The notes under the pieces are model-generated. The model had not been told where the DNA came from and searched no databases. It saw nothing but the letters and a program-made list of their open reading frames with translations. Positions 1-64,000 of a stretch of DNA of 64,000 nt are shown piece after piece. How positions within the stretch are numbered: the first letter of the stretch is position 1; each line of letters begins with the position of its first letter. Source of the stretch: an uncultured Anaerolineae bacterium (GTDB lineage: Bacteria > Chloroflexota > Anaerolineae > Aggregatilineales > Ch27); contig CAZGXI010000023.1 of NCBI GenBank assembly GCA_964529715.1, positions 130 through 64,129 on the forward strand, in the 5' to 3' direction. Both the position numbers and the translations under genes were made by a program.

Positions 1-2
1 GG

Positions 3-353
3 CAGAAGGCCGACGATCTGGTTGTGCTCGTCTATGAACTGACTGGGGCTTTTCCGGCAGAAGAACGTTACGGTCTGACCGGCCAAATGCGTCGCGCCGC
101 AGTCAGTGTAGCTGCAAACATTGCAGAAGGTTCGGGCAGGCAGTTTTTGAAGGAGTTTCAGCATTTCCTGCACATCGCGCGTGGGTCCGTTGCCGAAGTA
201 GAGTATTACATTCATCTCGCTGGACGGCTGGGATACCTGGATGCTGAACAGGTCAAGCGGCTTCAGGGAGCTGCTTATGAAGCAGGTGCGACGTTGCAGG
301 GATTCATCGGTTCAATTACGCGGCAGATGGAATCGGGCCGGGAGCGAAACTGA
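3..353 (+). CDS. Four helix bundle protein (23S rRNA intervening-sequence protein-like), 5'-truncated by the window edge
   Basis: Frame is open from position 3 (QKADDLVVLVYELT...). Family motif FPAEERYGLTGQMRRAAVSVAANIAEG and ARGSVAEVEYY. Confidence 0.9.
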   Translation, partial: QKADDLVVLVYELTGAFPAEERYGLTGQMRRAAVSVAANIAEGSGRQFLKEFQHFLHIARGSVAEVEYYIHLAGRLGYLDAEQVKRLQGAAYEAGATLQGFIGSITRQMESGRERN

Positions 354-354
354 C

Positions 355-389
355 GCTCGTCGCTCGTCGCTTGCCGCTTTTCGCTAGGG
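355..389 (+). repeat. Degenerate 7-bp tandem repeat downstream of the four helix bundle gene
   Basis: GCTCGTC GCTCGTC GCTTGCC GCTTTTC GCTAGGG immediately after the stop codon. Confidence 0.7.
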
Positions 390-396
390 AGAAGAG

Positions 397-2976
397 ATGC
401 GCATCCCGTTGAGCTGGCTCAAAGAGTACGTTGACATCACCGTGCCCGCCGAAGTGCTGGCCGAACGCCTAACGCTGGCTGGCCTGGAAGTCGGGGAAAT
501 CATCTATATCGGCGTGCCGCAAAATCGCATCGCCGACCTGCCGCACTCGATGTCGGCCCCTTCGAATCATCTGATTTGGGACCGGGAGAAGATCGTGCTC
601 GGCAAGATCGTCGAGGTCAGGTCCCATCCCGACGCTGACCGGCTGGTGCTGGCGATGGTCGATTACGGCGGGCCGGAGTTGGAACAGTGCGTCACTGGCG
701 CGCCGAACCTGTTCGCGTATAAGGATCAGGGGCCGCTATCCACGCCGCTGTGGTCGCCGTTCGCCAAAGAGGGCGCGGAAGTGTGGGATGGCCACAGCAA
801 CGAACCCAAACGCATGATCTTGCAGGGCCGCAAGCTACGTGGCATTTACAACCGCGCGATGGTCTGCTCCGAAAAGGAACTCGGCCTCAGCGACAGCCAC
901 GAGGGCATTCTGTTGCTCGAACCGGAGACGGTGGCCGGGTACGCGCCGGGGACACCGCTGCAAGACGTGCTCGGCGACGTGATCTTCGATATCGAATTGA
1001 CGCCGAACCTGGCCCGCTGTTGGAGCGTGATCGGTGTGGCGCGGGAAGTAGCCGCCCTGCTGGGCACGGAAGTCCGCCAGCCGCCGACCGAGGTGTTGAT
1101 GCAGGGCGCGCCTATCGCCGGGCGGGTGGATATTCAGATCACGAACCCGGAGTTGAACCCGCGTTTCACGCTGGCGCTGATCGAGAACGTGACGATCAGG
1201 CCATCGCCGCAGTGGATGCAGATGCGCCTGATCAAGGCCGGAATGCGTCCGATTAACAACATTGTGGACATCACCAACTATGTGATGCTGGAAGTGGGGC
1301 AGCCGTTGCACGCCTTCGACTGGGACATCGTGCAGCGCCGGGCGCGCGAGAGCGGCGCGAAGACGCCGACCATCATCACGCGCCTGCCCAATCCCGGCGA
1401 ACGTCTGACCCTGCTCGATGGTAGCGAGCACCAACTTGATCCCTTCAACGTCCTGGTGGCCGACACTGCCGGGTCGTTGAGCCTGGCGGGGGTGATGGGC
1501 GGACTGGAAAGCGAAGTCCAGCCGGACAGCCGCAACATCCTGTTGGAGGCGGCGAACTGGAACTTTATCAACATCCGGCGCACCATGCAGGCGCGCAAGA
1601 TCACGTCCGAAGCGGGGATACGCTTCAGCCGGGGCGTGCATCCTAGCCAGGCGGAAGTGGGCCTGCGTCGCGCGGCAGAATTGATGCGTGTGCTCGGTGG
1701 TGGAACGGTGGCTCAGGGCATTGTCGATCACTACCCCTTGCCGCCGCAGCCGGTTGTTGTGGACCTGACTGCTGCCGACGTGTCTCGTCTGATGGGGGTG
1801 GATTTCGAGTCGGGGACCATCGCAGACATCCTACGCCGCTTGCAGTTCGACGTGCAGCAGGATGGCGAAAAGTTGACCGTCACTGCGCCGGATCACCGCC
1901 TGGACATCGGGACCGGGCTGGTTGGGCAGGCCGACCTGATCGAGGAGATCGCGCGCATTTACGGTTACGACCGGATTCCCAATACCGTGATCGACGACCT
2001 GCTGCCCCCACAGCGGAACAACCCGTCCCTGACCTATGAGGAATGGGCGCGTGATCTGCTTGTCCAGGCCGGGCTGCGCGAGATCATCAGCCACCGCATG
2101 ACTACCCCAGAGCAAGAGGGCCTGCTCACGCCGCCGGGGGCGCGTTCCAGTCTGCCGGATGTCGGCTATGTCACGCTGGCGAACCCAATCAGCCAGGACC
2201 GAACGGTGATGCGCCACACGCTCATGGCCGGGCTGCTGAGCATTGCTGCTGCTAACCTGCGCCATGCCGACCGCCTGAAGCTGTTCGAGATCGGCACGGT
2301 CTACCTGCCGGTCGAAGGCGAAGAGCTACCTGCCGAGCCGCGCCGCCTGGGAATCCTGCTGTCTGGGCCGCGCGACTTGTCTGCCTGGGACCTGCCCGCT
2401 CGCCCTGGAAACATCGATTTCTTCGATCTTAAGGGGGTGGTAGAACGTCTGCTGCACGGGATGCATCTTTCTGATGTGGCGTTTGTCCCGGCGCAACACG
2501 CCACCTTTTTCCCCGGACGGATAGCGGCGCTGGTCGTGAACGGGCGCGAGGTTGGTGTGATGGGCGAGGTGCATCCCAAAGTACGCGCTGCCTTCGATCT
2601 GCCGGATGACCTACCGGTGGTGATGGCTGAGTTCGACCTGGACGCACTGCTGGCGGCTGCCCGCCCGTCATTCATCGTGAAGCCTGTGCCCACACAGCCC
2701 GCCGTCTACCAGGACATCGCGCTGGTCGTCACGGATCAGACGCCCGCTGCCGAGGTGGAGCGTGTCATCCGCGAGGCGGGCGGCGCCCTGTTGGAAGACG
2801 CGCGCCTGTTTGATCTGTATCGGGGCGACCCGATTCCAGAAGGCCACAAGAGTCTGGCCTATGCGCTCACATATCGCGCGCCGGACCGTACCCTGACCGA
2901 CGGGGATGTGGCAAAGGTGCACCAGAAGATCGTCAGGGCGGCAGAGCGCGTGCTCGGCGCGAAGCTACGGGCGTGA
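397..2976 (+). CDS. pheT: Phenylalanine--tRNA ligase beta subunit
   Basis: MRIPLSWLKEYV start, tRNA-binding OB fold (HPDADRL), ELTPNLARC, RPINNIVDITNYVMLEVGQPLHAFD, DLIEEIARIYGYD and a C-terminal FDX-ACB domain. Confidence 0.98.
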   Translation: MRIPLSWLKEYVDITVPAEVLAERLTLAGLEVGEIIYIGVPQNRIADLPHSMSAPSNHLIWDREKIVLGKIVEVRSHPDADRLVLAMVDYGGPELEQCVTGAPNLFAYKDQGPLSTPLWSPFAKEGAEVWDGHSNEPKRMILQGRKLRGIYNRAMVCSEKELGLSDSHEGILLLEPETVAGYAPGTPLQDVLGDVIFDIELTPNLARCWSVIGVAREVAALLGTEVRQPPTEVLMQGAPIAGRVDIQITNPELNPRFTLALIENVTIRPSPQWMQMRLIKAGMRPINNIVDITNYVMLEVGQPLHAFDWDIVQRRARESGAKTPTIITRLPNPGERLTLLDGSEHQLDPFNVLVADTAGSLSLAGVMGGLESEVQPDSRNILLEAANWNFINIRRTMQARKITSEAGIRFSRGVHPSQAEVGLRRAAELMRVLGGGTVAQGIVDHYPLPPQPVVVDLTAADVSRLMGVDFESGTIADILRRLQFDVQQDGEKLTVTAPDHRLDIGTGLVGQADLIEEIARIYGYDRIPNTVIDDLLPPQRNNPSLTYEEWARDLLVQAGLREIISHRMTTPEQEGLLTPPGARSSLPDVGYVTLANPISQDRTVMRHTLMAGLLSIAAANLRHADRLKLFEIGTVYLPVEGEELPAEPRRLGILLSGPRDLSAWDLPARPGNIDFFDLKGVVERLLHGMHLSDVAFVPAQHATFFPGRIAALVVNGREVGVMGEVHPKVRAAFDLPDDLPVVMAEFDLDALLAAARPSFIVKPVPTQPAVYQDIALVVTDQTPAAEVERVIREAGGALLEDARLFDLYRGDPIPEGHKSLAYALTYRAPDRTLTDGDVAKVHQKIVRAAERVLGAKLRA

Positions 2977-3034
2977 TGGCGGTGGAATAGATCGGGCCGA
3001 TTGAGCGCCGCATTTGGATAAGGCGTTGGGCGTC

Positions 3035-3071
3035 AATTGCTGGCGGCGGAATATACTCCGCCGCTACAATT
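3035..3071 (-). repeat. REP-like hairpin, GTAGCGGCGG family
   Basis: Minus strand AATTGTAGCGGCGGAGTATATTCCGCCGCCAGCAATT. The first 17 nt are identical to the copy at 13459-13491. Confidence 0.8.
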
Positions 3072-3113
3072 TTTCTGCCGGATATTGGTCGTCCACTGAA
3101 GCGATGCCAAACC

Positions 3114-4265
3114 ATGAAACGCCAGATCAAGCCGCGTTACAGACCCTATCGCCCGCTGCGACAGCGGTATGACCGAGGGGCAGGCTGCCGGCGGTTTATC
3201 GTCGGGGTGATTCTGACGTTTTTTGTGACGGTCGTTGTCGTTGCCCTGTATCAGGCCGGTTCGCGCGAACCTGATGGGCCGACGCTTACGCCACCGTTGC
3301 CGGTGGCCCAGGCGGTCACACCCACGCCTAGTCCAATTCCCCTCCTTCCGACGGCGACTCCAGCACAGCCGACGCCGGTCTCTGTCTCGCCGTCTCCCAC
3401 GTTGCCGCCGTCTGCTACTCCCTTGCCTGCGCCCGCAGGCCCAACCGCCGTCGCATTGGCTGCGGTGCCGCTGCCGAATTCGTCGGATGCCCTGCGCGCT
3501 TACCTGCAAGCCGTCCCGGTGCTGAACCCGGCAAGCGACCACGCACGTGAGGTCTTCCGGCGTGGGCAGGCCCTGGGCAACGCGCGTGGGGTGCTCACCA
3601 AGATCGGGGATTGCAACAGCGACTCGCGCGCCTTCCTTGCGCCATTGGACCTGGGCAACTATGATCTCGGCCCTTATACCGAGTTGCAGGCGGCAGTGGA
3701 CTTTTTCGCCGGGTCGTTCCGCGTAGACAGCATCGCCGACGGGGTAGGCTTTACGGCCTATTCCGTGTTGGATTGGGGGTTTGCCAATCCACAGTATTGC
3801 CAGCAGCGCGAGTCGCCTGTGGCCTGCGAGCTTCGCCGTCGCCGCCCCAGTGTGGCGATCATCATGTTCGGCGCAAACGACGTGCGTTACCTGACCGCCG
3901 AGCAGTATGCTGACGCAATGCGGCAGATCGTCCGCCTGTCGCTCGACCAGGGCACGATCCCGGTGTTGAACACGTTTGCCTGGTGTGCTGGGAACATGCT
4001 GGAAGACAAGGCCCTGGAACTGAACGCCATCACGGTCAACCTGGCCGTGGAATACGACGTGCCGCTGATCAACTTCTGGCGTGCGGCGCAGGCGTTGCCG
4101 GCCTGTGGTCTGATCACCGAAACGCATCTGACCTCCGCCGGGCCGCCGGGCGGCGCGCCGTTCGTAGGGTTTACCAACGGCGAGGAACGGCAGGCGGGTT
4201 ATTCCCTGCGCAACCTGCTCACGCTGCAAATGCTCGATCTGCTGCGGCGGATGGTGCTCGGCTGA
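3114..4265 (+). CDS. Membrane-anchored SGNH/GDSL hydrolase-like protein with Pro/Thr stalk
   Basis: Basic N-terminus, TM helix (FIVGVILTFFVTVVVVAL), PT-rich linker, block I KIGDCNS, block III FGANDV, block V TETHL. Paralog of 7474..8700. Confidence 0.75.
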   Translation: MKRQIKPRYRPYRPLRQRYDRGAGCRRFIVGVILTFFVTVVVVALYQAGSREPDGPTLTPPLPVAQAVTPTPSPIPLLPTATPAQPTPVSVSPSPTLPPSATPLPAPAGPTAVALAAVPLPNSSDALRAYLQAVPVLNPASDHAREVFRRGQALGNARGVLTKIGDCNSDSRAFLAPLDLGNYDLGPYTELQAAVDFFAGSFRVDSIADGVGFTAYSVLDWGFANPQYCQQRESPVACELRRRRPSVAIIMFGANDVRYLTAEQYADAMRQIVRLSLDQGTIPVLNTFAWCAGNMLEDKALELNAITVNLAVEYDVPLINFWRAAQALPACGLITETHLTSAGPPGGAPFVGFTNGEERQAGYSLRNLLTLQMLDLLRRMVLG

Positions 4266-4417
4266 CCCTGGACTTCCCCGAAAAACCCCTGTTTTATTGA
4301 CGATGTTTTTGAAACCGGCGCGATGTAGCGGTCTGTTGTCGGTTCTTGCGTGGTTGCCAGTACTTTATTTGTGATCCAGAATAGGCACCTATCTGCATAC
4401 ATAGGAGACTGAAACTG

Positions 4418-7210
4418 ATGCCACGACGGCTGACCTTTTTTGTTTTGTTAATCATCGTTCTTGTCATTGCGCCGGTCGAGGCACAAGAAGTAACCCAGAA
4501 TATACCGGCCTGGGTCAACGGATTCGGGCGGGCCTGGTTCCATGTGCTGTCGCCGGGGAGCGATTGGCTGGTCGTCTCTACTACGACTGGTGTATATCGC
4601 TTCGATACTTCTGACCCGGATGCTCTGCCGCTGCGCCTGGAAGGGCATACCGATACCGTGCGCAGCGCGGCGTTCAACCGGGATGGGACGCTTGCGGCCA
4701 CGACCAGCCTCGACGGGACGGTGCGGCTGTGGCGGCTTGCTGATGGCGAGGCGCTGTGGGCGGCGCGCATCGGCGGCCCGTGCTGCGACTCTATGCCGCC
4801 TACCTGGGTGGAGTTCAGTGGCGACGGCTCGCTGCTGCTAGTGTTCGCAACGGACGCTTTCAACCCGGCTCCAGTAAGCCTCTTTGCCGTCAACGCGCGC
4901 AGTGGGCAGGTTCAGGCGCTCGAAAGCGGCGTGTTTCCGAAGGTGGTTGACGACGGGCTGCTGCTGCCTGTGGTGGAAGACGGCGCGGTGGTGGTGCGCC
5001 TGCTGCGGGCCGAGGGTGACGGCTTTGCCCAAAGCGACCTCGTCACGCTGGCGGGTGTGAGCGTGTCGCCGGGGACGCAGCTTCGCCTGACCGACCATTA
5101 TGTGCTGGTGTTCTCCGAGTCGGATACGCTGGCCGCCGCCCGTCTGGACGATGGGACGATCACGCTGGAGGCCGAAGGGATTCCCTCCTGGGTATCAATC
5201 TACCACGACACGGTCTACACCGATCTTACCAACGTCTTGGTGGCGATCAACCTGGAAACGGGCGCGCGCGTGGACCTGCCCAAACAGCATTTCAGTGGAT
5301 GGATTGAGCGCGGGCAGGAATGGCTGCTCTACAGGGACCTCGCCGGCACGCTGACCGGCCTGAACCTTTCTACCCTGAGAACGACCCCTATCGCTGTGAA
5401 TCCCGTGCTGTACCAGGTGTCGGGCGACTACGTGCTGACCGCCGACGCCTCTGGAACGATACGGCTGACCGACCTGCGAGGCGGCTATAGCCGCGTGCTA
5501 CAAGGGGCGATCCTGCCGGAGGGCGCGACCCTGGCGTGGGTGCACGTGAACGGCGGCACGGTGTTCGCCGCTTACGGCAACGGCCCGACCTACGCGGGCC
5601 TGTGGGATGTCTCGAACGGCAGCGTCCTGGTGGAGCCGCAGACCTACAACAACCTCGGCCCTGACTTCATTCACGAAGGCGCCAACATGGCCATCAACGG
5701 GCGTCTGGGCGACGCGACCGGGATTCTGCTGGCCGACCTGGACACCCGGACCCTGGAATGGTTTCCGTTCGCGGAGTGGTACCGCGTCGCGCCGCTGGTG
5801 TTCGGTCCGGGAGGGCTGTACTACGAGCAGGCCCTGAGCGGTGTGGCCCTGCTCGACCTGCAAAGCGGCGAGTCGGCGGTGCTGCCGTTCGAGGGACATA
5901 CCGCGTCCATCAATGACCTGGTCTACAACCCCGACGGGACGCGCATTGCCTCGGCCAGCGAGGACGGGACCGTACGCCTGTGGGATGCGACCAGTGGGGC
6001 GCAGATTGACGTGATGCGGCCAGAAGCCGAACCGCTGCGGCTGGCCTTTACCGGGGATGAACTGTTAATCCTGATGGACGGCGGCGGTCTGAGGACCTGG
6101 GGTGGGCCACTGAGCGGTGCGGACGCTTTCGGAATGTTGCATGACATCGACGCGCGGGGATCGACCTTGGCGGCGTCTGGCGATCAGAGTGTGCAGGTGT
6201 TCGACGTGGACGGCGGCGCTTTGGCGCTGCGAACCACGCTCATGCCCAATCCCGATCTGGCCCCCGTGGATGGCTACCACGCGGTCGCGCTCGACCCCGC
6301 CGGGCGGTACATTGTCGCCGGAGGCCTCGTGGCCGATGATAAAGGGCGGCACGCGGTGGTGGACCTGTGGGATGCCGTGTCCGGCGCGTTTGTGACGCGC
6401 CTGGAAAGCGCGACGGACAACGACTGGCGGATGGACCTGAGTTTCAACGCAGATGGCTCGCAGTTGGCGCTGACAGCGTTCGCGGCGACCGTCTGGAACC
6501 TGGACGGCATCCCAGACGAACCCGTTTTCATGTCGGGGGAAATGCTTGTTTCGAGCGGGACATTCGTGGGCGACCGGCTGGCGTATTTGCTGTGGGGTCT
6601 CAACGCGAATCCGGTTCTCCTGCGCGATGCCGAGGGCGTTTATCTGCAAACGTTTTGGCGCAACGCGCACAGCAACGAGGGCGGCGGGGGTGGGCTGCCG
6701 CGCTGGCCGGTGGCGGCCCGCCCGGATGGATCGCAGATCGTTGAGGCCGAAGTTGGCGGCGCGATGACGGCCTGGAATTTGCCGCCCGTTGCCGCGCTCG
6801 AACCGTTGCCCGAACCGGCCCCAGTTTCGGTCGTGGCCTACTGCGACAAACTGGATGGCCCGCCGGATGACCTGACTGCCGCCGATTCGATCAACGTCGA
6901 GTGGAGCTGGTACGCGACCGAGCTTCCGCTGATCATCAACCACCTGCGAACTGTGACCTACGAGATCATGCTCGACGGCCAGGTGCTCAGTTCCTATCTG
7001 GCGCAACGCAGTGTTGTTCGCCGAGACCCGGTCAATGACGATCATTGGACAATCTACTATACCCTGAATGTGGGTGCGCTCGCACCGGGCGAACACACCA
7101 TCACATACCGCGCCACGTGGCGGCAGGTGATTACCGATGGTCTGGCGAGCTACGGTCCTGGCACGGTCAACCCCGAAGATTCCGGCGCGTGCCGGTTCAT
7201 GGTGCGGTAG
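4418..7210 (+). CDS. Secreted WD40/beta-propeller repeat protein
   Basis: Signal peptide (AEA-like cleavage VEA|QE). WD40 repeats GHTDTVRSAAFNRDG...VRLW and GHTASINDLVYNPDG...VRLWD. Separate beta-sandwich-like C-terminal domain. Confidence 0.85.
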   Translation: MPRRLTFFVLLIIVLVIAPVEAQEVTQNIPAWVNGFGRAWFHVLSPGSDWLVVSTTTGVYRFDTSDPDALPLRLEGHTDTVRSAAFNRDGTLAATTSLDGTVRLWRLADGEALWAARIGGPCCDSMPPTWVEFSGDGSLLLVFATDAFNPAPVSLFAVNARSGQVQALESGVFPKVVDDGLLLPVVEDGAVVVRLLRAEGDGFAQSDLVTLAGVSVSPGTQLRLTDHYVLVFSESDTLAAARLDDGTITLEAEGIPSWVSIYHDTVYTDLTNVLVAINLETGARVDLPKQHFSGWIERGQEWLLYRDLAGTLTGLNLSTLRTTPIAVNPVLYQVSGDYVLTADASGTIRLTDLRGGYSRVLQGAILPEGATLAWVHVNGGTVFAAYGNGPTYAGLWDVSNGSVLVEPQTYNNLGPDFIHEGANMAINGRLGDATGILLADLDTRTLEWFPFAEWYRVAPLVFGPGGLYYEQALSGVALLDLQSGESAVLPFEGHTASINDLVYNPDGTRIASASEDGTVRLWDATSGAQIDVMRPEAEPLRLAFTGDELLILMDGGGLRTWGGPLSGADAFGMLHDIDARGSTLAASGDQSVQVFDVDGGALALRTTLMPNPDLAPVDGYHAVALDPAGRYIVAGGLVADDKGRHAVVDLWDAVSGAFVTRLESATDNDWRMDLSFNADGSQLALTAFAATVWNLDGIPDEPVFMSGEMLVSSGTFVGDRLAYLLWGLNANPVLLRDAEGVYLQTFWRNAHSNEGGGGGLPRWPVAARPDGSQIVEAEVGGAMTAWNLPPVAALEPLPEPAPVSVVAYCDKLDGPPDDLTAADSINVEWSWYATELPLIINHLRTVTYEIMLDGQVLSSYLAQRSVVRRDPVNDDHWTIYYTLNVGALAPGEHTITYRATWRQVITDGLASYGPGTVNPEDSGACRFMVR

Positions 7211-7281
7211 ATTCCAGATGGGGGTGCGTGCAGGACATCCCGGTAGTTTGTGTCTGCCGACGCGATGTGCAGGTTGTCAAC

Positions 7282-7306
7282 GCCGGGGACTTCAGTCCCC
7301 GGCTAC
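7282..7306 (-). repeat. REP-like hairpin (GTAG + GC stem)
   Basis: GCCGGGGAC-TTCA-GTCCCCGGC perfect 9-bp stem. The minus strand begins GTAG. Confidence 0.65.
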
Positions 7307-7473
7307 GGACGTAAAGTTCACATCAGCGGATTTTGCGGACTTCGCCGGAGGGAACTCCCTGGCAACCGGTGCAGACACGGTTGTTTTTGAAACTTGCACA
7401 TTGGGCCTGCTGTATATAATGATGCTGGGAGTAACCGAAAGCGGGGGGATAGTGAACACCCTGGATTAACCGA

Positions 7474-8700
7474 ATGCGTCGTCGAACGACCTGCACATTC
7501 TCCTTCTTCGCGGCGACTTTTGTGCTTGTGGCTGCTGCCTGTCAGCACACGCCCGTCATCCCGCCGCTGCTGCAATTGCCTACGCTCACCCCGACGCCGC
7601 GCCAGGTTGCCGTCGAAGTGCGACACACGCTCCCACCTACCTGGACGCCGACGTTCACCTATACGCCCAGCAACACGCCGACCCCAACCTCGACGCCAAC
7701 CCGCACGTTCACCCCGACGCCGACCGCCTCCGACACGCCAACGGTGACACCGACCTTTACCCCGTCGCCGTCGAACACACCACGCCCGACCCTGCCTCCA
7801 CCGCCGGTAGTGCAGTCGGGACCACCCGCCGCAAACCCACAGCCTTCCGCCGGGGGCGCTGCGGGGCCGATGGTGGCATTTTCTGCCCCGCCGATGGTGC
7901 ACGACCCGAACGACCCGCGCGTGGCGCGCCTGTATGCCGTGCCGATCATCCCGACGACAAGCGGGCGTGTGCGCCAGATCGTCGCGGTGGGCCGGGGGAT
8001 GGGCAACCGGGCGAACGTGTTCTCGAAGGTGGGCGACTGCCACACGACGGCGCACGCCTTCTTCCTACCGTTTGGTGTGGGCGAGGTTGACCTGGGGCCA
8101 TATGGCTATCTGCAAGAGACCATCAATTTCTTCTCCGCCTCGCCGCGCGAGAGCGTGACCAACTCCTTTGTCAATGACAGTTTTGCTGCGTCCAGCGCCT
8201 TCAACATGGCCGCTGTGCTCGACCCGACATGGTCGAACCCCTCCTACTGCCAGGCAGGGGAGTCGCCGCTGGTGTGTGAATACCGTGTGGTGCATCCGGC
8301 GGTGGCGATTATCATGCTTGGCTCGGTGGATATGCAGATCTACGGCGCGGATCAGTTCCGCGCCTCGACGCGACAGGTGGTGCAGGAGACGATCAATCGG
8401 GGCATCGTCCCGGTGTTGACTACCTACCCCAGCAGTCCCAATTATCTGTGGGAGCAATCGCTGGATTTCAACACGATCCTGGTGGACATTGCCCAGGCGG
8501 AACAGATTCCGCTGATCAACTTCTGGCTGGCATCGCGCGCGCTGCCGGGCTACGGACTGGAAGGCGATGGCTTTCACATCTCGCAGCCGCCCACGCGCTT
8601 CATTAACTTCAACGGTGAGCAGAACCAGTACGGGCAAACGCTGCGTAATCTGCTGACCCTGCAAACGCTGGAAACCCTGCGGCGGGATGCCCTGCAATGA
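7474..8700 (+). CDS. SGNH/GDSL hydrolase-like lipoprotein with Pro/Thr stalk
   Basis: Lipobox-like VAAAC, long TPT repeats, KVGDCHT, LGSVDM, DGFH. Clear paralog of 3114..4265, sharing the RNLLTLQ C-terminus. Confidence 0.75.
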   Translation: MRRRTTCTFSFFAATFVLVAAACQHTPVIPPLLQLPTLTPTPRQVAVEVRHTLPPTWTPTFTYTPSNTPTPTSTPTRTFTPTPTASDTPTVTPTFTPSPSNTPRPTLPPPPVVQSGPPAANPQPSAGGAAGPMVAFSAPPMVHDPNDPRVARLYAVPIIPTTSGRVRQIVAVGRGMGNRANVFSKVGDCHTTAHAFFLPFGVGEVDLGPYGYLQETINFFSASPRESVTNSFVNDSFAASSAFNMAAVLDPTWSNPSYCQAGESPLVCEYRVVHPAVAIIMLGSVDMQIYGADQFRASTRQVVQETINRGIVPVLTTYPSSPNYLWEQSLDFNTILVDIAQAEQIPLINFWLASRALPGYGLEGDGFHISQPPTRFINFNGEQNQYGQTLRNLLTLQTLETLRRDALQ

Positions 8701-8794
8701 GCAGGAAGCATTGAGCGGCGGGCGACGCGCAGGGAATCGGCGATATAGGGTGAGTCTCAGAACTGCCTATGTGCATCAGGATGTCGCACACTCG

Positions 8795-8826
8795 GTAGCG
8801 GCGGACTTGGTCCGCCGTTACAATTT
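8795..8826. repeat. REP-like hairpin, GTAGCGGCGG family
   Basis: GTAGCGGCGGAC-TTG-GTCCGCCGTTAC-AATTT. Confidence 0.8.
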
Positions 8827-8868
8827 TGCTTACATAAAATGCCTGTGCCAGAGTGAGTTGGTGCTGCC

Positions 8869-10242
8869 ATGAGCGACCTCTTTGACTACGTCCGGGAACA
8901 GCGTGCCGAGACGATCAAGCCCCTGGCGGCGCGGATGCGTCCGCGCACGTTGGAGGAATTCATCGGCCAGGAAGAGATTATCGGTACAGGGCGGTTGCTG
9001 CGCCGCGCCATCGAGGCCGACCAGCTCTCTTCGATCATCCTGTGGGGTCCGCCGGGCACAGGCAAGACCGCTCTGGCAAATGTGATCGCCAACACCACGC
9101 GCCGCCACTTTTCCACGATCAACGCCGTTACCTCTGGCATTGCGGACTTGCGCGAAGTCGTGGCCCAGGCCAAAGACCGCCTGGGCATGTACAACCAGGG
9201 CACGGTGCTGTTTATCGACGAGATTCACCGCTGGAACAAGGCGCAGCAGGACGCCCTGCTGCCGCATGTCGAGGACGGCTCGGTGGTGCTGATCGGCGCG
9301 ACGACGGAGAATCCGTTCTTCAGCCTGATCAATCCGCTGCTGTCGCGCAGCCGCGTCTTCCGCCTGACGCCGCTCTCCGACGACCACGTGCGGCTGATTG
9401 TCCGCCGTGCATTGAACGATTCTGAGCGCGGACTCGGCAATCTAAATGTTCTGCTGGAGGACGACGCGCTGGAGCATCTGGTCCACGTGGCCGGGGGCGA
9501 TGCGCGCAGCGCCCTCAACGCCCTGGAGCTGGCCGTGCAAACCACACCGCCGGACGCGCTGGGCGTCATCCGCATCGATCTGGCCGTTGCGCAGGAGAGC
9601 ATTCAGCAGCGGGCGGTGCGCTATGACCGGGGCGAGGACGAGCACTACGACACGATCAGCGCCTTTATTAAGTCGGTGCGCGGCTCCGACCCCGACGCGG
9701 CGCTGTATTGGATGGCGAAGATGATCCACGCCGGCGAAGACCCGCGCTTCATCCTGCGGCGGATGTTCATTCTGGCGAGCGAGGACATCGGGCTGGCCGA
9801 CCCGCGCGCGATCACGGTGGTGGCGTCGGCGGCGCAGGCGTTCGAGTGGGTGGGGATGCCGGAGGGGACGTACTTCCTCTCGGAGGCGTGCCTGTATCTC
9901 GCTACCGCGCCCAAGAGCAACAGCGCCGGGGCGATCTGGAAGGCGCTGGCGCGCATCGAGAGCGAGGGCGCGGGCGAAGTGCCGCCTTATCTGCGCGACA
10001 AGTCGGATACGCTGCGCGGCGCCGCCCAGGCGCGTTACCGGGAGACGATGGGCGACATGGGCGCGTACCAGTACCCGCACGACTTCCCCGGCGGATGGGT
10101 AGCGCAGAAGTACCTGCCGCTGGACATGGAGCCGCCCGGCTGGTATCAGCCGAAGGACATCGGGTACGAAAAGGAAGTCAAGGAACGGATGGAGCGAATC
10201 AGGACGGCACTTCAGACGACTCACAGGGGCGAGGGCAGATGA
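8869..10242 (+). CDS. rarA: Replication-associated recombination protein A (MgsA/RarA AAA+ ATPase)
   Basis: PLAARMRPRTLEEFIGQ, Walker A GPPGTGKT, Walker B LFIDEIHR, GATTENP, HYDTISAFIKSVRGSDPDAALYW. Confidence 0.97.
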   Translation: MSDLFDYVREQRAETIKPLAARMRPRTLEEFIGQEEIIGTGRLLRRAIEADQLSSIILWGPPGTGKTALANVIANTTRRHFSTINAVTSGIADLREVVAQAKDRLGMYNQGTVLFIDEIHRWNKAQQDALLPHVEDGSVVLIGATTENPFFSLINPLLSRSRVFRLTPLSDDHVRLIVRRALNDSERGLGNLNVLLEDDALEHLVHVAGGDARSALNALELAVQTTPPDALGVIRIDLAVAQESIQQRAVRYDRGEDEHYDTISAFIKSVRGSDPDAALYWMAKMIHAGEDPRFILRRMFILASEDIGLADPRAITVVASAAQAFEWVGMPEGTYFLSEACLYLATAPKSNSAGAIWKALARIESEGAGEVPPYLRDKSDTLRGAAQARYRETMGDMGAYQYPHDFPGGWVAQKYLPLDMEPPGWYQPKDIGYEKEVKERMERIRTALQTTHRGEGR

Positions 10243-10390
10243 CCGAGAAATCGCGGCGGTCCAGCGTCAGGATGCGCCTGACGCCTGCGCGCTCAGCAAT
10301 GGCGGTGATGGCCGCGTCCACGAGGTCGCGGCGCGCTTCGGGATAGGACTCAATGATGTCAGCGGCGCGGTCATGGCATTTCCTCCTCAA
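10199..10390 (-). pseudogene. C-terminal remnant of a PIN-domain (VapC-like) toxin
   Basis: RAADIIESY..RDLVDAAITAIAER..RILTLDRRDFSVICPRPC matches the C-terminal half of PIN toxins. There is no N-terminal DT/acidic strand, and the end overlaps the rarA 3' end. Confidence 0.7.
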
Positions 10391-10416
10391 CCCGTTCCTG
10401 TCTTATTTTACCACAC

Positions 10417-10752
10417 TCATCCCGCCAGAAAGCCGAAGTCCACGTAATAACAGCGCCCACCCTCGGCCCCTTCACAGGCGACCTCGCCGTGTTCCTTGAA
10501 GACGAAAACCGTCGGGTCGTGGCGCTTGAGCTTCTTTTTCAGCGTGTTCCACTGCGACCTGGTCGGCTGCGCTTCGCCTGGCTGCAAGGTGAAGTAAGCC
10601 GGGTCGAACACGGCGCGGTAGTGGCCGTCATCGTACTGGATCAGTTCGACCAGCAGGGTATCGTCGGGGTGATCTTTGGTGGTCAGGATGGCGGAAATGA
10701 AGTCGAATGCGGCCTCGAAGCTGCGCGGTTGGAAGTTGGGCAGGTCTTTCAT
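10417..10752 (-). CDS. Hypothetical protein (111 aa)
   Basis: Coding-like ORF starting MKDLPNFQ. The longer start in the ORF track runs through a REP hairpin (VGTRHAVSL). Confidence 0.7.
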   Translation of the reverse strand: MKDLPNFQPRSFEAAFDFISAILTTKDHPDDTLLVELIQYDDGHYRAVFDPAYFTLQPGEAQPTRSQWNTLKKKLKRHDPTVFVFKEHGEVACEGAEGGRCYYVDFGFLAG

Positions 10753-10778
10753 CGGGTTGGCTCCGCTGAAAAACGGTA

Positions 10779-10806
10779 GTAAGGACACGGCATGCCGTGT
10801 CCCTAC
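10779..10806 (-). repeat. REP hairpin, GTAGGGACACGGCATGCCGTGTCC type
   Basis: Minus strand GTAGGGACACGGCATGCCGTGTCCTTAC, a near-perfect palindrome with a 5' GTAG. Confidence 0.85.
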
Positions 10807-10821
10807 CAAATCGATAGAACG

Positions 10822-11475
10822 TTACCCGCTCAGGTCGATGACATGCGCCTCTTTGATGCTGCGTGCCAGGGCAAGCGGGATCGCCACCAGCGCCGACTCG
10901 TCGCGGTGATCGAGCGCCAGCGTGGTGAGCGAACAGGCGCACGGTCCGCCTCCCAGCGCCCGCAACCGCCGAGACGTGACGATGGTCAGCACCGCCGCCT
11001 CGACAACGCGCCATTCTTCCGGGCTGATGTAGGGATAGGCCAGCACGATCTGACCGTGCTTGCGGCGCATCTTGGGCACGGCCCGGTCGAGAATGCGCTT
11101 CCAACGCCAGAAGGTGAGCAGACTGTTGGCCGCATCGCGCACGGCCTCTGGTAGCGTGACCAGCCGCAGGGTCAGCACAGCCGGGCAGGCCTCGGCGTCG
11201 AGGAGCATGATTTCCGCCCGGCGGATGCCGCGCCGCCCGCTTTCGTCGGCCTGATCCGTTACGGTCACTTCTGAGAAAGCGACCTGTCGTCCGTCGTCCA
11301 GGGAAAAACACTTGAGCGACCGCGCGCCGACGAACTGCCCCCAGCCCTGGCCGCGCGGCATGGCATGGCGCCAGATGGTCTTGAGCGCCGCCTCGCCGAT
11401 GCCGTTTGTCGGCGTGGTGAACTGGTAGCCGGGCCGGCTGCCGTCTAGCACGTATTCAAGGGTGAGTGTTTGCAT
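10822..11475 (-). CDS. Hypothetical protein, possible GTPase-associated partner (GAP1-N-like)
   Basis: ATG at 11475 (MQTLTLEY). Contains a DESGRRG motif and lies directly downstream of the small GTPase on the same strand. Confidence 0.7.
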   Translation of the reverse strand: MQTLTLEYVLDGSRPGYQFTTPTNGIGEAALKTIWRHAMPRGQGWGQFVGARSLKCFSLDDGRQVAFSEVTVTDQADESGRRGIRRAEIMLLDAEACPAVLTLRLVTLPEAVRDAANSLLTFWRWKRILDRAVPKMRRKHGQIVLAYPYISPEEWRVVEAAVLTIVTSRRLRALGGGPCACSLTTLALDHRDESALVAIPLALARSIKEAHVIDLSG

Positions 11476-11482
11476 GTTCCAA

Positions 11483-11618
11483 AAGCCATCAGCCGTCAGC
11501 AATCAGCAGACAGCACTCAGCTGTCAGAGGGAGCGCCTGTCTTCAACGGGATGTCCAGGTGTTATGGTAAACCACTGTCTATTAACTGCCAATCGCCAAT
11601 TGCTAACAGCTGATCGCT
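11483..11618. repeat. Two oppositely oriented heptamer tandem arrays bracketing about 55 bp
   Basis: AAGCCAT CAGCCGT CAGCAAT CAGCAGA CAGCACT CAGCTGT (11483-11524) and AACTGCC AATCGCC AATTGCT AACAGCT GATCGCT (11584-11618). Confidence 0.8.
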
Positions 11619-12333
11619 ACAGCTTTTTCGGCTTCGGACGGATGGCGTTGAAGAAGCGGGTCATCGCCTCACTGACGCCCGCACCGGTCACGAGACTGGT
11701 CGCCGCGATCATGTAGGCATAGCCCAGCCGCTCGGACTGCGATTTGAGCCGCCGGGTTTCGTTGCGATATTCATCCAGTAGATCGCCGAGCGTCTTCTCG
11801 CTGCCCCACAGGTCGGCCTTGTTGATGACCAGCAAGAACATCTTGAGATTCTTGGCGGCAGCCGGTTCTTCGTCGATCATTTGCAACACAAAGTTGAGTG
11901 CGTCTTTGTGCTGCGGCGGATTGGTATGGTCCATCATGAAGACGATGCCGCGCGGCCTGGCGTGCCGGAACAGGTCCAGCCAGTCGGTTTCCCACATGGC
12001 GTATTCGCCGCCCACGTCCCGACCCGGCTTGAGCCGCATGTGCTGGCTGCCGATGTTCGAGCCGAAGACGGGTACGGGGTCGCCGCCCGCTGCCGTCGGT
12101 TCGGGATCAAAGTCGGCCAGGTAGGCTGTGTCGCGCCGGAGCCATTCCAGCAGCGTCGTCTTGCCGGATTGCCGGTAGCCGAGCACGATGAACGGCAGGC
12201 CTAGCACGCGGACGTAAGCGAAATCCACCAGCGCGTTGGCGCTGCCGCTGACGCTGCTGGGGATCAGGTTGTTCAATGTCCCGACAATAATGGAGATGAT
12301 GCGATCTCCCAACGTCGGCTGACCATCGGTCAT
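11617..12333 (-). CDS. Ras-superfamily small GTPase, Arf/Sar-like
   Basis: G1 GYRQSGKTT, G2 PT, G3 DVGG, GIVFMMD, G4 NKAD, G5 TS, N-terminal amphipathic segment. Confidence 0.85.
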   Translation of the reverse strand: MTDGQPTLGDRIISIIVGTLNNLIPSSVSGSANALVDFAYVRVLGLPFIVLGYRQSGKTTLLEWLRRDTAYLADFDPEPTAAGGDPVPVFGSNIGSQHMRLKPGRDVGGEYAMWETDWLDLFRHARPRGIVFMMDHTNPPQHKDALNFVLQMIDEEPAAAKNLKMFLLVINKADLWGSEKTLGDLLDEYRNETRRLKSQSERLGYAYMIAATSLVTGAGVSEAMTRFFNAIRPKPKKL

Positions 12334-12442
12334 CGGAATCCTGCCTTCACACACACGAGCTTGACCTTACCTGTGTATCTCTTCTACGCACAAGCGGCGG
12401 CGGAGTTGCTGGCAGGGCATCGGAGCTTCGCCGCCGCGATGC

Positions 12443-13420
12443 TCATATCCCCAACACCGGGTGCGGCTGGTAAGGCGCTTCGAGAATGGCGATTTCCTCC
12501 GCCGAGAGCTTGATTTCCAGGGCGGCGACGGCTTCTTCCAGGTGGTGCATTTTGCTCGCGCCGATGATCGGGCTGGTGACGCCGGGTTTGTGTAACATCC
12601 AGGCTAGGGCGATTTGTGCGGGTGAGCAGCCGCGCTGTTTCGCCAGTTCTGCCGCGCAGTCTGCCACGATAAAATCGGCGTCCTGGTAGTACATGGCATG
12701 GGCGTAGCGGTCGCTCCTGGCGCGTGTCGTCTCACCGCCTCGGTCGGGTGTGCGGTTGCCTGCCAGGAAGCCGCGCGCCAGTGGACTCCAGGGAATCACA
12801 CCGATGCCCTGGTTGATGCATAACGGGATCATCTCGCGCTCTTCCTCGCGGTAGATCAGGTTGTAGTGGTTCTGCATGGCAACAAAGCGCGACCAGCCGT
12901 GCAGGTCGGATGTGTATAATGCCTGCGCGAACTGCCAGGCGTACATGCTCGACGCGCCGAGGTACAGCGCCTTGCCCGCCCGCACCACATCATTCAGGGC
13001 CTCCAGTGTTTCCTCGATGGGTGTTTCGGCGTCCCAGCGGTGAATCTGGTAAAGGTCCACATAATCGGTGCCCAGGCGGCGCAGCGAATTGTCGATTGAC
13101 TTCATGATGTGCTTGCGCGACAGCCCCCGGTCGTTCGGGGCATCGCTCATGGCGTTGTAGACCTTCGTGGCGATCACGACCTCGTCGCGTTTGGCGAAGT
13201 CGCGCAGGGCGCGGCCCAGCACTTCTTCGCTCATGCCGAGCGAATACATATCTGCCGTGTCGAAGAAATTGATGCCCAGTTCCAGCGCCCGCCGGATGAA
13301 AGGGCGTCCCTGCTCTTCCGACAGTACCCAATCGCGCCACTTCGGATCGCCGTAGGTCATCGTGCCCAGGCACAGACGCGACACCCGGAGTCCGGTCTTG
13401 CCCAAATGGACGTAATCCAC
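12443..13420 (-). CDS. Aldo/keto reductase (YajO/IolS-like)
   Basis: LGKTGLRVSRLCLGTM, FFDTADMYS, IATKV, SLRRLGTDYVDLYQIHR, PWSPLARG. Confidence 0.95.
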   Translation of the reverse strand: MDYVHLGKTGLRVSRLCLGTMTYGDPKWRDWVLSEEQGRPFIRRALELGINFFDTADMYSLGMSEEVLGRALRDFAKRDEVVIATKVYNAMSDAPNDRGLSRKHIMKSIDNSLRRLGTDYVDLYQIHRWDAETPIEETLEALNDVVRAGKALYLGASSMYAWQFAQALYTSDLHGWSRFVAMQNHYNLIYREEEREMIPLCINQGIGVIPWSPLARGFLAGNRTPDRGGETTRARSDRYAHAMYYQDADFIVADCAAELAKQRGCSPAQIALAWMLHKPGVTSPIIGASKMHHLEEAVAALEIKLSAEEIAILEAPYQPHPVLGI

Positions 13421-13458
13421 GTTTGTTTCCTTTCTAAAGACGCGGCGCTCTTAGCCGG

Positions 13459-13491
13459 AAATTGTAGCGGCGGAGTGCACCCCGCCGCTAC
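13459..13491 (+). repeat. REP-like hairpin, GTAGCGGCGG family
   Basis: AAATTGTAGCGGCGG-AGTGCAC-CCCGCCGCTAC. Confidence 0.8.
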
Positions 13492-13516
13492 CTTTTGTCT
13501 TTGGTGGTTTATCTTT

Positions 13517-14446
13517 TTAAAGGATCGTCGCTGCGCAGATCATCAGCAGCACGACGGCGAGATAGATGTTCGATCCCTTGAACAGCACCATCGCTTGCTG
13601 GCCCTGGCGCCCTTCGCTCTCGATTCGCAACAGCTTGACCGACTCGATGATCAGCCATAACGTCGCCAATCCTACCGGGATAAGGTATAGCGCACCGAGG
13701 GTAGGGTGTGTCGCCAACAGCAGGGCGATCAGGCCGGTCATGCCCATGTGAACCAGCGTCCAGGCCGTTGCGCGCCCGGCGGGCATGACCACCGGCAGCA
13801 TCGGCACGCGGGCATGAGCGTAATCCTTGCGGTAGACCAGCGCCAGACTCCAGAAGTGGCTGGGACTCCAGGTAAACAGCAGCGCCGCCAGCAGCAGCGC
13901 ACCGGGATCGGCCCAATGACCGACCGCCGCCGATCCGCTGAGCACGGCACAGCTCCCCGCCGCGCCGCCGATAACCACGTTCAGCAGCGTGCGCGGCTTG
14001 AGCCAGACAGTATACACGCCGATGTAAATCAGCGCGCCCAGGCCCAAAAAGAAGGCCAGTTCGGGATTTCCTGCCAGCAGCGCCAGCCCCACCGCGCCTA
14101 AGATCAGCCCTACGCCGATGGCGGCAGCCCAAAGGGGCTTTACCTGTCCGGTCGCCAGGGGGCGGCGGCTGGTGCGCTTCATCAGAGGATCGGTGTGGCG
14201 TTCGAGATACTGATTCAGTGCGCCGGAGCCGCCCGCCGCCATCGCGCCGGTCAGCGTGACCAGCAGCATCGCGCCGAAGGTTGGCCTGCCGCCCGCGCCG
14301 AGCATCGCGCCGCCCCAGGCCGCAAACAGCAGCAGCACCACGATCCGCGCCTTAAGCAGCACGGCCAGTGTCCCCAACACGTTTCGCAGCGACGAAGGCC
14401 CCACCGCTGCGACCGTCGCCGACATTTTTTCAGAAGTATAGGTCAT
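13517..14446 (-). CDS. cyoE: Protoheme IX farnesyltransferase (heme O synthase)
   Basis: LLKARIV, ALNQYLERHTDPLMKRTSRRPL, YTVWLKPRTLLNVVIGG, WSPSHFWSLALVYRKDY. UbiA-family multi-TM protein. Confidence 0.95.
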   Translation of the reverse strand: MTYTSEKMSATVAAVGPSSLRNVLGTLAVLLKARIVVLLLFAAWGGAMLGAGGRPTFGAMLLVTLTGAMAAGGSGALNQYLERHTDPLMKRTSRRPLATGQVKPLWAAAIGVGLILGAVGLALLAGNPELAFFLGLGALIYIGVYTVWLKPRTLLNVVIGGAAGSCAVLSGSAAVGHWADPGALLLAALLFTWSPSHFWSLALVYRKDYAHARVPMLPVVMPAGRATAWTLVHMGMTGLIALLLATHPTLGALYLIPVGLATLWLIIESVKLLRIESEGRQGQQAMVLFKGSNIYLAVVLLMICAATIL

Positions 14447-14619
14447 GACCAAAATCTTTCTAGCGGGCGTGGCGAAATTTCCTCATATCTTCAGATGCGC
14501 TGAGAGCGGGGAAGTTACGTCAGGCAGAAGGCGCGCATCCTTATACATGATAAATGATAGCCGTTTTGTGAAATTTTGCCACAATTCCCACTCCCTCCCC
14601 GCGATCTGTCCTGGCGGCG

Positions 14620-15582
14620 TCAGCGCAGGATCAGGAACGACGCTGCGGTAAAGACGATGTATCCCAACAACAACAACCCAGATTGCCAGCGATCCAGCCG
14701 CTGGTTGAGCGAGAATGGCAGCAGCAGGGCTGAGAAACCGATCATCACCGGAAACTCGAACCGGAGCAGGCCCTCTTCAACCCCTACCGGCCTGAAGATA
14801 GAGGTCAGGCCCAGGATCATCAGGATATTGGCGACGTTGGAGCCGACGACGTTCCCAATGGCGATGTCGCTTTCTTTGCGTAGGGCTGCCATGAACGATG
14901 TCGCCAGTTCGGGCAGCGACGTGCCGATGGCGACCACCGTGATACCGATGATCAATTCACTCACGCCCAGGTCGCTGGCAATGCCGACGGCACCGTCCAC
15001 CAGCAGGCGCGCGCCCAGCACCAGCACGCCGATTCCCAACACCAATCGGACCAGTTCGCGCCAGCGATTGACCTGATTGACCAGGTGCTCATAAGCCTCA
15101 AACTCGTCGAGTTCCGGCGCGATTTCCTGCTGGTCGCGCCGCGCGGCCAGGTAGGAGAAAGCGTTGAAGGCGATGAAACCGATGAACATGGCAACCCCAT
15201 CGATCTGGCTGATCGACCCGTCCAGCGCGAAGAGCAGCGCAGCGATGCAGACCCCGATCATGATCGGGATTTCACGCCGAATTAACTGCCACTGGACGGC
15301 GATGGGATAGAGCAGGCCGGTGAGTCCCAGGATCAGGCCGATATTGGCGATATTCGACCCCAGGATGTTGCCGATGACGATGTCGCTATGTTCCTGGATG
15401 GCCGCATTCAAACTGACCAGCAGCTCCGGCGCGGACGTGCCGAAAGCGACGACCGTCAGGCCGATGACCAGCGATGACACCCCGAAAGAACTTGCCAGGC
15501 GGCTGGCACCTTTAACCAGCCAATCGCCCCCAAAAAATAGCCCGACCAGGCCGAGCGCAACCAATACGATGTCTGTGAGCAT
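14620..15582 (-). CDS. Calcium/sodium:proton antiporter (YrbG/CaCA family)
   Basis: Two alpha repeats GTSAPEL and GTSLPEL, GNILGSNIANI and GNVVGSNVANI. Confidence 0.93.
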   Translation of the reverse strand: MLTDIVLVALGLVGLFFGGDWLVKGASRLASSFGVSSLVIGLTVVAFGTSAPELLVSLNAAIQEHSDIVIGNILGSNIANIGLILGLTGLLYPIAVQWQLIRREIPIMIGVCIAALLFALDGSISQIDGVAMFIGFIAFNAFSYLAARRDQQEIAPELDEFEAYEHLVNQVNRWRELVRLVLGIGVLVLGARLLVDGAVGIASDLGVSELIIGITVVAIGTSLPELATSFMAALRKESDIAIGNVVGSNVANILMILGLTSIFRPVGVEEGLLRFEFPVMIGFSALLLPFSLNQRLDRWQSGLLLLGYIVFTAASFLILR

Positions 15583-15612
15583 CCGACAACCTTTCTTTTT
15601 GAATCGCTCCGA

Positions 15613-17493
15613 TTAAGGTGTGTTCGGTACAGTTGCCGCGTCGATCACCTCGGCGGCCAGTTCGTAATGGCCGAACGCCGGGATGATGTAAACCCCTTGG
15701 ACCATATCTTTGATCTGGACCAGCAGTTCACGGGCAATGCGCACTCCCTCGAAGGGCGCGTTCTCGTCTGCCTGCTCAATGCGGTGGAAAATCGCGTCGG
15801 GGATGGTGATGCCGGGAATCTCGTTGTGCAAAAAGCGCGCGTGTTTGAGTCCGTACAGCGGCATGATGCCCATCAGCACGGGCAGGGCCAGCGGCTCGCC
15901 CTGAAGTTCTGCATAGCGCCTAAGAAAACGCTCGATGGTCGCCGGGTCGAAAACGGGCTGACCCAGGGCGAAGTCGGCCCCGGCGTCGATTTTCTTGCGC
16001 AGCGTCTTGATCTCGCGGTCGAGGTTGTCCGCGCCCATGTTCACCGCGCAGCCGACGGTGAACGAGGTTGGCTGACCAATGGAGTTGCCCGCCTGGTCTA
16101 CGCCCCGGTTCATCTTTTGCTTGACCAGTTCGATCAGGCCGGAGGGTGTCACGTCGTAATTATCCATTGCTTCGGGATAGTCGCCGATGTGGGTGGGATC
16201 GCCCATCACCACGAACAGGTTGCGCAGACCCAGCGCGTGCGCTGCCAGTAGATCGCCCTGGATGCGCAGCAGATTCCGCCCGCGCGTGGGGAAGTGCAAC
16301 ACCGTCTCGATTCCCAGGCGCGATTGGATGAAGTGGCACACCGCCCAGGGACTCATACGCATCCGGGCGGTCGGGCTGTCGGCGATATTGAGCATGGTTG
16401 CCCCGGCGTCCTGCAAAAGCTGTGCGGCAGCGTGGAGCTTTTGGGGGATGAAGCTGCGCGGCGGGTGCATTTCCACTGTGATGATGAAGTGGCCTTCCTT
16501 CAGGTAGCGGGAAAGCGCGGTAGGGCGTTCCACAACCTCACCCTGTTCCTCCTGACGTGGTTCGGTCGCCTGGACCTGGGGCAGGGGGTGCGAGGGGTGA
16601 TCCAGTTCGGCGCGCATGGCGGCGACGTGACCTGCTGTTGTGCCGCAGCAGCCGCCGATCAGCCGTGCGCCGATGGCCTGGAAGGTGAGGGCATAGTCGG
16701 CGAAGTATTCCGGCGTGGCCGGGTACATCATGCGCCCGCCGACGGCCTGCGGAAAACCCGCGTTGGGCATGGCCGAAAGGATCGCCTCCGGGGCGGCCTG
16801 GCGCATGTTTTGCAAGATGCGCGCGATCTGGGCCGGGCCGCCGCCGCAGTTGACGCCGAGCACGTCGGCCCCGGCCTGAGCAAGGTCGCGGGCCACGCGC
16901 GCCGGGAGATCACCCATCAGGGTGCGGTCATCTTCGGCGAAGGTCACATGCGCGATTACGGGCACGCCCGGCGCGACCTCATGCGCCGCCGCCAGGGCTT
17001 CCAGGATTTCGCCCAGGTCGCTGAACGTTTCCAGCAGGATCGCTTCCGCGCCGGCCCCGGCCAGCGCCGCGATCTGCTCTGCAAAGGCGGCGCGCGCCTC
17101 CTCCGGCTTCACACGGCCATAGGGCTTCAGCCGCACTCCCAACGGCCCCACCGACCCGGCCACGTAGATTCGTTCCGGGTGGTCGCTTTCGTTGGCGGCC
17201 TGGCGGGCCAAGTTCACCCCTGCGGCGTTGATCGCCGCCACCTGTTCTTCCAGGCCATGCTTGCTCAATTTGTAGCGGTTCGCGCCGAAGGTATTCGTTT
17301 CCAGCAGTTCCGCCCCGGCCTGCACGAAATCGCGGTGGATGCGCAGCACCAGGTCCGGTTGGGTCAGGTTCAATTCATCGAAGCAGGCGTCGATGGGCAC
17401 GCCGTGTGTATGCAGGGTCGTGCCCATGGCCCCGTCGGCCAGGAGGGGGGGGTCTTGTTGGAGACGCTGTAGAAATGGGAGCTTTGTAGGCAT
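15613..17493 (-). CDS. yitJ: Bifunctional homocysteine S-methyltransferase / methylenetetrahydrofolate reductase (YitJ-like)
   Basis: Start MPTKLPF at 17493. DGAMGT, GVNC, GGCCGT zinc ligands. C-terminal MTHFR domain (NIADSP, RGRNLLRIQGDL, KKIDAGADF, QPVFD). Confidence 0.92.
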   Translation of the reverse strand: MPTKLPFLQRLQQDPPLLADGAMGTTLHTHGVPIDACFDELNLTQPDLVLRIHRDFVQAGAELLETNTFGANRYKLSKHGLEEQVAAINAAGVNLARQAANESDHPERIYVAGSVGPLGVRLKPYGRVKPEEARAAFAEQIAALAGAGAEAILLETFSDLGEILEALAAAHEVAPGVPVIAHVTFAEDDRTLMGDLPARVARDLAQAGADVLGVNCGGGPAQIARILQNMRQAAPEAILSAMPNAGFPQAVGGRMMYPATPEYFADYALTFQAIGARLIGGCCGTTAGHVAAMRAELDHPSHPLPQVQATEPRQEEQGEVVERPTALSRYLKEGHFIITVEMHPPRSFIPQKLHAAAQLLQDAGATMLNIADSPTARMRMSPWAVCHFIQSRLGIETVLHFPTRGRNLLRIQGDLLAAHALGLRNLFVVMGDPTHIGDYPEAMDNYDVTPSGLIELVKQKMNRGVDQAGNSIGQPTSFTVGCAVNMGADNLDREIKTLRKKIDAGADFALGQPVFDPATIERFLRRYAELQGEPLALPVLMGIMPLYGLKHARFLHNEIPGITIPDAIFHRIEQADENAPFEGVRIARELLVQIKDMVQGVYIIPAFGHYELAAEVIDAATVPNTP

Positions 17494-17510
17494 GGTTGTG
17501 TTTTCCCGAA

Positions 17511-17930
17511 TCAATTGGCGCAGGTGCCGAACAAGATGATCTGTGTACCGCTGCCGTCTTCCGCCCGATCCGCCGACCATTCGGCCTGGGCCATGCGGAA
17601 GCCGAGATCGCCGCCCGCCATCGCCCGCTCCAGGTAGTCGCTCGTCTGCTGCGCATACCACGCGCGGACGGTCGCCGGATCGTCGGGCGAATGGAGGACG
17701 AGCACGGTGTTGCCCATGCCGAACTCGGTCAGAAAGTTGTGGACGCGCGAGACAACCCCGGCGTTCGGATAGATCGGCAGCCGCTGGCTCAGCGAAGCGT
17801 AACACACCCGATCAACGGCGAAGATCGCGCCGCCGATGCAAACCAGCACCAGCGCGACCACCAGTCCGCAGCCGATCAGGGTGCGCGGGACTTTGAATGT
17901 TTTCACCACCAATATTCTCCTGAAACCCAA
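17511..17930 (-). CDS. Small membrane-anchored hypothetical protein
   Basis: N-terminal TM helix followed by a short extracytoplasmic domain. Lies between add and yitJ on the same strand. The start codon is uncertain. Confidence 0.65.
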   Translation of the reverse strand: MGFRRILVVKTFKVPRTLIGCGLVVALVLVCIGGAIFAVDRVCYASLSQRLPIYPNAGVVSRVHNFLTEFGMGNTVLVLHSPDDPATVRAWYAQQTSDYLERAMAGGDLGFRMAQAEWSADRAEDGSGTQIILFGTCAN

Positions 17931-17942
17931 ACCCGTAACGCT

Positions 17943-19019
17943 TTAATTCAAAACCTCCGCCCGCAGCCGGGCGAACTCCGCCGCGAAGTCGGCTTCCATG
18001 CGCGCCCGCGTTTCTCTGGGCAGCAGGGATGCGCGCACGCCGTTGAGCGCCAGCCATTCCAGCGTGTCCGGGCCGAAGCCGAACACATGCGCCGCCGCCA
18101 GGTATTCGTCGGTGAGGGTGGTGTTGAACATGGGCGGGTCGTCCGAGTTGAGCGTGACGTACAGCCCCGCATCGATCAGACGCGGCAGGGGATGATCCGC
18201 CAGGCTCGGAAAGACGCCCAGGCAGACGTTGCTGGTCGGGCAGACGTCCAGGGGAACCTGGCTGACGCGCAACTCGTCCACCAGGGTCGGGTCTTCCAGG
18301 CAGCGCACACCATGACCGATCCGCGCCGCGTGGGCGATGTGCAGCGCATCCCACATACTCTGCGGACCGGCAACCTCTCCGGCGTGTGGTACGCTGGCCA
18401 GCCCGGCGGCGCGCGCCCGCGCGAACGCTTCAGCGAATTTCGTCGGTGGATTGCCATCTTCCGGCCCGCCCAGGCCGAGCGCCACGACGCCGCGCCCCAT
18501 GCCGCCGATGGCCCATTCGGTGGTGATTAACCCCTCGGCAGGGCTGACATCGCGCGAGATGTCCAGGATCAGGCCCATGCTTACGCCGAGTTCGGATTCG
18601 GCCCAGGCACGGGCGCGGTTGATAGCTGCCAACTGCTGCTCGAAGGCCAGGCCGCTTTGCACGTAATGGGTGTAGGGCGTGTAGGTCACTTCGCTGTAGC
18701 GGATGTTTTGCTGCGCCTGTCCGGTCAGGAACTCGCGCGCGACAAGTTCGATGTCGTCGGGCGTGCGGATGCACTCGCAAATCTGGAAGTAGACTTCCAA
18801 AAAATGCCCGAAGTCGCTGAAGCGATACCATTCCCGCAGCCCGTCCACGCTGTCGGCGGGGAGCGCCACGCCGTGCTGCCGGGCCAGCTTGAGCAGCGTC
18901 TCCGGCCTGACCGAGCCTTCCAGGTGGACGTGCAGTTCCACCTTTGGCATCCGGCGAATGAACTCGTCCAGGGGATGTGGCCCTGCTGCTTGTGTGGCTG
19001 TATGGGGCGTCGGCAACAT
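17943..19019 (-). CDS. add: Adenosine deaminase
   Basis: PKVELHVHLEGS, HAGE, RIGHG, CPTSN, NSDDP metal-binding motifs. Confidence 0.95.
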   Translation of the reverse strand: MLPTPHTATQAAGPHPLDEFIRRMPKVELHVHLEGSVRPETLLKLARQHGVALPADSVDGLREWYRFSDFGHFLEVYFQICECIRTPDDIELVAREFLTGQAQQNIRYSEVTYTPYTHYVQSGLAFEQQLAAINRARAWAESELGVSMGLILDISRDVSPAEGLITTEWAIGGMGRGVVALGLGGPEDGNPPTKFAEAFARARAAGLASVPHAGEVAGPQSMWDALHIAHAARIGHGVRCLEDPTLVDELRVSQVPLDVCPTSNVCLGVFPSLADHPLPRLIDAGLYVTLNSDDPPMFNTTLTDEYLAAAHVFGFGPDTLEWLALNGVRASLLPRETRARMEADFAAEFARLRAEVLN

Positions 19020-19027
19020 GCGATCAC

Positions 19028-22000
19028 CTATCCTTCGTCCAAAATCTGTTCCAAGCGATCCACGCCGGTGCTGTAATACTTCGCCTCCGGGTGATGGACG
19101 ACAATGGCCGCCGTGCTCTGTTCCGGCACGAGCTGGTAGGCGGCGGTCAGGGTCATGCCTAGGTCGCTCATTGCCCCCGGCAGCAGCCGGAACACGATCT
19201 CATGCTGGGCCAGGTCCGGGCAGGCGGGATAGCCCCAGCTATAGCGTTTGCCCTGTTCCGGTGCCAGGCCCAGTTCACGACGGATGTGCGCATGGACGTA
19301 GTTGGCGGTCGCCTCGGCGGTTTGCACGGCCAGTCCGTGAAAGAAATACGCTTCGGTGTAGCCGTCGGCGCCTTGCAGGCGGTCGAATTCCTCGGTCGCG
19401 CCTTCGCCTACCGTGACGACCTGGAACGCGGCCACGTCTACCCGGCCATCGTCGGCGGGCAGAAAGTAGTCGCTGAGGCACAGGAAGTCGCCGGTGGCCT
19501 GGCGCGGGAAGGTGAAGCGTGCGAACTCAACGCGCTCTGGGGCCTGCCCATTTGCCGCCGCGAAAGGTCGCCAATCCCACACGATCAGATCGTCGCCGTC
19601 GCTGTTCACCGGGAAATAGCCGTACACGGCCTGGGGGCGCAGCGTTTCGCGGCGCAAGGCTTCCCTTTGCATCCGCGCCAGCCGCGTCTCGAACTCGGCT
19701 TGCAGCTTTTCCCACTCCGACCCGTGCGCGTTCTTTGCGCCCCAGGAAAGGCGGTATAGTTCCGGTTTATCCAGGTGAGTGAAGACCATTTCCAGCGGCA
19801 TCGCATGGATCGTCTTGCTGCCCCAGAACGGCGGCGCTGGGACGAAGGGCGCGGGCTGTACGGCGCTGCCCCGTCCGACGGGGCGTTCACGCTTGCGGCG
19901 GGTGGGTTTGCCCTGATCCGCATAGGCTTCGTCAATGATCTCGGCGACGAAGGTGTCTCGCCTGGCCGGGTCGGCCAGGGTATCCATGACCGAGAGGCCC
20001 TCGAAGGCATCCTGGCAATAGAACACGCCCGGTGCATAAGGCTCGCCGGTCTCATCCAGAAAGAGGATGCGCCGCCCGAACTTGCGGTTGATCGCCGCGC
20101 CGCCGACCAGCACCGGGAACGTCAGGCCGCGCCGGGCCAGTTCGTTAACCACCAGCGGCATTTGTCTGGATGTGCTGACCAGCAACGCGCTCAGGCCGAT
20201 GGCGTCGGCGTTGACCTCGACGGCCTTCTCGATGATCGTGTTGGCGGGCACCTGTTTGCCCAGGTCGTGCACGGTGTAGCCGTTGTTGGCGAGGATGGTC
20301 TTGACCAGGTTCTTGCCGATGTCGTGCACGTCGCCGTAGACCGTTGCCAGCACCACGACGCCTTTTGTCACGCCCTCCACGCGGTCCATAAACTGTTCCA
20401 GGTAGCCGACGGACTTCTTCATCACCTCGGCGCTTTGCAACACAAACGGCAGGATCAACTCGCCCGCGCCGAACTTGTCCCCGACTTCCTTCATGGCGGG
20501 CAGCAGGACGTTGTTCAGCACGCCGACGGCGTCCTGGCGGGTCAGGCAGTCGTCGATAAGGGCTTCGACGCCCTCCTTCTTGCGGTGGACGATCTGCCAG
20601 TGGAGCGCCTGTTCGGCGGTCATGCCGGCGGTGGGGTCTTCGACTTCTTTTGCCCCGGTCTGGACCTGGTGCTGCTGAAAGTACTGGATGAAACGCGGCA
20701 GGGCGTCGGGGTCGCTGTTGAAGATCAGGTCTTCGGCCAGCTTGCGCTGTTCGGTAGGAATTTCGGCGTAGGGTGTGATGTGTGCCGGGTTGACGATAGC
20801 CATGTCCAGGCCGGCCTGCACCGCGTGGTAGAGGAAGACGCTGTTCAACACGCCGCGCGCGGCTTCGTCCACGCCGAAGCTGACGTTGCTGACGCCGAGC
20901 GAGGTCATCACGCCGGGGAGATGCTGCTTGATCAGCCGGATCGCTTCGATGGTTTCAATGGCGCTGTTGCGCAGTTCTTCCTGTCCGGTTGTCAGGGGAA
21001 AGGTCAAGGTATCGAAGATCAGGTCTTCGGGCGAGAGGCCGTAGTCGTTGACGGCGATCTCGGTGATGCGTCGGGCGATCTCGAACTTCTTCTGGCGGGT
21101 GTGGGCCATGCCCTCTTCGTCGATGGTCATGGAGAGCACGCCCGCGCCGTACTTCTTTGCAATCGGAAAGACCCGGTCGATCCGTTCGCGTCCGTTTTCC
21201 AGATTGTTGCCATTAATGATGCCCCGGCCCGGATAGACGGCAAGCGCGGCCTCGGCCACTTCTGGCTCGGTCGTGTCGATGATCAGGGGCACATCTACCG
21301 CCAGGGCCAGTTTTTTCACCAGCGTGCGCATCTGGTGGGCCTCATCACTGCGTTCGGTGAGGGCCACGCCCACATCCAGCATGTGCGCGCCGTTATCGAC
21401 CTGCTCACGCGCGATTTGCACGATGCTGTCGTAGTCGTCTGCCAGCAGCAGGCGCTTGACCTTGCGGCTGCCCTGGCTGTTTACCCGTTCGCCGATCAGG
21501 GTCGGGCCGGGATTCTGCACCATTGGCACAGCGCGCATGTTGCTGGACGCCTGGGCCACGTGCTCTGGTCGGCGCGGGGTGGGGGGGCGAACCTCACCCC
21601 CTGGCCCCCTCTCCGTAAACAGAGAGGGGGAAGCGGCAGGATGTCCGTGCACTTTTTGGTACAGCAGGGCGATGTGCTCTGGGCGGGTGCCGCAGCAGCC
21701 GCCCACGACGTTCACGCCCCAGCGGGCGAACTCTGCCACCATGTCGCTGAACGGGTCTGGCTCCATCGGGTAGACGGCCTCGCCTTCGACGTTGATTGGC
21801 AGTCCTGCGTTCGGCAGGACGCTGATCGGCAGGGTGCTGTGCTCCACGAGATATTGAATCGGCGCGCGCATGTGCTCCGGCCCGGTGGAACAGTTGAGGC
21901 CGATCACGTCGATGGGCAGGGCTTCCAGCGTGGCGAGGGCGCTGCCGATGTCTGTGCCAAACAGCATCCGGCCTGAGGTATCCAGCGTCACCTGTACCTG

Positions 22001-22612
22001 CAAGGGGATGCGCTGGCCGGAGTCTGCAAAGTAGCGGTTGAGGCCCACGACCGCCGCCTTGACCTCCAGGATGTCTTGGCTGGTCTCCACCAGCAACAGG
22101 TCCGCGCCACCCTCGACCAGCCCTTGTGCCTGCTCGTAGAACAGGTTGGCCAGCTCGTCGAAGGTGATGTCGCTTAACTGCGGGTCGTCGCCGCTGGGCA
22201 GCTTGCCGGATGGCCCGATGCTCCCGGCGACAAAGCGCGGGATGCCCGTCTCGGCGGCGAAGCGGTCACAGACGCGCCGGGCGATCTGCGCTGCCGCGCG
22301 GTTGATCTCCAGCACGCGCTCGCCCAGGCCGTAGTCGCCCAGGGTGAGCCGGTTGGCCCGGAAGGTGTTCGTCTCGATGACCTCTGCCCCCACGGCCAGG
22401 AATGAGGCATGAATCTCCTCGATCACGTCCGGGCGGGTGATGGACAGGTAGTCGTTGCAGCCGTTGTACTGTTCGCCGCCGAAGTCGTCGGCAGATAGAT
22501 GGTAACGCTGGATGCTGGTGCCCATCGCGCCGTCGAACACGACGATGTGATCGGCGATGGCGTCCAGATAGCGTCGATTGGTGTACGTGCGGTTCGCGTG
22601 GCGGTGGGTCAT
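19028..22612 (-). CDS. metH: B12-dependent methionine synthase
   Basis: DGAMGT, GLNC, GGCCGT, pterin domain IGERVNSQGSRK, B12 motif GDVHDIGKNLV, activation domain RYSWGYPACPDL. SD AAGGA lies upstream of ATG 22612. Confidence 0.98.
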   Translation of the reverse strand: MTHRHANRTYTNRRYLDAIADHIVVFDGAMGTSIQRYHLSADDFGGEQYNGCNDYLSITRPDVIEEIHASFLAVGAEVIETNTFRANRLTLGDYGLGERVLEINRAAAQIARRVCDRFAAETGIPRFVAGSIGPSGKLPSGDDPQLSDITFDELANLFYEQAQGLVEGGADLLLVETSQDILEVKAAVVGLNRYFADSGQRIPLQVQVTLDTSGRMLFGTDIGSALATLEALPIDVIGLNCSTGPEHMRAPIQYLVEHSTLPISVLPNAGLPINVEGEAVYPMEPDPFSDMVAEFARWGVNVVGGCCGTRPEHIALLYQKVHGHPAASPSLFTERGPGGEVRPPTPRRPEHVAQASSNMRAVPMVQNPGPTLIGERVNSQGSRKVKRLLLADDYDSIVQIAREQVDNGAHMLDVGVALTERSDEAHQMRTLVKKLALAVDVPLIIDTTEPEVAEAALAVYPGRGIINGNNLENGRERIDRVFPIAKKYGAGVLSMTIDEEGMAHTRQKKFEIARRITEIAVNDYGLSPEDLIFDTLTFPLTTGQEELRNSAIETIEAIRLIKQHLPGVMTSLGVSNVSFGVDEAARGVLNSVFLYHAVQAGLDMAIVNPAHITPYAEIPTEQRKLAEDLIFNSDPDALPRFIQYFQQHQVQTGAKEVEDPTAGMTAEQALHWQIVHRKKEGVEALIDDCLTRQDAVGVLNNVLLPAMKEVGDKFGAGELILPFVLQSAEVMKKSVGYLEQFMDRVEGVTKGVVVLATVYGDVHDIGKNLVKTILANNGYTVHDLGKQVPANTIIEKAVEVNADAIGLSALLVSTSRQMPLVVNELARRGLTFPVLVGGAAINRKFGRRILFLDETGEPYAPGVFYCQDAFEGLSVMDTLADPARRDTFVAEIIDEAYADQGKPTRRKRERPVGRGSAVQPAPFVPAPPFWGSKTIHAMPLEMVFTHLDKPELYRLSWGAKNAHGSEWEKLQAEFETRLARMQREALRRETLRPQAVYGYFPVNSDGDDLIVWDWRPFAAANGQAPERVEFARFTFPRQATGDFLCLSDYFLPADDGRVDVAAFQVVTVGEGATEEFDRLQGADGYTEAYFFHGLAVQTAEATANYVHAHIRRELGLAPEQGKRYSWGYPACPDLAQHEIVFRLLPGAMSDLGMTLTAAYQLVPEQSTAAIVVHHPEAKYYSTGVDRLEQILDEG
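21592..21631 (+). repeat. CCTCACCCC...CCCCCTCTC/GAGAGGGGG hairpin repeat inside metH
   Basis: CCTCACCCCCTGG-CCCCCTCTC-CGTAAACA-GAGAGGGGG. Perfect 9-bp stem, 21605-21613 with 21622-21630. Confidence 0.75.
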
Positions 22613-22629
22613 AAATCGCATCCTTTGGA

Positions 22630-22680
22630 TTACCAGTGTTCAACCAACAAACCCTCGATTTCCGAAGAGTGTTTATCGGC
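22630..22680 (-). pseudogene. Last 16 codons of a VapC-like PIN toxin
   Basis: Alternative frame at the antitoxin stop reads ADKHSSEIEGLLVEHW*, resembling the VapC C-terminal D.HF..I.GL..E.W motif. Confidence 0.6.
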
Positions 22681-22879
22681 CCTCCCCGATGGCCTCTGCC
22701 ATTTCCGCTACATCCGCCGGCGAGAAGTTGAGACGGCGAATATCGGCAATCAAGCTGCTTCCCGGCTCGCCGCGTGGACGGGGCAGGCTGCGCACGAATT
22801 CCAGTACGCGGCGCTGCTGGTCGGCGTCCAGTTTGTGAACCTGCTCCAGAATTTTCTGGGTGTAGTCGCGTGTCGTCAT
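22673..22879 (-). CDS. Putative antitoxin (DUF2281-like small protein)
   Basis: 68 aa, ILEQVHKLDADQQRRVLEFVRSL. Size and style match antitoxins found upstream of PIN toxins. Confidence 0.6.
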   Translation of the reverse strand: MTTRDYTQKILEQVHKLDADQQRRVLEFVRSLPRPRGEPGSSLIADIRRLNFSPADVAEMAEAIGEGR

Positions 22880-22915
22880 GGGACTTCTCCGGTTGGCTCC
22901 GTGCAGGCCGGAGGA

Positions 22916-23341
22916 TTACTCGATTACTTTCTTGAACACATACGAAACGCGCTCGTAGCCCATGTGCTGCTCGTAGAAGCGGTGTGCGCCAGTCCGCCAG
23001 AAAGCCGAAGATAGTGCCACGCAGGCGCAGCCTTCGCGCCGGGCGAAGTCTTCGACGTATTCCAGCAGCACGCGCCCGTAGCCTTTGGAGCGGGCCTCGG
23101 CCTTCGTCACCAGGTCGTAGACCCACACATGTCGCCCGTAGTACAGGTTCGTGCCGATCTCGATGCCTGCCAGGGCGACGATCTCGCCATCCTCACGCAG
23201 GGCGAACAGTCGGTAGCCGCGCCCGATCATGACCTTCAGCAGGTCCAGGTATTGTTGCTCATCCAGGTGAGTGCGTAGTTCGTGCATCACCGGATAGGCT
23301 TCACGCAGTTCTTCCTCGGTGCACAGTTCTATAATCGTCAT
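22916..23341 (-). CDS. GNAT family N-acetyltransferase
   Basis: VYDLVTKAEARSKGYGRVLL acetyl-CoA motif and AHRFYE. Confidence 0.92.
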   Translation of the reverse strand: MTIIELCTEEELREAYPVMHELRTHLDEQQYLDLLKVMIGRGYRLFALREDGEIVALAGIEIGTNLYYGRHVWVYDLVTKAEARSKGYGRVLLEYVEDFARREGCACVALSSAFWRTGAHRFYEQHMGYERVSYVFKKVIE

Positions 23342-24102
23342 AGCTTCAGACAGGCCTCCACCGCCAGCCAGAACAATCTCTCCCGCACCGATTTGCGGGC
23401 GAGCCAATCACGGTTATCCCACACGTCGCCGCTCACGTCGTCGCCGCCGTAGAGAATCTGGGCGAAGGTCACGCCCCGAAACTGCGCCACCGCAAAGAAG
23501 GCTGCCGCTTCCATCTCGACGGTGATGCACCCTTCGGCTTTACGGCGGGCGATCCGGGCCGGGGTCTCGCGGTAGATGCCGTCGGTGGTCCAGGTCCTGC
23601 CTGTGAGGTAAGGAACGGCGTGCGCCTGGAGGGTCGCCTCAAGCGCGGCGACGCCTTCTGGGCTGGCGGCGACCTCACGCCCCGGCGGCAGGTAGTGGTA
23701 CGATGTCCCCTCGTCGCGCACGGCAGTGGTCGGCACAATCACGTGCCCGACGGCGATTTCCTTATTGAGGACACCCGCGCCACCGCAGGCGATGAATTTG
23801 CGGCAGCCGAGGGCGATCAGTTCTTCCAGGAACCCGGCAGACAGCGGCGCACCCACGCCCGGATGCGCGACCGTCAGCCGCCTGCCATCGATGTCCAGTT
23901 CGTAGACCGGGTTCGGGCCGATCTCGCTGGCGAGCGATTTGACCACGCTGGCTGCGCCGTTGCCGCACACCGCACCGATCACGTCTTGAAAGAAGCACAG
24001 TACACAGTGGTCGGCGATGTCCAGCGGGCGGATCAGGCGGCTTGGTTCGAGAAGAGCCTCTCGTGTGGGATCGAATTCCAGGATCGGGTAGGGATGGTCC
24101 AC
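23338..24102 (-). CDS. Nucleoside phosphorylase (PNP/UDP family)
   Basis: GVGAPLSA, GGAG, RDEGTSYHY, WTTDGIYRET, VEMEAAA. GTG start after AAGGA. Confidence 0.9.
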   Translation of the reverse strand: MDHPYPILEFDPTREALLEPSRLIRPLDIADHCVLCFFQDVIGAVCGNGAASVVKSLASEIGPNPVYELDIDGRRLTVAHPGVGAPLSAGFLEELIALGCRKFIACGGAGVLNKEIAVGHVIVPTTAVRDEGTSYHYLPPGREVAASPEGVAALEATLQAHAVPYLTGRTWTTDGIYRETPARIARRKAEGCITVEMEAAAFFAVAQFRGVTFAQILYGGDDVSGDVWDNRDWLARKSVRERLFWLAVEACLKL

Positions 24103-24379
24103 GCATTCCTTCTTTCGGCAGATCGCTGTACCCGGATAACAAAATGCGCTTCCCCGGTACTCGAAGAAGCGCGACGCGACAAACCAGCCTATGTCACTCA
24201 TCTTCCAGTTCCCTGACGGACTTGGCACCTTCCCGGCGCTCCGGGGGTTGCCGCGGGTTCACAGGGCCGTTCCCTCCCCCGCTCTGGATGAGTATATCAA
24301 TTGCAGGTTATAGTAGCATAGGTGACTGGAAGCGTCAAGATAGTGGGCGGCAAAACGGCGACGAAAGCAAGGTTGATTC

Positions 24380-27300
24380 ATGAGGGGGAATACGTCACGA
24401 AGGGCGCTGGCGATCTTGCTGGCAGTGTTGAGCCTGTTGCCTGCCAATGTGGGTGCCCAGGGCACGCCGGATGCGCAGCGCATGGCCCTGGTGAGCGAAA
24501 TCGGCGGCGTGGCGCGGGCGGTGGCGGCGCTGGAGGACGGTTTGCTGCTGGCGGAAGGCGAGTCGCTGGTCCGGCTGGACGGCGCGGGCAGGGAGATCGG
24601 GCGGGCTGCACCGGGGCGGGGAGCAGTGCAGGACCTCGCTGCGCGCGGTGGGGCGGTTTACGCGCTGACCGAAACGGGCCTGTCCGTCCTTGACCTGGAT
24701 TCCCTGGCGGAGCGCGCTTTTTTGCCGGGCGGGGGGCAGGCGCTTGCCGTCACCGACCGGGCGATCTACGTGGCAGCGCAGCGGGCGGGGCTTCGCGCGG
24801 CGCTGATCGGTGCGGATGGGCTACCTGGCGGCTGGCAGGCTATTCCCTCCTCTGATGGGGCTGCTGTAGACATAGATGCCGACGCGGCGGCAGCGTACCT
24901 CTATGTGGCGCTGGGCGAAGGGGGGATCGGCATTTATGCCCTGAGTGATCCTGCTGTCCCAGCCCTGGTCCACCGGATCACTGATGTCGGCGCGATCCGG
25001 GCTGTCGATGTGGACGGCGCGCGGCTGTTTGCGGCAAGTGGCCACCGCCTGCACGTTTACGACCTGTCGGGGCCGACACAGCCCGTGCTGGCCGATAGCT
25101 ACGATCCCCTGCACGACGCGCGCGGGCTGGTGCTGCGCGGCGAGTGGGCCTACGTCGCGGACGCGGCGGGCGGGTTGAAGCGGTATGTCTTCGACAGCCT
25201 GACCGCCGTTCGCTTTGACCGCGTCGTCTGGCAGGGAGAAGCCTATGGTGTGTTTGACGATGGGCGCTATCTGTATCTGGCTGCCGGCTGGGACGGCGTG
25301 ATCGCACTCGACGCGCCGGATCGGGACAGGCTGGAGGCACGCGGGCGTGTGGTGCTGCCGGGGTTGGCGTCGGCAGTGGTAGTAGACGGGGCCGGAGGCG
25401 CGCGGCGCGGGCTGGCAGCCCTGGGCGCGGAAGGGGTGGCCGTCATCGACTGGCGGGACATCAATGCGCCGCGCCTGGGGGCGGTGTTGAACCTGGGCGG
25501 CGCGGTGCGGGCGGTGGCCGTGCGGGATGCAGTCGGCTTTGCGGCGGTCGAGGGCGTGGGGTTGGCGATCCTGGGGCTGGCAGACGTGAACGCGCCCACG
25601 CTGCTGGCGACCGTGCCCATGCAGGGCGCGCCGCAGTCGCTGGCCCTTGGCGGCACGCTGGTCTATGCAGCAGCAGGGGACGGCGGGCTGTACGTGGTGG
25701 AGACGATCCGGCCTGCCGAGGCGGCCATCGTGGGGCGGCTGCTGCCGCCGCGCGCCGATCAGCCTTTTCTGCACGTCGCACTCGAAGGCAAACGGGCTTA
25801 CATCAGTACGGGAGACGCGCTGCTGATCGCCGACGTGGACAGCGGTCAGACGCCGCAGGTATTATCGACACTTTCGATTCCGGCAACGGCAGCGGCGGCG
25901 CGGGCGTTCATCGCCTATGCCGTTGGCCCACGTTCGCTAACCACCGTCAATGGCGGTTCTAGCAACGCGCCCGAAATTTTACATACTTACCGGGCTATCG
26001 ATTCGATCTGCGCGGTGTTGTCTGGTGGGGAGTACGTCTGGCTGGCCGGGCAGGGTGATGGCGCGCAGGCGGCGTTCCTGGGGCTGAGTGGGTTGGGGGC
26101 TGCGGAAGCATGGACTGCCGGCTATGGAGAAGGCTGCTCCCTGGCGACCGGACAGGGCGGCCTGGCATGGCTGGCTGCCGGATCGGATGGCCTGATTGCA
26201 CTGCGTCCCGGTGGAGCATCTCCGGTGAGGCCTGCTGCTCTTGGCGGGGAAACCATCCACGTGCTGGCGGACGGTCGGTTGCTGATCGGCGGCGGGACGG
26301 GATGGGGCATCCTTGACCCGGCGGGCCAGGACGGCCACTGGGTGCGCGGCGAAGCGCCGGGCCGGGTCGCCGGGCTGACTGGGGCAGGGGACTCGATCTT
26401 CCTGGCGCTGGGCGAGGGCGGCGCAGTGCGCTACGGTCCGGTTGACCAGGGGGAGTCGTTCCGATTGGTGGCCCACTGGTTGCCAGGAGCAGCGGACGGT
26501 TCTGCGCGCGGCGTGACGGCAGAGGGGCAGTTTGTCTATGTGGCCGAAGACGGGCCGGGAGCAGGCGGGGCGCTGCGGGTCTTGACGGCAGAATCGCTGC
26601 AGACGGTGACGACGGTTCCCTTGCCGGGGCGGGCACAGGCCGTCGCCCAGCAAGATGGGCTGGCTTACGTGGACTATGGGCGGGATGGGCGCGGCGGGCT
26701 GGCCGTGATCGACGTGCGGACGCCGACGGCAGGATTGCGCGCAGTTGGATCAGCCGCTTTCCCGGCGACGGGGCTGGCGCTGACAGCCGATGGCAGAATT
26801 GGCTACGCGGTGGGCGGCACGGCGCTTACCGTCTTCGACCTGTCCGGCTGGCCAGAAGTTCGCCCTCTGCGGGTTGTGAGGCTTTCCAGGTCGGTGAGCC
26901 GGTTGATCCTGGACGAGGCGGGGCGTCGCCTGTTGGGATTTGCGCCGGGGCAATCCGTGCTGGTGCTGCGCTTGGATGATCCCACTCTGCCGGTTCCGGC
27001 AGCCATTCTGGAGACGGCGGCCCAGGATGTGGCAGTGTACGGCGACGCGCTCTATCTGGCGGTGGGGGAGGGCGGTTTACAGGCGGCGAATCTGGCCTTG
27101 TTGGAAAACCTGGCTACCACTGTGCGGACGCTCAATGGCGCGCCGACGGCAGCCCTGTGGACGGACAGTGGGATGCTCTATGCCGCAGGGGCGGCCTCTC
27201 TACGCGCCTATGATCTATCTGATCCATTTGCCCCGGCACAGACAGCCACACTGTCTCTGGAGCGGGGCGACGCAGCGCAGGCGCTGGTCGGGCGGGCCAC

Positions 27301-28504
27301 GCGGCGAGACGGGCGTTGGCTGTACGTGGGGACGGCGGCAGGGGTGTGGGCGGCGCATCACACGCCGGATGGGGCGTTATTGGCAGTTAGGGTTGTTGAT
27401 CTAGATGATTTGTTGGCCGTCGGCGGTGGCTGGCTGTACGCCCGTCGAGACGCGCATACTCTGGCCCTGGCTTCGCTGCTGGATCTGCCGCAGCCTCAGG
27501 GGGCGTTTGCCTATCCCCTGCCGGAGATGCCCCGCATTGCTGCTGTCGTGGTGTGGGAGGGGCGCGTCCTGGTCGGTGGACCGGCGGGCCTGGCGGCGTT
27601 GGAATGGGACGCCGTTGGGAGTGCTGCGCTGCCCGTGCTGTTGGGTCAGATAGACGGTCTGCCCGGCGAGCCTGCTGCCGTTTGGGGCATGGCTGACACG
27701 GTCTGGGTCGCAGCCGGAGCGGGCGGTGTGTGGCGCATCGACGTGCGCGATCCGGCGCTTCCCCGCCTGGAAGCAGTTATCTCAACGGCGGGCGAGGCGC
27801 GCGGGCTGGTGCTGTCGCCGGCGGGGGATCGGCTGGCAGTCGCAACCGGGCAGTGCGGCGTCCGCCTGCTGGACGTGACCGTCAATCCGCCGCGCGAGAC
27901 CGGCTACTGGCAGGGCGCGGCGGCGGCGGATGTGGCGGCAGCCGGCGACCTCTACGCGGTCGCCGGGGAAAACGGCCCGGTTTTACTGCGGGAAGCGCCA
28001 GATGTTCCAGCCGTGTTGCCGCCCATGCCGTTCGACCCCACGCCGCCGGATAGGGCGGATGGTGTAAATGGCCCGGTGACATTAAGCTGGTTGCCGCAGC
28101 CCGACCCCTGTGATGGGATCGCATACGAGGTCAGGCTTAGCGTTGGGGGTGCTTCTCTGGAGCGCGTCGCGGCGACGACGGAACCCCGGCTTGTCCTGAG
28201 CGATCTGCCGTCCGGCGTGGCGGTTCGCTGGCAGGTGGTCGCCGTTGACCGCCAGGGCGATGCAGCGGAAGGACCGGTCTGGGAATTCTATACCGGTGCG
28301 GCATCTCCGGCGACGGTCCAGCCAATCTGGAGTGGGGCGCGGCTGGCCCTTCCGACACCGACGTTTGCGTCACCGGTGGCGCCGGGGATTGCCCCGGCAG
28401 TCGTAGACGTGGGGCTGGGCTGGGTGCTGCTGGTTGGAGGGATTCTGCTGGAACTGGCGCTGTTGGCGCTGTGGTGGCGCTGGCGTCGGGCGTTGCGCAG
28501 GTAG
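24380..28504 (+). CDS. Large cell-surface LVIVD-repeat beta-propeller protein with C-terminal Fn3-like domain and TM anchor
   Basis: Signal peptide, many YVA..GL.I.D.S.P..P repeats, Y.WQVVAVD..G....GPVWEF Fn3-like segment, terminal TM helix plus WRWRRALRR. Confidence 0.82.
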   Translation: MRGNTSRRALAILLAVLSLLPANVGAQGTPDAQRMALVSEIGGVARAVAALEDGLLLAEGESLVRLDGAGREIGRAAPGRGAVQDLAARGGAVYALTETGLSVLDLDSLAERAFLPGGGQALAVTDRAIYVAAQRAGLRAALIGADGLPGGWQAIPSSDGAAVDIDADAAAAYLYVALGEGGIGIYALSDPAVPALVHRITDVGAIRAVDVDGARLFAASGHRLHVYDLSGPTQPVLADSYDPLHDARGLVLRGEWAYVADAAGGLKRYVFDSLTAVRFDRVVWQGEAYGVFDDGRYLYLAAGWDGVIALDAPDRDRLEARGRVVLPGLASAVVVDGAGGARRGLAALGAEGVAVIDWRDINAPRLGAVLNLGGAVRAVAVRDAVGFAAVEGVGLAILGLADVNAPTLLATVPMQGAPQSLALGGTLVYAAAGDGGLYVVETIRPAEAAIVGRLLPPRADQPFLHVALEGKRAYISTGDALLIADVDSGQTPQVLSTLSIPATAAAARAFIAYAVGPRSLTTVNGGSSNAPEILHTYRAIDSICAVLSGGEYVWLAGQGDGAQAAFLGLSGLGAAEAWTAGYGEGCSLATGQGGLAWLAAGSDGLIALRPGGASPVRPAALGGETIHVLADGRLLIGGGTGWGILDPAGQDGHWVRGEAPGRVAGLTGAGDSIFLALGEGGAVRYGPVDQGESFRLVAHWLPGAADGSARGVTAEGQFVYVAEDGPGAGGALRVLTAESLQTVTTVPLPGRAQAVAQQDGLAYVDYGRDGRGGLAVIDVRTPTAGLRAVGSAAFPATGLALTADGRIGYAVGGTALTVFDLSGWPEVRPLRVVRLSRSVSRLILDEAGRRLLGFAPGQSVLVLRLDDPTLPVPAAILETAAQDVAVYGDALYLAVGEGGLQAANLALLENLATTVRTLNGAPTAALWTDSGMLYAAGAASLRAYDLSDPFAPAQTATLSLERGDAAQALVGRATRRDGRWLYVGTAAGVWAAHHTPDGALLAVRVVDLDDLLAVGGGWLYARRDAHTLALASLLDLPQPQGAFAYPLPEMPRIAAVVVWEGRVLVGGPAGLAALEWDAVGSAALPVLLGQIDGLPGEPAAVWGMADTVWVAAGAGGVWRIDVRDPALPRLEAVISTAGEARGLVLSPAGDRLAVATGQCGVRLLDVTVNPPRETGYWQGAAAADVAAAGDLYAVAGENGPVLLREAPDVPAVLPPMPFDPTPPDRADGVNGPVTLSWLPQPDPCDGIAYEVRLSVGGASLERVAATTEPRLVLSDLPSGVAVRWQVVAVDRQGDAAEGPVWEFYTGAASPATVQPIWSGARLALPTPTFASPVAPGIAPAVVDVGLGWVLLVGGILLELALLALWWRWRRALRR

Positions 28505-28515
28505 GGCGGGCAAAC

Positions 28516-28545
28516 AAAAACGCCTGATCACAGAACCAGGCGTTT
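28516..28545 (-). terminator. Intrinsic terminator downstream of tRNA-Asn
   Basis: Minus strand AAACGCCTG-GTTCTGTGAT-CAGGCGTTT followed by TT. Confidence 0.75.
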
Positions 28546-28620
28546 GGCTCCGCAGGTAGGACTCGAACCTACAACCCATCGGTTAACAGCCGATTGCTCT
28601 GCCGATTGAGCTACTGCGGA
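28545..28620 (-). tRNA. tRNA-Asn (GTT)
   Basis: Minus strand TCCGCAGTAGCTCAATCGGCAGAGCAATCGGCT-GTT-AACCGATGGGTTGTAGGTTCGAGTCCTACCTGCGGAGCCA, 76 nt with encoded CCA. Confidence 0.98.
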
Positions 28621-28696
28621 AAGTTGATTTGCATGATACCAGACGGGCGTCAGGCTGTCAAGCACGAGACTGGCAAGAAAATGTTGGGGGATACGT

Positions 28697-29959
28697 ATGC
28701 ATAACGGCAAACAGACTGCGAAAGAGAAGCTCCAAAAGCTCTATGATTTTGCCCTGGCCGAGGCGACGGGAAACATCTTGCCGTTCTGGATGAATTACAC
28801 GCCCGATCCCGTAAACGGCGGCTTTTATGGCATGGTGCTGAACGACCGCACGCCGGTCAGAGAGGCGCAGAAGGGCCTGGTGCTTAACGCCCGCCTGGTC
28901 TGGACATTCGCCTCGGCTTACCGCGTGTTCGGCGACGCTTCGTACCTCGAAACGGCCAGGCGCGCCTACGAGTATTTCATCGGGCATTTTTGGGATGAAG
29001 AATATCCAGGTGCTTATTGGATGTTGGATAGCCGGGGCGCGCCAGTCGATACGCACAAGTACATCTACGGCCAGGCGTTTGCGATTTATGCTCTGTCGGA
29101 ATACTACCGGGCGACCGGCGAAGCGCACGCCCTGGAACGCGCGGTGGCGTTGTTCCACACGCTGGAACGATGCGCCTTCGATCCGGTGAACGGAGGGTAT
29201 TTTGAAGCGTGTCAACGCGATTGGCAGGGCGACATTCGCCGTCAGGTCAGTCCTATAAACGTCGAGGGCGGCGGGGTGAAGAGCATGAACACGCATCTGC
29301 ACCTGCTTGAGGCGTATACCACCCTGCTGCGGGTATGGGATGACCAGGAAGTGCGCACAAAAGTGCGCCAGACCCTGCAAACGCTGCTTGACCGGATTGT
29401 TGATCGGGACATCTATCACTATAAGATGTTCTTCGACGAGCAATGGCAGCCCGTTTATCCGAATATTTCCTACGGCCACGACATCGAAGGAGCCTGGCTG
29501 ATGATGGAAGCCTGCGAGGTCCTCGGCGAAGCCGATCTATTTGCGCCGGTCCGGGCCGTCTGTATGAACATGGCGCAGGCATGTCTGAAGGAAGCTGTCG
29601 GCGTAGACGGCAGCCTGCTCTATGAAAAGGACCCGTTCACCGGTCACCGTGATGCCCGGACATCCTGGTGGTCGCAGGCCGAGGCAGTGGTCGGCTTCTT
29701 GAATGCTTACGAGATCGGCGGCAGCGAGCATTTCCTCAATGCGGCGGTTGGTTGTCTGGACTTCATCGAGCGCCATCTGGTCGATCACATCTACGGCGAG
29801 TGGTTCGCTTCGGCGGAGGAGACGGCGAAGAGGGGCGATGGGGTCAAGGTGGATGCCTGGAAATGTCCTTATCACAACAGTCGGATGTGCTTTGAGATCA
29901 TCGAGCGCCATCGCAAGCGGGAGCGAAAGCCGGGTGGCGCAAGGGACGAAAGCGGCTGA
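28697..29959 (+). CDS. AGE-family epimerase (cellobiose 2-epimerase / N-acylglucosamine 2-epimerase-like)
   Basis: KGLVLNARLVWTF, YGQAFAIYALSEY, KSMNTHLHLLEAY, SYGHDIE, WWSQAEA, WKCPYHNSR. Confidence 0.92.
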   Translation: MHNGKQTAKEKLQKLYDFALAEATGNILPFWMNYTPDPVNGGFYGMVLNDRTPVREAQKGLVLNARLVWTFASAYRVFGDASYLETARRAYEYFIGHFWDEEYPGAYWMLDSRGAPVDTHKYIYGQAFAIYALSEYYRATGEAHALERAVALFHTLERCAFDPVNGGYFEACQRDWQGDIRRQVSPINVEGGGVKSMNTHLHLLEAYTTLLRVWDDQEVRTKVRQTLQTLLDRIVDRDIYHYKMFFDEQWQPVYPNISYGHDIEGAWLMMEACEVLGEADLFAPVRAVCMNMAQACLKEAVGVDGSLLYEKDPFTGHRDARTSWWSQAEAVVGFLNAYEIGGSEHFLNAAVGCLDFIERHLVDHIYGEWFASAEETAKRGDGVKVDAWKCPYHNSRMCFEIIERHRKRERKPGGARDESG

Positions 29960-30046
29960 TCGGCCATTGGCCCTCTACCCAAGCGTCCCAAACCGGGAAA
30001 GCCTTCAAGCTGGGCAAAAAACCTGCCGTAGAACTTTAAATCTGCA

Positions 30047-30075
30047 TTGACGGCTTCCCCTGGCTATGATAAACT
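30047..30075 (+). promoter_or_regulatory. Sigma70-type promoter for infC-rpmI-rplT
   Basis: TTGACG-N17-TAAACT with an extended -10 TG. Confidence 0.55.
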
Positions 30076-30133
30076 TTGTTACCTGGACGCCGCCTCTGGG
30101 GGTCCTATCATGGAGTCTGAGGGGGAAAGTGCT

Positions 30134-30658
30134 ATAAGCGTCGAGTATCGCATTAATCAACAGATCCGCGTCCGTGAGGTTCGTCTGATTACCGAGACGA
30201 ACGAAAATATTGGCGTGGTTTCCATTCAAGAGGCGTTGGCGCGGGCTGCGCAGGCCGGGCTGGACCTGGTGGAAGTGGCGCCCAATTCTGATCCGCCTGT
30301 CTGTAAGATTATGGACTTTGGCAAGTTCCTTTACGCCAAGGCGAAAAAGGAACGCGAAGCCCGCAAGCAGCAAAAAGTAATTGAAGTCAAGGAAATCCGC
30401 CTCCGTCCCAAAACGTCTGGCCATCACCTATCCTTCAAGGTGCGCAGTGCGCGCCGCTGGATCGAGGAAGGCATGAAGGTCAAGGTGCGCGTGGCGTTCA
30501 AGGCGCGAGAAATCTCCTACCCGGAGATTGGGCGCGATTTGTTGGATCAAGTCGCTCAGGCGTTGGCCGACGTGGCGGTGGTGGAGCAGGCGCCAAACAT
30601 GGAAGGCTCCACCATGCTCATGGTGCTGGCGCCCGTCGTCACTAAAGGCAAGAAATAG
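30134..30658 (+). CDS. infC: Translation initiation factor IF-3 (probable ATA start)
   Basis: RINQQIRVREVRLI, LDLVEVAPNSDPPVCKIMDFGK, VKEIRL. In-frame ATA lies 8 nt after the purine-rich GAGGGGG. Confidence 0.96.
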   Translation: MSVEYRINQQIRVREVRLITETNENIGVVSIQEALARAAQAGLDLVEVAPNSDPPVCKIMDFGKFLYAKAKKEREARKQQKVIEVKEIRLRPKTSGHHLSFKVRSARRWIEEGMKVKVRVAFKAREISYPEIGRDLLDQVAQALADVAVVEQAPNMEGSTMLMVLAPVVTKGKK

Positions 30659-30660
30659 CT

Positions 30661-30906
30661 ATGGCGAAGAAGACCAAGAAGTACAAGCTCAAGACCTACA
30701 AAGCTGCCGCCAAGCGGTTCCGCATCACCGGCTCCGGCAAGCTGCTGCGCACCAAAGGCGGCAAGAGCCACCTGCGCCGCCGCACGCCCAAGCGCACCAA
30801 GCAGCAGTTCACCCAGATGCTGGAAGTCAAAGGGGCGGGGCTGCGGAAGCGCGTCTTGCGTCTGGCGCCGTACCTCAAGCGTTACAAAGCCAACCCGCCG
30901 AGCTAG
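30661..30906 (+). CDS. rpmI: 50S ribosomal protein L35
   Basis: KLKTYKAAAKRFRITGSGKL, KSHL. Position between infC and rplT. Confidence 0.96.
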   Translation: MAKKTKKYKLKTYKAAAKRFRITGSGKLLRTKGGKSHLRRRTPKRTKQQFTQMLEVKGAGLRKRVLRLAPYLKRYKANPPS

Positions 30907-30972
30907 CTACTGCCCGTGCGGACGTGAGGCTCAAGCGCCCTGTCGTGGGGACGCCTCGTGGATCGTCATTCA

Positions 30973-30992
30973 GCCCGGAGTGCACTCCGGGC
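30973..30992. other. Perfect 20-bp palindrome between rpmI and rplT
   Basis: GCCCGGAGTGCACTCCGGGC. Confidence 0.8.
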
Positions 30993-31015
30993 CGTTGTTG
31001 TAGGAGTAAGATAGC

Positions 31016-31363
31016 GTGGCTCGTGTAAAGACCGGCGTCGTGCGACGCCAGGGACATAAAAAAGTTCTCAAGCTCACCAAGGGCCAGTGGGGTACGCGGC
31101 ATCGTCTGTTCCGGCGGGCCAATGAGGCGATGTTGAAGAGCCTCTGGTATGCCTACCGCGACCGTCGGCAGCGCCGGCGCGACCTGCGCCGCCTGTGGAT
31201 CGTGCGCATCAACGCCGCAGCGCGCGCTAATGGACTGAGCTACAGCCGCCTGATGTACGGCCTCAAGGCGGCCAGTGTCGAGCTGGACCGCAAAGTATTG
31301 GCCGACATCGCCGTGCGCGATCCCCAGACGTTCGCCGCCGTCGTCAGGGTCGCACAGGGCTGA
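31016..31363 (+). CDS. rplT: 50S ribosomal protein L20
   Basis: [48 protein letters not shown]. Confidence 0.98.
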
Positions 31364-31395
31364 TTCGCACGCTTGGTGCCTGATCAGATACGCAG

Positions 31396-31421
31396 AACGG
31401 GACTCCGCGAGTCCCGTTTTT
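31396..31421 (+). terminator. Intrinsic terminator after rplT
   Basis: AACGGGACTC-CGC-GAGTCCCGTT-TTT. Confidence 0.85.
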
Positions 31422-31618
31422 GCGTTGTCGCATTGACCGCCCTGCCTGTTCCACGCAATTCAAACTGCTTTCTCACGGAAAGCGATTGTGTATTGCCGTT
31501 ACATTGATGTAGAATAGAATAGGCTACTGAAATCAACGATATGTATCCGGCCCGCAGTGGCCTGAAATGCGGTAATCTCTGGTGATGACACCCGAATACC
31601 GAAAGCGGACCGCTCACC

Positions 31619-32428
31619 ATGACCGACATCACCAGCCTCCAGAATGAACGGGTCAAGCTGGCCCACGCGCTGCAAACGCAGCCCAAAGCCCGCCGCCGCG
31701 AAGGAAAGCTCGTCATTGAGGGGGTGCGCCTGCTTAACGACGCGCTTAACTGCGGCCTGATGCCGGAGTACGTCTTTTACCTGGGCAGCGAGGCGACCCT
31801 AGACCGCTCAGCCTACCGGCTGTTTCGCCGTCTGAACGACTTAAACGCGCCGTTTCTGTCTGTGAGCGAAGAGGTGATGGCTCATGTGACCGATTTGGAG
31901 ACGCCGCCGGGCATCCTGGCCGTGTTGCCGCGTCCAACCCTGCCCGCGCCGGAGTCGCCCAGTCTGACGCTGGTGCTGGACGGCATCAACAATCCGGGGA
32001 ACCTGGGGAGTGTGCTGCGCACGGCGGCGGCAGCCGGGGCCGACCTGGTGATTCTCACGCCGGGCACCGTGGATCCCTATAACCCCAAAGTGCTGCGCGG
32101 CGGCATGGGAGCGCACTTCCGCTTGCCGCTGGTGCAGGCGACCTGGCCGGACATCGCCGCACGCTATGGACACCTGAATACCTACCTGGCCGATGCAGGC
32201 GGCGAGACGCCTTACTATGCCGTCGATTGGTTGCGCCCGTCCATGATCATTATCGGCGGCGAGGCGCACGGGGCCGGCGCCAACGCCCGCCAGCTTGCCG
32301 GGCGAACGATCACGATCCCGATGGCCGCCCAGACCGAGTCGCTCAACGCGGCGGTGGCGGCGGGCATTATCCTATACGAAGTGCAGCGCCAGCGTCATTT
32401 GTCTGCCCAGGAAGGGGCACGTCCATGA
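31619..32428 (+). CDS. TrmH/SpoU family RNA 2'-O-methyltransferase
   Basis: ITSLQNERVK, LDGINNPGNLGSVLRTA, IIGGEAHG, ESLNAAVAAGIILYE. Confidence 0.94.
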   Translation: MTDITSLQNERVKLAHALQTQPKARRREGKLVIEGVRLLNDALNCGLMPEYVFYLGSEATLDRSAYRLFRRLNDLNAPFLSVSEEVMAHVTDLETPPGILAVLPRPTLPAPESPSLTLVLDGINNPGNLGSVLRTAAAAGADLVILTPGTVDPYNPKVLRGGMGAHFRLPLVQATWPDIAARYGHLNTYLADAGGETPYYAVDWLRPSMIIIGGEAHGAGANARQLAGRTITIPMAAQTESLNAAVAAGIILYEVQRQRHLSAQEGARP

Positions 32429-33648
32429 AAATCCGCGCCATCACGTTCTTTACCGATCTGCCGCTTGACGAGCCGGAAATTCCCCTGGCGCGCACAGCGA
32501 CATTTCTTCACGCGGCGGCTCCTGCCTTTGAGGAGGCAGGGTTCGCGGTGCAAACGTGCCGTGTCGCCAGCCAGCCGTTCCCGCGTATCCTGGCCCCGAT
32601 TGGTCCGGGACTGGCAGTGGCTTATGCTCAGCGGGTCGAGGAGTTGATCAAAAGCTACGGCATTGACTACCTGTCTTTAGGGCCGGTGGACGTGGACGAC
32701 GATCCCGATTTCGTGGACGCGATCCCGTCGATCATCGGCACGACCGAGACGGTGTTCTGCGCCATTGCCATCGCCGATCCCGTGCGCGGCATCGACCTGC
32801 CGTTGCTGTGGCAGGCAGTCGATGTGATCCAGCAGGTCAGCGGGCTGAGCGCCGATGGCCTGGAAAACCTGTACCTGGCGATGCTGGCGAACTGTCCGCC
32901 GGGTTCGCCGTTCTTTCCGGCGGCTTACCACCGGGCAGGCGATCCGCCGTCGTTTGCCCTGGCGATTCAGGCGGCTGACCTGGCGATTCAGGCTTTTGCA
33001 TGTGCCGAAAGTGCCGCCGACGCGCAGCGCCACCTGACGGAGGCGATCACCCAGGCAGCGACAGAGCTGGGACGGATTGCCGCCGGCTTGGCGGCGGAAT
33101 TTGAGATCGGCTTCGGCGGGCTGGATTTTTCGCTCGCGCCGTTTCCCGACGAGGCCACCAGCCTGGGCGGGGCTATGGAGCGTCTGGGCATTTCGCTGGG
33201 CGGGGGTGGGGCGGCAGCAGCAGCAGCGTTGATCATGAGCGCACTGGACGGAGCAGAGTTCCAGCGGACGGGCTTCAGCGGCCTGATGTTGCCTGTGATG
33301 GAAGACAGCGTCCTGGCGGCGCGGACGGCAGCGGGGGAACTGAGCGTGACGGATCTGCTGCTCTACAGCGCCCTGTGCGGCACGGGCCTGGATACAATCC
33401 CACTGCCAGGCGATACCCCAGCGGCGGCGCTGGTGGGGATGTTGTTGGATGTGGCGGCGCTGGCCCTGCGGCTGAACAAACCACTCACGGCCCGGCTGAT
33501 GCCTCTGCCGGGCAAAAAAGCGGGCGACTCGACCGATCTGGAACATTTCCCTTACTTCGCACCGGGGCGGGTGATGTCGTTCACACGCGGCGTGACGCCC
33601 GGCGGCCTGATGGCTGGCGATGGCGTGTTGCAAATCCGGGCGCGGTAG
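32425..33648 (+). CDS. DUF711 (UPF0210)-family protein
   Basis: MKIRAIT start, LDFSLAP, GFSGLMLPVMED, SALCGTGLDTIPLPGD, KPLTARLMP. Confidence 0.85.
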   Translation: MKIRAITFFTDLPLDEPEIPLARTATFLHAAAPAFEEAGFAVQTCRVASQPFPRILAPIGPGLAVAYAQRVEELIKSYGIDYLSLGPVDVDDDPDFVDAIPSIIGTTETVFCAIAIADPVRGIDLPLLWQAVDVIQQVSGLSADGLENLYLAMLANCPPGSPFFPAAYHRAGDPPSFALAIQAADLAIQAFACAESAADAQRHLTEAITQAATELGRIAAGLAAEFEIGFGGLDFSLAPFPDEATSLGGAMERLGISLGGGGAAAAAALIMSALDGAEFQRTGFSGLMLPVMEDSVLAARTAAGELSVTDLLLYSALCGTGLDTIPLPGDTPAAALVGMLLDVAALALRLNKPLTARLMPLPGKKAGDSTDLEHFPYFAPGRVMSFTRGVTPGGLMAGDGVLQIRAR

Positions 33649-33781
33649 GCAGTAGGGGGATATGTTTTTTCACACCTGCCTGCTTGCGGCGGCGCCCTTT
33701 TGATTGTATCTTGAATTAAGGAACTATTTTGCCGTCGTTTGACTTTTAAGCGAAGTGCGGTGGTGGTCGGACGGGAACGCC

Positions 33782-35416
33782 ATGCAAACGATCGCACAAT
33801 TTGCCAAATCGCTGATCCATGTTGCGTATGACTATGCCGACACGCTCCAGCAGCGCCGCGCGCAGAGCCTGCTTGTCATGACCTTGGGACTGGCGATTGG
33901 CGTCACGGTGGGGACGCTGCTGCTGGCAGGAGGGCGCGTGGTCAGGCCGCTTCTATATCTCGGCAGTATTCCGCTGGGAAGCAGCCGGATCGCCTATATC
34001 CTGATCTGCGTGCTGTGCTACCTGTGTTTTGTTTGGGAAAGGCGTCTGCTCCGACGTGGGCGAATGGTGGCGGCCTGTTATGTCTACGTCGGGTTGCTAT
34101 ATCTCGTCGCTTTGCTGGCTTATGTGCCTACCGAGCTTGGGGGGGCGTTGATTGCGGCATTTACCATGCCGATTGTCGCTGCGGGGGTGCTGCTGGAGCG
34201 CCGTCAGCTCAGGATCGTTGCGGCGCTGGTGACGAGCACGCTAGTCGCCATTCTTGTGCTTGAGCAGCTGGGCGCTCTGGCCTGGGCCAAGTCCGGCTTT
34301 GCCACGCCGGCTTTCATGGCGATTGGCTATAACGTGATCATTCTGGCGGTGAATACCCTGATGCTGGGCGTGTTTGCCGGCGAACAGCGCATTCAGTTGG
34401 ATCAAAAAACAGCCCTGACGCGCGATTTACAGGCGGCAATGCTCGAAGCTACCGCCGCCCAGCGGGCCTACCGGCTGCTCGGCGAAACTGGCCAGGTGAT
34501 GATCCACGCGGCGGACGATGCCGAACTGTTGAACAATGTCTGTCTGAGGGCGGTCGAGATCGGGGGCTATCGTCTGGTTTGGGCCGGGCTGGCGGAGGGC
34601 GGGACGATCCGGGGCGTGGCGCAGGTGGCAGGTTCCACCGACTCGGTGAGTATTGCCTTCGACCCCATGACTTCGCAGCACCGTAGCGCCGTGATCCGCA
34701 CCGTGCAGTCGGGGGCGCCGTTTACCGCTCAACACCTCCTGACCGATGCGCGTTATCAATTGTGGCAGCGCGAGGCGGCGGTGCAGGGCTATGCTGCGTT
34801 CGCCGTCTTGCCGTTGCGCACCGACGATGACGTGCTCGGCGTGCTATGCTTCTATGCCCAGGAGCCGGATGCCTTTCAGTCAGCCGAAATCAACCTGTTG
34901 GAAAAGCTGAGTGGCAGCCTGGCTTTTACCCTGCTCTCATTACGCGAACGGCGCGCGCATGAGCAAGCCGAGGCCGAACGCGCCCGGTTGCAGCAGCAGA
35001 TGATCGAAGCGCAGCAGCAGGCGCTGTTGGAACTATCCACACCGGTGATCCCGGTAGCAGAGGGGGTCATCGTCATGCCGCTGATCGGCAGCATTGATGC
35101 GGCGCGCGCCCGCGACGTGATGCGGGCGCTGTTGAGCAGCATCAGCCACTATCGGGCAAAGGTGGTCATTCTGGATGTGACTGGCGTGCCGGTGATTGAC
35201 AGCGGCGTGGCGGAACATCTGAACAAGTCGATTGAGGCTGTGCGGCTCAAGGGCGCGCAGACCATCATCACCGGCATTTCTGACGCAGTGGCCGAGACGA
35301 TCATCGACCTGGGCATCGACTGGACCGGCGTCATGACGCTGCGCGACCTGCAATCTGGCCTTGCTGCCGCGATGGCGCGGTTGAACGCCTCGCCAGGGCG
35401 CACACTGCGGAATTAG
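33782..35416 (+). CDS. Membrane sensor with GAF and STAS (RsbR-like) domains
   Basis: About 6 TM helices, GAF domain (VLPLRTDDDVLGVLCFYA), coiled coil, ELSTPVIPV..PLIGSID..RA, LDVTGVPVIDS. Confidence 0.88.
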   Translation: MQTIAQFAKSLIHVAYDYADTLQQRRAQSLLVMTLGLAIGVTVGTLLLAGGRVVRPLLYLGSIPLGSSRIAYILICVLCYLCFVWERRLLRRGRMVAACYVYVGLLYLVALLAYVPTELGGALIAAFTMPIVAAGVLLERRQLRIVAALVTSTLVAILVLEQLGALAWAKSGFATPAFMAIGYNVIILAVNTLMLGVFAGEQRIQLDQKTALTRDLQAAMLEATAAQRAYRLLGETGQVMIHAADDAELLNNVCLRAVEIGGYRLVWAGLAEGGTIRGVAQVAGSTDSVSIAFDPMTSQHRSAVIRTVQSGAPFTAQHLLTDARYQLWQREAAVQGYAAFAVLPLRTDDDVLGVLCFYAQEPDAFQSAEINLLEKLSGSLAFTLLSLRERRAHEQAEAERARLQQQMIEAQQQALLELSTPVIPVAEGVIVMPLIGSIDAARARDVMRALLSSISHYRAKVVILDVTGVPVIDSGVAEHLNKSIEAVRLKGAQTIITGISDAVAETIIDLGIDWTGVMTLRDLQSGLAAAMARLNASPGRTLRN

Positions 35417-35474
35417 CCGCTCATGCAGTACCGCGTCTGGACTACGGCAACTTGCAGGCCGGGTGACGATCCCC

Positions 35475-35503
35475 TTTACAGGGCCGCCGGACCCGCTTAT
35501 ACT
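35475..35503 (+). promoter_or_regulatory. Sigma70-type promoter for the hisS leader
   Basis: TTTACA-N17-TATACT. Confidence 0.7.
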
Positions 35504-35530
35504 CTAACATAACGACGGGGGAACAAACTC

Positions 35531-35578
35531 ATGTGTACCAGGATTCACGCTCACCATCACGTCCGACGATTATCCTGA
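35531..35578 (+). CDS. His-rich leader peptide (hisL-like), MCTRIHAHHHVRRLS
   Basis: GGGGG SD, ATG, four His codons within five positions, TGA. Lies between the promoter and the terminator upstream of hisS. Confidence 0.85.
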   Translation: MCTRIHAHHHVRRLS

Positions 35579-35633
35579 CCCACCGTTGCGCCGTGTGAAA
35601 TCAAAGCGCAGACGCGGGTCTGCGCTTTTTATT
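35558..35633 (+). promoter_or_regulatory. Transcription attenuator (1:2, 2:3, 3:4 pairings) upstream of hisS
   Basis: Terminator AAAGCGCAGAC-GCGG-GTCTGCGCTTT-TTATTT (35603-35633). CGTTGCGC (35584-91) can pair with GCGCAGACG (35606-14) or with CGACG/CACG in the leader ORF. Confidence 0.8.
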
Positions 35634-35705
35634 TGCCGGTTTTCAGTGCCCTCATTCCCTTGTCTACCAGGGCGAAGGGGAATTCGCAAAGAAGGAGAAC
35701 CTACT

Positions 35706-37031
<1,326 letters not shown>

Positions 37032-37035
37032 GGAA

Positions 37036-37422
37036 TTAACCCGCCGAGAGGCGTAGCGGCGTGACGGCGGTGTGATGCCCGGCGATGCTGGCCTCGACGA
37101 TGTAAAGCCCCAGTTTGGTAAAGCGCGCCTCGACATGCAGCATAAAGTCCAGGTTCTTCCCTTCCTCCACGCTGAACGGGCGGGAGGGGAGAACCTGTTC
37201 TGTTTTCTCCGGCTCGGCAGCGTGGAACAGGCGCAGGGTGAGATCGTACTGGCCTGGCGGGGCCATAATCTGTGCGAACACGGTTAGCGCAAGGTCGGTG
37301 GGAAGCTGCTGCACGGTCACGTGGCTGAACGGCTGAATGAACCAGCCGCCCGTGTTCTGATCCTGCGTGATCGAGGCGCATAGCAGCAGGGCGTAAATCT
37401 GTGGGCTTAACTGAAAGGGCAT
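37036..37422 (-). CDS. Hypothetical beta-rich protein (DUF6941-like)
   Basis: ALLLCASITQD N-terminus and F..PG.Y..E pattern. Family call is tentative. Confidence 0.65.
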   Translation of the reverse strand: MPFQLSPQIYALLLCASITQDQNTGGWFIQPFSHVTVQQLPTDLALTVFAQIMAPPGQYDLTLRLFHAAEPEKTEQVLPSRPFSVEEGKNLDFMLHVEARFTKLGLYIVEASIAGHHTAVTPLRLSAG

Positions 37423-37446
37423 CGCAAGGGTCTCCAGGAGAGAGGA

Positions 37447-38853
37447 TTAGAATGGGCACAGGTCTTCCAGGCTGTACGGGCCGATAGAAGGGCCAAAGTA
37501 GGTCCGATCGCCCAGGTACTCCCAGGTATGCGACCAGACGGCGGCAGCCTCCCTGACGGATTGGCAGGCCGCCGATAGCGGGTCGCCGGGGATTGTGGGG
37601 TTGTAAAACGCCTCCAGGAAGATTCTCGCCAGTTCGGTGTAATAGGTGTAGGGCTTTTCGGCATCCCAGGCGGCCTGCTGGCGCATGGCATTCAGCATAT
37701 CCTGATCTTGTCCGTCGCGCGCGGCAGCGTGAGCCAGCACCAGTCGATAGCGGGTGTAGTTGTTCAGCCGGTTTTCTTCGTCGGCGACGTTCTTTTCGTC
37801 CCGCACAATGCCGCCCCAGGCGGGCAGCGTCCGGTCGTCGTCGAGGATGCGTTGGTACAGGTCTATAGCCGCCTCGATGTCGCCGACGCGCAGATACCGG
37901 TCAGCCTCGCGCAACAGTTGGATGCGATAGAGCGGTTCGCTGGTCGGCGTTCCGGCGGGCGCAGCAGTCGGCGTAGGGACGTAATCGACGGTGCTCTGGG
38001 TGAATTCAGTACCGCGCCAGGTCCAGGTGTAAATGGCAGGGCGTTGGGGGCCGGCCCGACGATTGGGGATGGAGCCTTCGTCAATGATAAACTCGCGCAG
38101 GCCGCTGCCGATGACGCGCGTTCGGAAGCCGGCGTTTGGAAATCCCTGCCCGCTTTCGTCAGTATAACGGTACAGCGATTCAAATTGCTCATTCAGTACC
38201 CGGAAATTCCCCGCAGCGGCATTCCAGGTGATGATGTATGGCACGCGGAAGCAGGCCAGCGTCGTGCAGTGTTCGGTATAGAAGGCGATCTCGGCCTGTC
38301 GGTCGCCGTTCATATCGCTGATGCAGTCGGTGTCTTCAGGGGCGATGCAGATCAGACGCGGCATACTGGTTGGGGCGGTCGGGGCGGTGGCGATGCCGTA
38401 CAACACGCTATAGCGCCAGCTGCCCCCGGCAGATTCCTGGCAGCCGAACACCAGGAGCTGCCCCGGCGGCTGCGCCGTCGTTGACGTGCGGGGATAGTGG
38501 AACGCCACCACGACATCTTTGTAGTTATTGCCGTTCAGGTCGTCATCGGCGCTGACGGTGTCGGGGGCGTAGGGATCATCGGAATCGCTGTCGATCAGTC
38601 CCCAGCTGCGCAGGATGCGTTCCAGTTCGTCGGGCGAGCCGCCATCCGAGAGATAGTCTGCGATGAGTTCCTGGTAGACCGTGTATGGCTGGCTGCTGTC
38701 CGGGCGAACCGGGTCGGGGATGGTGACGAATTCTCTGCAGAAGTCCGGCGTGGGTGTGGGAACTGGCGTCGGGGTGGTTGCGATGTGGCAGGCCACGCCG
38801 ACCGCCAGCAGCACCAGCGCCGTCCAGATCAGGTTGAACGTCGATCTGTGCAT
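37447..38853 (-). CDS. Lipoprotein with DxNGxxxxD loops and a TPR-like C-terminal region
   Basis: Lipobox GVAC, PT linker, DLNGNNYKD and DMNGDRQAE motifs, ADRYLRVGDIEAAIDLYQRIL helix. Confidence 0.75.
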   Translation of the reverse strand: MHRSTFNLIWTALVLLAVGVACHIATTPTPVPTPTPDFCREFVTIPDPVRPDSSQPYTVYQELIADYLSDGGSPDELERILRSWGLIDSDSDDPYAPDTVSADDDLNGNNYKDVVVAFHYPRTSTTAQPPGQLLVFGCQESAGGSWRYSVLYGIATAPTAPTSMPRLICIAPEDTDCISDMNGDRQAEIAFYTEHCTTLACFRVPYIITWNAAAGNFRVLNEQFESLYRYTDESGQGFPNAGFRTRVIGSGLREFIIDEGSIPNRRAGPQRPAIYTWTWRGTEFTQSTVDYVPTPTAAPAGTPTSEPLYRIQLLREADRYLRVGDIEAAIDLYQRILDDDRTLPAWGGIVRDEKNVADEENRLNNYTRYRLVLAHAAARDGQDQDMLNAMRQQAAWDAEKPYTYYTELARIFLEAFYNPTIPGDPLSAACQSVREAAAVWSHTWEYLGDRTYFGPSIGPYSLEDLCPF

Positions 38854-38884
38854 TGCGCTCTCCCGTGTAGCTGTCTTGCGCGGG

Positions 38885-39625
38885 TCAAAAGACCTTATCC
38901 CGAATGCTCGGCGGTTGGCTGGGACCTGTCAGGTGAACTGTCAGAAAGCGCAGTGTTCGTTCCCAGGCATCTTCTGCGATTGCCGGGAGATATTCCGGGC
39001 GGGCTTCGTCGAAGAAATCGCCCCCGGCCCCCGAATAGATCACCAGTTCACGCGCGCCCGCGCCCGTCTCAAAGGCTGCCCGGATGTCCGCCAGTTGCTC
39101 CGCCGGGATGCCGCCGGGGCTGTCGCCGTAAAAGGCCAGAATGGCCGTCGGATCGGTCGGCAGCAGCAAGCGGTCGTCTGCAATAGCCGGGTTGAAAAGG
39201 ACGGCGGCTTTGACCTCTTCGCGGTGGAGGGCCAGGTGCAGCGCCAGCGTGGCGCCCATGTTGAAGCCGACGGTCGCCAGGTCACCGTTGCAGCGGTGAT
39301 GTGTCTGGATCGCGGTGAGCGCGGCAGACACGTAAGCCAGGCCGGTTTCGCCGAGCGCGGTCGCGTAGTGATTGGCCTCATCGACCGTGCCCGGCAGGCG
39401 GCGGTTGAACAGGTCCGGCGCGACGACGTAATAGCCGGCAGCCGCTAGCCGTTGTGCCAGCCGTCGGACGCGCGGCGTCAACCCCCAGCGGTCATGGATC
39501 AGCGCGATGCCGGAGAACTGCCCCCCGACATCGGGATGCGCCCAGAAAGCGGGCAGCAGGTGCCCCTCGGCTACGATCTGTACATAGCTGCTGGTGATGT
39601 GGTACTCCACCCGGTCGCCAGACAT
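38885..39625 (-). CDS. Dienelactone hydrolase-fold protein lacking the catalytic triad
   Basis: IHDRWGL, GYYVVAPDLF and AEDAWERTLRFL are intact, but GFNMG replaces GFCxG and AGGDF replaces AGHxF. Confidence 0.88.
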   Translation of the reverse strand: MSGDRVEYHITSSYVQIVAEGHLLPAFWAHPDVGGQFSGIALIHDRWGLTPRVRRLAQRLAAAGYYVVAPDLFNRRLPGTVDEANHYATALGETGLAYVSAALTAIQTHHRCNGDLATVGFNMGATLALHLALHREEVKAAVLFNPAIADDRLLLPTDPTAILAFYGDSPGGIPAEQLADIRAAFETGAGARELVIYSGAGGDFFDEARPEYLPAIAEDAWERTLRFLTVHLTGPSQPPSIRDKVF

Positions 39626-39685
39626 GGCAGCCCCTTTCCAGGTAGGGTTGCTGCGACGCTGTTGCTATGGGGATTATACCAACAC

Positions 39686-40546
39686 TTAAGACGTCTGTGC
39701 CTGTGAGATGGCCTTTTTCGGGGACAGAGGAACCCAATCGATGATCTGGCGGCGCTCGAAGCGACAGAGGTGGGTGAACCCAGCGGCGTGGGCGACCTGG
39801 ACCGCTGTGGTCAGCCCTGCGCTCAGGTGATCTGGCTGGTGGGCGTCGGTGCCGATGACCAGGTGTTCGCCGCCCATCTCCCGATACCAGCGCAATGCCT
39901 CGACCGCGGGAAGGGGCCGTCCGACGGCGCTGCGCAGGCCGGAGGTGTTGATCTCCGGCGCGATTCCGTTAGCGATACACGCCTCCCACACCGGACGGAC
40001 CAGCGATTCCCAGGCCGTGATGTCGAACGGCCCGTAGAACGGCACACAGTAGCGTGCGGGGATGTCTAGGTGGCCCAAAATGTCGAAGCCGCCTGCCTGG
40101 GCCAGGTCGGCCAGTTCGCGGAAGTAAAGCCGCATTGCCTCGGCGGGCGTGCGGCGCGTGTAGAATTCCGGCTCGTGAACGCCCTCATCACCGATCCAGT
40201 GCAGGCTGCCGATCACAAGATCGTAGGGATAGGCGTCCAGGACGGGCTGCACGATCTCATGGTAGCGGTGCATTTCGCCTACTTCCACCCCGGCGCGGAT
40301 GGTCAGGCCGCGCGGCGCGAACTGCGCCCGGTTCGCCTGCAACGCCGCGAAGTAGTCGTCGGCGCGGTAAAAGCCGCAACCGTCGTCTCTGGGATGTAAA
40401 TCGAAGTGATCGGTAAAGGCGACCTCAGAGAGACCTTGCCGCAGCGCGGCGGCACACATCTCGGCCATGTCGGCACGACCGTCGATGCTGAGATGCGTGT
40501 GTGTGTGGTAGTTCAACGGCGCAGCCGAGGGCAGCGGATCAGACAT
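39686..40546 (-). CDS. Histidinol-phosphatase, HisJ/PHP family
   Basis: NYHTHTHLS, FTDH, GVEVG, GSLH, GHLD, EINTSG, GTDAH. Confidence 0.88.
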   Translation of the reverse strand: MSDPLPSAAPLNYHTHTHLSIDGRADMAEMCAAALRQGLSEVAFTDHFDLHPRDDGCGFYRADDYFAALQANRAQFAPRGLTIRAGVEVGEMHRYHEIVQPVLDAYPYDLVIGSLHWIGDEGVHEPEFYTRRTPAEAMRLYFRELADLAQAGGFDILGHLDIPARYCVPFYGPFDITAWESLVRPVWEACIANGIAPEINTSGLRSAVGRPLPAVEALRWYREMGGEHLVIGTDAHQPDHLSAGLTTAVQVAHAAGFTHLCRFERRQIIDWVPLSPKKAISQAQTS

Positions 40547-40584
40547 AGAGCCTTCCTGAAAACCGGCGGTGGACGACCCGCGCA

Positions 40585-41997
40585 TTATACCGCAGGCAAC
40601 CCATCGCAGCGGTGGAGGGCGTCTGCAAACTCAGGTATAGCGTCGGCTTCCAAGACCTCGTCCGGGCCGATGGGCAGCATCGTCAGGCCGGAAATCACTT
40701 TGGGATAGAAGTCCGTGCTCTTTTGCGGCATCCGCTCGCCCTGCGCCGCGACCGCCCGGATGTCCTCGATGCGCGTGGGGCTGAGGAAGAACACGAAGTT
40801 GCCCTCGCCTGAATCTACGTCGGTCACGGCCTGCGCTGCGTTGCGGTGGTAGCGGATCAGCGACTTGTCCTCAATGCCCTGCGCCGGCACGCCCGCGATC
40901 TGTTCCAGCAGGATTTTGTGCACGATGCTGACGGATAGAGACTTCCAGGCGTGGGAATGCCCGCCGTCGATCAGACTGTCGATCAGGCGCTCGTCGCGTA
41001 GAGTCAGGACGTGAAAGCCGACCTGCAGGCCGCCATAAAAGCCGAAGGCGTGACCTTTGGGATGGGCGTTGATCGTGGCGAGGCAGGCCGGCAGGTTGCG
41101 GACCGGCAGGATGCTGAAGTACTGCCCGGCGCGGGTCAGGACTTCCGCCGGGCTGACGGCGGTAAAACGACGGATTTCCCGGTGCGTTGGCAGCACGACC
41201 AGCCCTGGATCGTCCATGCTGACCAGGGTCGCCCCGATGTAATTGAAGGCGGCGGTTGCCGGGGCATTGGGATAGGCCAGGCGTTGGGCGTTGCGGTAGG
41301 TCAGGGCCGTCTCATAGCGGTGATGCCCATCTGCGATAATCAGGTCGCGCAGGGGGGCCATTTCGCGTTGGATGGCTGCAATGGCTTCGGCGTCCCGGAG
41401 AATCCACAGCCGTTGTCGAACGTCGTGCTCGAACAGTTCGACTGTATCCACATCCGGCGGGCAGCCCGCGATGGCCTGGCGGATCAGGGTGTTGACCCGG
41501 TTCTGCGGGTCAGGATAGAGCATGAAGATTTGCTCCGGGTTGACCTGGAGGGTGTTCAACAGGCGCAGGCGATCTGCTTTAGGGCCGCTGTGAGTGCGTT
41601 CGTGTGGCAGGATGATCCCTTCGCTGAAGTCGGCCAGTTCGACGGCGGCAATCAGGCCCATGCGCGCATAAGTTTGCTGGTCAACGGCAAAGCTCTGTTC
41701 GTAAGCGTACAGCACGGGCCGATCTTCGCGGACCAGGACTTTGTTCGCCACCCATTGTCGATAAGTGTCTCTGGCGCGGCTGTATACATCTGCACCGTTG
41801 CCGTTAGACATCGACGGCAGGCCCACGTCTTCCAGGTGGCCTGACGTGATGCGCACGATGTTGTAGGGGCTGAGTGCGTCGTACTGCTGTTTGAGGTCTT
41901 CGCTGATGCGATCATAGGGCTGGCTGACCAGCGCCCCGATGTCTTGAAAACGTTGCAGATTGTAGCGAACCCCACGAAACGGTCGAATGACGGCCAT
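40585..41997 (-). CDS. DUF1015 family protein
   Basis: IRPFRGVRYN, PYDRI, HERT...DRLRL, IADGHHRYETA, MPQKSTDFYPK. Confidence 0.9.
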   Translation of the reverse strand: MAVIRPFRGVRYNLQRFQDIGALVSQPYDRISEDLKQQYDALSPYNIVRITSGHLEDVGLPSMSNGNGADVYSRARDTYRQWVANKVLVREDRPVLYAYEQSFAVDQQTYARMGLIAAVELADFSEGIILPHERTHSGPKADRLRLLNTLQVNPEQIFMLYPDPQNRVNTLIRQAIAGCPPDVDTVELFEHDVRQRLWILRDAEAIAAIQREMAPLRDLIIADGHHRYETALTYRNAQRLAYPNAPATAAFNYIGATLVSMDDPGLVVLPTHREIRRFTAVSPAEVLTRAGQYFSILPVRNLPACLATINAHPKGHAFGFYGGLQVGFHVLTLRDERLIDSLIDGGHSHAWKSLSVSIVHKILLEQIAGVPAQGIEDKSLIRYHRNAAQAVTDVDSGEGNFVFFLSPTRIEDIRAVAAQGERMPQKSTDFYPKVISGLTMLPIGPDEVLEADAIPEFADALHRCDGLPAV

Positions 41998-42189
41998 GCC
42001 AGACGAGCCTCCTGCTGCCTTTCCGTCGGACGCCGACATGCGATCATGTCAGCGTAAATGATTATAGTCGCGTGCAGCAGCAGAACTGTAGAGTAGCCTG
42101 CCCAAAAATGATTGTGCTTGGACGTCAGGTTGTCGGGCACTTCTTGCTTGTTCACCAGCGGTTCTGGCCTTTTTGATCGGCGTTCGGCG

Positions 42190-43305
42190 TCACGACGCCG
42201 GGATGTCCAGCGCGAATTCCCAGGGGCCGACATGCCCGCCGGAGTCCTGCCCCGCCCGCTGCAACCGTTCGACCCTTAACGTCCAACGCGCAGCGTGGAG
42301 GTCGTAGGGGGCCGGAAAATCCAGCATCATGCAGCGGCTTCCCCCGACGGTTTCGGCGGTCGGCGCAATGCCCAGGCTGCTCAGTGCTTCTACACGGGTT
42401 TCGCCCATGTCCAGGACGGCCATCGGCAGCCAGGCGGGTTCATTGTCCGGCGGCGTGAAGCACAGGCGTGTTCTGGTCATCGACGGGGTGATGGAGACCC
42501 GTTCCAGCGTCATGGGCAGCCCATTTGCCTCGACGACCGTTCCCGGCGTCAGAACGACCGCCGGGATGAACGGCAACGTGAAGTCAAAGATAAAAGGGCC
42601 GATGGGTTCGCCGTTCGGCGCTACCGTCGCGCCGCCGATATTTCCGGCGTCGTCCGGCGTCGCGGTCGTCGGCGGGATGGCACTCAAGATGACCGTCACT
42701 TCGAGCCGCAGGTCCAGGCTCTGTGGGTTATTTTCGATGATCGTGGCGTCGAAGTTGAATGTGCCCGACATGGACCACTGGTAGATGAAACTGATGGTGG
42801 GTTCGCTGCCGTCGTCGCTGCGCCCGCCGCCACCACCGCCACCGCCGCCTCCTCCGCCGAACGTCACCGGGAACTCGCGGCCCTGGCGGTCGCGTAGGTG
42901 GATGGCGTCGATACTCAGCGACGGCATGTAAGGCGCGGCGCTTTGTCCGCTCGCCCCGAAGTCCACCGTGATGCGGTGTGCGTCTGCATAGGCCCAGTTC
43001 AGCGTAAAGGTGAGGCCGTTGCGGGTTTCGCTGAGGCCGAGCGGAGTCACGAGCTGGTTTTCCTGAGCCTGTTCCAGGCCGGGATCGAAGCTGTTGAACT
43101 GGTGAAAGGCGTATGCGCCTGCGCCAAGCAGCAGCGAGGCTACCAGTAAGGCCGCCGCCCAACTGAACCGCCGCACTCCCGTGAACCGTCGTCGGGGCTG
43201 CGGGGTTTCGATCCGCACCTTGAGGCGAGGCCACAGATCGGGTTGGGGAGATGTCCGCTTTTCGGCGATATGTTGCAACACCTGCCGGGCCAGTTTCTTG
43301 TTCAT
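42190..43305 (-). CDS. Putative membrane anti-sigma factor (DUF4179-like) with poly-Gly loop
   Basis: Start overlaps the ECF stop (ATGA). PDLWPRLK, single TM helix, extracytoplasmic beta domains (FTLNWAYADAHRI, GPWEFAL). Confidence 0.75.
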   Translation of the reverse strand: MNKKLARQVLQHIAEKRTSPQPDLWPRLKVRIETPQPRRRFTGVRRFSWAAALLVASLLLGAGAYAFHQFNSFDPGLEQAQENQLVTPLGLSETRNGLTFTLNWAYADAHRITVDFGASGQSAAPYMPSLSIDAIHLRDRQGREFPVTFGGGGGGGGGGGGRSDDGSEPTISFIYQWSMSGTFNFDATIIENNPQSLDLRLEVTVILSAIPPTTATPDDAGNIGGATVAPNGEPIGPFIFDFTLPFIPAVVLTPGTVVEANGLPMTLERVSITPSMTRTRLCFTPPDNEPAWLPMAVLDMGETRVEALSSLGIAPTAETVGGSRCMMLDFPAPYDLHAARWTLRVERLQRAGQDSGGHVGPWEFALDIPAS

Positions 43306-43898
43306 CGTTCCCCCCAGCGACTTTCTGGCGCGGCGTCCCCCGACCAACGGTGCAGCAGCATCCGCAACTGTTTGCGCGCGGCGTGCAGCCGCCACCGCAC
43401 CGTGCTGGGCGCGCAGTCCAATTGATCGGAGATTTCCTCGTCGCTCAGATCGAAGTAGTAGCGCAAGACGACTGCCGCGCGCTGCTCCGGGGAGAGGCGG
43501 GACAATGCCTGTTCGACAGCCTGCTCGATTTCGTCCATCTCGACCGCGTGGTCCGGGTCAGGGCCGGGGTTGGGGAACAGGTCGGTGAAGGCAGCGTAAG
43601 CGTCGTCCGTGTCGAAGGTGTCTAGCGAAAGATCGCGCTGGTTACGCCGGGCCGCGCGTACAGCAGCGTTCACGACGCTGCGCATGAACCAGGGCGCGAA
43701 CGGGCGGTTCAGGTCAAGGTGATCGATGGATTTGTAAACTTGCAGAAAAACATCCTGCGCCACGTCCTCAGCCAGCGCCGCGTCCCAGGTGATGAGGTAG
43801 GCCGCGTGGATGGCCCGCGCCTGGTACAGCCTGACGAGCGCCGCCAGCCCGCCGATGTCGCCGCGCTTGAGGCGGCGAATCGCCTGTTTTTCGTCCAA
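43302..43898 (-). CDS. ECF RNA polymerase sigma factor
   Basis: AEDVAQDVFL, FAPWFMRSVVN (region 2), LSPEQRAAVVLRYY...STVRWRLHAARKQL (region 4). Confidence 0.95.
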   Translation of the reverse strand: MDEKQAIRRLKRGDIGGLAALVRLYQARAIHAAYLITWDAALAEDVAQDVFLQVYKSIDHLDLNRPFAPWFMRSVVNAAVRAARRNQRDLSLDTFDTDDAYAAFTDLFPNPGPDPDHAVEMDEIEQAVEQALSRLSPEQRAAVVLRYYFDLSDEEISDQLDCAPSTVRWRLHAARKQLRMLLHRWSGDAAPESRWGER

Positions 43899-43940
43899 CG
43901 GCCCCGCCGGTCCCGGTCAGGTGGATTATCCTGTGATCTT

Positions 43941-43967
43941 TAGTCTGGCGGGCGTTAAAATGTTTGA
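43941..43967 (-). promoter_or_regulatory. Possible ECF-type autoregulatory promoter
   Basis: Minus strand TCAAAC-N16-GACTA just upstream of the ECF gene. Confidence 0.3.
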
Positions 43968-44051
43968 AGTTCGACCGAATGTATGCGCAACAAGCGCGCC
44001 GATCCAGTGGGGTAGATCGGCGCGCGAACGACTCAAATGCACAAGGCTGCT

Positions 44052-45452
44052 TTAAATGTGAATCGGCTGGCCTTCCAGGCCGTGCGCGGCCTCCATGATC
44101 GCCTCTGAGAGGGTAGGGTGGATGTGGACGTTGCGCGCGATCTCGTGGGGAGTCAGCTCTGCGAAGTGTGCCAGGGTCAGCTCCGGCAGCAGTTCAGAGA
44201 CATCCGGCCCGATCAGATGGCCGCCGAGGAGTTCCCCATACTTCTTGTCGCTGATCAGCTTGACGAACCCGCCGCTTTCGCCCAGGCCCAGCGCCTTGCC
44301 GCTGGCCTGCCAGGGGAACTTGCTCACGTTGATGTCATAGCCCGCCGCGCGCGCCTCGGCCTCGGTGTAGCCGAAGGAGGCGATCTGCGGTTGGCAGAAG
44401 ATGGCGCGCGGCATCATGCGATAGTCGAGCGTAAGCGTTTCCACCCCGGCGATGCTCTCGGCGGCAACCAGGCCCATCGCGCTACCCACATGGGCCAGCA
44501 TCATCTTGGCCGTCACGTCGCCGATGGCATAGATACCGGGGACGTTCGTCTGCATGTGCGCGTCGATCTCGATGGCGCCTGTCTTTTCGTTGAGCTTGAC
44601 GCCGGTCTTTTCCAGGCCGTAGCCTTCGGTGCGCGGCTTGAAGCTGGTGGCCTGCATGGCCTGCTCGGCCTCTAGAACGACCTGCTTTCCGTCGGCGGTG
44701 GCGATCACGCGGGCGCGTTCCTCCGACTCCTCCATGCCGTCCACGCGCGTCGCGGTCAGCACCTTGATGCCCATCTTTTTGAACTGTTTTTCCAGTTCGG
44801 CGGAGACTTCTTCGTCTTCCAGCGGCGCCAGGCGTGGCATGTATTCGACCAGTGTCACCTCGACGCCGTAATTGTGCATGACGTAGGCGAATTCCAGGCC
44901 GAGTGCGCCCGCCCCAACGATGATGATGCTTCGGGGCAGTGTGTCGCTGAGAATGGCTTCCAGATAGGTGATGATGCGCTTGCCGACCTGTGTGCCGGGC
45001 AGCAGGCGCGGACTGGCGCCGGTGGCGATGATGATGTTTTTAGCCTTGAGCGTTTCCTGGCCGCCGCCGTTGAGGGCGACTTCAAGGGTGTGCGAATCGG
45101 CGAATGTGCCCCAACCATCATAGGTGTCGATCTTGTTTTTCTTCATCAAGAAGCGGACGCCCTTCACCAGCCGGTCGGAAACCTGACGGCTGCGTTTGAA
45201 GGCGGCAGCGTAATCCAGTTGCAGGTTATCGAAGCTGAAACCGAAATCTTTGGCCCGGTGCTGAACGATGTGAGCTAGTTCGGCGTTGCGCAGCAGGGCT
45301 TTGGTGGGGATACAGCCCACATTCAGGCACACACCGCCCCACCACTGTTTTTCCACCACCGCTGTTGTGAAGCCCAATTGCGCGGCGCGGATGGCAGCCA
45401 CGTAGCCGCCCGGCCCCGCGCCGAGGACGACAACATCATATTCTTTAGCCAT
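44052..45452 (-). CDS. lpdA: Dihydrolipoyl dehydrogenase
   Basis: [30 protein letters not shown] redox disulfide, HPTLSE. Confidence 0.96.
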
Positions 45453-45523
45453 GCGTGTTCTCCGTCACTGGTCGTTGCATGTTTAAAACTGCCCCAGAGT
45501 CTAGCGCAGCAACCGGGGGATGT

Positions 45524-45558
45524 AAAAAGCTCGCAGGCCGGCTGCCCAACCTGCGAGC
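45524..45558 (-). terminator. Intrinsic terminator after the multiheme cytochrome genes
   Basis: GCTCGCAGG/CCTGCGAGC 9-bp stem followed by TTTTT on the minus strand. Confidence 0.7.
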
Positions 45559-45598
45559 CATGCACCGCTGCGCGGGCGTTTTGTTTGCGGGCGCACGG

Positions 45599-47608
45599 TT
45601 ATCCTTCGTCGATCTGCGCCGGGGTGGATTCTCCGGCGGGTGCGCCGGCCTGAATCCACGCGCGCAGCAGGTCCATCTGGTCGTCTGTCAGCCGGGCGAA
45701 GTGCCCCTGGCCCAGAATCTCGACGATCCGGCTGCGCTCCGGCGCCTCCGGCACGATCACGGGGCCGCTGGTGCTGCCGGCCATCAGGGCGTCATAAGTG
45801 GTTATGTTGAGGCCCCGGCTGGCCGTCGTGGGGCCGTGACACCTGCCGCAAGCGTCTTGTAGGATCGGCTGAAGCGTCTGATAGGTGAGGGCGGGTGGCG
45901 GCGCTGCTTCGCCGACAGGCGCACCTGCTGCGATCCACTGGCGTAGCGTGTCCAGTTCTTCGTCGCTGAAGCGCGCGAAGTGTCCCTCGGAGAGCACCTG
46001 GACGATCCGGCTTTCGTCCGGCGATCCGGCCACGATCACGGGGCCGCTTGAGCTGCCCGCCATCAGGCTATCGTAATCGGTCACACGCAGCCCGCGCGTT
46101 GGGTTGTCGCCGTGACAGCCACCGCAACGGCTTTCAAACAACGGTTGGAGCGTCTGGTAGGTGAGAGCCTGTCCGGTAGTTTCGGCGGGCGGCGCAGCGG
46201 GTCCCTCTTCTGGCATAGTGGCCTCTTCGGCGGGCGGTGCTTCCTGCAGGCCGAGTTGAATCGCCAGCGTGGGCGCGTCGAAGCCGCCGAAGCGCCAATC
46301 TACCCCATGGCACATGCTGTTGGAACAAAAGCTGCTGTCGTCTGTGCCGCCGGGATTGTTCACCGTGTGACAGTTGGCGCAGGTCTGGTCGAATTCGTTA
46401 TGGTGGCGGCTGATCCAGGTCGAGTCCAGATGCGACTCAGGCTCGATGCCGGTTGCCAGCAGCAGCGTCGGCTCAATATCGCCCGGACGCACGACGACCG
46501 GGATGGAGTGACAGAGATTGCATTCCAGCCGGACGGCTTCCCCTTCGGCGCTGAAGTGCTGGCCATCGTGGCAGCGGAAGCAGCCGGGCCAATCGCGGTG
46601 CCCGACGTTGTTGGGGTGGGTCTGCCAGTCTAACTCTTGCGCCGGGTAGGTGTTTTGCGCGTAAGTTTCCCGAAGGGCAGTGATGGCATCGCCGACCTGT
46701 CCCTCATTTTCGGCGTAGAACGTGGGGAACTGGATGCGGTAGTAGGCTTCCAGTTCGGCAAACAGCGGTTCGGGGTCTTCGACTGAGGCATTGGCGCGCG
46801 TCAGCAGGTCTACGGCGCGTGCACGGATGAACGGGATGTCGGTCGAAATCTGCCCACGCAGCAGCAGCGAGTCGACTAAGTTGCGAGGGTTGTCCAGCAG
46901 ATGTGAGATGCGGTTGTGGCAGGTGATGCAATCCATCGTCTGGAGGGTGTACTGATCCAGGTTTTGAGTGTCTATTGTCGCGTTCTCGGCGACGTATTCA
47001 ATGGTCTGGCCGTCTGCCGTGTTGACGCGAATCCAGGGAATGTCCTGTTGCAGGGTGTCAGTGGCGATGAACTCGATAGCGTTTTCCACGTGCCAGTGAA
47101 TACCGCGTCCTAGTCCTTCGCGCTGGCTGCCGCCACCGGTGTGCATCAGCAGATAAACGTCGTAGCGTTCGTTGCGTTCACTCTCGGAAAAATGATTCAG
47201 CACGCGCAGGCTGTCATCGGAGAACTTCTCCGGAAAATGGCATAGTTCGCAGGTTTCGCGCGCCGGGCGCATGGAACTGACCATGATGGGATATTCGTAG
47301 TGGCCGGTGATGGTGTCGAACAGCAGGCGCATATGGCTGGTCTTGCGCACGAATTGCTCGATCAGTAGCCCTCGCCCGATGTGGCAGTCTACACACAGCA
47401 CGCGCGCATGGGGCGACACGCGGTAGGTGTTGTATTCTGGCGGCATGGTGTGGCAGGTGGAACCGCAAAAGTCCGGCGAGTTGCTGTATTCCCAGACGGG
47501 TGGGATGATCAGCAGCAGGGCGATAAATCCCACGACCACACCGCCAAAAAGGAGCGCCCGGCGGCGCGGACTCTGAGGCAGACGGAACATCTTACGGAGG
47601 CGGTTCAT
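45599..47608 (-). CDS. Membrane-anchored NapC/NirT-type multiheme cytochrome c with two C-terminal monoheme domains
   Basis: TM anchor, 8 CxxCH motifs (CVDCH, CELCH, CITCH, CFRCH, CNLCH, CANCH, CGGCH, CGRCH) plus CGSTCH and CSNSMCH. Confidence 0.92.
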   Translation of the reverse strand: MNRLRKMFRLPQSPRRRALLFGGVVVGFIALLLIIPPVWEYSNSPDFCGSTCHTMPPEYNTYRVSPHARVLCVDCHIGRGLLIEQFVRKTSHMRLLFDTITGHYEYPIMVSSMRPARETCELCHFPEKFSDDSLRVLNHFSESERNERYDVYLLMHTGGGSQREGLGRGIHWHVENAIEFIATDTLQQDIPWIRVNTADGQTIEYVAENATIDTQNLDQYTLQTMDCITCHNRISHLLDNPRNLVDSLLLRGQISTDIPFIRARAVDLLTRANASVEDPEPLFAELEAYYRIQFPTFYAENEGQVGDAITALRETYAQNTYPAQELDWQTHPNNVGHRDWPGCFRCHDGQHFSAEGEAVRLECNLCHSIPVVVRPGDIEPTLLLATGIEPESHLDSTWISRHHNEFDQTCANCHTVNNPGGTDDSSFCSNSMCHGVDWRFGGFDAPTLAIQLGLQEAPPAEEATMPEEGPAAPPAETTGQALTYQTLQPLFESRCGGCHGDNPTRGLRVTDYDSLMAGSSSGPVIVAGSPDESRIVQVLSEGHFARFSDEELDTLRQWIAAGAPVGEAAPPPALTYQTLQPILQDACGRCHGPTTASRGLNITTYDALMAGSTSGPVIVPEAPERSRIVEILGQGHFARLTDDQMDLLRAWIQAGAPAGESTPAQIDEG

Positions 47609-47774
47609 CGGCTTATCTCCCGGCTCACCGACGCAGCCGCCGCGCCAAATGCCCGGCGGTTGTTGTGTGTAAACATCGTCTACCTGACTGATGCAGGAAC
47701 AGAACACCCGCAGACATGGTGGCCTGCGGGTGTATCTGATCCAGAGGCCGGGCTGACGCCCGGTCTCCTGAATG

Positions 47775-49655
47775 CTATTCCCTGGGCGGGATGATGGTCG
47801 CGCCCGGAACAGGCTCGCCGGTCAGTCGCTCATAGCTGAGTTGCAGCAGCGACACGACGTAGCGCAGGTTGTGGATCGCCGACGATTCGACATCCGCCGT
47901 GAACTTGAAGTTGTAGACGGCGCCCTTCAGGTCCACACTGGGATTTTCCGGCAGTTGGAAGTAGGGATAGTGATCGAGCACGACCACGCCCTGGGCTTCG
48001 AGCGCGCTCTGGAGTACCGCGCGCAACCCGGCCACCTCGTCCTGGTTGGACTCGATGGCGCCGTCGCCGTCGTAGTCACGGCGGGCCTCGAAGGCAAAGC
48101 TCTCGGCGGCGTCGTGGCACTGCTGGCAGACGGCGACGTTTTCGGTCCCGTCTACCGGGCTGATCATGGCGAAGGTATGCTCGCCGACCGTCTCATGGCC
48201 GGGCAGCGGGTTTCCGTTGGCGTCCATACCGGGTGTTGGGGCCATGTGGCAGCCGATGCAGCTGTCTTCGACGACACGCCCGTGTGTACTGGTGGGCAGG
48301 GTCATTCCCCAGGTGTAGCCGCCGGTGGCGTTCATCAGTTCCGCCGCCGTCGAGTAGTGCGGCGTGCGGAGCGTTTCGCCTTCGACGGCAGCCACCGGTG
48401 CGGTGCGGGCGTTGTGGCAGCTCATACAGGTGGCCGCCGGCCCGGCGCCCGCGACTTCGATGCCGCCCGGCAGCAGCACGGAGTCAAACGTGCGGAGCTG
48501 GTTGGGGTTGGCGGCGTTGTGCGGGTCGTGGCAGACGGCGCAGGTGATAACCTGGTAGTTCGTCCGCGATTCTTCCGGCGGGATGCCCTGCGTGAAGTCG
48601 ATGTACCCGGCGCCGCTGTGGCAGCGCACGCAGTCGGTCTCTTCCGGCCCGATGGGATAGGTGAAGGCGCGGGCGTTCGCGGCGGCGTGTGCGCTGAGTT
48701 CCCATTGCTGCGGGAAGGTGTGGTACGGCTCTTCGGCGTGGCACTGGGCGCACGTGCCGTAGGCCAGCCCGCGGCCAATTGGCCCGGCCTGGCTGACGGC
48801 GCTTTCTTCTTCGTCATCCCCGCCTGCCGCTGCCGTCTGGTGAGCACCGCCCGGACCGTGACAGCTTTCGCACTGGATGTTCGCCAGGGCCGCAACCTGC
48901 GGGAACTCCGCCACCATCGCGTCCCAGTTGCCCGGTTGCAACACTTCTGGGAAGGTCCAGCCCGCTTCGGCGGCCACGTCGTCGAAGCCGCCGTTGACGG
49001 CTTCAGGCCGGTTATTGAACCCGGTGGTGTGGCACGTGATGCACTCGGCGCTGTAGTGATTGCTTACCAGGCCGTCGATGGCGCGCGTGAACATGGTCGC
49101 GTGGCCAGTGGCAGCCCAGGCGGCTGCCGTTTCTTCGTGGCAGCTTGAGCACTGGGGCGCTTCTGCTTCACCCGCGATGCCGCCCACGCCGACGTAGGTG
49201 GTGGCCGTGACGACCCACTCGGTTGTGGCAGTGTTCCCGGCCTCGTCCGTGGCGGTCAGGGTCAGCACATACTGCCCTTCCACGTCTGCCAGCCAGTGAG
49301 CAACCGTCTCGCCGCCCAGTTCGGCGGCGGAACCTGCCGGCACGGTCAGGTTCCAGGTGAAGGTAAACCCTTCGACGAGCGCCGCCGGCTCCTGGAAGTC
49401 CTCGATGTTCTCGACCATCATGTTGGGGTAGATGCCGTAGGGCAGGATGATCGCCTGCACGGGTTGTGTGGCGGGGTCCTGGCCTGCCGGGATCGCGTAG
49501 GCTTGTGCCGCGACGTAGGTTCCAATCCCGACGACGTTGGACGCCGTCGTGACAATCGGCATCTGCGGAATTTGCTCCTGGCCTGCCGCCCCCCACGCGG
49601 CCAGTGCCAGCAACAGCAACATACCACCGACAGCAAAAAGCGATTTATGCGACAT
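47775..49655 (-). CDS. Secreted nonaheme cytochrome c with an N-terminal PKD-like domain
   Basis: Signal peptide (AAG|QE), FTWNL...GQYVLTLTATD, 9 CxxCH motifs, C-terminal YNFKF...IHN.RY..SLL helix motif. Confidence 0.92.
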   Translation of the reverse strand: MSHKSLFAVGGMLLLLALAAWGAAGQEQIPQMPIVTTASNVVGIGTYVAAQAYAIPAGQDPATQPVQAIILPYGIYPNMMVENIEDFQEPAALVEGFTFTWNLTVPAGSAAELGGETVAHWLADVEGQYVLTLTATDEAGNTATTEWVVTATTYVGVGGIAGEAEAPQCSSCHEETAAAWAATGHATMFTRAIDGLVSNHYSAECITCHTTGFNNRPEAVNGGFDDVAAEAGWTFPEVLQPGNWDAMVAEFPQVAALANIQCESCHGPGGAHQTAAAGGDDEEESAVSQAGPIGRGLAYGTCAQCHAEEPYHTFPQQWELSAHAAANARAFTYPIGPEETDCVRCHSGAGYIDFTQGIPPEESRTNYQVITCAVCHDPHNAANPNQLRTFDSVLLPGGIEVAGAGPAATCMSCHNARTAPVAAVEGETLRTPHYSTAAELMNATGGYTWGMTLPTSTHGRVVEDSCIGCHMAPTPGMDANGNPLPGHETVGEHTFAMISPVDGTENVAVCQQCHDAAESFAFEARRDYDGDGAIESNQDEVAGLRAVLQSALEAQGVVVLDHYPYFQLPENPSVDLKGAVYNFKFTADVESSAIHNLRYVVSLLQLSYERLTGEPVPGATIIPPRE

Positions 49656-49744
49656 AGGCGCGTCCTCCCAGAACGATGGGGCTATGTCTGTACAGATGAC
49701 CGATGACCAGTTGACCGGGCATTGACCTCCTTTTCTCTCTGGAT

Positions 49745-49761
49745 ATGGGAATTATTCCCAT
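49745..49761. promoter_or_regulatory. Inverted repeat (candidate operator) upstream of the cytochrome genes
   Basis: ATGGGAA-TTA-TTCCCAT within an AT-rich intergenic region. Confidence 0.45.
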
Positions 49762-49958
49762 CACACAGGTCCTTTTCTGATTATAAAATGAGAATCCGGT
49801 GAGAGGCAAGCGTTTCATCGGGCCAATATCGGTGACATTTGTCCTGCATATGGCCTGACAAACCTCTTGCGGTTGGCAGCAGAGATGACGACAGGATTGT
49901 AGGATGTGGGAAAAATTCTCATGCGGCGCGACAGAGTCGCTGCCGCCCAGAGAGGGCT

Positions 49959-50714
49959 TCACGGCAGTGGGGCAGCCTGGCGCAGGGTGAAATCGACGAT
50001 CAGGGCATCCTGGGCGGCTTCCACCGCCAGCACGTCGATCTGCTCGCGCGGCCCGTATTCTCCCAGGCCGGTATTCAGGGCTGCGTTGACCATCGGGATT
50101 AGCGTTTCGTTGACGGCTTCGAGCGCCGGGCCGGGCGGGGAAATGCCGCCGATGGAAGCACTGGTCACGCTGACGGCGACCTGCCCATTCTGCACTGCCA
50201 GTTGCGCGGTGGCATTGACGCGCAGGATCAGGCCGAGCATGTGCAGGTCGGCGGTCAGAGTTGCGCCACCGGGGAGCAGGTCCAGGTGGACGTTGCTGGC
50301 GTTGGGTACTTCTGCCAGGAAGGGTGTGATCAGCGCATTGACTTCGGCCTCGCTGAAGGTCACGCGCGGCGTGATGCCGCTGCTGTCGAACGGCACGATC
50401 AGGTCGCCCAGGGCGTCGGTGTGGGCAGTGGCATAGGCGTCGGCGGTTTGCCGGATGTCGCTCAGGCGCAGGGTGGGGCTGGGCGTCAGAGAAGGTGTGG
50501 AAGACGGCGTTTGGAACGGGGGCAGCGTACTGAAAATCGCTGCCGCTGTCGGCGACAGGATGGTCGGCGTGGATGTGGGGAAAAAGGCGGCTAGCAGGGA
50601 GGACAAGGAGATCGTGTTGCTCCCTGATCCGAACCCGACGATGGCGCAGATGAGGGCAGCGGCAACCAGCAGCAGAAAGATCAGACCGAGCAGGACAGAG
50701 CGTCGCATAAGCAC
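49959..50714 (-). CDS. Membrane-anchored hypothetical protein with Ser/Thr/Pro linker
   Basis: N-terminal TM, SPTPT linker, VTFSEAEVN...beta-rich domain (DUF2993/LmeA-like, tentative). Confidence 0.75.
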   Translation of the reverse strand: MLMRRSVLLGLIFLLLVAAALICAIVGFGSGSNTISLSSLLAAFFPTSTPTILSPTAAAIFSTLPPFQTPSSTPSLTPSPTLRLSDIRQTADAYATAHTDALGDLIVPFDSSGITPRVTFSEAEVNALITPFLAEVPNASNVHLDLLPGGATLTADLHMLGLILRVNATAQLAVQNGQVAVSVTSASIGGISPPGPALEAVNETLIPMVNAALNTGLGEYGPREQIDVLAVEAAQDALIVDFTLRQAAPLP

Positions 50715-50794
50715 CTCCTTGTATCGCTACTCTGTACGCGCGGTGGGGAAAAGAGTTTTAATTCCGCTGCCCGGCCCGGTGTGTCGCTGAAGAA

Positions 50795-52813
<2,019 letters not shown>

Positions 52814-52898
52814 GGCGGTGCGCTCCTTGGTAAAACAGGGAGACGGTTGGGTGTAGGGACTCGAACGATCCGGAGTCTAACACAGGACCAGGGAGGGG

Positions 52899-52933
52899 AA
52901 AACTGTAGCGGCGGAAATCGCCCGCCGCTACAG
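52899..52933 (+). repeat. REP-like hairpin, GTAGCGGCGG family
   Basis: CTGTAGCGGCGG-AAATCG-CCCGCCGCTACAG. Confidence 0.8.
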
Positions 52934-52944
52934 GGTGTTCAGGT

Positions 52945-53868
52945 CTACAGGGTCGGCGTCTGGGGGGGCGGGAGCGGGTCGGCGGTGGGTTCGGCCTGCG
53001 ACACGCCGCCAGGTTCGGCGACCGGTTCGGCTTGCGGAGGGGTGTCGGGGAAGTGCACGGTCTCGTGCTCTTCGTCTTCGGCCAGAGCGGGTTCCTCCTC
53101 CATGCCGATGCCATCCAGGGTGCTGAGTAGCACTTCGACCGAGGGGCGAATCTCCGGCGGCTCAACCACATCTTTGCTGCTGAGCGGATCGGATGGGCGG
53201 CGTCCGGCGGCGTAGATGAAGAACGCCATCTCGCAGAACTCCGCCGAGCTTTGCAGGTGTAATTTGCTGGCATTGAGGGTAATAAAATCGGCGGCAGTGC
53301 GCAGTTCAAAGGCCGTATCCTGGGAGCGCCAGTTATCGCCCAGCTTTTCGATCAAGGCGTCGAGATCGGCAGGACAGTCGCCATGACGGCCATAGCGCAC
53401 ACGGAACCACACACCGTTGCCGGTGCTTTCTGTAACCAGGTGCACGTTCGGCCCCAGCGTGTAGGCAGCGGAATACAGCAGCAGCACGGCCTCCTGCACG
53501 GTTTCGCGGTTGGCTTCCAGCGGCAGGTTTTCAGGCGCACGGATGGTGGTGGTCAACTGCAATTGCTGAGATAGCCAGTCCAGCAGGTCCTGCACATAAA
53601 AGAAGCGGATGTGCTGGTGAGGCAGCAATTCGCCCAATTTGAAGCGCATCAGCGCGTGCCAGCCGTTGACGAGATTCAACACGCCGAGCACTTCGGTAGA
53701 GGCGCGGGCCTGCCAATAAGCGCGCGGGCGTTCGGCGGCGCTGTCCAGTTCTACCAGGCTGATGGCGGCCAGGGCTGCGTTTAGCGGCTCGATGATGCGC
53801 CGCATCAGCAGGAATTCAAGCTGGCTAAGGGATTCCCAATCCGGTTCACGGGCCATTGCGGTTTTCAA
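52945..53868 (-). CDS. Degenerate histidine kinase-like protein (pseudokinase)
   Basis: RRIIEPLNAALAAISL resembles an H-box without His. VQEAVLLLYSAAY resembles an N-box without Asn. G boxes are lost. Acidic Pro-rich tail. Confidence 0.65.
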   Translation of the reverse strand: MKTAMAREPDWESLSQLEFLLMRRIIEPLNAALAAISLVELDSAAERPRAYWQARASTEVLGVLNLVNGWHALMRFKLGELLPHQHIRFFYVQDLLDWLSQQLQLTTTIRAPENLPLEANRETVQEAVLLLYSAAYTLGPNVHLVTESTGNGVWFRVRYGRHGDCPADLDALIEKLGDNWRSQDTAFELRTAADFITLNASKLHLQSSAEFCEMAFFIYAAGRRPSDPLSSKDVVEPPEIRPSVEVLLSTLDGIGMEEEPALAEDEEHETVHFPDTPPQAEPVAEPGGVSQAEPTADPLPPPQTPTL

Positions 53869-53974
53869 ACCAGGGACTAACCTGGCCCTTTCAAACGATG
53901 CGGGACCACCACGTCAGGGGTCCCGTCATCGTTTTGCTGAATGCAGCTAGCCGCGATACAGGTGAAAGGCCCGG

Positions 53975-54337
53975 CTAGGCGACCTCAATTTCGGCAAGCG
54001 GTACGTAAACGTTGATCGGCGTGGCATCCAGCAGGTAGCGGCGGATGTCGCTCAACGCCTGATCGTAGATGTCCAGCAGATCGCGGTCTGGCCCTTTGTA
54101 GCGGCGCAGCGTCTGGGCGGCGCATTGGAAACAGCCGCGCATGGCCCGGTAACTGTCGGTTTCGCAGGCCATACAACCGTTCAGCCGAATCATCATCAGG
54201 CAGAAAGCGAGCACTTCTTCATGGGACTCAGGCAGAGATAGCACGCGGTCGATCAACGCTCGCCACTCCGGGCCGCGCATCTGACGGAGCTGGGGAGTGA
54301 CGTAGTGAGGATACATAAGCTCGTTTTTGGTGTACAT
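53975..54337 (-). CDS. Small conserved-looking protein with two CxxC motifs
   Basis: MYTKNELMYP start, FC...CMAC...CFQC. Confidence 0.75.
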   Translation of the reverse strand: MYTKNELMYPHYVTPQLRQMRGPEWRALIDRVLSLPESHEEVLAFCLMMIRLNGCMACETDSYRAMRGCFQCAAQTLRRYKGPDRDLLDIYDQALSDIRRYLLDATPINVYVPLAEIEVA

Positions 54338-54601
54338 GACGGCCCATTCCTTTGCGGGGCAGAGCAGTAAATCTGTGTATCGGGCGACTGTGTTAAGTTG
54401 TGTCACATCCCGTCGCTTATCATTAGCATAGGGTGGGTCGAGTTGAGCCGATATAGCGCCATAGTACTGTTGAGCGTTAGAGTGTGGTATGCTTTGCCGT
54501 CCGTTGCAGCGCGGAAAGAAAATGCCGACTTGTGGCAAACAACCAGGGGGCAGGCTAATACATGCCTGACCCCTGCAACGTTATGCGATATAAAGGATGT
54601 G

Positions 54602-55645
54602 TCAGCGTGTGCTGGTGACTTTGGTCAGTGTGCGAGGATGATCCACGTCATAGCCCTTCGCCAGGCTCAACCCCAGCGCGAAAAGCTGCCCCGGCACGAC
54701 AGACACGACCGGCGAGAGCCATTCGGGGATGCCTTCGGGGATGATCAACGGCGTGCGGGCCAGTTCCAGGGCAGCCTGAGCGTCGCTGATGACGATCAGT
54801 TCGGCCTGCCGCGTGCGCAGGTCGTGTGCCAGGGCCAGCATGTCGTCTAACACGCGCCCGCTCGGCGCGATCAGCAGCACCGGGAAGCCTGCTTCCACCT
54901 GGGCAATCGGGCCGTGCCGGAAGTCTGCCGAACTGTAGGGCGTAGCGGTGATGTAGGTCAGTTCCTTGAGCTTGAGCGCCAGTTCAAACGCAGTGGCGTA
55001 GTTATAGCCGCGACCGAGCGTGACGCAATAGAGCATGTAGCGATAGCGCTCTGCCAGCGCCGGAACGCGCGTACTGAGTCGGAGGGTGTGTTCCACCCAG
55101 CCCGGCAGCTGATGGAGTTCGTCCAGCAGTTCGGGGCGGCCCGACAGGGCGGCTGTCAGCAGCGCGAAAGCGGCCATTTGTGCGGTGAACGTCTTGGTGG
55201 CGGCCAGGCTGCGTTCCTCGCCGGCGTCGAGCGGGATGCAGTGCGCCGCTGCCTCTGCCAGCGGCGAGGCCGGGTCGTTGGTGATCGCCAGCGTCAGTGC
55301 CCCTTGCTCCCGTGCCTGCCGGACCACCTCGCGCACGTCCTCGCCTTTGCCGCTCTGCGATACACCGATCACCAGAGCGTCGCGCACGTCGGGCATCCTG
55401 CCGTAGTAGGTCACAACCGACGGCGCGGCCAGTGCCACCGGCAGCCCGACCAGTGATTCCAGCAGATATTTGCCGTACACTGCCGCATTATCCGACGAGC
55501 CGCGTGCGGCGATAAGCACGAAGCGCAGCCCGGTCTGCCGAATGGTCGCTGCCAGGGCTTCTACGCGCTTGCCCTGTACCTCGATCAGGTGCGCCAGCAC
55601 ATCCGGCTGCTGATGGATTTCCTGTTCCAGAATAGTCTGGGGCAT
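54602..55645 (-). CDS. SIS-domain protein (GlmS C-terminal-like; glucosamine-6-phosphate deaminase/isomerase)
   Basis: EIHQQP, ARGSSDNA, GVSQSG, EERSLAATKTF, ELALKLKE, DFRHGP. Confidence 0.9.
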   Translation of the reverse strand: MPQTILEQEIHQQPDVLAHLIEVQGKRVEALAATIRQTGLRFVLIAARGSSDNAAVYGKYLLESLVGLPVALAAPSVVTYYGRMPDVRDALVIGVSQSGKGEDVREVVRQAREQGALTLAITNDPASPLAEAAAHCIPLDAGEERSLAATKTFTAQMAAFALLTAALSGRPELLDELHQLPGWVEHTLRLSTRVPALAERYRYMLYCVTLGRGYNYATAFELALKLKELTYITATPYSSADFRHGPIAQVEAGFPVLLIAPSGRVLDDMLALAHDLRTRQAELIVISDAQAALELARTPLIIPEGIPEWLSPVVSVVPGQLFALGLSLAKGYDVDHPRTLTKVTSTR

Positions 55646-55674
55646 AACCCACTCACTTTCGTTTGAACAACGCC

Positions 55675-56022
55675 TCACCGCCGCGCAGAGCGCACGCCTT
55701 CGTCCTGGCGCGATAGCAGTAGCGTCTCCAGTTCCACGATCTCGTCCTCGTCCAGGGACTCGATCAACCGCTCGACCCGACGCGGATCAAGCCGCTTGGC
55801 CTTGCCGACATCCTGCTGCTCCACTTGCACCGTTCCTCCACTGGCCCGCACCCACACGGCCCAGGTTGAGGCGGCAGCCGTCAGCGCCAGCGTAATCACG
55901 ATGATGGTGGCATTGCTGCCTCCAATATAGGACATATCTGCCAGGGTGAGAAAGACACCCAGAATAACCATGAGCGCAGTCCAGATGGCAATGGTCGCCC
56001 ACAGCCGTGGCCAGGCCTGCAT
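55675..56022 (-). CDS. Small two-TM membrane protein
   Basis: Two hydrophobic helices followed by a charged helical tail (KAKR...LDEDEIVELETLL). Confidence 0.7.
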   Translation of the reverse strand: MQAWPRLWATIAIWTALMVILGVFLTLADMSYIGGSNATIIVITLALTAAASTWAVWVRASGGTVQVEQQDVGKAKRLDPRRVERLIESLDEDEIVELETLLLSRQDEGVRSARR

Positions 56023-56364
56023 TGCTGCCTCCTTAATAAAACTGACGTGGCATCCGGCATCCGGCGACGATCAAAGCGTCGCAATGCCAGGCTGTAACCT
56101 CGTCCTGGCGCGCCAGGGGCAACGTCTCCAGTTTCACGTTGTTCATGATTGCTTCCAGCGTTAAACGTATCTGGCCTATCCGGTTTCTACGTTTGCCGGG
56201 CGCGAAAGTTTCGCCGTCCCGTATGCTACCCCGTTCCGGGCAGGACGGGCAACCACCCGCTGCAAACCGACAGGCAGGTCAAGCGATGCTTGTGATTCTC
56301 CGGTTTACTTTTAAGGCAACAATACTACAATAAGGGAAAGGGCCGCACTGCGACTGCCCAGGAG

Positions 56365-57243
56365 ATGCCTTCGGTGGACACGCTGACCCAGGAACGACTC
56401 CGCGAGGCCCAACGCCTGATTCAGATCGGACGCCGCGACGAGGCGCTGGCGCTGTTGAAGTCGATCCTTGCTGCCGACCGGACGAACGTGTCTGCATGGT
56501 GGCTGGCTGCCCAGACTGCTCCCAACCGGCAGGAGACGCAGGTTGCCCTGCGTGTGGTGCTCAAGCTCCAGCCGGATCACGTGGGTGCGCGCGCTATGCT
56601 GGCCCGTCTGGAAGAAAAGGTGCAGCCCGCTGCCCCACCGCCTACACTGCCCTCCGTTGGGAGTGATCCGTTTGCGCCGCAGCCGTTTCCGGTGGGCGCG
56701 TCTCCGGTCCTGGGCGATGCACCGCTCAAGGCTGTGCGGCGTTCTGAGGGGCAGGGGTGTCGGCGGAATGCCATCACGCTGGTCATTGTCGTCCTTAGTC
56801 TGGCGATCATGGTCGGTGGGGGGCTGCTGCTCATCCTCAACCTTACCGGCAGCCCGTTGCTGGCGCGCTTCAACCTGCCGGGAGCGCCGTCGCGCGATGA
56901 CGCGACGCCCCATGTGATCGCGCCGGGCGCAGCAATCCAGGGGACGCTCGCCGCCGGGATGACTCAGGAATTCCAGTTTCAGGGCCGTGAAGGGGCAATC
57001 CTCATGGCAGCCATCCAGTTCCTTACCCTGCCTGCCGACACAGATTGTAGCGGGGCTATCGTCCTGATCGACCCGGACGGCTACAGGGTCGCTGTCAGCG
57101 GAGACACGAATTTTCTCGGTGCGACCGGCGGTTCTGTGCTGGAATACACGCTGGACATGACGGGCAACTGGCGGCTGCGCCTGATCGGACAGGAGGGGCA
57201 CAGCGTCGGGCTGTATATGCTGATGTTCGATCTGGCGGAATGA
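56365..57243 (+). CDS. TPR-TM-PPC-like membrane protein
   Basis: N-terminal TPR (AQRLIQIGRRDEALALL..AWW), TM helix, C-terminal GTL...FQG..G..L..D..L.DPDG (PPC-like). Confidence 0.75.
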   Translation: MPSVDTLTQERLREAQRLIQIGRRDEALALLKSILAADRTNVSAWWLAAQTAPNRQETQVALRVVLKLQPDHVGARAMLARLEEKVQPAAPPPTLPSVGSDPFAPQPFPVGASPVLGDAPLKAVRRSEGQGCRRNAITLVIVVLSLAIMVGGGLLLILNLTGSPLLARFNLPGAPSRDDATPHVIAPGAAIQGTLAAGMTQEFQFQGREGAILMAAIQFLTLPADTDCSGAIVLIDPDGYRVAVSGDTNFLGATGGSVLEYTLDMTGNWRLRLIGQEGHSVGLYMLMFDLAE

Positions 57244-57374
57244 GGCGTTCTGCTGCGAGAATGAACCCTGTCGCTGCGCCGGGCATATCCGGGGGCAGCA
57301 GTTGGTGTTAGACTATACACCGGGTGTCCGCAAAGGTTTGTACCCCTTTTTACGCTCTGTTTGGGAGGCCAGGT

Positions 57375-58301
57375 TTGTCCACCTTGATCATTGTTAATCC
57401 GCACGCTGGTAATGGCCGCGCAGGCCGCCTGTGGAGCCGGATCGAACCGCTGCTATGGGAGGCGTTAGGCGATCTCGTGATTGCCGTTACACAGCGCCCA
57501 GAGGAAGTCGCCAAACGCCTGCGTGAAAGCATCGACATGGGTCTCAAGCGTGTGATCACCGTTGGAGGCGATGGCACCAATCACGTCATCATCAATGCGC
57601 TGGCCGACCTGGCCGAACGTCAGCCGGGCCTGCCGCTCCCGGTCCTGGGCAGCCTGCCCATCGGCACAGGGCGCGATTGGGCGCGCACGGTGGGTGTTCC
57701 CTTTGATCCCGAAGATGCCGTGCGTTGGCTGGCAATGGCGCAGCCTCGCCCGGTTGATCTGGGACACCTGGCGCATAGCAAGGGGGCATTTCACTTTTTG
57801 AATATCGCCAGTGCCGGGATCGGCGGCGAGGTAGATGCGCGGGTAAACGCCATTCGACGCCGTCGCTCGTGGACGTTCTTGGTGCAGACGGTCGGTGCAC
57901 TGTTGCGCTACCGGCCTCGTTTCGTGCGTGTGATGTTGAACGGTGAGACCTGGTACGAAGGCACAGCGTTTATCGTCGTCGTCGCCAACGGGCGCAGCTT
58001 TGGGCACGGCATGTATGTTGCGCCAGACGCCCAGATCGACGATGGCTTGTTCGACGTGGTGGTGGTGGAAGGAATGAGTCCGCTGGAAGCGATCCCGGCG
58101 TTGCCGTCACTTTACAAGGGTACGCACCTGCTGCGCAGTGATGTTCATCACACCCGCGCCGCCGACGTGCGGATCGAGTCGCCGCGCGGGCCGCTGGACC
58201 TGGACCTGGATGGGGAATACAGCCTGGCCGAAGACCTGCATTTCACCGTGCGGCCCGGTCTGCTGCAAATACTCAGCCATCCGACAGCGGAGGAAACATA
58301 G
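57375..58301 (+). CDS. Diacylglycerol kinase family lipid kinase (YegS/DagK-like)
   Basis: IIVNPHAG, GGDGT, PIGTGRDWAR, ANGRSFGHG, DDGLFDV, DGE. TTG start after GGAGG. Confidence 0.93.
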   Translation: MSTLIIVNPHAGNGRAGRLWSRIEPLLWEALGDLVIAVTQRPEEVAKRLRESIDMGLKRVITVGGDGTNHVIINALADLAERQPGLPLPVLGSLPIGTGRDWARTVGVPFDPEDAVRWLAMAQPRPVDLGHLAHSKGAFHFLNIASAGIGGEVDARVNAIRRRRSWTFLVQTVGALLRYRPRFVRVMLNGETWYEGTAFIVVVANGRSFGHGMYVAPDAQIDDGLFDVVVVEGMSPLEAIPALPSLYKGTHLLRSDVHHTRAADVRIESPRGPLDLDLDGEYSLAEDLHFTVRPGLLQILSHPTAEET

Positions 58302-58319
58302 CGCGGCGCGAAATCGCCC

Positions 58320-58745
58320 CTATTGCTGGTAAGCGCGCGGGCCATATTGGTCGATCAGCAGGTTGTCCAGCTCGGCGCGGCTATCGGGGAATTCCTTCAG
58401 CCGGCGGAAGAGTTCCATAAAGCCATGCGGCTTGACCAGGAACACGTTGCAGCCACGTTTGAAGGCATTGGCGATCATGGCCGGTTCGTCCCACATCGTT
58501 GCCACCAGCAACAGGCTATCTGGCAGTAGGGAGCGCAATTGCCCGACCAGTTCAATGCCGTGCATATCCGGTAATTGCAGATCGGTCGCCACCAGGGCGA
58601 GGTCGGGCATTTCGGCGGCGATGCGCAGTGCCGCCGCGCCGCTGTCGGCTCCTTGAACCTCGAACCCGGCCTGAGCGATCAAGCGCACCAGAAAATCCTG
58701 GTTGGCGGGTTCGTCCTCCACCACCAGCGCACGCGCTTTAGCCAT
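58320..58745 (-). CDS. Single-domain response regulator
   Basis: LVVEDE, TDLQLPDMHG, FLVKP. Confidence 0.92.
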   Translation of the reverse strand: MAKARALVVEDEPANQDFLVRLIAQAGFEVQGADSGAAALRIAAEMPDLALVATDLQLPDMHGIELVGQLRSLLPDSLLLVATMWDEPAMIANAFKRGCNVFLVKPHGFMELFRRLKEFPDSRAELDNLLIDQYGPRAYQQ

Positions 58746-58851
58746 AAGAATTGGCGGCGGGGACTGTCGCCTTTAGGCGACAGGGGAAGCCGCCTTGCCC
58801 CTTTCGCAACCTTGTGCTATCCTGTGAACATACGGTCGGGCAACAGGCGTC

Positions 58852-59019
58852 CGCAGGATCATCGCCTCAGCGCGCGTCCGATGCGGCTCTTGAACAACTT
58901 CAGGTATCGGGTTGTGTGAGGAAGGCGCACACGTAAAATCTGAACCGTACATAAGAGAGAACCTCTTTCCAGGCCCGGACGGGGCCTTCGGAGCGTAACG
59001 TAGACCGCTGGGTCCTGCG
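58852..59019. ncRNA. Candidate structured ncRNA (rod-like, family unassigned)
   Basis: Nested pairings CGCAGGATC/GGTCCTGCG, CAGCG/CGCTG, GTCCG/CGGAC, GTGTG/CACAC in an intergenic region, with a promoter-like TTGCCC-N17-TATCCT upstream on +. Confidence 0.35.
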
Positions 59020-59040
59020 TGCTCCGAGAAGCCGCCGCGT

Positions 59041-59445
59041 TTACGCGGCGGAGTCGTCACCTGTTCGTTCTCCACGTGCAGCAGACTTCCCGGCGTCATG
59101 GGTTTCAAACAGCGCCAGCAGTTCCGAAACCGGCAGTGGCTTGGGCAGATAGGCGTTGCAACCCGCTTCTAGGCAACGTTCGCGGTCGCCCAACATCGCA
59201 TAGGCCGTGACGGCGACAATGGGGGTCTGCACGCCCTGTTGCCGCAGCGTTGATACCAGTTGCAGACCGTCCATCTGGCCTGCAAGCTGCAAATCCACCA
59301 GGATCAGGTCGGGAGGATTCTGGCCCAGCGACGTGAGTGCCGTCTCGGCTTCAGCATACGATTCGACCTCATGCTGGCCCATCCGCGCCACGCGGCGCAC
59401 CAGGGCCAGGTTCGCCAGGTTGTCCTCGACATACACGATACGCAA
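59041..59445 (-). CDS. Single-domain response regulator (DivK/CheY-like)
   Basis: TTG start after AAGGA, IVYVEDN, LVDLQLAGQMDG, VTAYAMLGDRERCLEAGC, LPKP. Confidence 0.92.
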   Translation of the reverse strand: MRIVYVEDNLANLALVRRVARMGQHEVESYAEAETALTSLGQNPPDLILVDLQLAGQMDGLQLVSTLRQQGVQTPIVAVTAYAMLGDRERCLEAGCNAYLPKPLPVSELLALFETHDAGKSAARGERTGDDSAA

Positions 59446-59450
59446 GGGAG

Positions 59451-60929
<1,479 letters not shown>

Positions 60930-61119
60930 AGAATCGACGCCAGCGGCATTTTGTAAATCTATAGCCGATTATAATATAGAATGCATAAAAGTGTTGGGAT
61001 AAAACGCTAAATAAACCGATATTTAACGATACCCTATCTTTTCCGGCGGCGCACAGGCTTATGGCCCGGTGGTTGCGCGCCGCCGGATGATCCCTTTTTC
61101 ATCTTGTGAGCCGGATGGC

Positions 61120-62304
61120 TCAGTTGACTGTCTCGAAGATGCCCGCCGCGCCCATGCCGCCGCCGATGCACATCGTTACCATGCCGCGCCCACCGCCGCG
61201 CCGCCGCAGTTCGTGGAGCAGTTGCACGGTCAGCTTGGCCCCGGTTGCGCCGAGGGGATGGCCCAGCGCGATGGCTCCACCGTTTACGTTAACGATCTCT
61301 GGGTTCAGGGCCAGTTCGCGCAGCACGGCCAGGCTTTGGGCGGCGAACGCCTCGTTCAGTTCGATCAGGTCCAGGTCGTCTGGCGTAAGTCCGGTCCGGC
61401 GCAGCAGGCGCGGGACCGCCGCCACCGGCCCAATGCCCATGATCTCCGGCGGCACGCCCGTCACGTCGAAGCCGACGAAGCGCGCTAGGGGCTGCACACC
61501 CAACCGTGCCGCCGTACCTGCTTCCATCAGGATCACGCCTGCTGCGCCATCGCTGAGCGGGGAGGCGTTGCCTGCCGTCACCGTGCCGTCTTGCTTGAAA
61601 GCCGGTTTGAGCTTTGCCAGGGCTTCTACGGTGGTATCGCGCCGCAGGTGTTCGTCTTCCTTGAGGATCACCGTCTGGCGGAGCACCTGCCCATCCGGTC
61701 CCAGGGATACTTCCTCAAAAGCAAACGGGACGATTTCCTCGGCGAACTTGCCGGCATCCTGGGCAGCGGCGGCTTTCTGGTGGCTGCGATAGGCGAATTC
61801 ATCCTGCGCCTCGCGGGTGATGCCATACCGCTCAGCGACGCGCTCTGCCGTCAGCCCCATGTTCATGTAGACGCCGGGGTTGTGTTCGGCCAGCGTGGGG
61901 TTAGGGCTGACATGGAAGCCTGTCATGGGTACGGCGCTCATCGATTCTACCCCTCCGGCAATGATCACATCCGCGCCGCCGGCGACGACCCGCTCAGCAG
62001 CGGCGGCAATAGCCTGCAGGCCGCTGGCGCAAAAGCGGTTGATCGTCTGGGCGGGAACCTCCACCGGCAGCCCGGCCAGGATAGCCGTCGCGCGCGCCAC
62101 ATTGAGGCCCTGTGGCCCTTCTGGAAAGGCGCAGCCCAGGACAACGTCGTCGATTTGCGCCGGGTCGAGTTTGCCTTCTACCTGGCGCAGCAGGTCGCGG
62201 ATCACGGTCGCTGCCATATCCTCTGGACGGGCGTTGCGGGCGAGGCCTTTTTTCGATTTTCCCACTGCCGTGCGAGCCAGCGCCACAATAACCGCTTCTC
62301 TCAT
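61120..62304 (-). CDS. Acetyl-CoA C-acyltransferase (thiolase)
   Basis: [31 protein letters not shown]. Confidence 0.96.
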
Positions 62305-62969
62305 CGCGCGCCACTCCTTGCATTTAACGCCTGCACAATCTGATCGACGCCGCTGACGAAGTCGTGCTTGCCGCCCTGCGACGGGTGGCGCACCTTGCGA
62401 TGGGGAATGCCCAGCCGTTTAAGCGTGGTTTCTGCCTTGTTGCCGACGGCGACTACCACTTCTACCGGGAACAGGTCCAGCATCCACCGCACGAACGGCT
62501 CGCCCAGGTCCAGTTCCGACGCGCGCGGCGGGCGGTTAGACCAGGGATTGCCGGCCTTGAACGGGTGGAAAGGAAAGGCCGGCCAGATCACCGGCAGTGG
62601 ATCAAGCCGGGCAATGGTGCCCCAGACAATCGTGCCGCTCGGCTCCCGACGAATCTTTCCGCGCTCGACGGTTGCCCGGTAGCCGCGCTCTACGCCGAAC
62701 AACCCGATCGGCGGGGCATCTGGCCCGACGCGGTCGTGGATCAGCGTGTACTCGCTGGTGAAAGGAAGTCCGGTCAGGCGCATCCCCTGATAGCCGGGCG
62801 CTTCGCCGAACAGCAGCAGGCGCGGGCGGCGCTCCACCATCGCGCGCAGGTAGAGGCGCAGGTTGTCCCGGCGGACGGCGTTTGCCTCCACGTCGTAGGC
62901 GTACTGGTTGAAGGCGTCGTCGGCGGGCCGGACCCGCGCCAGACGGTCGATGAAATCCTCGAAGGACAT
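62301..62969 (-). CDS. Uracil-DNA glycosylase-like protein
   Basis: [32 protein letters not shown]. Confidence 0.85.
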
Positions 62970-62977
62970 ATCCGGCC

Positions 62978-63937
62978 TCAGTACCATTTCAACCTGCGGA
63001 AGATCACCAGCAACAGCGCCACTGTCCCGCCCATGAGCGCGATCACAAACGGCACGCCCCAGGGCGCATCGAAGGGCGGCCACGTCTGTGCGAAGTTCAT
63101 GCCATAGAAGCCGCCGATCACCGTCATGAAGCCGATCACCACCGTGTAGACGGTCAGGCGGTTGACGACCTGGTTCAGCCGGTTCGACACCGACGACATA
63201 TACAGGTCCATCATGCCCGTCAGCGTGTCACGGAAGGTGTTTACCGTGTCGGCGATCCACAGCAGGTGATCGGACACGTCACGCAGGTATGGTTGTAAGG
63301 CAGCCTGGTCGATGAACGGCAGTTGATGGTGATTCAACACGTTCATCATCTCGCGCTGCGGCCACACCACGCGCCACATATCGATTAGCTCACGCTTGAG
63401 TTCAAACAGCCGATTCAACAGTTCAGGTGTAGGTTGGATGAGCACGCGGTCGCCCAGGTTCTCGATCTCCTCGGCCAGGTCGTCCAGCACGGGGAAGTAG
63501 GCGTCCACCACCACGTCCAGCACAATATACAGCAGCGTGCTGATCGACATCTGCGCCGCGCCGGTGTGATCGATGCGGGTCTCGATCTCACCGATCAGCG
63601 GTTCGACTCCCTGGTGAACGGTGACGACATAGTTGCGCCCGACGAAGACGTCCAGCTCGCGGAACACCATGCCGTCCCGTCCTGCGCTGAATGAGTTCAG
63701 GATGAGAAACAGGTAGCCACTGTATTCTTCGACTTTGGGACGTTGGCGCTGGTTGCGCGTGTCCTCGATAGCCAGCGGATGAAAGTGGAACACCTCCGCC
63801 ATGATGCGGACGTGCATTTCCGTCGGGCCAGCGATGTCTACCCAGACTGTGCCGCTCTCCGACGCCAACAGCGCCGGGAGATCGACGGCCTGTGCTTCCT
63901 GTGCGCCCTGCGGATCGAAAACAGTGATCTTCATCAC
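62978..63937 (-). CDS. corA: Magnesium/cobalt transporter CorA
   Basis: FHFHPLAIED, RPKVEEY, LNQVVNRLT, GFYGMNF signature. Confidence 0.95.
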   Translation of the reverse strand: MMKITVFDPQGAQEAQAVDLPALLASESGTVWVDIAGPTEMHVRIMAEVFHFHPLAIEDTRNQRQRPKVEEYSGYLFLILNSFSAGRDGMVFRELDVFVGRNYVVTVHQGVEPLIGEIETRIDHTGAAQMSISTLLYIVLDVVVDAYFPVLDDLAEEIENLGDRVLIQPTPELLNRLFELKRELIDMWRVVWPQREMMNVLNHHQLPFIDQAALQPYLRDVSDHLLWIADTVNTFRDTLTGMMDLYMSSVSNRLNQVVNRLTVYTVVIGFMTVIGGFYGMNFAQTWPPFDAPWGVPFVIALMGGTVALLLVIFRRLKWY

Positions 63938-64000
63938 GAACGTTCATCCCAGTTCTTGTGGCTAAGGTTTGCGGTGTGCGGATAGGCCGTCTGCGTCATC

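Follow-up and report, generated by a model that had tools for sequence, protein, structure and literature searches.

We have identified a conserved two-gene operon in a Chloroflexota bacterium from sludge, in which the gene for an Arf-like small GTPase is followed by the gene for a DENN-like partner protein. We could not find a description of any such bacterial pairing of a very divergent Arf-like GTPase with a small DENN/longin-like protein, as our literature search returned no bacterial Arf/DENN pair and no treatment of TagF together with DENN. Membrane organization and polarity are controlled by small GTPases with longin or roadblock regulators in eukaryotes and, as in the case of MglA/MglB, in a few bacteria. 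We are somewhat inclined to the interpretation that this operon encodes a nucleotide-dependent membrane switch together with its cognate longin/DENN-like GTPase-activating protein (GAP). This proposal builds on the gene structure, on family membership scores, on the conservation of the pair, and on the predicted fold.

All coordinates refer to the window, the entire 64,000-nt stretch of DNA that was analyzed. The two genes, their motifs, the spacer between them, and the terminator hairpin that follows them lie on its minus strand.

A Conserved Two-Gene Operon

The GTPase gene (11617..12333; 238 aa plus stop) begins with the ATG at 12333 and ends with a stop codon at 11617. The partner gene (10822..11475; 217 aa plus stop) lies downstream, and an alignment of 36 family sequences (alignment A1) places its start at the ATG at 11475 rather than at the TTG at 11502. 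Among 80 related loci, all of which derive from Anaerolineae/Aggregatilineales, 72 carry the GTPase gene immediately before the partner gene on the same strand, with a median gap of 20 nt. The pair is missing from the remaining eight. Three of these loci end within ~420 nt of the GTPase gene, and five have sufficient flanking DNA and no adjacent partner gene.

Across the loci that keep this adjacency the GTPases share 54–75% identity while the rest of the neighborhood varies, and the identities of the GTPase and the partner co-vary (r = 0.77). Because there are 355 homologs of the GTPase and 147 of the partner, with strong motif conservation, the pair extends far beyond what chance would produce. 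The original prediction had suggested a possible two- or three-gene module, and the neighborhood comparison bears out the pair.

The association is also seen in more distant sequences. Five remote relatives of the partner (20–30% identity) each have a GTPase gene directly upstream. Three of these GTPases match the family profile, one falls under the profile threshold (locus L089), and one is encoded by a frameshifted gene that was judged by its motifs only (locus L082). A homolog search that used the alignment of the remote partners yielded nine proteins, and some of the remote relatives finish in hydrophobic segments.

It had been suggested that an ORF at 10417..10752 might be a third member of the module. 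None of the 80 related loci contains this ORF, and a strong terminator hairpin separates it from the pair; we therefore define the module as two genes. A three-gene arrangement that also considers the PIN-like fragment at 10199..10390 was rejected for the same reasons, since this fragment is likewise absent from all 80 loci and is located past the terminator. With this change in gene number, the earlier proposal that the pair is an undescribed module stands. Moreover, de novo clustering of all ORFs from 81 loci revealed no further conserved neighbors, and the apparent extra ORF clusters around the pair are antisense shadows of the GTPase and partner genes.

The hairpin is of the intrinsic-terminator type (10777..10808), with a 14-bp stem followed by a T run, and starts 14 nt past the partner stop codon. 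Its folding energy is −22.9 kcal/mol (z −3.76), and it marks the end of the operon. The intergenic spacer (11476..11616) is 141 nt long, which is above the family median, and contains a single sigma-70-like match at 11592..11564. A search of the locus, including the spacer, against Rfam gave no match. Sequencing runs labeled as RNA-Seq contain the locus, and one contig extends across the gene junction, but the reads are spread over the locus as flatly as DNA reads would be, and the library type of these runs is a guess.

In the window, the pair is flanked by an aldo-keto reductase gene upstream and by an orphan ORF downstream. The pair resides amid housekeeping genes (MetH, CtaB, RarA); close relatives show synteny, and sequence conservation is high.

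A Divergent Arf-Like GTPase

The first gene encodes a divergent Arf/Sar/SRβ-like G domain that is preceded by a 45-residue N-terminal extension. The protein scores 25.3 bits against the Pfam Arf family (PF00025; cut-off 22.3), and this family is matched by all 33 aligned members of the GTPase family (best E 1.3e-8). Its best Foldseek matches are Arl6, Arl2, Arf1, Arf6, RagC, Arl3, and SRβ, and profile and fold searches together place IFT22, Gα, Arf, Sar1, Arl, and SRβ first. Identity to solved structures ranges from 16 to 21%. In the AlphaFold2 (AF2) model, the region that spans switch I, the interswitch, and switch II (residues 70–115) has pLDDT values below 50. In Arf proteins, the N-terminus is coupled to the nucleotide state by a toggle of the interswitch.

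All the Arf/Sar-type motifs that had been listed for this protein are present in the minus-strand translation. The P-loop GYRQSGKTT (G1; residues 52–60; 12154..12180) includes the residues G52, R54, G57, K58, and T60, which are invariant in the family alignment. The switch I Pro-Thr pair (P79 and T80; 12094..12099) is located within an invariant PxPTAAGG sequence (alignment A2). The G3/switch II motif DVGGE (12004..12018), with DVGG at residues 106–109, has invariant residues R105, D106, V107, G108, G109, and E110. The guanine-specificity motif NKAD (G4; 11812..11823) retains N171, K172, and D174 without exception, as does the G5 motif TSL (11692..11700) for S213. Other recognizable features are W114 and W118, GIVFMMD (129–135), LLVINKADL (166–175), and TSLVTGAGV (212–220).

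The GTPase therefore carries the G1–G5 motifs of the Arf group, including DxGG and NKxD. However, it lacks the catalytic residue that follows DxGG in this group, which is Gln, or His in the case of Sar1 and SRβ. This position, which is also that of the catalytic Gln in Ras and MglA, is occupied by an invariant Glu110. A second departure from Arf, Arl, Sar1, and SRβ is the invariant P-loop residue R54, which is located at the position of Ras Gly12. Both features extend to the remote homologs. A basic residue corresponds to R54 in four of the five (GYRHTGKT, GARACGKT, GGRQVGKT, and GWKNTGKS), where the exception is the L089 protein (GATGSGKT), and an acidic residue corresponds to Glu110 (DVPGD, DFGGD, DVSGD, DRPGE, and DHGGE). 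Judged from these sequences, the P-loop Arg and the replacement of Gln by Glu make the catalytic center unusual, and this combination is worth studying for its mechanism of hydrolysis.

In addition to passing the Pfam Arf threshold and carrying DVGG and NKxD, the GTPase shares with Arf, Arl, Sar1, and SRβ a GIxFxxD block after switch II and an amphipathic N-terminal segment. In contrast to these proteins, it is bacterial and lacks a Gly2 for myristoylation, and its model has an extra conserved strand (DFxYV) before β1. The interswitch is presumably about seven residues longer than that of Arf1.

The N-terminal amphipathic segment TLGDRIISIIVGTLNNLI (residues 7–24; 12262..12315), with LGDRIISIIVGTLNNLI at residues 8–24, has a hydrophobic moment of 0.49 and a mean hydrophobicity of 0.71 (z 2.5 versus shuffles). 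Its polar face is composed of Gly, Ser, Thr, and Asn, and its net charge is approximately zero. AF2 models a helix at residues 8–17 with low confidence. The amphipathic character is retained in 33 of 33 family members despite varying sequence, with a median hydrophobic moment of 0.50 and a mean hydrophobicity of 0.62 (z ~2.5 versus shuffles). Thus, the amphipathic N-terminus noted originally is a property of the whole family, and based on this pattern we presume that the segment serves as a membrane anchor. The basic C-terminal tail RPKPKKL (residues 232–238; 11620..11640) is also present and follows a conserved FFNxIRP[KR]P sequence in which F227, F228, R232, and P233 are invariant.

The pair follows the same logic as MglA–MglB, in that a bacterial small GTPase is co-encoded with a regulator from the longin/roadblock superfamily. 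However, the G3 motif of MglA lacks a conserved Asp (PMC4316618), whereas D106 is invariant in the present family. MglA is not found among the listed sequence matches of the GTPase or among its top 50 fold matches. Likewise, no mglB gene occurs within four genes, the sole conserved neighbor being the longin/DENN-like partner, and no match to the roadblock family Robl_LC7 was found in the neighbors of the pair or in ten other window ORFs, which are mostly small. We therefore reject an MglA/roadblock interpretation. These results agree with the earlier observations that the GTPase resembles Arf/Sar proteins and that no roadblock/MglB gene is adjacent, and by profile and fold rankings they characterize the GTPase as Arf/Sar/SRβ-like, with Arl6, Arl2, Arf1, and Arf6 as its nearest solved structures.

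A Small Partner with a Predicted Longin/DENN-Like Fold

The partner carries the sequences YVLDGSRPGY and DESGRRG, and the Y......GY and D.SGR.G motifs that first drew attention to this gene are invariant among the 36 aligned sequences. No match to the partner was obtained in Pfam, NCBIfam, PADLOC, or the PDB sequences, the last of which were searched with a family profile. Similarly, uDENN, DENN, and related Pfam profiles gave no match at E ≤ 1 for the window partner and 34 relatives, and no sequence profile ties the window partner to the DENN, TagF, or longin families. Sequence searches gave nothing, and only the predicted fold is informative.

The AF2 model of the partner is of high quality (pLDDT 92, pTM 0.89) and predicts a longin domain plus a small α/β lobe, an arrangement that is DENN/TagF-like. 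Foldseek ranks DENND1B first (probability 0.99) and TagF second (probability 0.98), followed by Lst4, FNIP2, DENND10, Nprl, and SMCR8. The alignment with DENND1B is full-length, but neither DENND1B nor TagF resembles the partner more than modestly (E about 1e-3, TM-score 0.44 on the query). Like the partner, TagF is a bacterial protein of about 220 aa with the same two-lobe fold class.

The longin-type lobe (11080..11475) has the topology β-β-α-β-β-β followed by helices, as assigned by DSSP from the model, and contains 20 of the 27 invariant partner residues. The second lobe (10834..11049) is a small α/β domain with invariant W, E, TTL, E, and P. When compared with a complete DENN module, the pLDDT-92 model includes the N-terminal longin (uDENN) domain, with a β-β-α-β-β-β-α topology, and an α/β lobe of ~70 residues that may correspond to the central DENN domain. 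The C-terminal d-DENN helical domain is absent, since the partner ends at residue 217 after its second lobe.

The invariant residues of the longin lobe include those of an Arg-bearing loop between strands β4 and β5, TDQADESGRRGIRR (residues 73–86 of the 217-aa protein; 11218..11259), in which the core family keeps T, D, G, R, G, I, and R without exception (D..GRRGIRR). In the numbering of the 226-aa ORF, the GRRGIRR loop lies between strands 73–81 and 94–102. R81 is a candidate arginine finger, and R85 is a second invariant Arg. The first loop Arg is shared by 28 of 35 sequences, among them relatives with 20–30% identity, whereas R85 is not kept in the remote relatives.

Longin GAPs such as FLCN, SMCR8, and Nprl2 supply an arginine finger. 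In Avl9-type DENN GAPs, this residue is located between longin strands β4 and β5, and the published criterion for monomeric DENN GAPs combines a conserved longin surface with the β4–β5 Arg, a signature that is not conserved in DENN GEFs (bioRxiv 10.64898/2026.01.05.697756). The partner carries the β4–β5 Arg and, with its invariant residues concentrated in the longin lobe, a putative conserved longin surface, which makes it a candidate for GAP catalysis. The partner thus shares its longin start, its longin-concentrated conservation, and its β4–β5 Arg with the monomeric DENN GAPs Avl9, DENND6A, and Afi1 and with the longin GAP complexes FLCN-FNIP, C9orf72-SMCR8, and GATOR1, which act on Arf, Arl, or Rag GTPases. 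In contrast to these proteins, it is far smaller (217 aa), has no d-DENN lobe, and has no detectable sequence similarity to them, and its GAP activity is a prediction.

The original prediction described the partner as a non-roadblock regulator. This is correct in that the partner is not a roadblock protein, and it differs from MglB in being monomer-sized, longin-first, and two-lobed. However, the description understates the relationship, because the predicted fold opens with a longin domain, whose fold is the sister of roadblock, and this domain forms part of a two-lobe module of the DENN/TagF type.

A Proposed Membrane Switch and Its Alternatives

We propose that the GTPase would bind the cytoplasmic membrane in one of its nucleotide states through its N-terminal amphipathic helix, and perhaps through its basic tail, in the manner of Arf and Sar1. 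The partner would dock on the GTPase via its highly conserved longin face and act as a GAP. The invariant β4–β5 Arg (R81, or alternatively R85) may be inserted or positioned at the nucleotide, as has been proposed for Avl9-type DENN GAPs. The cellular process served by this switch is possibly the organization of membranes or polarity in these filamentous bacteria. From the observations above we infer the physical interaction, the GAP rather than GEF activity, the membrane binding, and the cellular process.

Since the GTPase has an Arg of its own in the P-loop and a Glu at the position of the catalytic Gln, it might hydrolyze GTP unaided or by a different mechanism, and the partner could serve as a GEF, as an effector, or as a scaffold. 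One possibility, which we consider rather improbable, is that the partner is a GEF or a bifunctional platform that would clamp the switch regions with its two lobes in the way that DENND1B holds Rab35 and would release GDP, with intrinsic hydrolysis relying on Arg54 and Glu110. The top fold match is indeed the GEF DENND1B in complex with Rab35, an invariant cis-acting Arg and an acidic residue could make the GTPase self-sufficient, and the second lobe also carries invariant residues. However, the longin lobe holds most of the invariant residues, those of the Arg loop included. This pattern has been proposed to mark DENN GAPs and lacks conservation among DENN GEFs. In addition, the partner has no d-DENN lobe, which belongs to the GEF module.

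We find it unlikely that the pair belongs, as a minimal relative, with the GTPase-centered conflict (defense) systems of the GAP1-N2 type from multicellular bacteria, in which case the GAP1-like partner would couple a GTPase sensor to an effector. Chloroflexi are among the multicellular bacteria that carry DO-GTPase/GAP1-N2 systems, and the GAP1 genes of these systems are located downstream of the GTPase, as is the partner gene here (Kaur et al. 2020, PMC7159879). A core family member (P0183) scores 19.5 bits on Pfam GAP1-N2 over the longin lobe (E 0.0011; cut-off 24), and a remote member (P0288) weakly matches GAP1-N2 (12.4 bits) and, over its second lobe, GAP1-M (12 bits) in the correct order. 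Furthermore, the hydrophobic ends of some remote relatives are frequent among GAP1-N2 proteins, and 3 of 33 GTPases weakly match DO-GTPase2 (E ≥ 0.025).

However, all these partner matches are under the Pfam thresholds, and the window partner has none. The GTPase has a single rather than a double G domain and no zinc ribbons, and the conserved neighborhood contains no GAP1-C domain, for which a 217-aa protein has no room, no FNIII protein, and no effector. PADLOC gave no significant match, with only a P-loop-level match for the GTPase (best E 0.0015; residues 38–69) and none for the partner. In addition, the housekeeping setting, the synteny, and the high conservation are unlike those of sporadic, fast-evolving defense islands. 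The earlier proposal to compare the partner with GAP1-N proteins was thus a worthwhile one in view of the matches of P0183 and P0288, although the window partner gives no match and the other defining parts of GAP1 systems are missing.

It is very unlikely that the two genes are mere neighbors with no functional link. The five loci without an adjacent partner and the longer spacer of the window, with its promoter-like match, would be compatible with such an arrangement. However, same-strand adjacency is retained in 72 of 80 loci at 54–75% GTPase identity as the surroundings change, and it is still seen in relatives at 20–30% identity.

Least credible of all is a role of the partner as a repressor or accessory protein, akin to TagF, in a secretion or contractile machine that the GTPase would also serve, because, although the TagF structures 9t0n, 6iz8, and 2qnu are among its best fold matches and its size is similar, the partner has no Pfam match to the TagF_N profile, and no secretion-system or T6SS genes are present in the window or in the 80 related loci. 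A T6SS is not known from Chloroflexota, nor is TagF known as a partner of any small GTPase.

Returning to the membrane switch with its longin/DENN-like GAP, we advance, as a tentative and perhaps doubtful extension, the idea that the partner is a true bacterial homolog of the eukaryotic longin-DENN module and that, as a GAP with an arginine finger, it acts on the membrane-inserting, Arf-like GTPase encoded beside it. The T6SS protein TagF and the GAP1-N2/GAP1-M proteins of the double-GTPase conflict systems would then belong to the same superfamily.

Implications

DENN modules have been regarded as specific to eukaryotes (PMC3521125), and their function as Arf GAPs was proposed only in 2026 (bioRxiv 10.64898/2026.01.05.697756). 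If the extended proposal is true, then the pairing of an Arf protein with a DENN GAP, so far viewed as an innovation of eukaryotes and, lately, of Asgard, also occurs in filamentous Chloroflexota as an operon of its own, where it could be studied as a minimal system. A compact bacterial operon that joins an Arf-like GTPase with a 217-aa DENN/TagF-like partner would make it possible to examine, in minimal form, the control of an Arf-type switch by a longin face and its arginine loop. The pair would also offer a structural bridge between DENN, TagF, and the uncharacterized GAP1 proteins, and it would newly inform the question of which parts of the trafficking toolkit predate eukaryotes.

A conserved two-gene locus

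Translation of the minus strand between positions 10400 and 12400 reveals three consecutive ORFs, and every motif quoted in the original prediction is present in the translations. The GTPase ORF (11617..12333, minus strand) encodes 238 amino acids from an ATG, with an upstream GTG at 12354 as a possible start. The partner ORF was first called as 226 amino acids from a TTG (10822..11502, minus strand), and the third ORF spans 10417..10809 on the same strand. Because 32 of 36 aligned homologues begin at the position of the ATG at 11475, we place the partner start there, yielding a protein of 217 amino acids that begins MQTLTLEY. The GC content is even across the locus at about 62%, and thus there is no mark of foreign origin.

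Homologues of both proteins are found only in Anaerolineae/Chloroflexota metagenome bins, where they carry adjacent locus tags. A scan using one genome per species located relatives in 130 stretches, from which 80 loci were kept, almost all labelled Anaerolineae, Aggregatilineales, Phototrophicaceae, or Chloroflexota. In 72 of these 80 loci, the GTPase gene is followed by a partner gene on the same strand, with a median gap of 20 nt (60 nt or less in 53 loci). Of the remaining eight, five genuinely have no partner nearby, and the other three break off within about 420 nt of the GTPase gene. Likewise, all five remote partner members that were looked up (about 20-30% identity) have a GTPase gene directly upstream, either overlapping or at most about 60 nt away. 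Those of the related loci L081, L085/L087, and L088 match the GTPase family profile, that of L082 is frameshifted and was recognized from its motifs, and that of L089 agrees in its motifs while scoring under the profile threshold. The pairing therefore predates the core family.

The family is rare: among 1.84 billion representative proteins, its profile found only 104 clusters (37 at less than 1e-30). Clustering of all ORFs in 81 loci revealed no further conserved gene, the next family being a response regulator present in 20. Flanking genes for MetH, CtaB, aldo-keto reductase, and RarA are common to the closest seven loci only. Metagenomes of sludge, wastewater, and bioreactors contain almost identical DNA, and traces are weaker in mat and hot-spring samples. 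The locus is also covered by contigs from runs labelled RNA-Seq, one of which crosses the gene junction; their coverage is uniform and the library type uncertain, so they are not evidence of co-transcription.

A module of either two or three genes had been envisaged. ORF 10417..10752 (minus strand) has no family match and no counterpart in any of the 80 related loci, and a GC-rich hairpin of 14 bp that leads into a T run (-22.9 kcal/mol, z -3.76) begins 14 nt past the partner stop codon. This absence and the hairpin rule out the three-gene version, and the module is two genes. The orphan ORF at 10417..10752 (111 amino acids) is followed by one of 63 amino acids (10199..10390, minus strand), whose PIN-domain match (E 0.0045) is confined to the C-terminal third of that domain and which overlaps the convergent RarA gene at its 3' end. 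Lying between the partner gene and RarA, the two ORFs resemble either an insertion particular to this lineage or the decayed remains of a toxin-antitoxin system.

Other features of the window and related loci

The GTPase-partner spacer (11476..11616) is 141 nt versus the family median of 20 nt. It holds repeated GCTGA/TTGGC words and one sigma-70-like match, and matches no Rfam family. Upstream of RarA are genes for a 930-amino-acid secreted WD40/β-propeller-like protein (4418..7210, plus strand) and a 408-amino-acid protein that weakly matches GDSL lipase and has a linker rich in Pro and Thr (7474..8700, plus strand). A 128-amino-acid ORF (37036..37422, minus strand) scores 26.9 bits for DUF6941, just below the cut-off of 27.

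Among the five partner-less loci, L018 carries a second, shorter Arf-like GTPase gene (7086..7595, minus strand; 169 amino acids, Pfam Arf 36 bits), convergent with and just downstream of the family GTPase gene. In L038 (6357..7310) and L046 (6729..7703), the GTPase gene is followed by genes for related membrane proteins of about 320 amino acids, which may be an alternative partner. The split GTPase gene upstream of the remote partner in L082 (375..1048; also L084 and L083) is frameshifted at a five-T run, and the region is identical DNA in three independent assemblies. Possible explanations are a pseudogene, a programmed frameshift, or a sequencing error common to the assemblies. Partner relatives at the greatest distance (P0328, P0334, and P0336 in alignment A3) lack the GR loop and have hydrophobic C-terminal ends that are probably transmembrane segments. 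In L089, two uncharacterised genes precede the pair.

The GTPase resembles Arf rather than MglA

The GTPase scores 25.3 bits against Pfam Arf (cut-off 22.3), with partial, weaker matches to SRPRB and GTP_EFTU and no meaningful match in NCBIfam or PADLOC. All 33 aligned relatives match Arf (best E 1.3e-8) and 26 match SRβ; there is a single match to Ras, and three relatives match DO-GTPase2, at E 0.025 or above. Against PDB sequences, the family profile ranks IFT22 (8.5e-4), mini-Gα, Arf1, Sar1, SRβ, and Arl3. The AlphaFold model (mean pLDDT 68) is confident in the core and lacks confidence at residues 1-36 and 70-115. Its best Foldseek matches are Arl6, Arl2, Arf1, Arf6, RagC, Arl3, and SRβ, and MglA is absent among the first 50. 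Moreover, the G3 aspartate (D106) is invariant in this family, whereas its loss defines the MglA family (PMC4316618). As a measure of similarity, the assignment to Arf over MglA holds.

Three features distinguish the family: Arg54, invariant at the Ras Gly12 position of the P-loop (G-Y-R-Q-x-G-K-T); Glu110, invariant immediately after DVGG, in place of the catalytic glutamine of Arf, Ras, and MglA; and, after the N-terminal segment and ahead of β1, a conserved D-F-x-Y-V strand. In the five remote GTPase relatives read, the switch II residue is always acidic, and the P-loop residue is basic in four. The proposed amphipathic N-terminal segment is borne out as a family-wide property, conserved in amphipathicity and not in sequence (median z 2.5 versus shuffles). 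Its 18-residue window of highest hydrophobic moment (μH ~0.5, mean hydrophobicity ~0.6) has a polar face of Gly/Ser/Thr.

The partner resembles longin-first regulators and is a putative GAP

The partner matches nothing in Pfam, NCBIfam, or PADLOC, and its family profile finds no PDB sequence even at E 10. The family alignment is compact and strongly conserved, with invariants L, Y, GY, W..A.PRG.GW, K.F, T...D..GR.GIR, W...E, TTL, E, and P. An AlphaFold model from 36 sequences (pLDDT 92, pTM 0.89) comprises β-β-α-β-β-β and then three helices, a longin topology, followed by a second, small α/β lobe. Foldseek ranks the DENND1B-Rab35 complex first among PDB entries (prob 0.99, E 1.1e-3, TM 0.44 on query) and Acinetobacter baylyi TagF second (prob 0.98). 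Lower matches include the Lst4 longin domain, FLCN-FNIP2, DENND10, Pseudomonas TagF (PA0076), GATOR1, C9orf72-SMCR8, and SEAC, together with low-probability PAS/LOV matches that are the usual noise of this α/β class. Based on this ranking, the predicted structure resembles longin-first, two-lobe regulators of small GTPases, a likeness at the level of fold, with homology not established.

The most conserved stretch of the partner is the arginine loop TDQADESGRRGIRR (11218..11259, minus strand; residues 73-86 of the 217-amino-acid protein), which in the model sits between longin β4 (73-81) and β5 (94-102) in the numbering of the 226-amino-acid ORF. In FLCN, SMCR8, and Nprl2, the arginine finger comes from a longin-containing subunit. 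The longin lobe carries 20 of the 27 invariant residues, and R81, the first arginine of the loop, is kept in 28 of 35 partner sequences, down to about 20% identity, while R85 is not kept. Mainly because the invariants cluster in this lobe and R81 persists, we favor a GAP over a GEF. In a 2026 preprint, Avl9 is shown to act as an Arf GAP, and a GAP function is proposed for those monomeric DENN proteins whose longin surface is conserved and which have an arginine between β4 and β5 (bioRxiv 10.64898/2026.01.05.697756); the partner family shares both the conserved lobe and the arginine.

Thus, the original observation is confirmed and its interpretation was largely right: the pair likely comprises a membrane-associating GTPase switch and, as its putative cognate regulator, a longin/DENN-like protein that most probably acts as a GAP. 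The searchable literature, whose coverage is incomplete, yielded no account of such a pair, and an earlier description may exist elsewhere.

Relationship to GAP1 proteins

In conflict systems of multicellular bacteria, Chloroflexi among them, the genes for GAP1 proteins sit downstream of those for double GTPases (PMC7159879). For the suggested GAP1-N link, 35 partner family members were scanned singly against Pfam. P0183, a core member with 48% identity to the window partner, matches GAP1-N2 below threshold (19.5 bits, E 0.0011, cut-off 24) over residues 11-93, the longin lobe, and the remote member P0288 shows weak matches to GAP1-N2 at its N terminus and to GAP1-M in its second lobe. However, the pair lacks the double GTPase, zinc ribbons, GAP1-C, FNIII protein, and effector of those systems and resides in a housekeeping gene context, and therefore we do not file it as a GAP1 conflict system. 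A distant common origin of the partner family and GAP1 proteins is plausible, and if true, GAP1-N2 would itself be longin-like.

Follow-up and report, generated by a model that had tools for sequence, protein, structure and literature searches.

The window, i.e., the whole stretch of 64,000 nt of DNA analysed here, includes a hisS gene preceded by a short leader. The product of this gene scores 397 bits against TIGR00442, the hisS equivalog model, whose cutoff is 287, and is well above hisZ. Since the next gene is located on the opposite strand, hisS is monocistronic. The amino acid sequence of HisS places the window in the Anaerolineae, and the nearest named genomes are Aggregatilineales/Aggregatilineaceae MAGs (61-67% identity). 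The features identified from the gene upstream of the leader to the end of hisS are as follows.

33755-35416, co-directional with hisS: gene for a membrane GAF-STAS protein, 5' of the leader
35475-35480, + strand: -35 hexamer TTTACA (promoter consensus scan)
35498-35503, + strand: -10 hexamer TATACT, after a 17-nt spacer from the -35 hexamer
35517-35522, + strand: leader SD, GGGGGA, 8 nt 5' of the ATG at 35531
35531-35578, + strand: leader ORF of 15 codons, MCTRIHAHHHVRRLS, with its TGA stop at 35576
35546-35560, + strand: His codon cluster CAC GCT CAC CAT CAC (H-A-H-H-H)
35579-35591, + strand: region 2, the proposed 5' strand of the antiterminator, CCCACCGTTGCGC (constrained folds)
35603-35628, + strand: intrinsic terminator hairpin AAAGCGCAGAC-GCGG-GTCTGCGCTTT, with an 11-bp stem (-18.2 kcal/mol)
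35626-35634, + strand: T-tract TTTTTATTT, the U-tract of the terminator
35692-35697, + strand: hisS SD, AAGGAG
35706-37031, + strand: hisS, histidine--tRNA ligase, 441 aa (TIGR00442; ORF map)

Most relatives whose HisS is 72-80% identical have a gene for a DUF711 protein immediately 5' of the leader. At 32227-35416 of the window, the GAF-STAS gene (33755-35416) intervenes between the DUF711 gene and the leader.

A first-pass annotation made from the nucleotide sequence had described a promoter, an SD, a 15-aa ORF and an 11-bp terminator with a T-tract followed by hisS, and all of them were located at the coordinates listed above. The TTTACA-N17-TATACT promoter agrees with the consensus at 10 of 12 positions; the same consensus scan detected 2 promoter-like sites in 3 kb vs 0.6 expected. 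Transcription of the leader would start at about position 35510, ~7 nt past TATACT. The duplex formed by GGGGGA and the anti-SD was calculated at -8.6 kcal/mol. The codons of the leader ORF are ATG TGT ACC AGG ATT CAC GCT CAC CAT CAC GTC CGA CGA TTA TCC TGA, with His specified by CAC at 35546, CAC at 35552, CAT at 35555 and CAC at 35558; the run is short, three consecutive codons plus one. The 5' arm of the terminator occupies 35603-13, the GCGG loop 35614-17 and the 3' arm 35618-28.

Both strands of the window contain 712 ATG-started sORFs of 6-40 aa, and HHH is found only in the leader ORF. Shuffled windows contain ~0.55 HHH sORFs each, so the presence of a lone HHH sORF in the window is unremarkable. 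What chance does not explain is that this sORF is placed between a promoter and a strong terminator directly 5' of hisS. One objection to a regulatory role is that the hairpin merely ends the upstream gene (33755-35416) and that the His uORF is an intergenic ORF that arose by chance. The hairpin is indeed ~190 nt 3' of a co-directional gene, and one HHH sORF per 64 kb is about the chance expectation; against this stands the promoter with 10 of 12 consensus positions that is located between that gene and the uORF. The comparison with other hisS loci, described below, bears on the same objection.

The hisS loci used for comparison were obtained from representative genomes, from metagenome contigs and from contigs with ten HisS homologues at 72-80% identity. 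The assessable set consisted of 34 loci, the window included, in which the identity of HisS was 56% or higher. In 22 of the 34, i.e., the window and 21 further Anaerolineae, a His-cluster uORF precedes an intrinsic terminator, and the leader was found in all ten loci with 72-80% identical HisS. None of the loci compared had a His uORF without a terminator. His clusters were present in 22 of 22 leaders, with at least three His codons in 19 and two in the other three, and the His codons are in frame with the start codon in every leader. An SD-like site of -4.2 kcal/mol or better precedes the uORF in 20 of the 22. The other two (loci L007 and L096) have no SD and start 6-7 nt past the -10 box; they are probably translated from leaderless mRNAs. 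The uORFs of L007 (2868-2903) and L096 (1321-1371) have only two His codons and a longer stop-to-terminator spacing, 33 nt. Leader peptides vary in length among relatives from 9 to 25 aa. His makes up 79 of the 311 residues (25%) over the 22 peptides, which have nothing else in common, as can be seen in the following amino acid sequences.

L081: MRATTHAHHHIWGLS
L163: MLSQMHHHHHKTKRN
L164: MIRLHAHHHHSNVF
L167: MIVQIHAHHHASLR
L168: MGHRHAHHHEKRRS
L169: MTYHTHHHIHLR
L170: MSGGQMHHHHFKMRE
L165 (GTG start): FCAAQHHHASLR
L002: MPARVSLQHHHSGNRP
L006: MFFHHHAGGFY
L085: MIHHHGCTNYY
L087: MIQQRNHHHLKTKD
L088: MMLHHHHPKRAYS
L089: MFHHHATIA
L094: MTIIVRSHTHHIHYHAHWSLAQGTQ

As a control, uORFs encoding HHH were searched for within 300 nt 5' of hisS, allowing three start codons. 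They were found in 7 of 23 close loci vs 1 of 133 outgroup loci, the outgroup being mostly Bacteroidota with HisS <50% identical. The sole outgroup match, from a member of the Bacteroidales (L138), is a 35-aa HHHH sORF with a GTG start located ~185 nt 5' of hisS, and it is probably due to chance. The recurrence of the His uORF in relatives is likewise beyond what chance explains. Conservation of a His-rich uORF upstream of hisS had been named in the first-pass annotation as a point to verify, and it was found to extend to 21 further Anaerolineae loci with a single match in the outgroup.

The leader is missing in 12 of the 34 assessable loci, and the Rfam scan found no T-box in these 12. Most of them are also devoid of the terminator; the exceptions are L083, L095 and L097. 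In L095 the terminator is present with no His uORF, and in L097 the upstream terminator comes after a tRNA-His gene. Locus L083 (~1300-1460) has kept a TTGCAA-N17-TATACT promoter and a terminator 5' of hisS, and it has only CAT CAC, with no in-frame ATG, GTG or TTG. It may be a decayed leader or a leader with a non-canonical start. A terminator is present in L005 as well; the contig ends upstream, so this locus was left out of the assessable set.

The distribution of conserved positions within the leader was then considered. A TTTACA or TTGCAA box is found at equal spacing in L081, L002, L003, L006, L163, L165 and L167-L170, and TATACT is nearly invariant in a 12-sequence alignment (A1). The stretches that separate the conserved blocks vary. 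The closest comparison is that between the window and L081, whose HisS proteins are 97% identical. The two leaders show 0 differences in the 15 positions of the CAC GCT CAC CAT CAC block, 0 in the 24 positions of the post-stop spacer and 1 in the 26 positions of the terminator (A-U to G-U), vs 11 differences in the remaining 27 codon positions of the uORF (41%). This pattern shows where selection acts, the His block, the spacer and the terminator having been spared.

Across relatives, 91.8% of the terminator cells in the alignment are paired, a value that falls to 25-59% if the partner is slid; in 4 pairs both sides are changed. Compensatory substitutions maintain the terminator hairpin. Only ~10-40 nt separate the T-tract from the start of hisS in L162, L002 and L085, too little to accommodate another promoter. 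The gene 5' of the leader differs by locus: it codes for a DUF711 protein, a histidine kinase or, in the window, the GAF-STAS membrane protein, and L167 has a divergently oriented gene there. The short gaps together with the divergent upstream gene in L167 indicate that the hairpin does not terminate an upstream gene and that hisS is transcribed through it. The proposal that the hairpin serves as terminator of the gene at 33755-35416 was rejected on synteny, since relatives retain the uORF and the terminator even where the upstream gene is another one (DUF711, histidine kinase) or is oriented the other way. With the distribution of HHH uORFs (7/23 close loci vs 1/133 in the outgroup) also contradicting a chance ORF, this explanation is considered extremely improbable.

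A second possibility accepts that the uORF and terminator form a unit and separates that unit from hisS: an independent mini-gene would produce a His-rich micropeptide, for example a metal-binding one, and hisS would be expressed separately or by constitutive leak-through. The unit does have its own promoter, SD, ORF and terminator, and a gene caller annotated a 34-aa ORF over the L162 leader. However, a functional micropeptide is difficult to reconcile with peptides whose sequences and lengths (9-25 aa) are unconserved save for the His codons, and with non-His codons that differ by 41% between two genomes with 97% identical HisS. In addition, the unit is always immediately 5' of hisS, whichever the upstream gene, and L162, L002 and L085 have no space for a separate hisS promoter. 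An independent mini-gene is, then, very unlikely, and the evidence favors a leader that acts on hisS.

The window contains another terminator-associated leader, a SAM-I riboswitch (RF00162, 88 bits) at 24195-24294 on the - strand, with a terminator hairpin at 24172-24146 plus ATTTTGTT. It is located 5' of a gene of the PNP_UDP_1 phosphorylase family, which probably functions in MTA/SAH nucleoside salvage. The longest ORF of this gene (start 24228) overlaps the riboswitch, and therefore the true start must be further downstream. The presence of a terminator-type SAM-I riboswitch in the same genome indicates that termination-based attenuation is in use in this organism. A tRNA-Asn(GTT) gene at 28545-28620, also on the - strand, has its own terminator hairpin at 28544-28519. 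Inspection of the strong terminators in the window did not reveal a second amino-acid attenuator, only the SAM riboswitch and ordinary gene-end terminators.

The region 35300-35900 was compared to Rfam 15 at E <= 10, and neither a T-box (RF00230) nor a His_leader (RF00514) was detected. The matches obtained in this permissive scan are noise, such as that of the terminator hairpin to sRNA terminators. At the Rfam gathering threshold, the whole window contains only the SAM riboswitch and one tRNA, and no cis-regulatory Rfam family reached the gathering score in 38 related hisS loci. The distance from the inferred transcription start to the terminator is only ~95 nt, which makes the leader too short for a T-box. 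These results are relevant to a third explanation, in which the hairpin is controlled by an unrecognised riboswitch, a T-box-like element or an RNA-binding protein, and the His codons are incidental or specifier-like. T-boxes are usual for aaRS genes of monoderms and have been reported in Chloroflexi (PMC3766115), and the energetics of the antiterminator do not tell the models apart. Nonetheless, control of this kind does not agree with the absence of a T-box or other family at E <= 10 in the window and at gathering score in the 38 related loci, the ~95 nt available, the His codons that are always in frame with a start codon, the SD found in 20 of 22 leaders or the unconserved sequence between the conserved blocks. 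We regard it as quite unlikely, and favor control of the hairpin by a translating ribosome.

Some of the hisS loci have a tRNA-His(GTG) gene nearby. It is directly 5' of hisS in L097 (1360-1435) and in L016 (2659-2735), neither of which has a His leader, and just 3' of hisS in L091 (2933-3005), also without a His leader. Loci L097 and L091 belong to related Anaerolineae and L016 to a Thermodesulfobacteriota outgroup. A tRNA-His gene beside hisS is a different synthetase-tRNA link.

The first-pass annotation had drawn two alternative structures, one between segments 2 and 3, i.e., the post-stop segment and the terminator 5' arm, and another between segments 1 and 2. The 2:3 pairing does exist in the window, with calculated energies of -10.3 to -12.7 kcal/mol. 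Constrained folds were carried out on 12 leaders; the stretch under the ribosome was kept unpaired, and the transcript was truncated 5' of the terminator 3' arm. For the window leader with the ribosome at the His codons, 35583-91 pairs with 35606-17 (-12.7 kcal/mol). With this ribosome position, pairing between the post-stop segment and the 5' arm plus loop was obtained for 11 of the 12 leaders, at ~-6 to -17 kcal/mol. L094, folded with the ribosome at its last His codon, is the exception. When the ribosome is placed at the stop codon, the antiterminator pairing is weakened or lost and the terminator forms.

The antiterminator can be drawn in 22 of 22 loci with a consistent geometry. The last His codon is located 9-27 nt before the stop codon (median 18), and the distance from the stop codon to the terminator 5' arm is 23-35 nt, being 23-26 nt in 9 of the first 12 loci. 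Counted from the last His codon, the paired spacer segment starts at +25 nt (median), a position outside the stalled ribosome in 22 of 22; counted from the stop codon, it starts at no more than +15 nt, inside the terminating ribosome, in 21 of 22. A CCC(G/A)-N(2-4)-(C/T)TTGC(G/A) block in the spacer is conserved in the 72-100% identity group (alignment A1), even though the stop codon shifts relative to the block, as one would expect of a functional region 2.

Whether the pairing itself is specific was assessed in several ways, with uneven results. In an alignment-free permutation, spacers fit the 5' half of their own terminator better than that of other loci, with p = 0.002 for the loop plus adjacent bases and p = 0.014 for the 5' arm plus loop as the target. 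Compared to dinucleotide-shuffled spacers, the antiterminator duplex has no significant advantage in stability, with a mean z of -0.48 and p < 0.05 in only 2 of 22 loci, and energetic support is not claimed; the terminator arm is GC-rich, so nearly any GC-rich spacer would pair with it. In a structure-blind MAFFT alignment, 68.5% of the antiterminator cells are paired vs 28-54% when slid, and the covariation score is 0.197 vs 0.170 +/- 0.018, a marginal value that is reached by 35 of 500 shuffles in an alignment whose register shifts by 1 nt between sequence classes. The loop and the spacer also switch together by class: loop GCGG(G) goes with CCCG/CCCGC, loop CGTTGG with CCAACG/CCAGCG/CCAAT, and CATCGCC with GGCGATG in L161. 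These switches, recognized post hoc and representing few independent events, are suggestive. The evidence that region 2 pairs with the terminator 5' half is moderate. The antiterminator most likely uses the terminator loop as well (35583-91 with 35606-17), an addition to the 2:3 pairing as first drawn.

The 1:2 part of the earlier drawing did not stand. The pairing of 35558-68 with 35584-95 is weak and amounts to -6.0 kcal/mol as drawn, or -7.6 kcal/mol if the local MFE is taken. The sequence of L081 differs at this position, and in a permutation across loci the segment from the His codons to the stop showed no greater complementarity to its own spacer than to those of other loci (p = 0.99). 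The 1:2 hairpin was consequently rejected as a conserved element. Such a hairpin is typical of the trp and his operon leaders and is not strictly required of attenuators. When the free RNA is folded, one or another segment further 5' usually occupies region 2, and this does not prevent terminator formation; the segment that pairs with region 2 of the window is the SD region (35513-21).

The comparison with relatives decides the case. The leader is, with high probability, a ribosome-mediated attenuator of hisS that operates through the His codons of a leader peptide. The same elements are found in the same order, with His the only conserved residue of the peptides, and hisS has to be reached by read-through. 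The first-pass annotation had proposed that hisS is attenuated by a ribosome sensing charged tRNA-His, and the conserved His uORFs in otherwise unrelated peptides, their near absence from the outgroup (1/133) and the lack of a T-box all support that proposal. In the model that follows, where transcription starts, which nucleotides the ribosome covers, how exactly the antiterminator pairs, and how hisS responds to histidine or His-tRNA charging, including the direction, are predictions from this arrangement. Transcription would begin ~7 nt past TATACT, and a ribosome would load on the leader SD and translate the 15 codons. When His-tRNA(His) is plentiful, the ribosome would reach the TGA at 35576 and cover the next ~12-15 nt, including region 2 (35579-35591). 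With region 2 covered, the terminator at 35603-35628 would fold and RNA polymerase would halt in the T-tract, ~75 nt before hisS. When His-tRNA(His) is scarce, as a consequence of histidine starvation or low HisRS activity, the ribosome would stall at the CAC/CAT cluster (35546-35560). Region 2 would be uncovered during the stall because it begins ~25 nt past the last His codon, and would be free to pair with 35606-35617, in the 5' arm and loop, while the 3' arm has yet to be transcribed. This would block the terminator and let the polymerase read into hisS, the net result being a negative feedback on the level of HisRS.

The MFE folds of the window and L081 also showed that GGUUUUC (35637-43), just 3' of the terminator, pairs with the hisS SD region, GGAGAACC. 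A hairpin at ~35650-85, between GGUUUUC and the hisS SD, is kept in both despite many sequence differences. The pairing between GGUUUUC and the hisS SD is not present in relatives with short spacers. It may provide a further layer of control, at the level of translation, or act as a 5' stabiliser.

The experimentally established aaRS attenuator is that of E. coli pheST, where a leader ORF with cognate codons (the pheM leader peptide) is followed by an intrinsic terminator, and ribosome stalling signals low charged tRNA and leads to read-through. The Anaerolineae leader resembles it in that an aaRS gene or operon is placed under a short leader ORF rich in cognate codons and then an intrinsic terminator. 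They differ in amino acid, phylum and sequence, and pheST has the full four-segment structure whereas no conserved 1:2 hairpin was found in the Anaerolineae leaders compared. The pheST system is cited as precedent in a study that predicted classical attenuators 5' of trpS2 and leuS in Streptomyces (PMC1262725). Those cases share leader-peptide attenuation of aaRS genes outside Proteobacteria; they concern other amino acids and another phylum and are likewise only predicted.

With respect to His, the enterobacterial hisL leader (RF00514) combines an ORF that contains consecutive His codons with a terminator and an antiterminator, and senses His-tRNA(His). However, it controls biosynthetic genes rather than hisS, has 7 consecutive His codons and a multi-hairpin leader, and the window shows no similarity to RF00514 detectable by cmscan at E <= 10. 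In Bacillus, Naville & Gautheret (2010, PMC2965389) predicted a His leader peptide 5' of hisZ and of a paralogue of hisS. As described, this is also a His uORF with a premature terminator before a gene of the hisS family, identified by comparative genomics. It differs in that it belongs to Firmicutes and concerns an extra paralogue that coexists with a T-box-controlled hisS, while the Anaerolineae gene passes the hisS equivalog model. For the his operons of several Firmicutes, attenuators whose leaders carry 3-5 His codons have been predicted (PMC9413887), and these runs are about as short as those of the Anaerolineae leaders. The T-box of Bacillus hisS (RF00230) achieves a comparable outcome, since it senses uncharged tRNA-His and raises hisS transcription by antitermination, but does so through a tRNA-binding RNA of ~200 nt that needs no translation, and none such is present in the window.

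T-boxes have been reported in Chloroflexi (PMC3766115), where surveys of cis-regulatory RNAs list T-boxes and riboswitches, and a survey of leader genes treated this phylum as too sparsely sampled (PMC4833913). No leader-peptide attenuation is described for Chloroflexi in the literature searched, in which subscription journals were thinly covered. The mechanism proposed is already known; what would be new is the phylum, the control of a hisS gene that scores as an equivalog, and a leader with no sequence relation to RF00514. On balance, we lean towards an undescribed leader family, absent from Rfam 15 and widespread in Anaerolineae, that controls the housekeeping hisS and represents the first family of ribosome-dependent attenuators recognised in Chloroflexota. 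If confirmed, the leader would be a candidate for a new Rfam or leader-peptide family, and the succession of a TATACT promoter, a His-cluster uORF, a terminator and hisS would provide a signature for annotation that applies to ~22 loci and probably to many more.

The mechanism is a textbook one, and the gain is in breadth rather than in concept. If confirmed, classical leader-peptide attenuation would extend to Chloroflexota, for which only riboswitches and T-boxes are catalogued in the literature searched, and a further aaRS gene would be under ribosome-sensed rather than T-box control. If the model is true, three elements would be sufficient in this phylum as a minimal design: the His codons, an antiterminator strand placed after the stop codon at a constant spacing of ~25 nt, and the terminator. 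Since attenuation requires a ribosome close behind RNA polymerase, the family would also serve as a sequence-level indicator of transcription-translation coupling, and these two processes would be physically or kinetically coupled in Chloroflexota, here in a poorly studied and mostly uncultured lineage.

Follow-up and report, generated by a model that had tools for sequence, protein, structure and literature searches.

A candidate quinol-to-envelope electron conduit made of two multiheme cytochromes in a Chloroflexota bacterium

Two adjacent genes of an uncultured Anaerolineae bacterium, here called A and B, may encode a minimal, porin-independent electron conduit leading from quinol to the envelope of a monoderm-type Chloroflexota cell; we give this reading a probability of about 55%. 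Sequence comparisons place the product of A near the surface cytochromes OcwA and OmhA and that of B near the quinol oxidase ImcH, and the two genes occur side by side in several genomes.

Organization of the locus

Both genes lie on the minus strand of the stretch analysed (64 kb in length, hereafter the window). Gene A (47775..49655, minus strand) encodes a nonaheme c-type cytochrome of 626 aa with features of an exported protein, and gene B (45599..47608, minus strand) encodes a membrane-anchored cytochrome of 669 aa with ten heme motifs (eight CxxCH, CGSTCH, and CSNSMCH). The open reading frame of B spans 45599-47707 (minus strand); its real start was placed at the ATG at 47608 by homologues and by a GGGAG ribosome-binding site. 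A promoter-like site, TTGCCT-18-TATAAT (49780..49809, minus strand), was found about 125 nt upstream of A in a consensus scan (10/12 matches) and is a consensus match only. A strong intrinsic terminator with a 14-bp stem (9 GC pairs) and a TTTTT tail (45528..45559, minus strand) lies right behind B, as an earlier note on this DNA had stated.

The spacer between A and B (47609..47774, minus strand; 166 nt) contains two GC-rich hairpins right behind the A stop codon, with a predicted MFE of -86.7 kcal/mol and a fold z of -5.0. GC-rich hairpins after the A stop codon were also predicted in all seven other A-B spacers folded (fold z -1.0 to -3.6). Given this structured spacer, the amounts of A and B need not be equal. 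No further CxxCH-containing ORF was detected anywhere in the 64 kb window, and the neighbours scanned included no porin, molybdoenzyme, or known terminal reductase, which bears out the earlier note on this point.

A is a distant relative of OcwA and OmhA

The nine CxxCH motifs of A are at residues 169, 205, 262, 302, 342, 372, 410, 466, and 510. Together with the Sec-type signal, the Ig/PKD-like N-terminal domain, and the three C-terminal helices described below, they substantiate the nonaheme protein proposed earlier. The signal peptide (aa 1-25; 49581..49655, minus strand) was recognized from the hydrophobic N-terminus and an AF2 helix at residues 3-26, and its cleavage is predicted at AAG/Q. 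The AF2 model of the whole protein (pLDDT 90, pTM 0.84) shows a beta-sandwich at aa ~36-155 (49191..49550, minus strand; strands within 41-152), for which Foldseek returned PKD, Rib, and Ig folds and a profile search returned a KIAA0319-like PKD domain. The nine-heme core follows at aa ~165-520 (48096..49163, minus strand) and was collinear with OcwA hemes 1-9 in HMMER and hhalign comparisons. A C-terminal three-helix bundle (aa ~535-613; 47817..48053, minus strand), supported by the alignment with OcwA and OmhA, comprises AF2 helices 537-554, 574-585, and 589-612 and carries the conserved pair H595-N596. Across 79 homologues from several phyla, the nine motifs were conserved together with the non-motif histidines 185, 272, 323, 379, 433, 458, 493, and 595, giving, on the basis of the alignment, eight invariant distal His for nine hemes.

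The comparison with OcwA and OmhA proposed in the earlier note was positive. A profile built from Chloroflexi members only (A2) matched OcwA (6I5B) first in the PDB (E 2.8e-11), and a broader profile (A4) matched OcwA (4.5e-28), OmhA (6QVM; 7e-16), NrfA (7e-10), c554 (3e-6), and MccA (9e-6). In hhalign, the A family and the OcwA clade aligned over 272 columns with 99.9% probability (E 8e-35). The similarity to OcwA was undetectable by single-sequence (pairwise) search. Judged by these profiles, A is a distant homologue of both proteins. OcwA (TherJR_2595) of Thermincola potens is an experimentally characterised cell-surface terminal reductase (PMC6703420), and its counterpart in Carboxydothermus ferrireducens is the S-layer-associated OmhA; both are described as surface terminal reductases in monoderm metal reducers. 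The true OcwA clade is tiny, with five matches to an OcwA C-terminal fragment in a word-indexed search; the A family comprises 841 clusters (50% identity) at E <= 1e-30.

The three proteins have their nine CxxCH motifs in collinear order and six distal His in equivalent places, and each has a c554-like N-module followed by an NrfA-like C-module and a C-terminal three-helix bundle with a GVHN motif, a bundle described for OcwA in PMC6703420; all are exported by bacteria that lack an outer membrane. In contrast, A carries the additional N-terminal Ig/PKD domain. At heme 5, R/S-T replaces the HH380/381 pocket of OcwA, and at heme 2 A has Y-H where OcwA has HH281/282. A further invariant histidine of A, H458, lies in the region of the OcwA heme-9 Met and has probably replaced the His/Met site there. 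The redox chemistry of A may therefore differ from that of OcwA. Moreover, the proposed electron supply of OcwA runs through ImdcA, PdcA, and CwcA and not through the product of a neighbouring ImcH-like gene.

Export signals were also found elsewhere in the family. The T9SS sorting domain PF18962 occurs in 18 of 44 aligned members, all of them non-Chloroflexi; the proteins of Melioribacter roseus and Stygiobacter electus are among them. This speaks for a role of the A family outside the cytoplasm or on the cell surface. About 21 of 105 Chloroflexota homologues are lipoproteins with a lipobox and a long acidic Pro/Thr-rich linker. Porin-cytochrome complexes have not been found in Anaerolineales genomes, in which a Gram-negative envelope is thought to be absent (PMC7399161).

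B is a putative ImcH-type quinol dehydrogenase with added monoheme domains

The earlier note had described a TM-anchored NapC/NirT-like protein with eight CxxCH and two atypical motifs. The anchor and the motif count stand; the family label also holds but can be narrowed, as B is more precisely an ImcH-family quinol oxidase candidate. Its single N-terminal TM helix (aa ~14-42; 47483..47569, minus strand) is a hydrophobic stretch that coincides with AF2 helix 14-42 and aligns with the TM helix of NrfH. All 20 cysteines fall within the ten heme motifs. The atypical motifs, CGSTCH (CX3CH, residues 48-53) and CSNSMCH (CX4CH, residues 428-434), were invariant in 43 homologues, indicating that they are real heme sites and not chance occurrences.

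Behind the helix lies an NrfH/ImcH-like quinol-site module (aa 43-130; 47219..47482, minus strand), which aligns with NrfH and contains heme 1 (CGSTCH-T-M), hemes 2-3, K89, and Y104. The middle region (aa 131-470; 46199..47218, minus strand) also occurs in three-TM ImcH-type proteins (phmmer E 1e-39 to 1e-50) and comprises a beta-rich insert, a helical region, hemes 4-7, and the CX4CH heme 8, modelled by AF2 with low confidence. Two PSCyt1 (FoxE-like) monoheme domains (Pfam PF07635) complete the protein. The first (aa ~483-563; 45920..46162, minus strand) is also supported by the FoxE alignment, and the second (aa ~575-656; 45641..45886, minus strand), preceded by an Ala/Pro-rich linker, matches best over residues 620-663 in ORF numbering. 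Homologues of B carry one to five such domains.

Against the PDB, B matched NrfH (2j7a_C, E 2e-10) and FoxE (5mab, E 4.8e-6; 1.9e-4 for the profile). NrfH of Desulfovibrio vulgaris (2J7A/2VR0), the only solved relative of the B N-terminus, likewise has the TM helix, the C..CHxM motif at heme 1, and hemes 2-3, and its gene adjoins that of an NrfA-superfamily multiheme protein. However, NrfH has four hemes and a CXXCH at heme 1, whereas B has ten and a CX3CH, and the NrfH partner NrfA possesses the CXXCK catalytic heme that A lacks.

ImcH (GSU3259) of Geobacter sulfurreducens is an inner-membrane quinol oxidase needed for high-potential extracellular acceptors. Its family is marked by a CX3CH beside the TM helix, first hemes resembling those of NapC/NirT, and six or more CX2CH (PMC6295460). 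B matched three-TM ImcH-type proteins with phmmer E values of 1e-24 to 1e-50, with homology across ~420 residues. As in ImcH, the CX3CH heme stands directly behind the last TM helix, the first hemes are of the NapC/NirT/NrfH type, and six further CX2CH follow in the same order; the K and Y of the proposed quinol pocket (K173/Y188 in ImcH) have the same spacing of +36 and +51 from the heme-1 His. B differs from ImcH in its single TM helix (ImcH has three) and at two of the four conserved residues of the quinol site, where N stands in place of E127 and L in place of Q179; it further has His at position +39 and, at +2, a Met like that of NrfH. B also adds the invariant CX4CH heme and the PSCyt1 domains. 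A single TM helix has been described for the ImcH homologue of Anaerolinea thermophila (PMC6295460). Taken on sequence, B is a member of the ImcH branch of the NapC/NirT/NrfH quinol dehydrogenases and belongs to a one-TM Chloroflexi subtype.

Conservation of the pair and alternative partners

The order A then B was verified in nine loci, counting that of the window, and at least nine further A-B pairs were contig-matched, with both genes on contigs of identical length, so that the pair is conserved. Where B is not adjacent, A often stands beside a CbcL-like module, or all of these genes share one island, as seen at one locus. This module, comparable to the CbcL/Cbc-type cytochrome bc quinol oxidoreductases of Geobacter, consists of two nonaheme cytochromes and a HydC/FdnI-type cytochrome b, and in some diderm loci it is fused as in CbcL; it is absent from the window and is an alternative partner of the A family only. 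A is thus repeatedly wired to quinol-oxidising modules of a type that Geobacter uses in extracellular electron transfer (EET). In diderm phyla, A homologues occur near bona fide three-TM ImcH genes (four loci). B-type proteins outnumber A about tenfold and are mostly encoded apart from it, so that B clearly has other partners.

A possible substrate pocket and the direction of electron flow

At heme 2, A has an open-looking, OcwA-like pocket with Y311-H312, and an OcwA-like pocket kept at this position leaves room for a substrate site. Of the 79 sequences in the locus alignment, 74 contain heme 2; in these, the residues aligned with OcwA HH281/282 were HH in 27 cases and YH, as in the window, in 25. 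Position 312 may be L, N, or Y with heme 2 kept, which is the behaviour of a pocket residue, not of an obligatory ligand. H200 co-varies with heme 2 and was lost whenever the heme was lost. A small substrate could therefore bind here, to judge from the alignment; OcwA, however, has such pocket sites and is still an EET reductase.

These residues bear on an unlikely alternative, namely that A provides the catalytic subunit of an enzyme that reduces or detoxifies a soluble substrate (nitrite, hydroxylamine, NO, sulfite, or tetrathionate) and B its NrfH-like, quinol-oxidising anchor, in a complex working like NrfHA or like MccA with its membrane partners. Besides the pocket, the membership of A in the NrfA/c554/MccA/OcwA superfamily and the alignment of the B N-terminus with NrfH, including the CHxM motif, would fit such an enzyme. 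OcwA itself reduces nitrite and hydroxylamine in vitro, but its nitrite turnover is only ~1 per min (PMC6703420). Furthermore, A shows no catalytic signature: it lacks a CxxCK, a CX15CH, and any spare Cys that could serve a Cu site, as all 18 cysteines lie in heme motifs, and it has no heme-5 HH pocket. Nine of 65 Chloroflexi homologues lack heme 2, as do 5 of the 79 in the locus alignment, among them that of the cultured Aggregatilinea lenta. FCB-group homologues are apparently sent by T9SS to the cell surface, an odd site for an oxyanion reductase, and the partners of A are ImcH-like or CbcL-like EET modules, not Nrf/Mcc accessory genes.

The PSCyt1 domains raise the question of direction. 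FoxE (Rhodobacter ferrooxidans SW2, 5MAB) is a diheme Fe(II) oxidoreductase with two PSCyt1-like domains, both of which align weakly (E 5e-6) with the two C-terminal domains of B, where they are fused to a quinol dehydrogenase. This match would suit an inward conduit for lithotrophic or electrotrophic uptake, in which A and the PSCyt1 domains draw on extracellular Fe(II), a cathode, or a syntrophic partner for electrons, which then go to the quinone pool or an oxidase. The Chloroflexi isolate of Kawaichi et al. 2018, which we take to be Ardenticatena maritima, reportedly performs both anodic and cathodic EET. We nevertheless consider inward flow quite unlikely, since the reduction of menaquinone by Fe(II) is uphill and no oxidase or carbon-fixation genes were found nearby. 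In addition, the PSCyt1 domains of B do not conserve the Met but have an invariant His (GHF, H543), which aligns to Arg-Met in FoxE; this suggests bis-His, lower-potential hemes. CymA- and CbcL-type modules are known in Fe(III) reducers and Fe(II) oxidisers alike, but the ImcH homologues known to date all come from Fe(III) reducers (PMC6295460).

It is very unlikely that B is a general quinol:cytochrome c oxidoreductase that bypasses a bc-type complex and feeds assorted enzymes or oxidases through its monoheme domains, with A merely a soluble acceptor or capacitor that has no dedicated extracellular role: the B family is indeed very large (4569 matches at E <= 1e-5 among the candidates scored; the usual length is 555 aa, with a single PSCyt1 domain) and often stands alone, and the A of the window has a plain signal peptide with no recognisable wall-anchoring motif, but variants with at least two PSCyt1 domains specifically adjoin A (8/13 contig-matched pairs versus 10/107 others, a comparison confounded by relatedness; both of the two such others checked also adjoin A), diderm members of the A family are apparently exported to the cell surface, and the nearest characterised relatives of the family are surface reductases.

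Proposed electron conduit

In the favoured reading, a two-protein conduit directed outward, B would be held in the cytoplasmic membrane by its one helix and, like NrfH and ImcH, would oxidise menaquinol at heme 1 (CX3CH-x-M), close to the membrane and to K89 and Y104. Electrons would travel through eight closely packed hemes to one or two PSCyt1 domains on Ala/Pro-rich linkers, and either these domains or the B core itself would reduce A. A, a nonaheme cytochrome of the OcwA type that is borne by an Ig-like domain, exported, and presumably located at or in the wall, would then pass electrons to acceptors unable to enter the cell, such as Fe(III)/Mn(IV) minerals, humics, shuttles, electrodes, or partner cells. 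Because A and B are each distant relatives of known electron-export proteins, the pair is a testable candidate for EET in Chloroflexota and, if the reading is true, would provide this phylum with a way to respire minerals or electrodes.

Results

Organization of the gene pair and its surroundings

Genes A and B are arranged in tandem on the minus strand. The product of gene A (47775-49655, -) is a 626-aa exported cytochrome with nine CxxCH motifs and no CxxCK motif, and every cysteine of the protein lies inside a heme motif. The ORF call for gene B spans 45599-47707 (-); because homologues start at the ATG at 47608, which has a GGGAG ribosome-binding site upstream, the length of protein B was set at 669 aa. 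It carries one N-terminal transmembrane (TM) helix, eight CxxCH motifs, one CX3CH motif (CGSTCH, residues 48-53), and one CX4CH motif (CSNSMCH, residues 428-434), with all 20 cysteines in these ten motifs. Because both atypical motifs were invariant in 43 homologues, ten hemes is the most plausible count for B. A site resembling a promoter was detected at 49809-49780 (-), and a terminator with a 14-bp stem and a T tail at 45559-45528 (-). No other ORF containing CxxCH was found anywhere in the 64 kb window. The neighbors encode a membrane HdrD/DsrK-like Fe-S protein, a 251-aa LmeA-like membrane protein, a dihydrolipoyl dehydrogenase, an ECF sigma/anti-sigma pair, and DUF1015, PHP, and DLH proteins; no porin, molybdoenzyme, or known terminal reductase was present among them. 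The earlier note had described a secreted nonaheme cytochrome with a PKD-like N-domain and a helical C-terminus, followed by a TM-anchored NapC/NirT-like protein with eight CxxCH and two atypical motifs, then a terminator, and no adjacent porin, molybdoenzyme, CxxCK site, or terminal reductase gene; this observation was correct in every particular.

The 672-aa HdrD/DsrK/TmcB-like protein upstream of gene A (50795-52813, -) combines a membrane domain at its N-terminus with two 4Fe-4S motifs and two CCG domains, and adjoins the 251-aa TM protein (49959-50714, -), whose match to LmeA is weak. Both genes were considered as parts of the module; they were syntenic only in the A-B loci of the closest relatives (L001, L006, and L086) and missing from all remaining ones, and were therefore not counted in it. 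A functional tie of the two proteins to the pair is not supported. The ECF sigma factor and the anti-sigma-like protein (DUF4179, with a 12-Gly run) are encoded at 42190-43898 (-), between lpd and the DUF1015 gene; because they are absent from the syntenic locus L086, they look like a local insertion in the window. Farther away, a secreted 1374-aa protein with an LVIVD repeat is encoded at 24380-28504 (+), in a region with a G+C content of 0.67-0.69, compared with approximately 0.62, and a strong GC skew (0.14-0.19). A fused homocysteine S-methyltransferase-MTHFR protein (15613-17805, -) adjoins a full-length B12-dependent methionine synthase (19028-22621, -), representing ordinary one-carbon metabolism.

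Relationship of protein A to OcwA and OmhA

The AF2 model of A (pLDDT 90.0, pTM 0.84) comprised a signal helix, a beta-sandwich (approximately residues 40-152), a heme core rich in loops, and three long C-terminal helices (537-554, 574-585, and 589-612) with pLDDT above 90. Foldseek recognized the beta-sandwich alone, as a PKD/Ig domain, and returned no multiheme structure at E <= 0.001; since Foldseek is insensitive to loop-rich heme cores, this result is no argument against kinship with OcwA. A single-sequence phmmer search against the PDB likewise gave nothing useful, just a marginal match to MtrA (E 0.71). Two family profiles were then compared with the PDB, one built from 65 Chloroflexi sequences only and a broader one that adds distant homologues. 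OcwA of Thermincola potens (6I5B; PMC6703420) was matched at E 2.8e-11 and 4.5e-28 (101 bits), respectively, and OmhA of Carboxydothermus ferrireducens (6QVM) at E 2.7e-6 and 7e-16. Both outranked NrfA (7e-10), c554 (3e-6), and MccA (9e-6) with the broader profile, and the order of the matches reproduced the published clade of OcwA, OmhA, MccA, and c554. The failure of the single-sequence search and the success of the profiles indicate that A is a distant member of the OcwA/OmhA clade.

Alignment by hhalign of the A family with a small OcwA-clade alignment gave a probability of 99.9% (E 8e-35, 272 columns), so the comparison with OcwA and OmhA called for by the earlier note bore out the relationship. 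In the profile alignments, A and OcwA were collinear over heme 1, hemes 3-4, hemes 5-9, and the helical bundle; the GVHN motif of the OcwA and OmhA helices aligned with H595-N596 of A, and Pfam Cytochrome_C554 spanned hemes 1-2. OcwA consists of a nonaheme globular domain, with a c554-like N-module holding hemes 1-4 and an NrfA-like C-module holding hemes 5-9, and a C-terminal three-helix bundle (PMC6703420), a layout that agrees with that of A. Of 105 close homologues, 90 retained the nine motifs, as did the majority of the 79 locus homologues. When the C-terminal fragment of OcwA, rebuilt from the HMMER alignment, was used as the query, five proteins only were returned, and OcwA itself was not among them. 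No NCBIfam model was reached by A or B, all matches lying far below the curated cut-offs. Membership of A in the MtrC/OmcA/MtrA decaheme group, which is marked by an MtrC four-domain or MtrA wire architecture and a neighboring porin gene, was rejected: the protein has nine hemes, there is no porin gene, and the matches were only local or motif-level (PF22113 over residues 298-382; DmsE family, 54.9 bits against a cut-off of 192; MtrA, 6r2q_A, with the broader profile at E 7e-8).

Predicted heme ligands of protein A

In OcwA, hemes 1, 3, 4, 6, 7, and 8 are bis-His and heme 9 is His/Met; the two five-coordinate hemes, 2 and 5, sit beneath HH281/282 and HH380/381, respectively (PMC6703420). Axial ligands in A were assigned by conservation alone. 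The nine motifs were conserved in 79 homologues from several phyla, as were eight non-motif histidines (185, 272, 323, 379, 433, 458, 493, and 595). The heme-5 HH pair, which is invariant within the small OcwA clade, is replaced by R-T in the window's A and by S-T in the family consensus, and A carries an additional invariant histidine, H458, in the region of the OcwA Ser-Val-Met. At heme 2, the HH positions of OcwA correspond to Y311-H312; among the heme-2-containing sequences of the 79-sequence locus alignment, HH occurred in 27 of 74 and YH in 25 of 74, and L, N, or Y was tolerated at position 312 with heme 2 retained. H200 was never His in homologues without heme 2, and heme 2 itself was absent from 9 of the 65 Chloroflexi homologues, including that of the cultured Aggregatilinea lenta. 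From this pattern we infer that A would be a mostly bis-His wire with one OcwA-like, possibly open, and dispensable heme-2 pocket.

Protein B as a probable ImcH-type quinol dehydrogenase

The N-terminus of B (residues 13-148) aligned with NrfH of D. vulgaris (2j7a_C) at E 2e-10, and the alignment took in the TM helix and the heme-1 C..CHxM motif. Zhong and Shi recognized ImcH homologues by an atypical CX3CH motif directly behind the TM helices, by NapC/NirT-like first hemes, and by six CX2CH motifs (range 5-9) (PMC6295460). In B, the CX3CH motif begins six residues past the TM helix and is invariant as CGxxCH in the 43 homologues, and the CX2CH motifs number eight. Canonical ImcH has three N-terminal TM helices, whereas B has one. 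Because the homologues of Anaerolinea thermophila and Intrasporangium calvum, which have a single TM helix, are counted in the ImcH family (PMC6295460), B can be regarded as a one-TM subtype rather than the canonical form.

The paper characterizing ImcH (GSU3259 of Geobacter sulfurreducens) reported E127, K173, Q179, and Y188 as conserved around the heme-1 ligand His137, that is, at offsets -10, +36, +42, and +51. Three-TM, seven-heme proteins of approximately 500 aa, encoded near distant A homologues in four loci (L029, L036, L040, and L047), match all four residues, E, K, Q, and Y, at identical offsets. The corresponding residues of B are N, K, L, and Y, so that two of the four are kept; B also has E at -13, H at +39, and an NrfH-like M at +2. 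By phmmer, B matched the three-TM proteins at E 1e-24 over the N-terminus and at 1e-39 to 1e-50 over the middle region, and its link to Geobacter ImcH is transitive, through these proteins and the literature. Two PSCyt1 domains form the C-terminus of B. Sequence comparison thus places B as a probable ImcH-branch quinol dehydrogenase of a one-TM Chloroflexi subtype. Its heme-1 pocket is predicted to be modified, a CX4CH heme has been added, and Ala/Pro-rich linkers carry the monoheme domains at the C-terminus. AF2 modeled the heme regions of B poorly (pLDDT 67, pTM 0.46), and a Foldseek search with this model returned no matches.

Localization of the A family

The window's A has a plain Sec signal. 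Approximately 21 of 105 full-length Chloroflexi homologues instead carry a lipobox followed by an acidic Pro/Thr/Glu linker of 30-60 residues, the usual design of monoderm surface lipoproteins. No porin-cytochrome complexes were found in genomes of Anaerolineales, whose envelope is thought not to be of the Gram-negative type (PMC7399161).

A C-terminal PF18962 domain (type IX secretion, T9SS, sorting domain) scored above the Pfam threshold in 7 of 10 FCB-group homologues examined singly, and was present in 18 of 44 aligned family members, including those of Melioribacter roseus, Stygiobacter electus, a Caldithrix abyssi MAG, and KSB1. Cytochromes bearing it were found in L028 (8586-11477), L029 (9428-12166), L045 (9677-11800), L050 (9911-12058), L027, L047, and L017, and scores in Calditrichota, Ignavibacteriota, and KSB1 were 29-45 bits against a cut-off of 27. 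Some family members therefore appear, from their sequences, to be type IX secretion cargo. Since such cargo crosses the outer membrane, the A family would be extracellular in these lineages, and the domain lends independent support to a putative surface role.

Family size, pairing, and alternative partners

A word-indexed search returned 348 matches to A at E <= 1e-5, mostly from Anaerolineae and Aggregatilineales, and an exhaustive search gave 841 clusters at 50% identity (E <= 1e-30). Homologues with 33-40% identity occur in Ignavibacteriota (Melioribacter and Stygiobacter), Calditrichota, KSB1, Verrucomicrobiota, Gemmatimonadota, and others. Coordinates confirmed the order A then B on one strand in nine loci (the window, L001, L003, L004, L005, L006, L083, L085, and L086), which answers the question of conservation raised by the earlier note, and contig-length matching assigned at least nine additional pairs of A and B matches to a shared contig. 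The B family is larger (4569 matches), its typical member having 555 aa and one PSCyt1 domain. Two or more PSCyt1-type hemes were present in B in 8 of 13 contig-matched pairs, compared with 10 of 107 other B proteins, an association confounded by relatedness; both multi-PSCyt1 cases examined among the others also adjoin A.

Where B is not adjacent (L007-L009, L011, and L082 of A. lenta), A lies beside a divergent operon encoding two nonaheme cytochromes together with, in the loci where the gene could be seen, a HydC/FdnI-type cytochrome b. This operon is a Cbc/CbcL-like quinol module; it occurs in many Anaerolineae and encodes nonaheme cytochromes of approximately 550-615 and 370-400 aa and a cytochrome b fused to a c-type domain (L084, 7001-15878; L081, 259-4237; L082, 5802-8875; L007-L009). 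In L084, A, the Cbc/CbcL-like module, a one-PSCyt1 B, and another multiheme gene form a single island. The neighbors of A homologues in diderm loci include three-TM ImcH genes or CbcL-like fusions, and in L047 the ImcH gene follows directly downstream. These adjacencies tie A repeatedly to both inner-membrane quinol-oxidase families of Geobacter extracellular electron transfer (EET).

In Aggregatilineaceae-type loci, a membrane-anchored monoheme protein of 230-290 aa, belonging to no Pfam family, is encoded directly upstream of A (L004, 9150-9887; L085, 3284-3976; L082, 9169-9888; L007, 9069-9878; L008, 9162-10019) and may be a third component there. It is absent from the window, where the unrelated non-heme 251-aa protein takes its place. 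In some A-family members, two or three A-like nonaheme units are fused in tandem, or many extra hemes are present (P0246, 1946 aa; P0247; P0248; P0249; L033, 847-4914, 18 CxxCH; L022, 9497-12733, 26 CxxCH), suggesting that longer wires are made from one module.

The A-B spacer of the window (47609-47774, -; 166 nt) is predicted to form two GC-rich hairpins directly 3' of the A stop codon (z -5.0). One or two such hairpins were predicted at the same position in all seven other spacers folded (L001, L004, L005, L006, L083, L085, and L086; fold z -1.0 to -3.6). Spacer lengths were 100-375 nt, and a classical U-tailed terminator was found in one other spacer, that of L005. The hairpins suggest partial termination or transcript stabilization, which would yield more A than B, and may set the A:B ratio; an excess of A would suit a conduit whose outer component is abundant and whose membrane enzyme is scarcer.

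Discussion

The best-supported reading of the pair, to which we assign a probability of roughly 55%, is electron flow from quinol through B and A to external acceptors, every step of which we infer. B would take electrons from menaquinol at heme 1 and relay them through its row of hemes to the tethered PSCyt1 domains, which would reduce A, and A would in turn reduce external acceptors. Family precedent supplies the direction, partners, and acceptors: Fe(III) reducers are the only known carriers of ImcH (PMC6295460), and OcwA reduces Fe(III), shuttles, and electrodes (PMC6703420). The hemes of A and B are predicted to be mostly His-ligated. The earlier proposal of a porin-independent quinol-to-surface EET conduit is, at the level of sequence, supported.

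The NrfH alignment of B and the NrfA match of A are also what an NrfHA-like reductase, or a detoxifier of a soluble substrate, might display. The NrfA match is confined to the C-terminal heme/helix module of A (E 7e-10), and A was rejected as an NrfA-type nitrite reductase because CXXCK is absent from both proteins; we consider this alternative improbable, though the strongest of the three. Slightly less probable still is inward uptake of electrons through the C-terminus of B, which aligns with FoxE at E 5e-6; the precedents of ImcH and OcwA point outward. In the third alternative, the pair would be a general quinol:cytochrome c branch, A serving as its acceptor or as a capacitor. This would accord with the larger size of the B family and is quite unlikely; the T9SS domains of diderm members speak against it. 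Under outward flow to the surface, the system would have to manage with two genes, whereas the route of Thermincola uses four cytochromes (ImdcA, PdcA, CwcA, and OcwA); speculatively, the extra hemes and tethered domains of B could fill this gap.

A broader and more tentative proposal, which we hold as possible though doubtful, is that the A family (at least 841 clusters at 50% identity, E <= 1e-30) is an unrecognized, very large sister group of OcwA serving as a pan-phylum terminal EET cytochrome, and in Chloroflexota as part of a PSCyt1-tethered two-gene conduit. If so, the envelope would alter only the export route of A: monoderm Chloroflexota would use a Sec signal or a lipoprotein anchor, whereas Ignavibacteriota, Calditrichota, and KSB1 would use type IX secretion. 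In Chloroflexota, the PSCyt1 domains of B, one to five in number, would replace the usual chain of periplasmic and wall cytochromes, acting as built-in swinging-arm shuttles between membrane and wall, and two genes would be enough for a complete quinol-to-surface conduit.

Both kinds of protein are already known: a one-TM ImcH homologue has been noted in Anaerolinea (PMC6295460), and nonaheme OcwA relatives in Gram-negative bacteria. In the literature searched, we found no description of the OcwA relationship of the large Chloroflexota A family, of its conserved pairing with a FoxE-domain-bearing ImcH-type protein, or of the T9SS sorting domain on diderm members, and no paper linking OcwA with Chloroflexota or treating cytochromes and EET together with T9SS.

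Sediments, aquifers, anaerobic digesters, and bioelectrodes harbor abundant Anaerolineae and relatives, which are rich in multiheme cytochromes. No molecular EET route has been defined for the phylum Chloroflexota (PMC7399161). The pair would join two experimentally grounded EET components, a Geobacter ImcH-type quinol oxidase and a Thermincola OcwA-type surface reductase, in one small conserved module. Parts of it are present in cultured relatives (an A homologue in Aggregatilinea lenta and the one-TM ImcH homologue in Anaerolinea thermophila), which provide concrete genes to express, localize, and knock down. The analysis also shows OcwA-like nonaheme cytochromes to be a large multi-phylum family rather than a rarity of a few Firmicutes.
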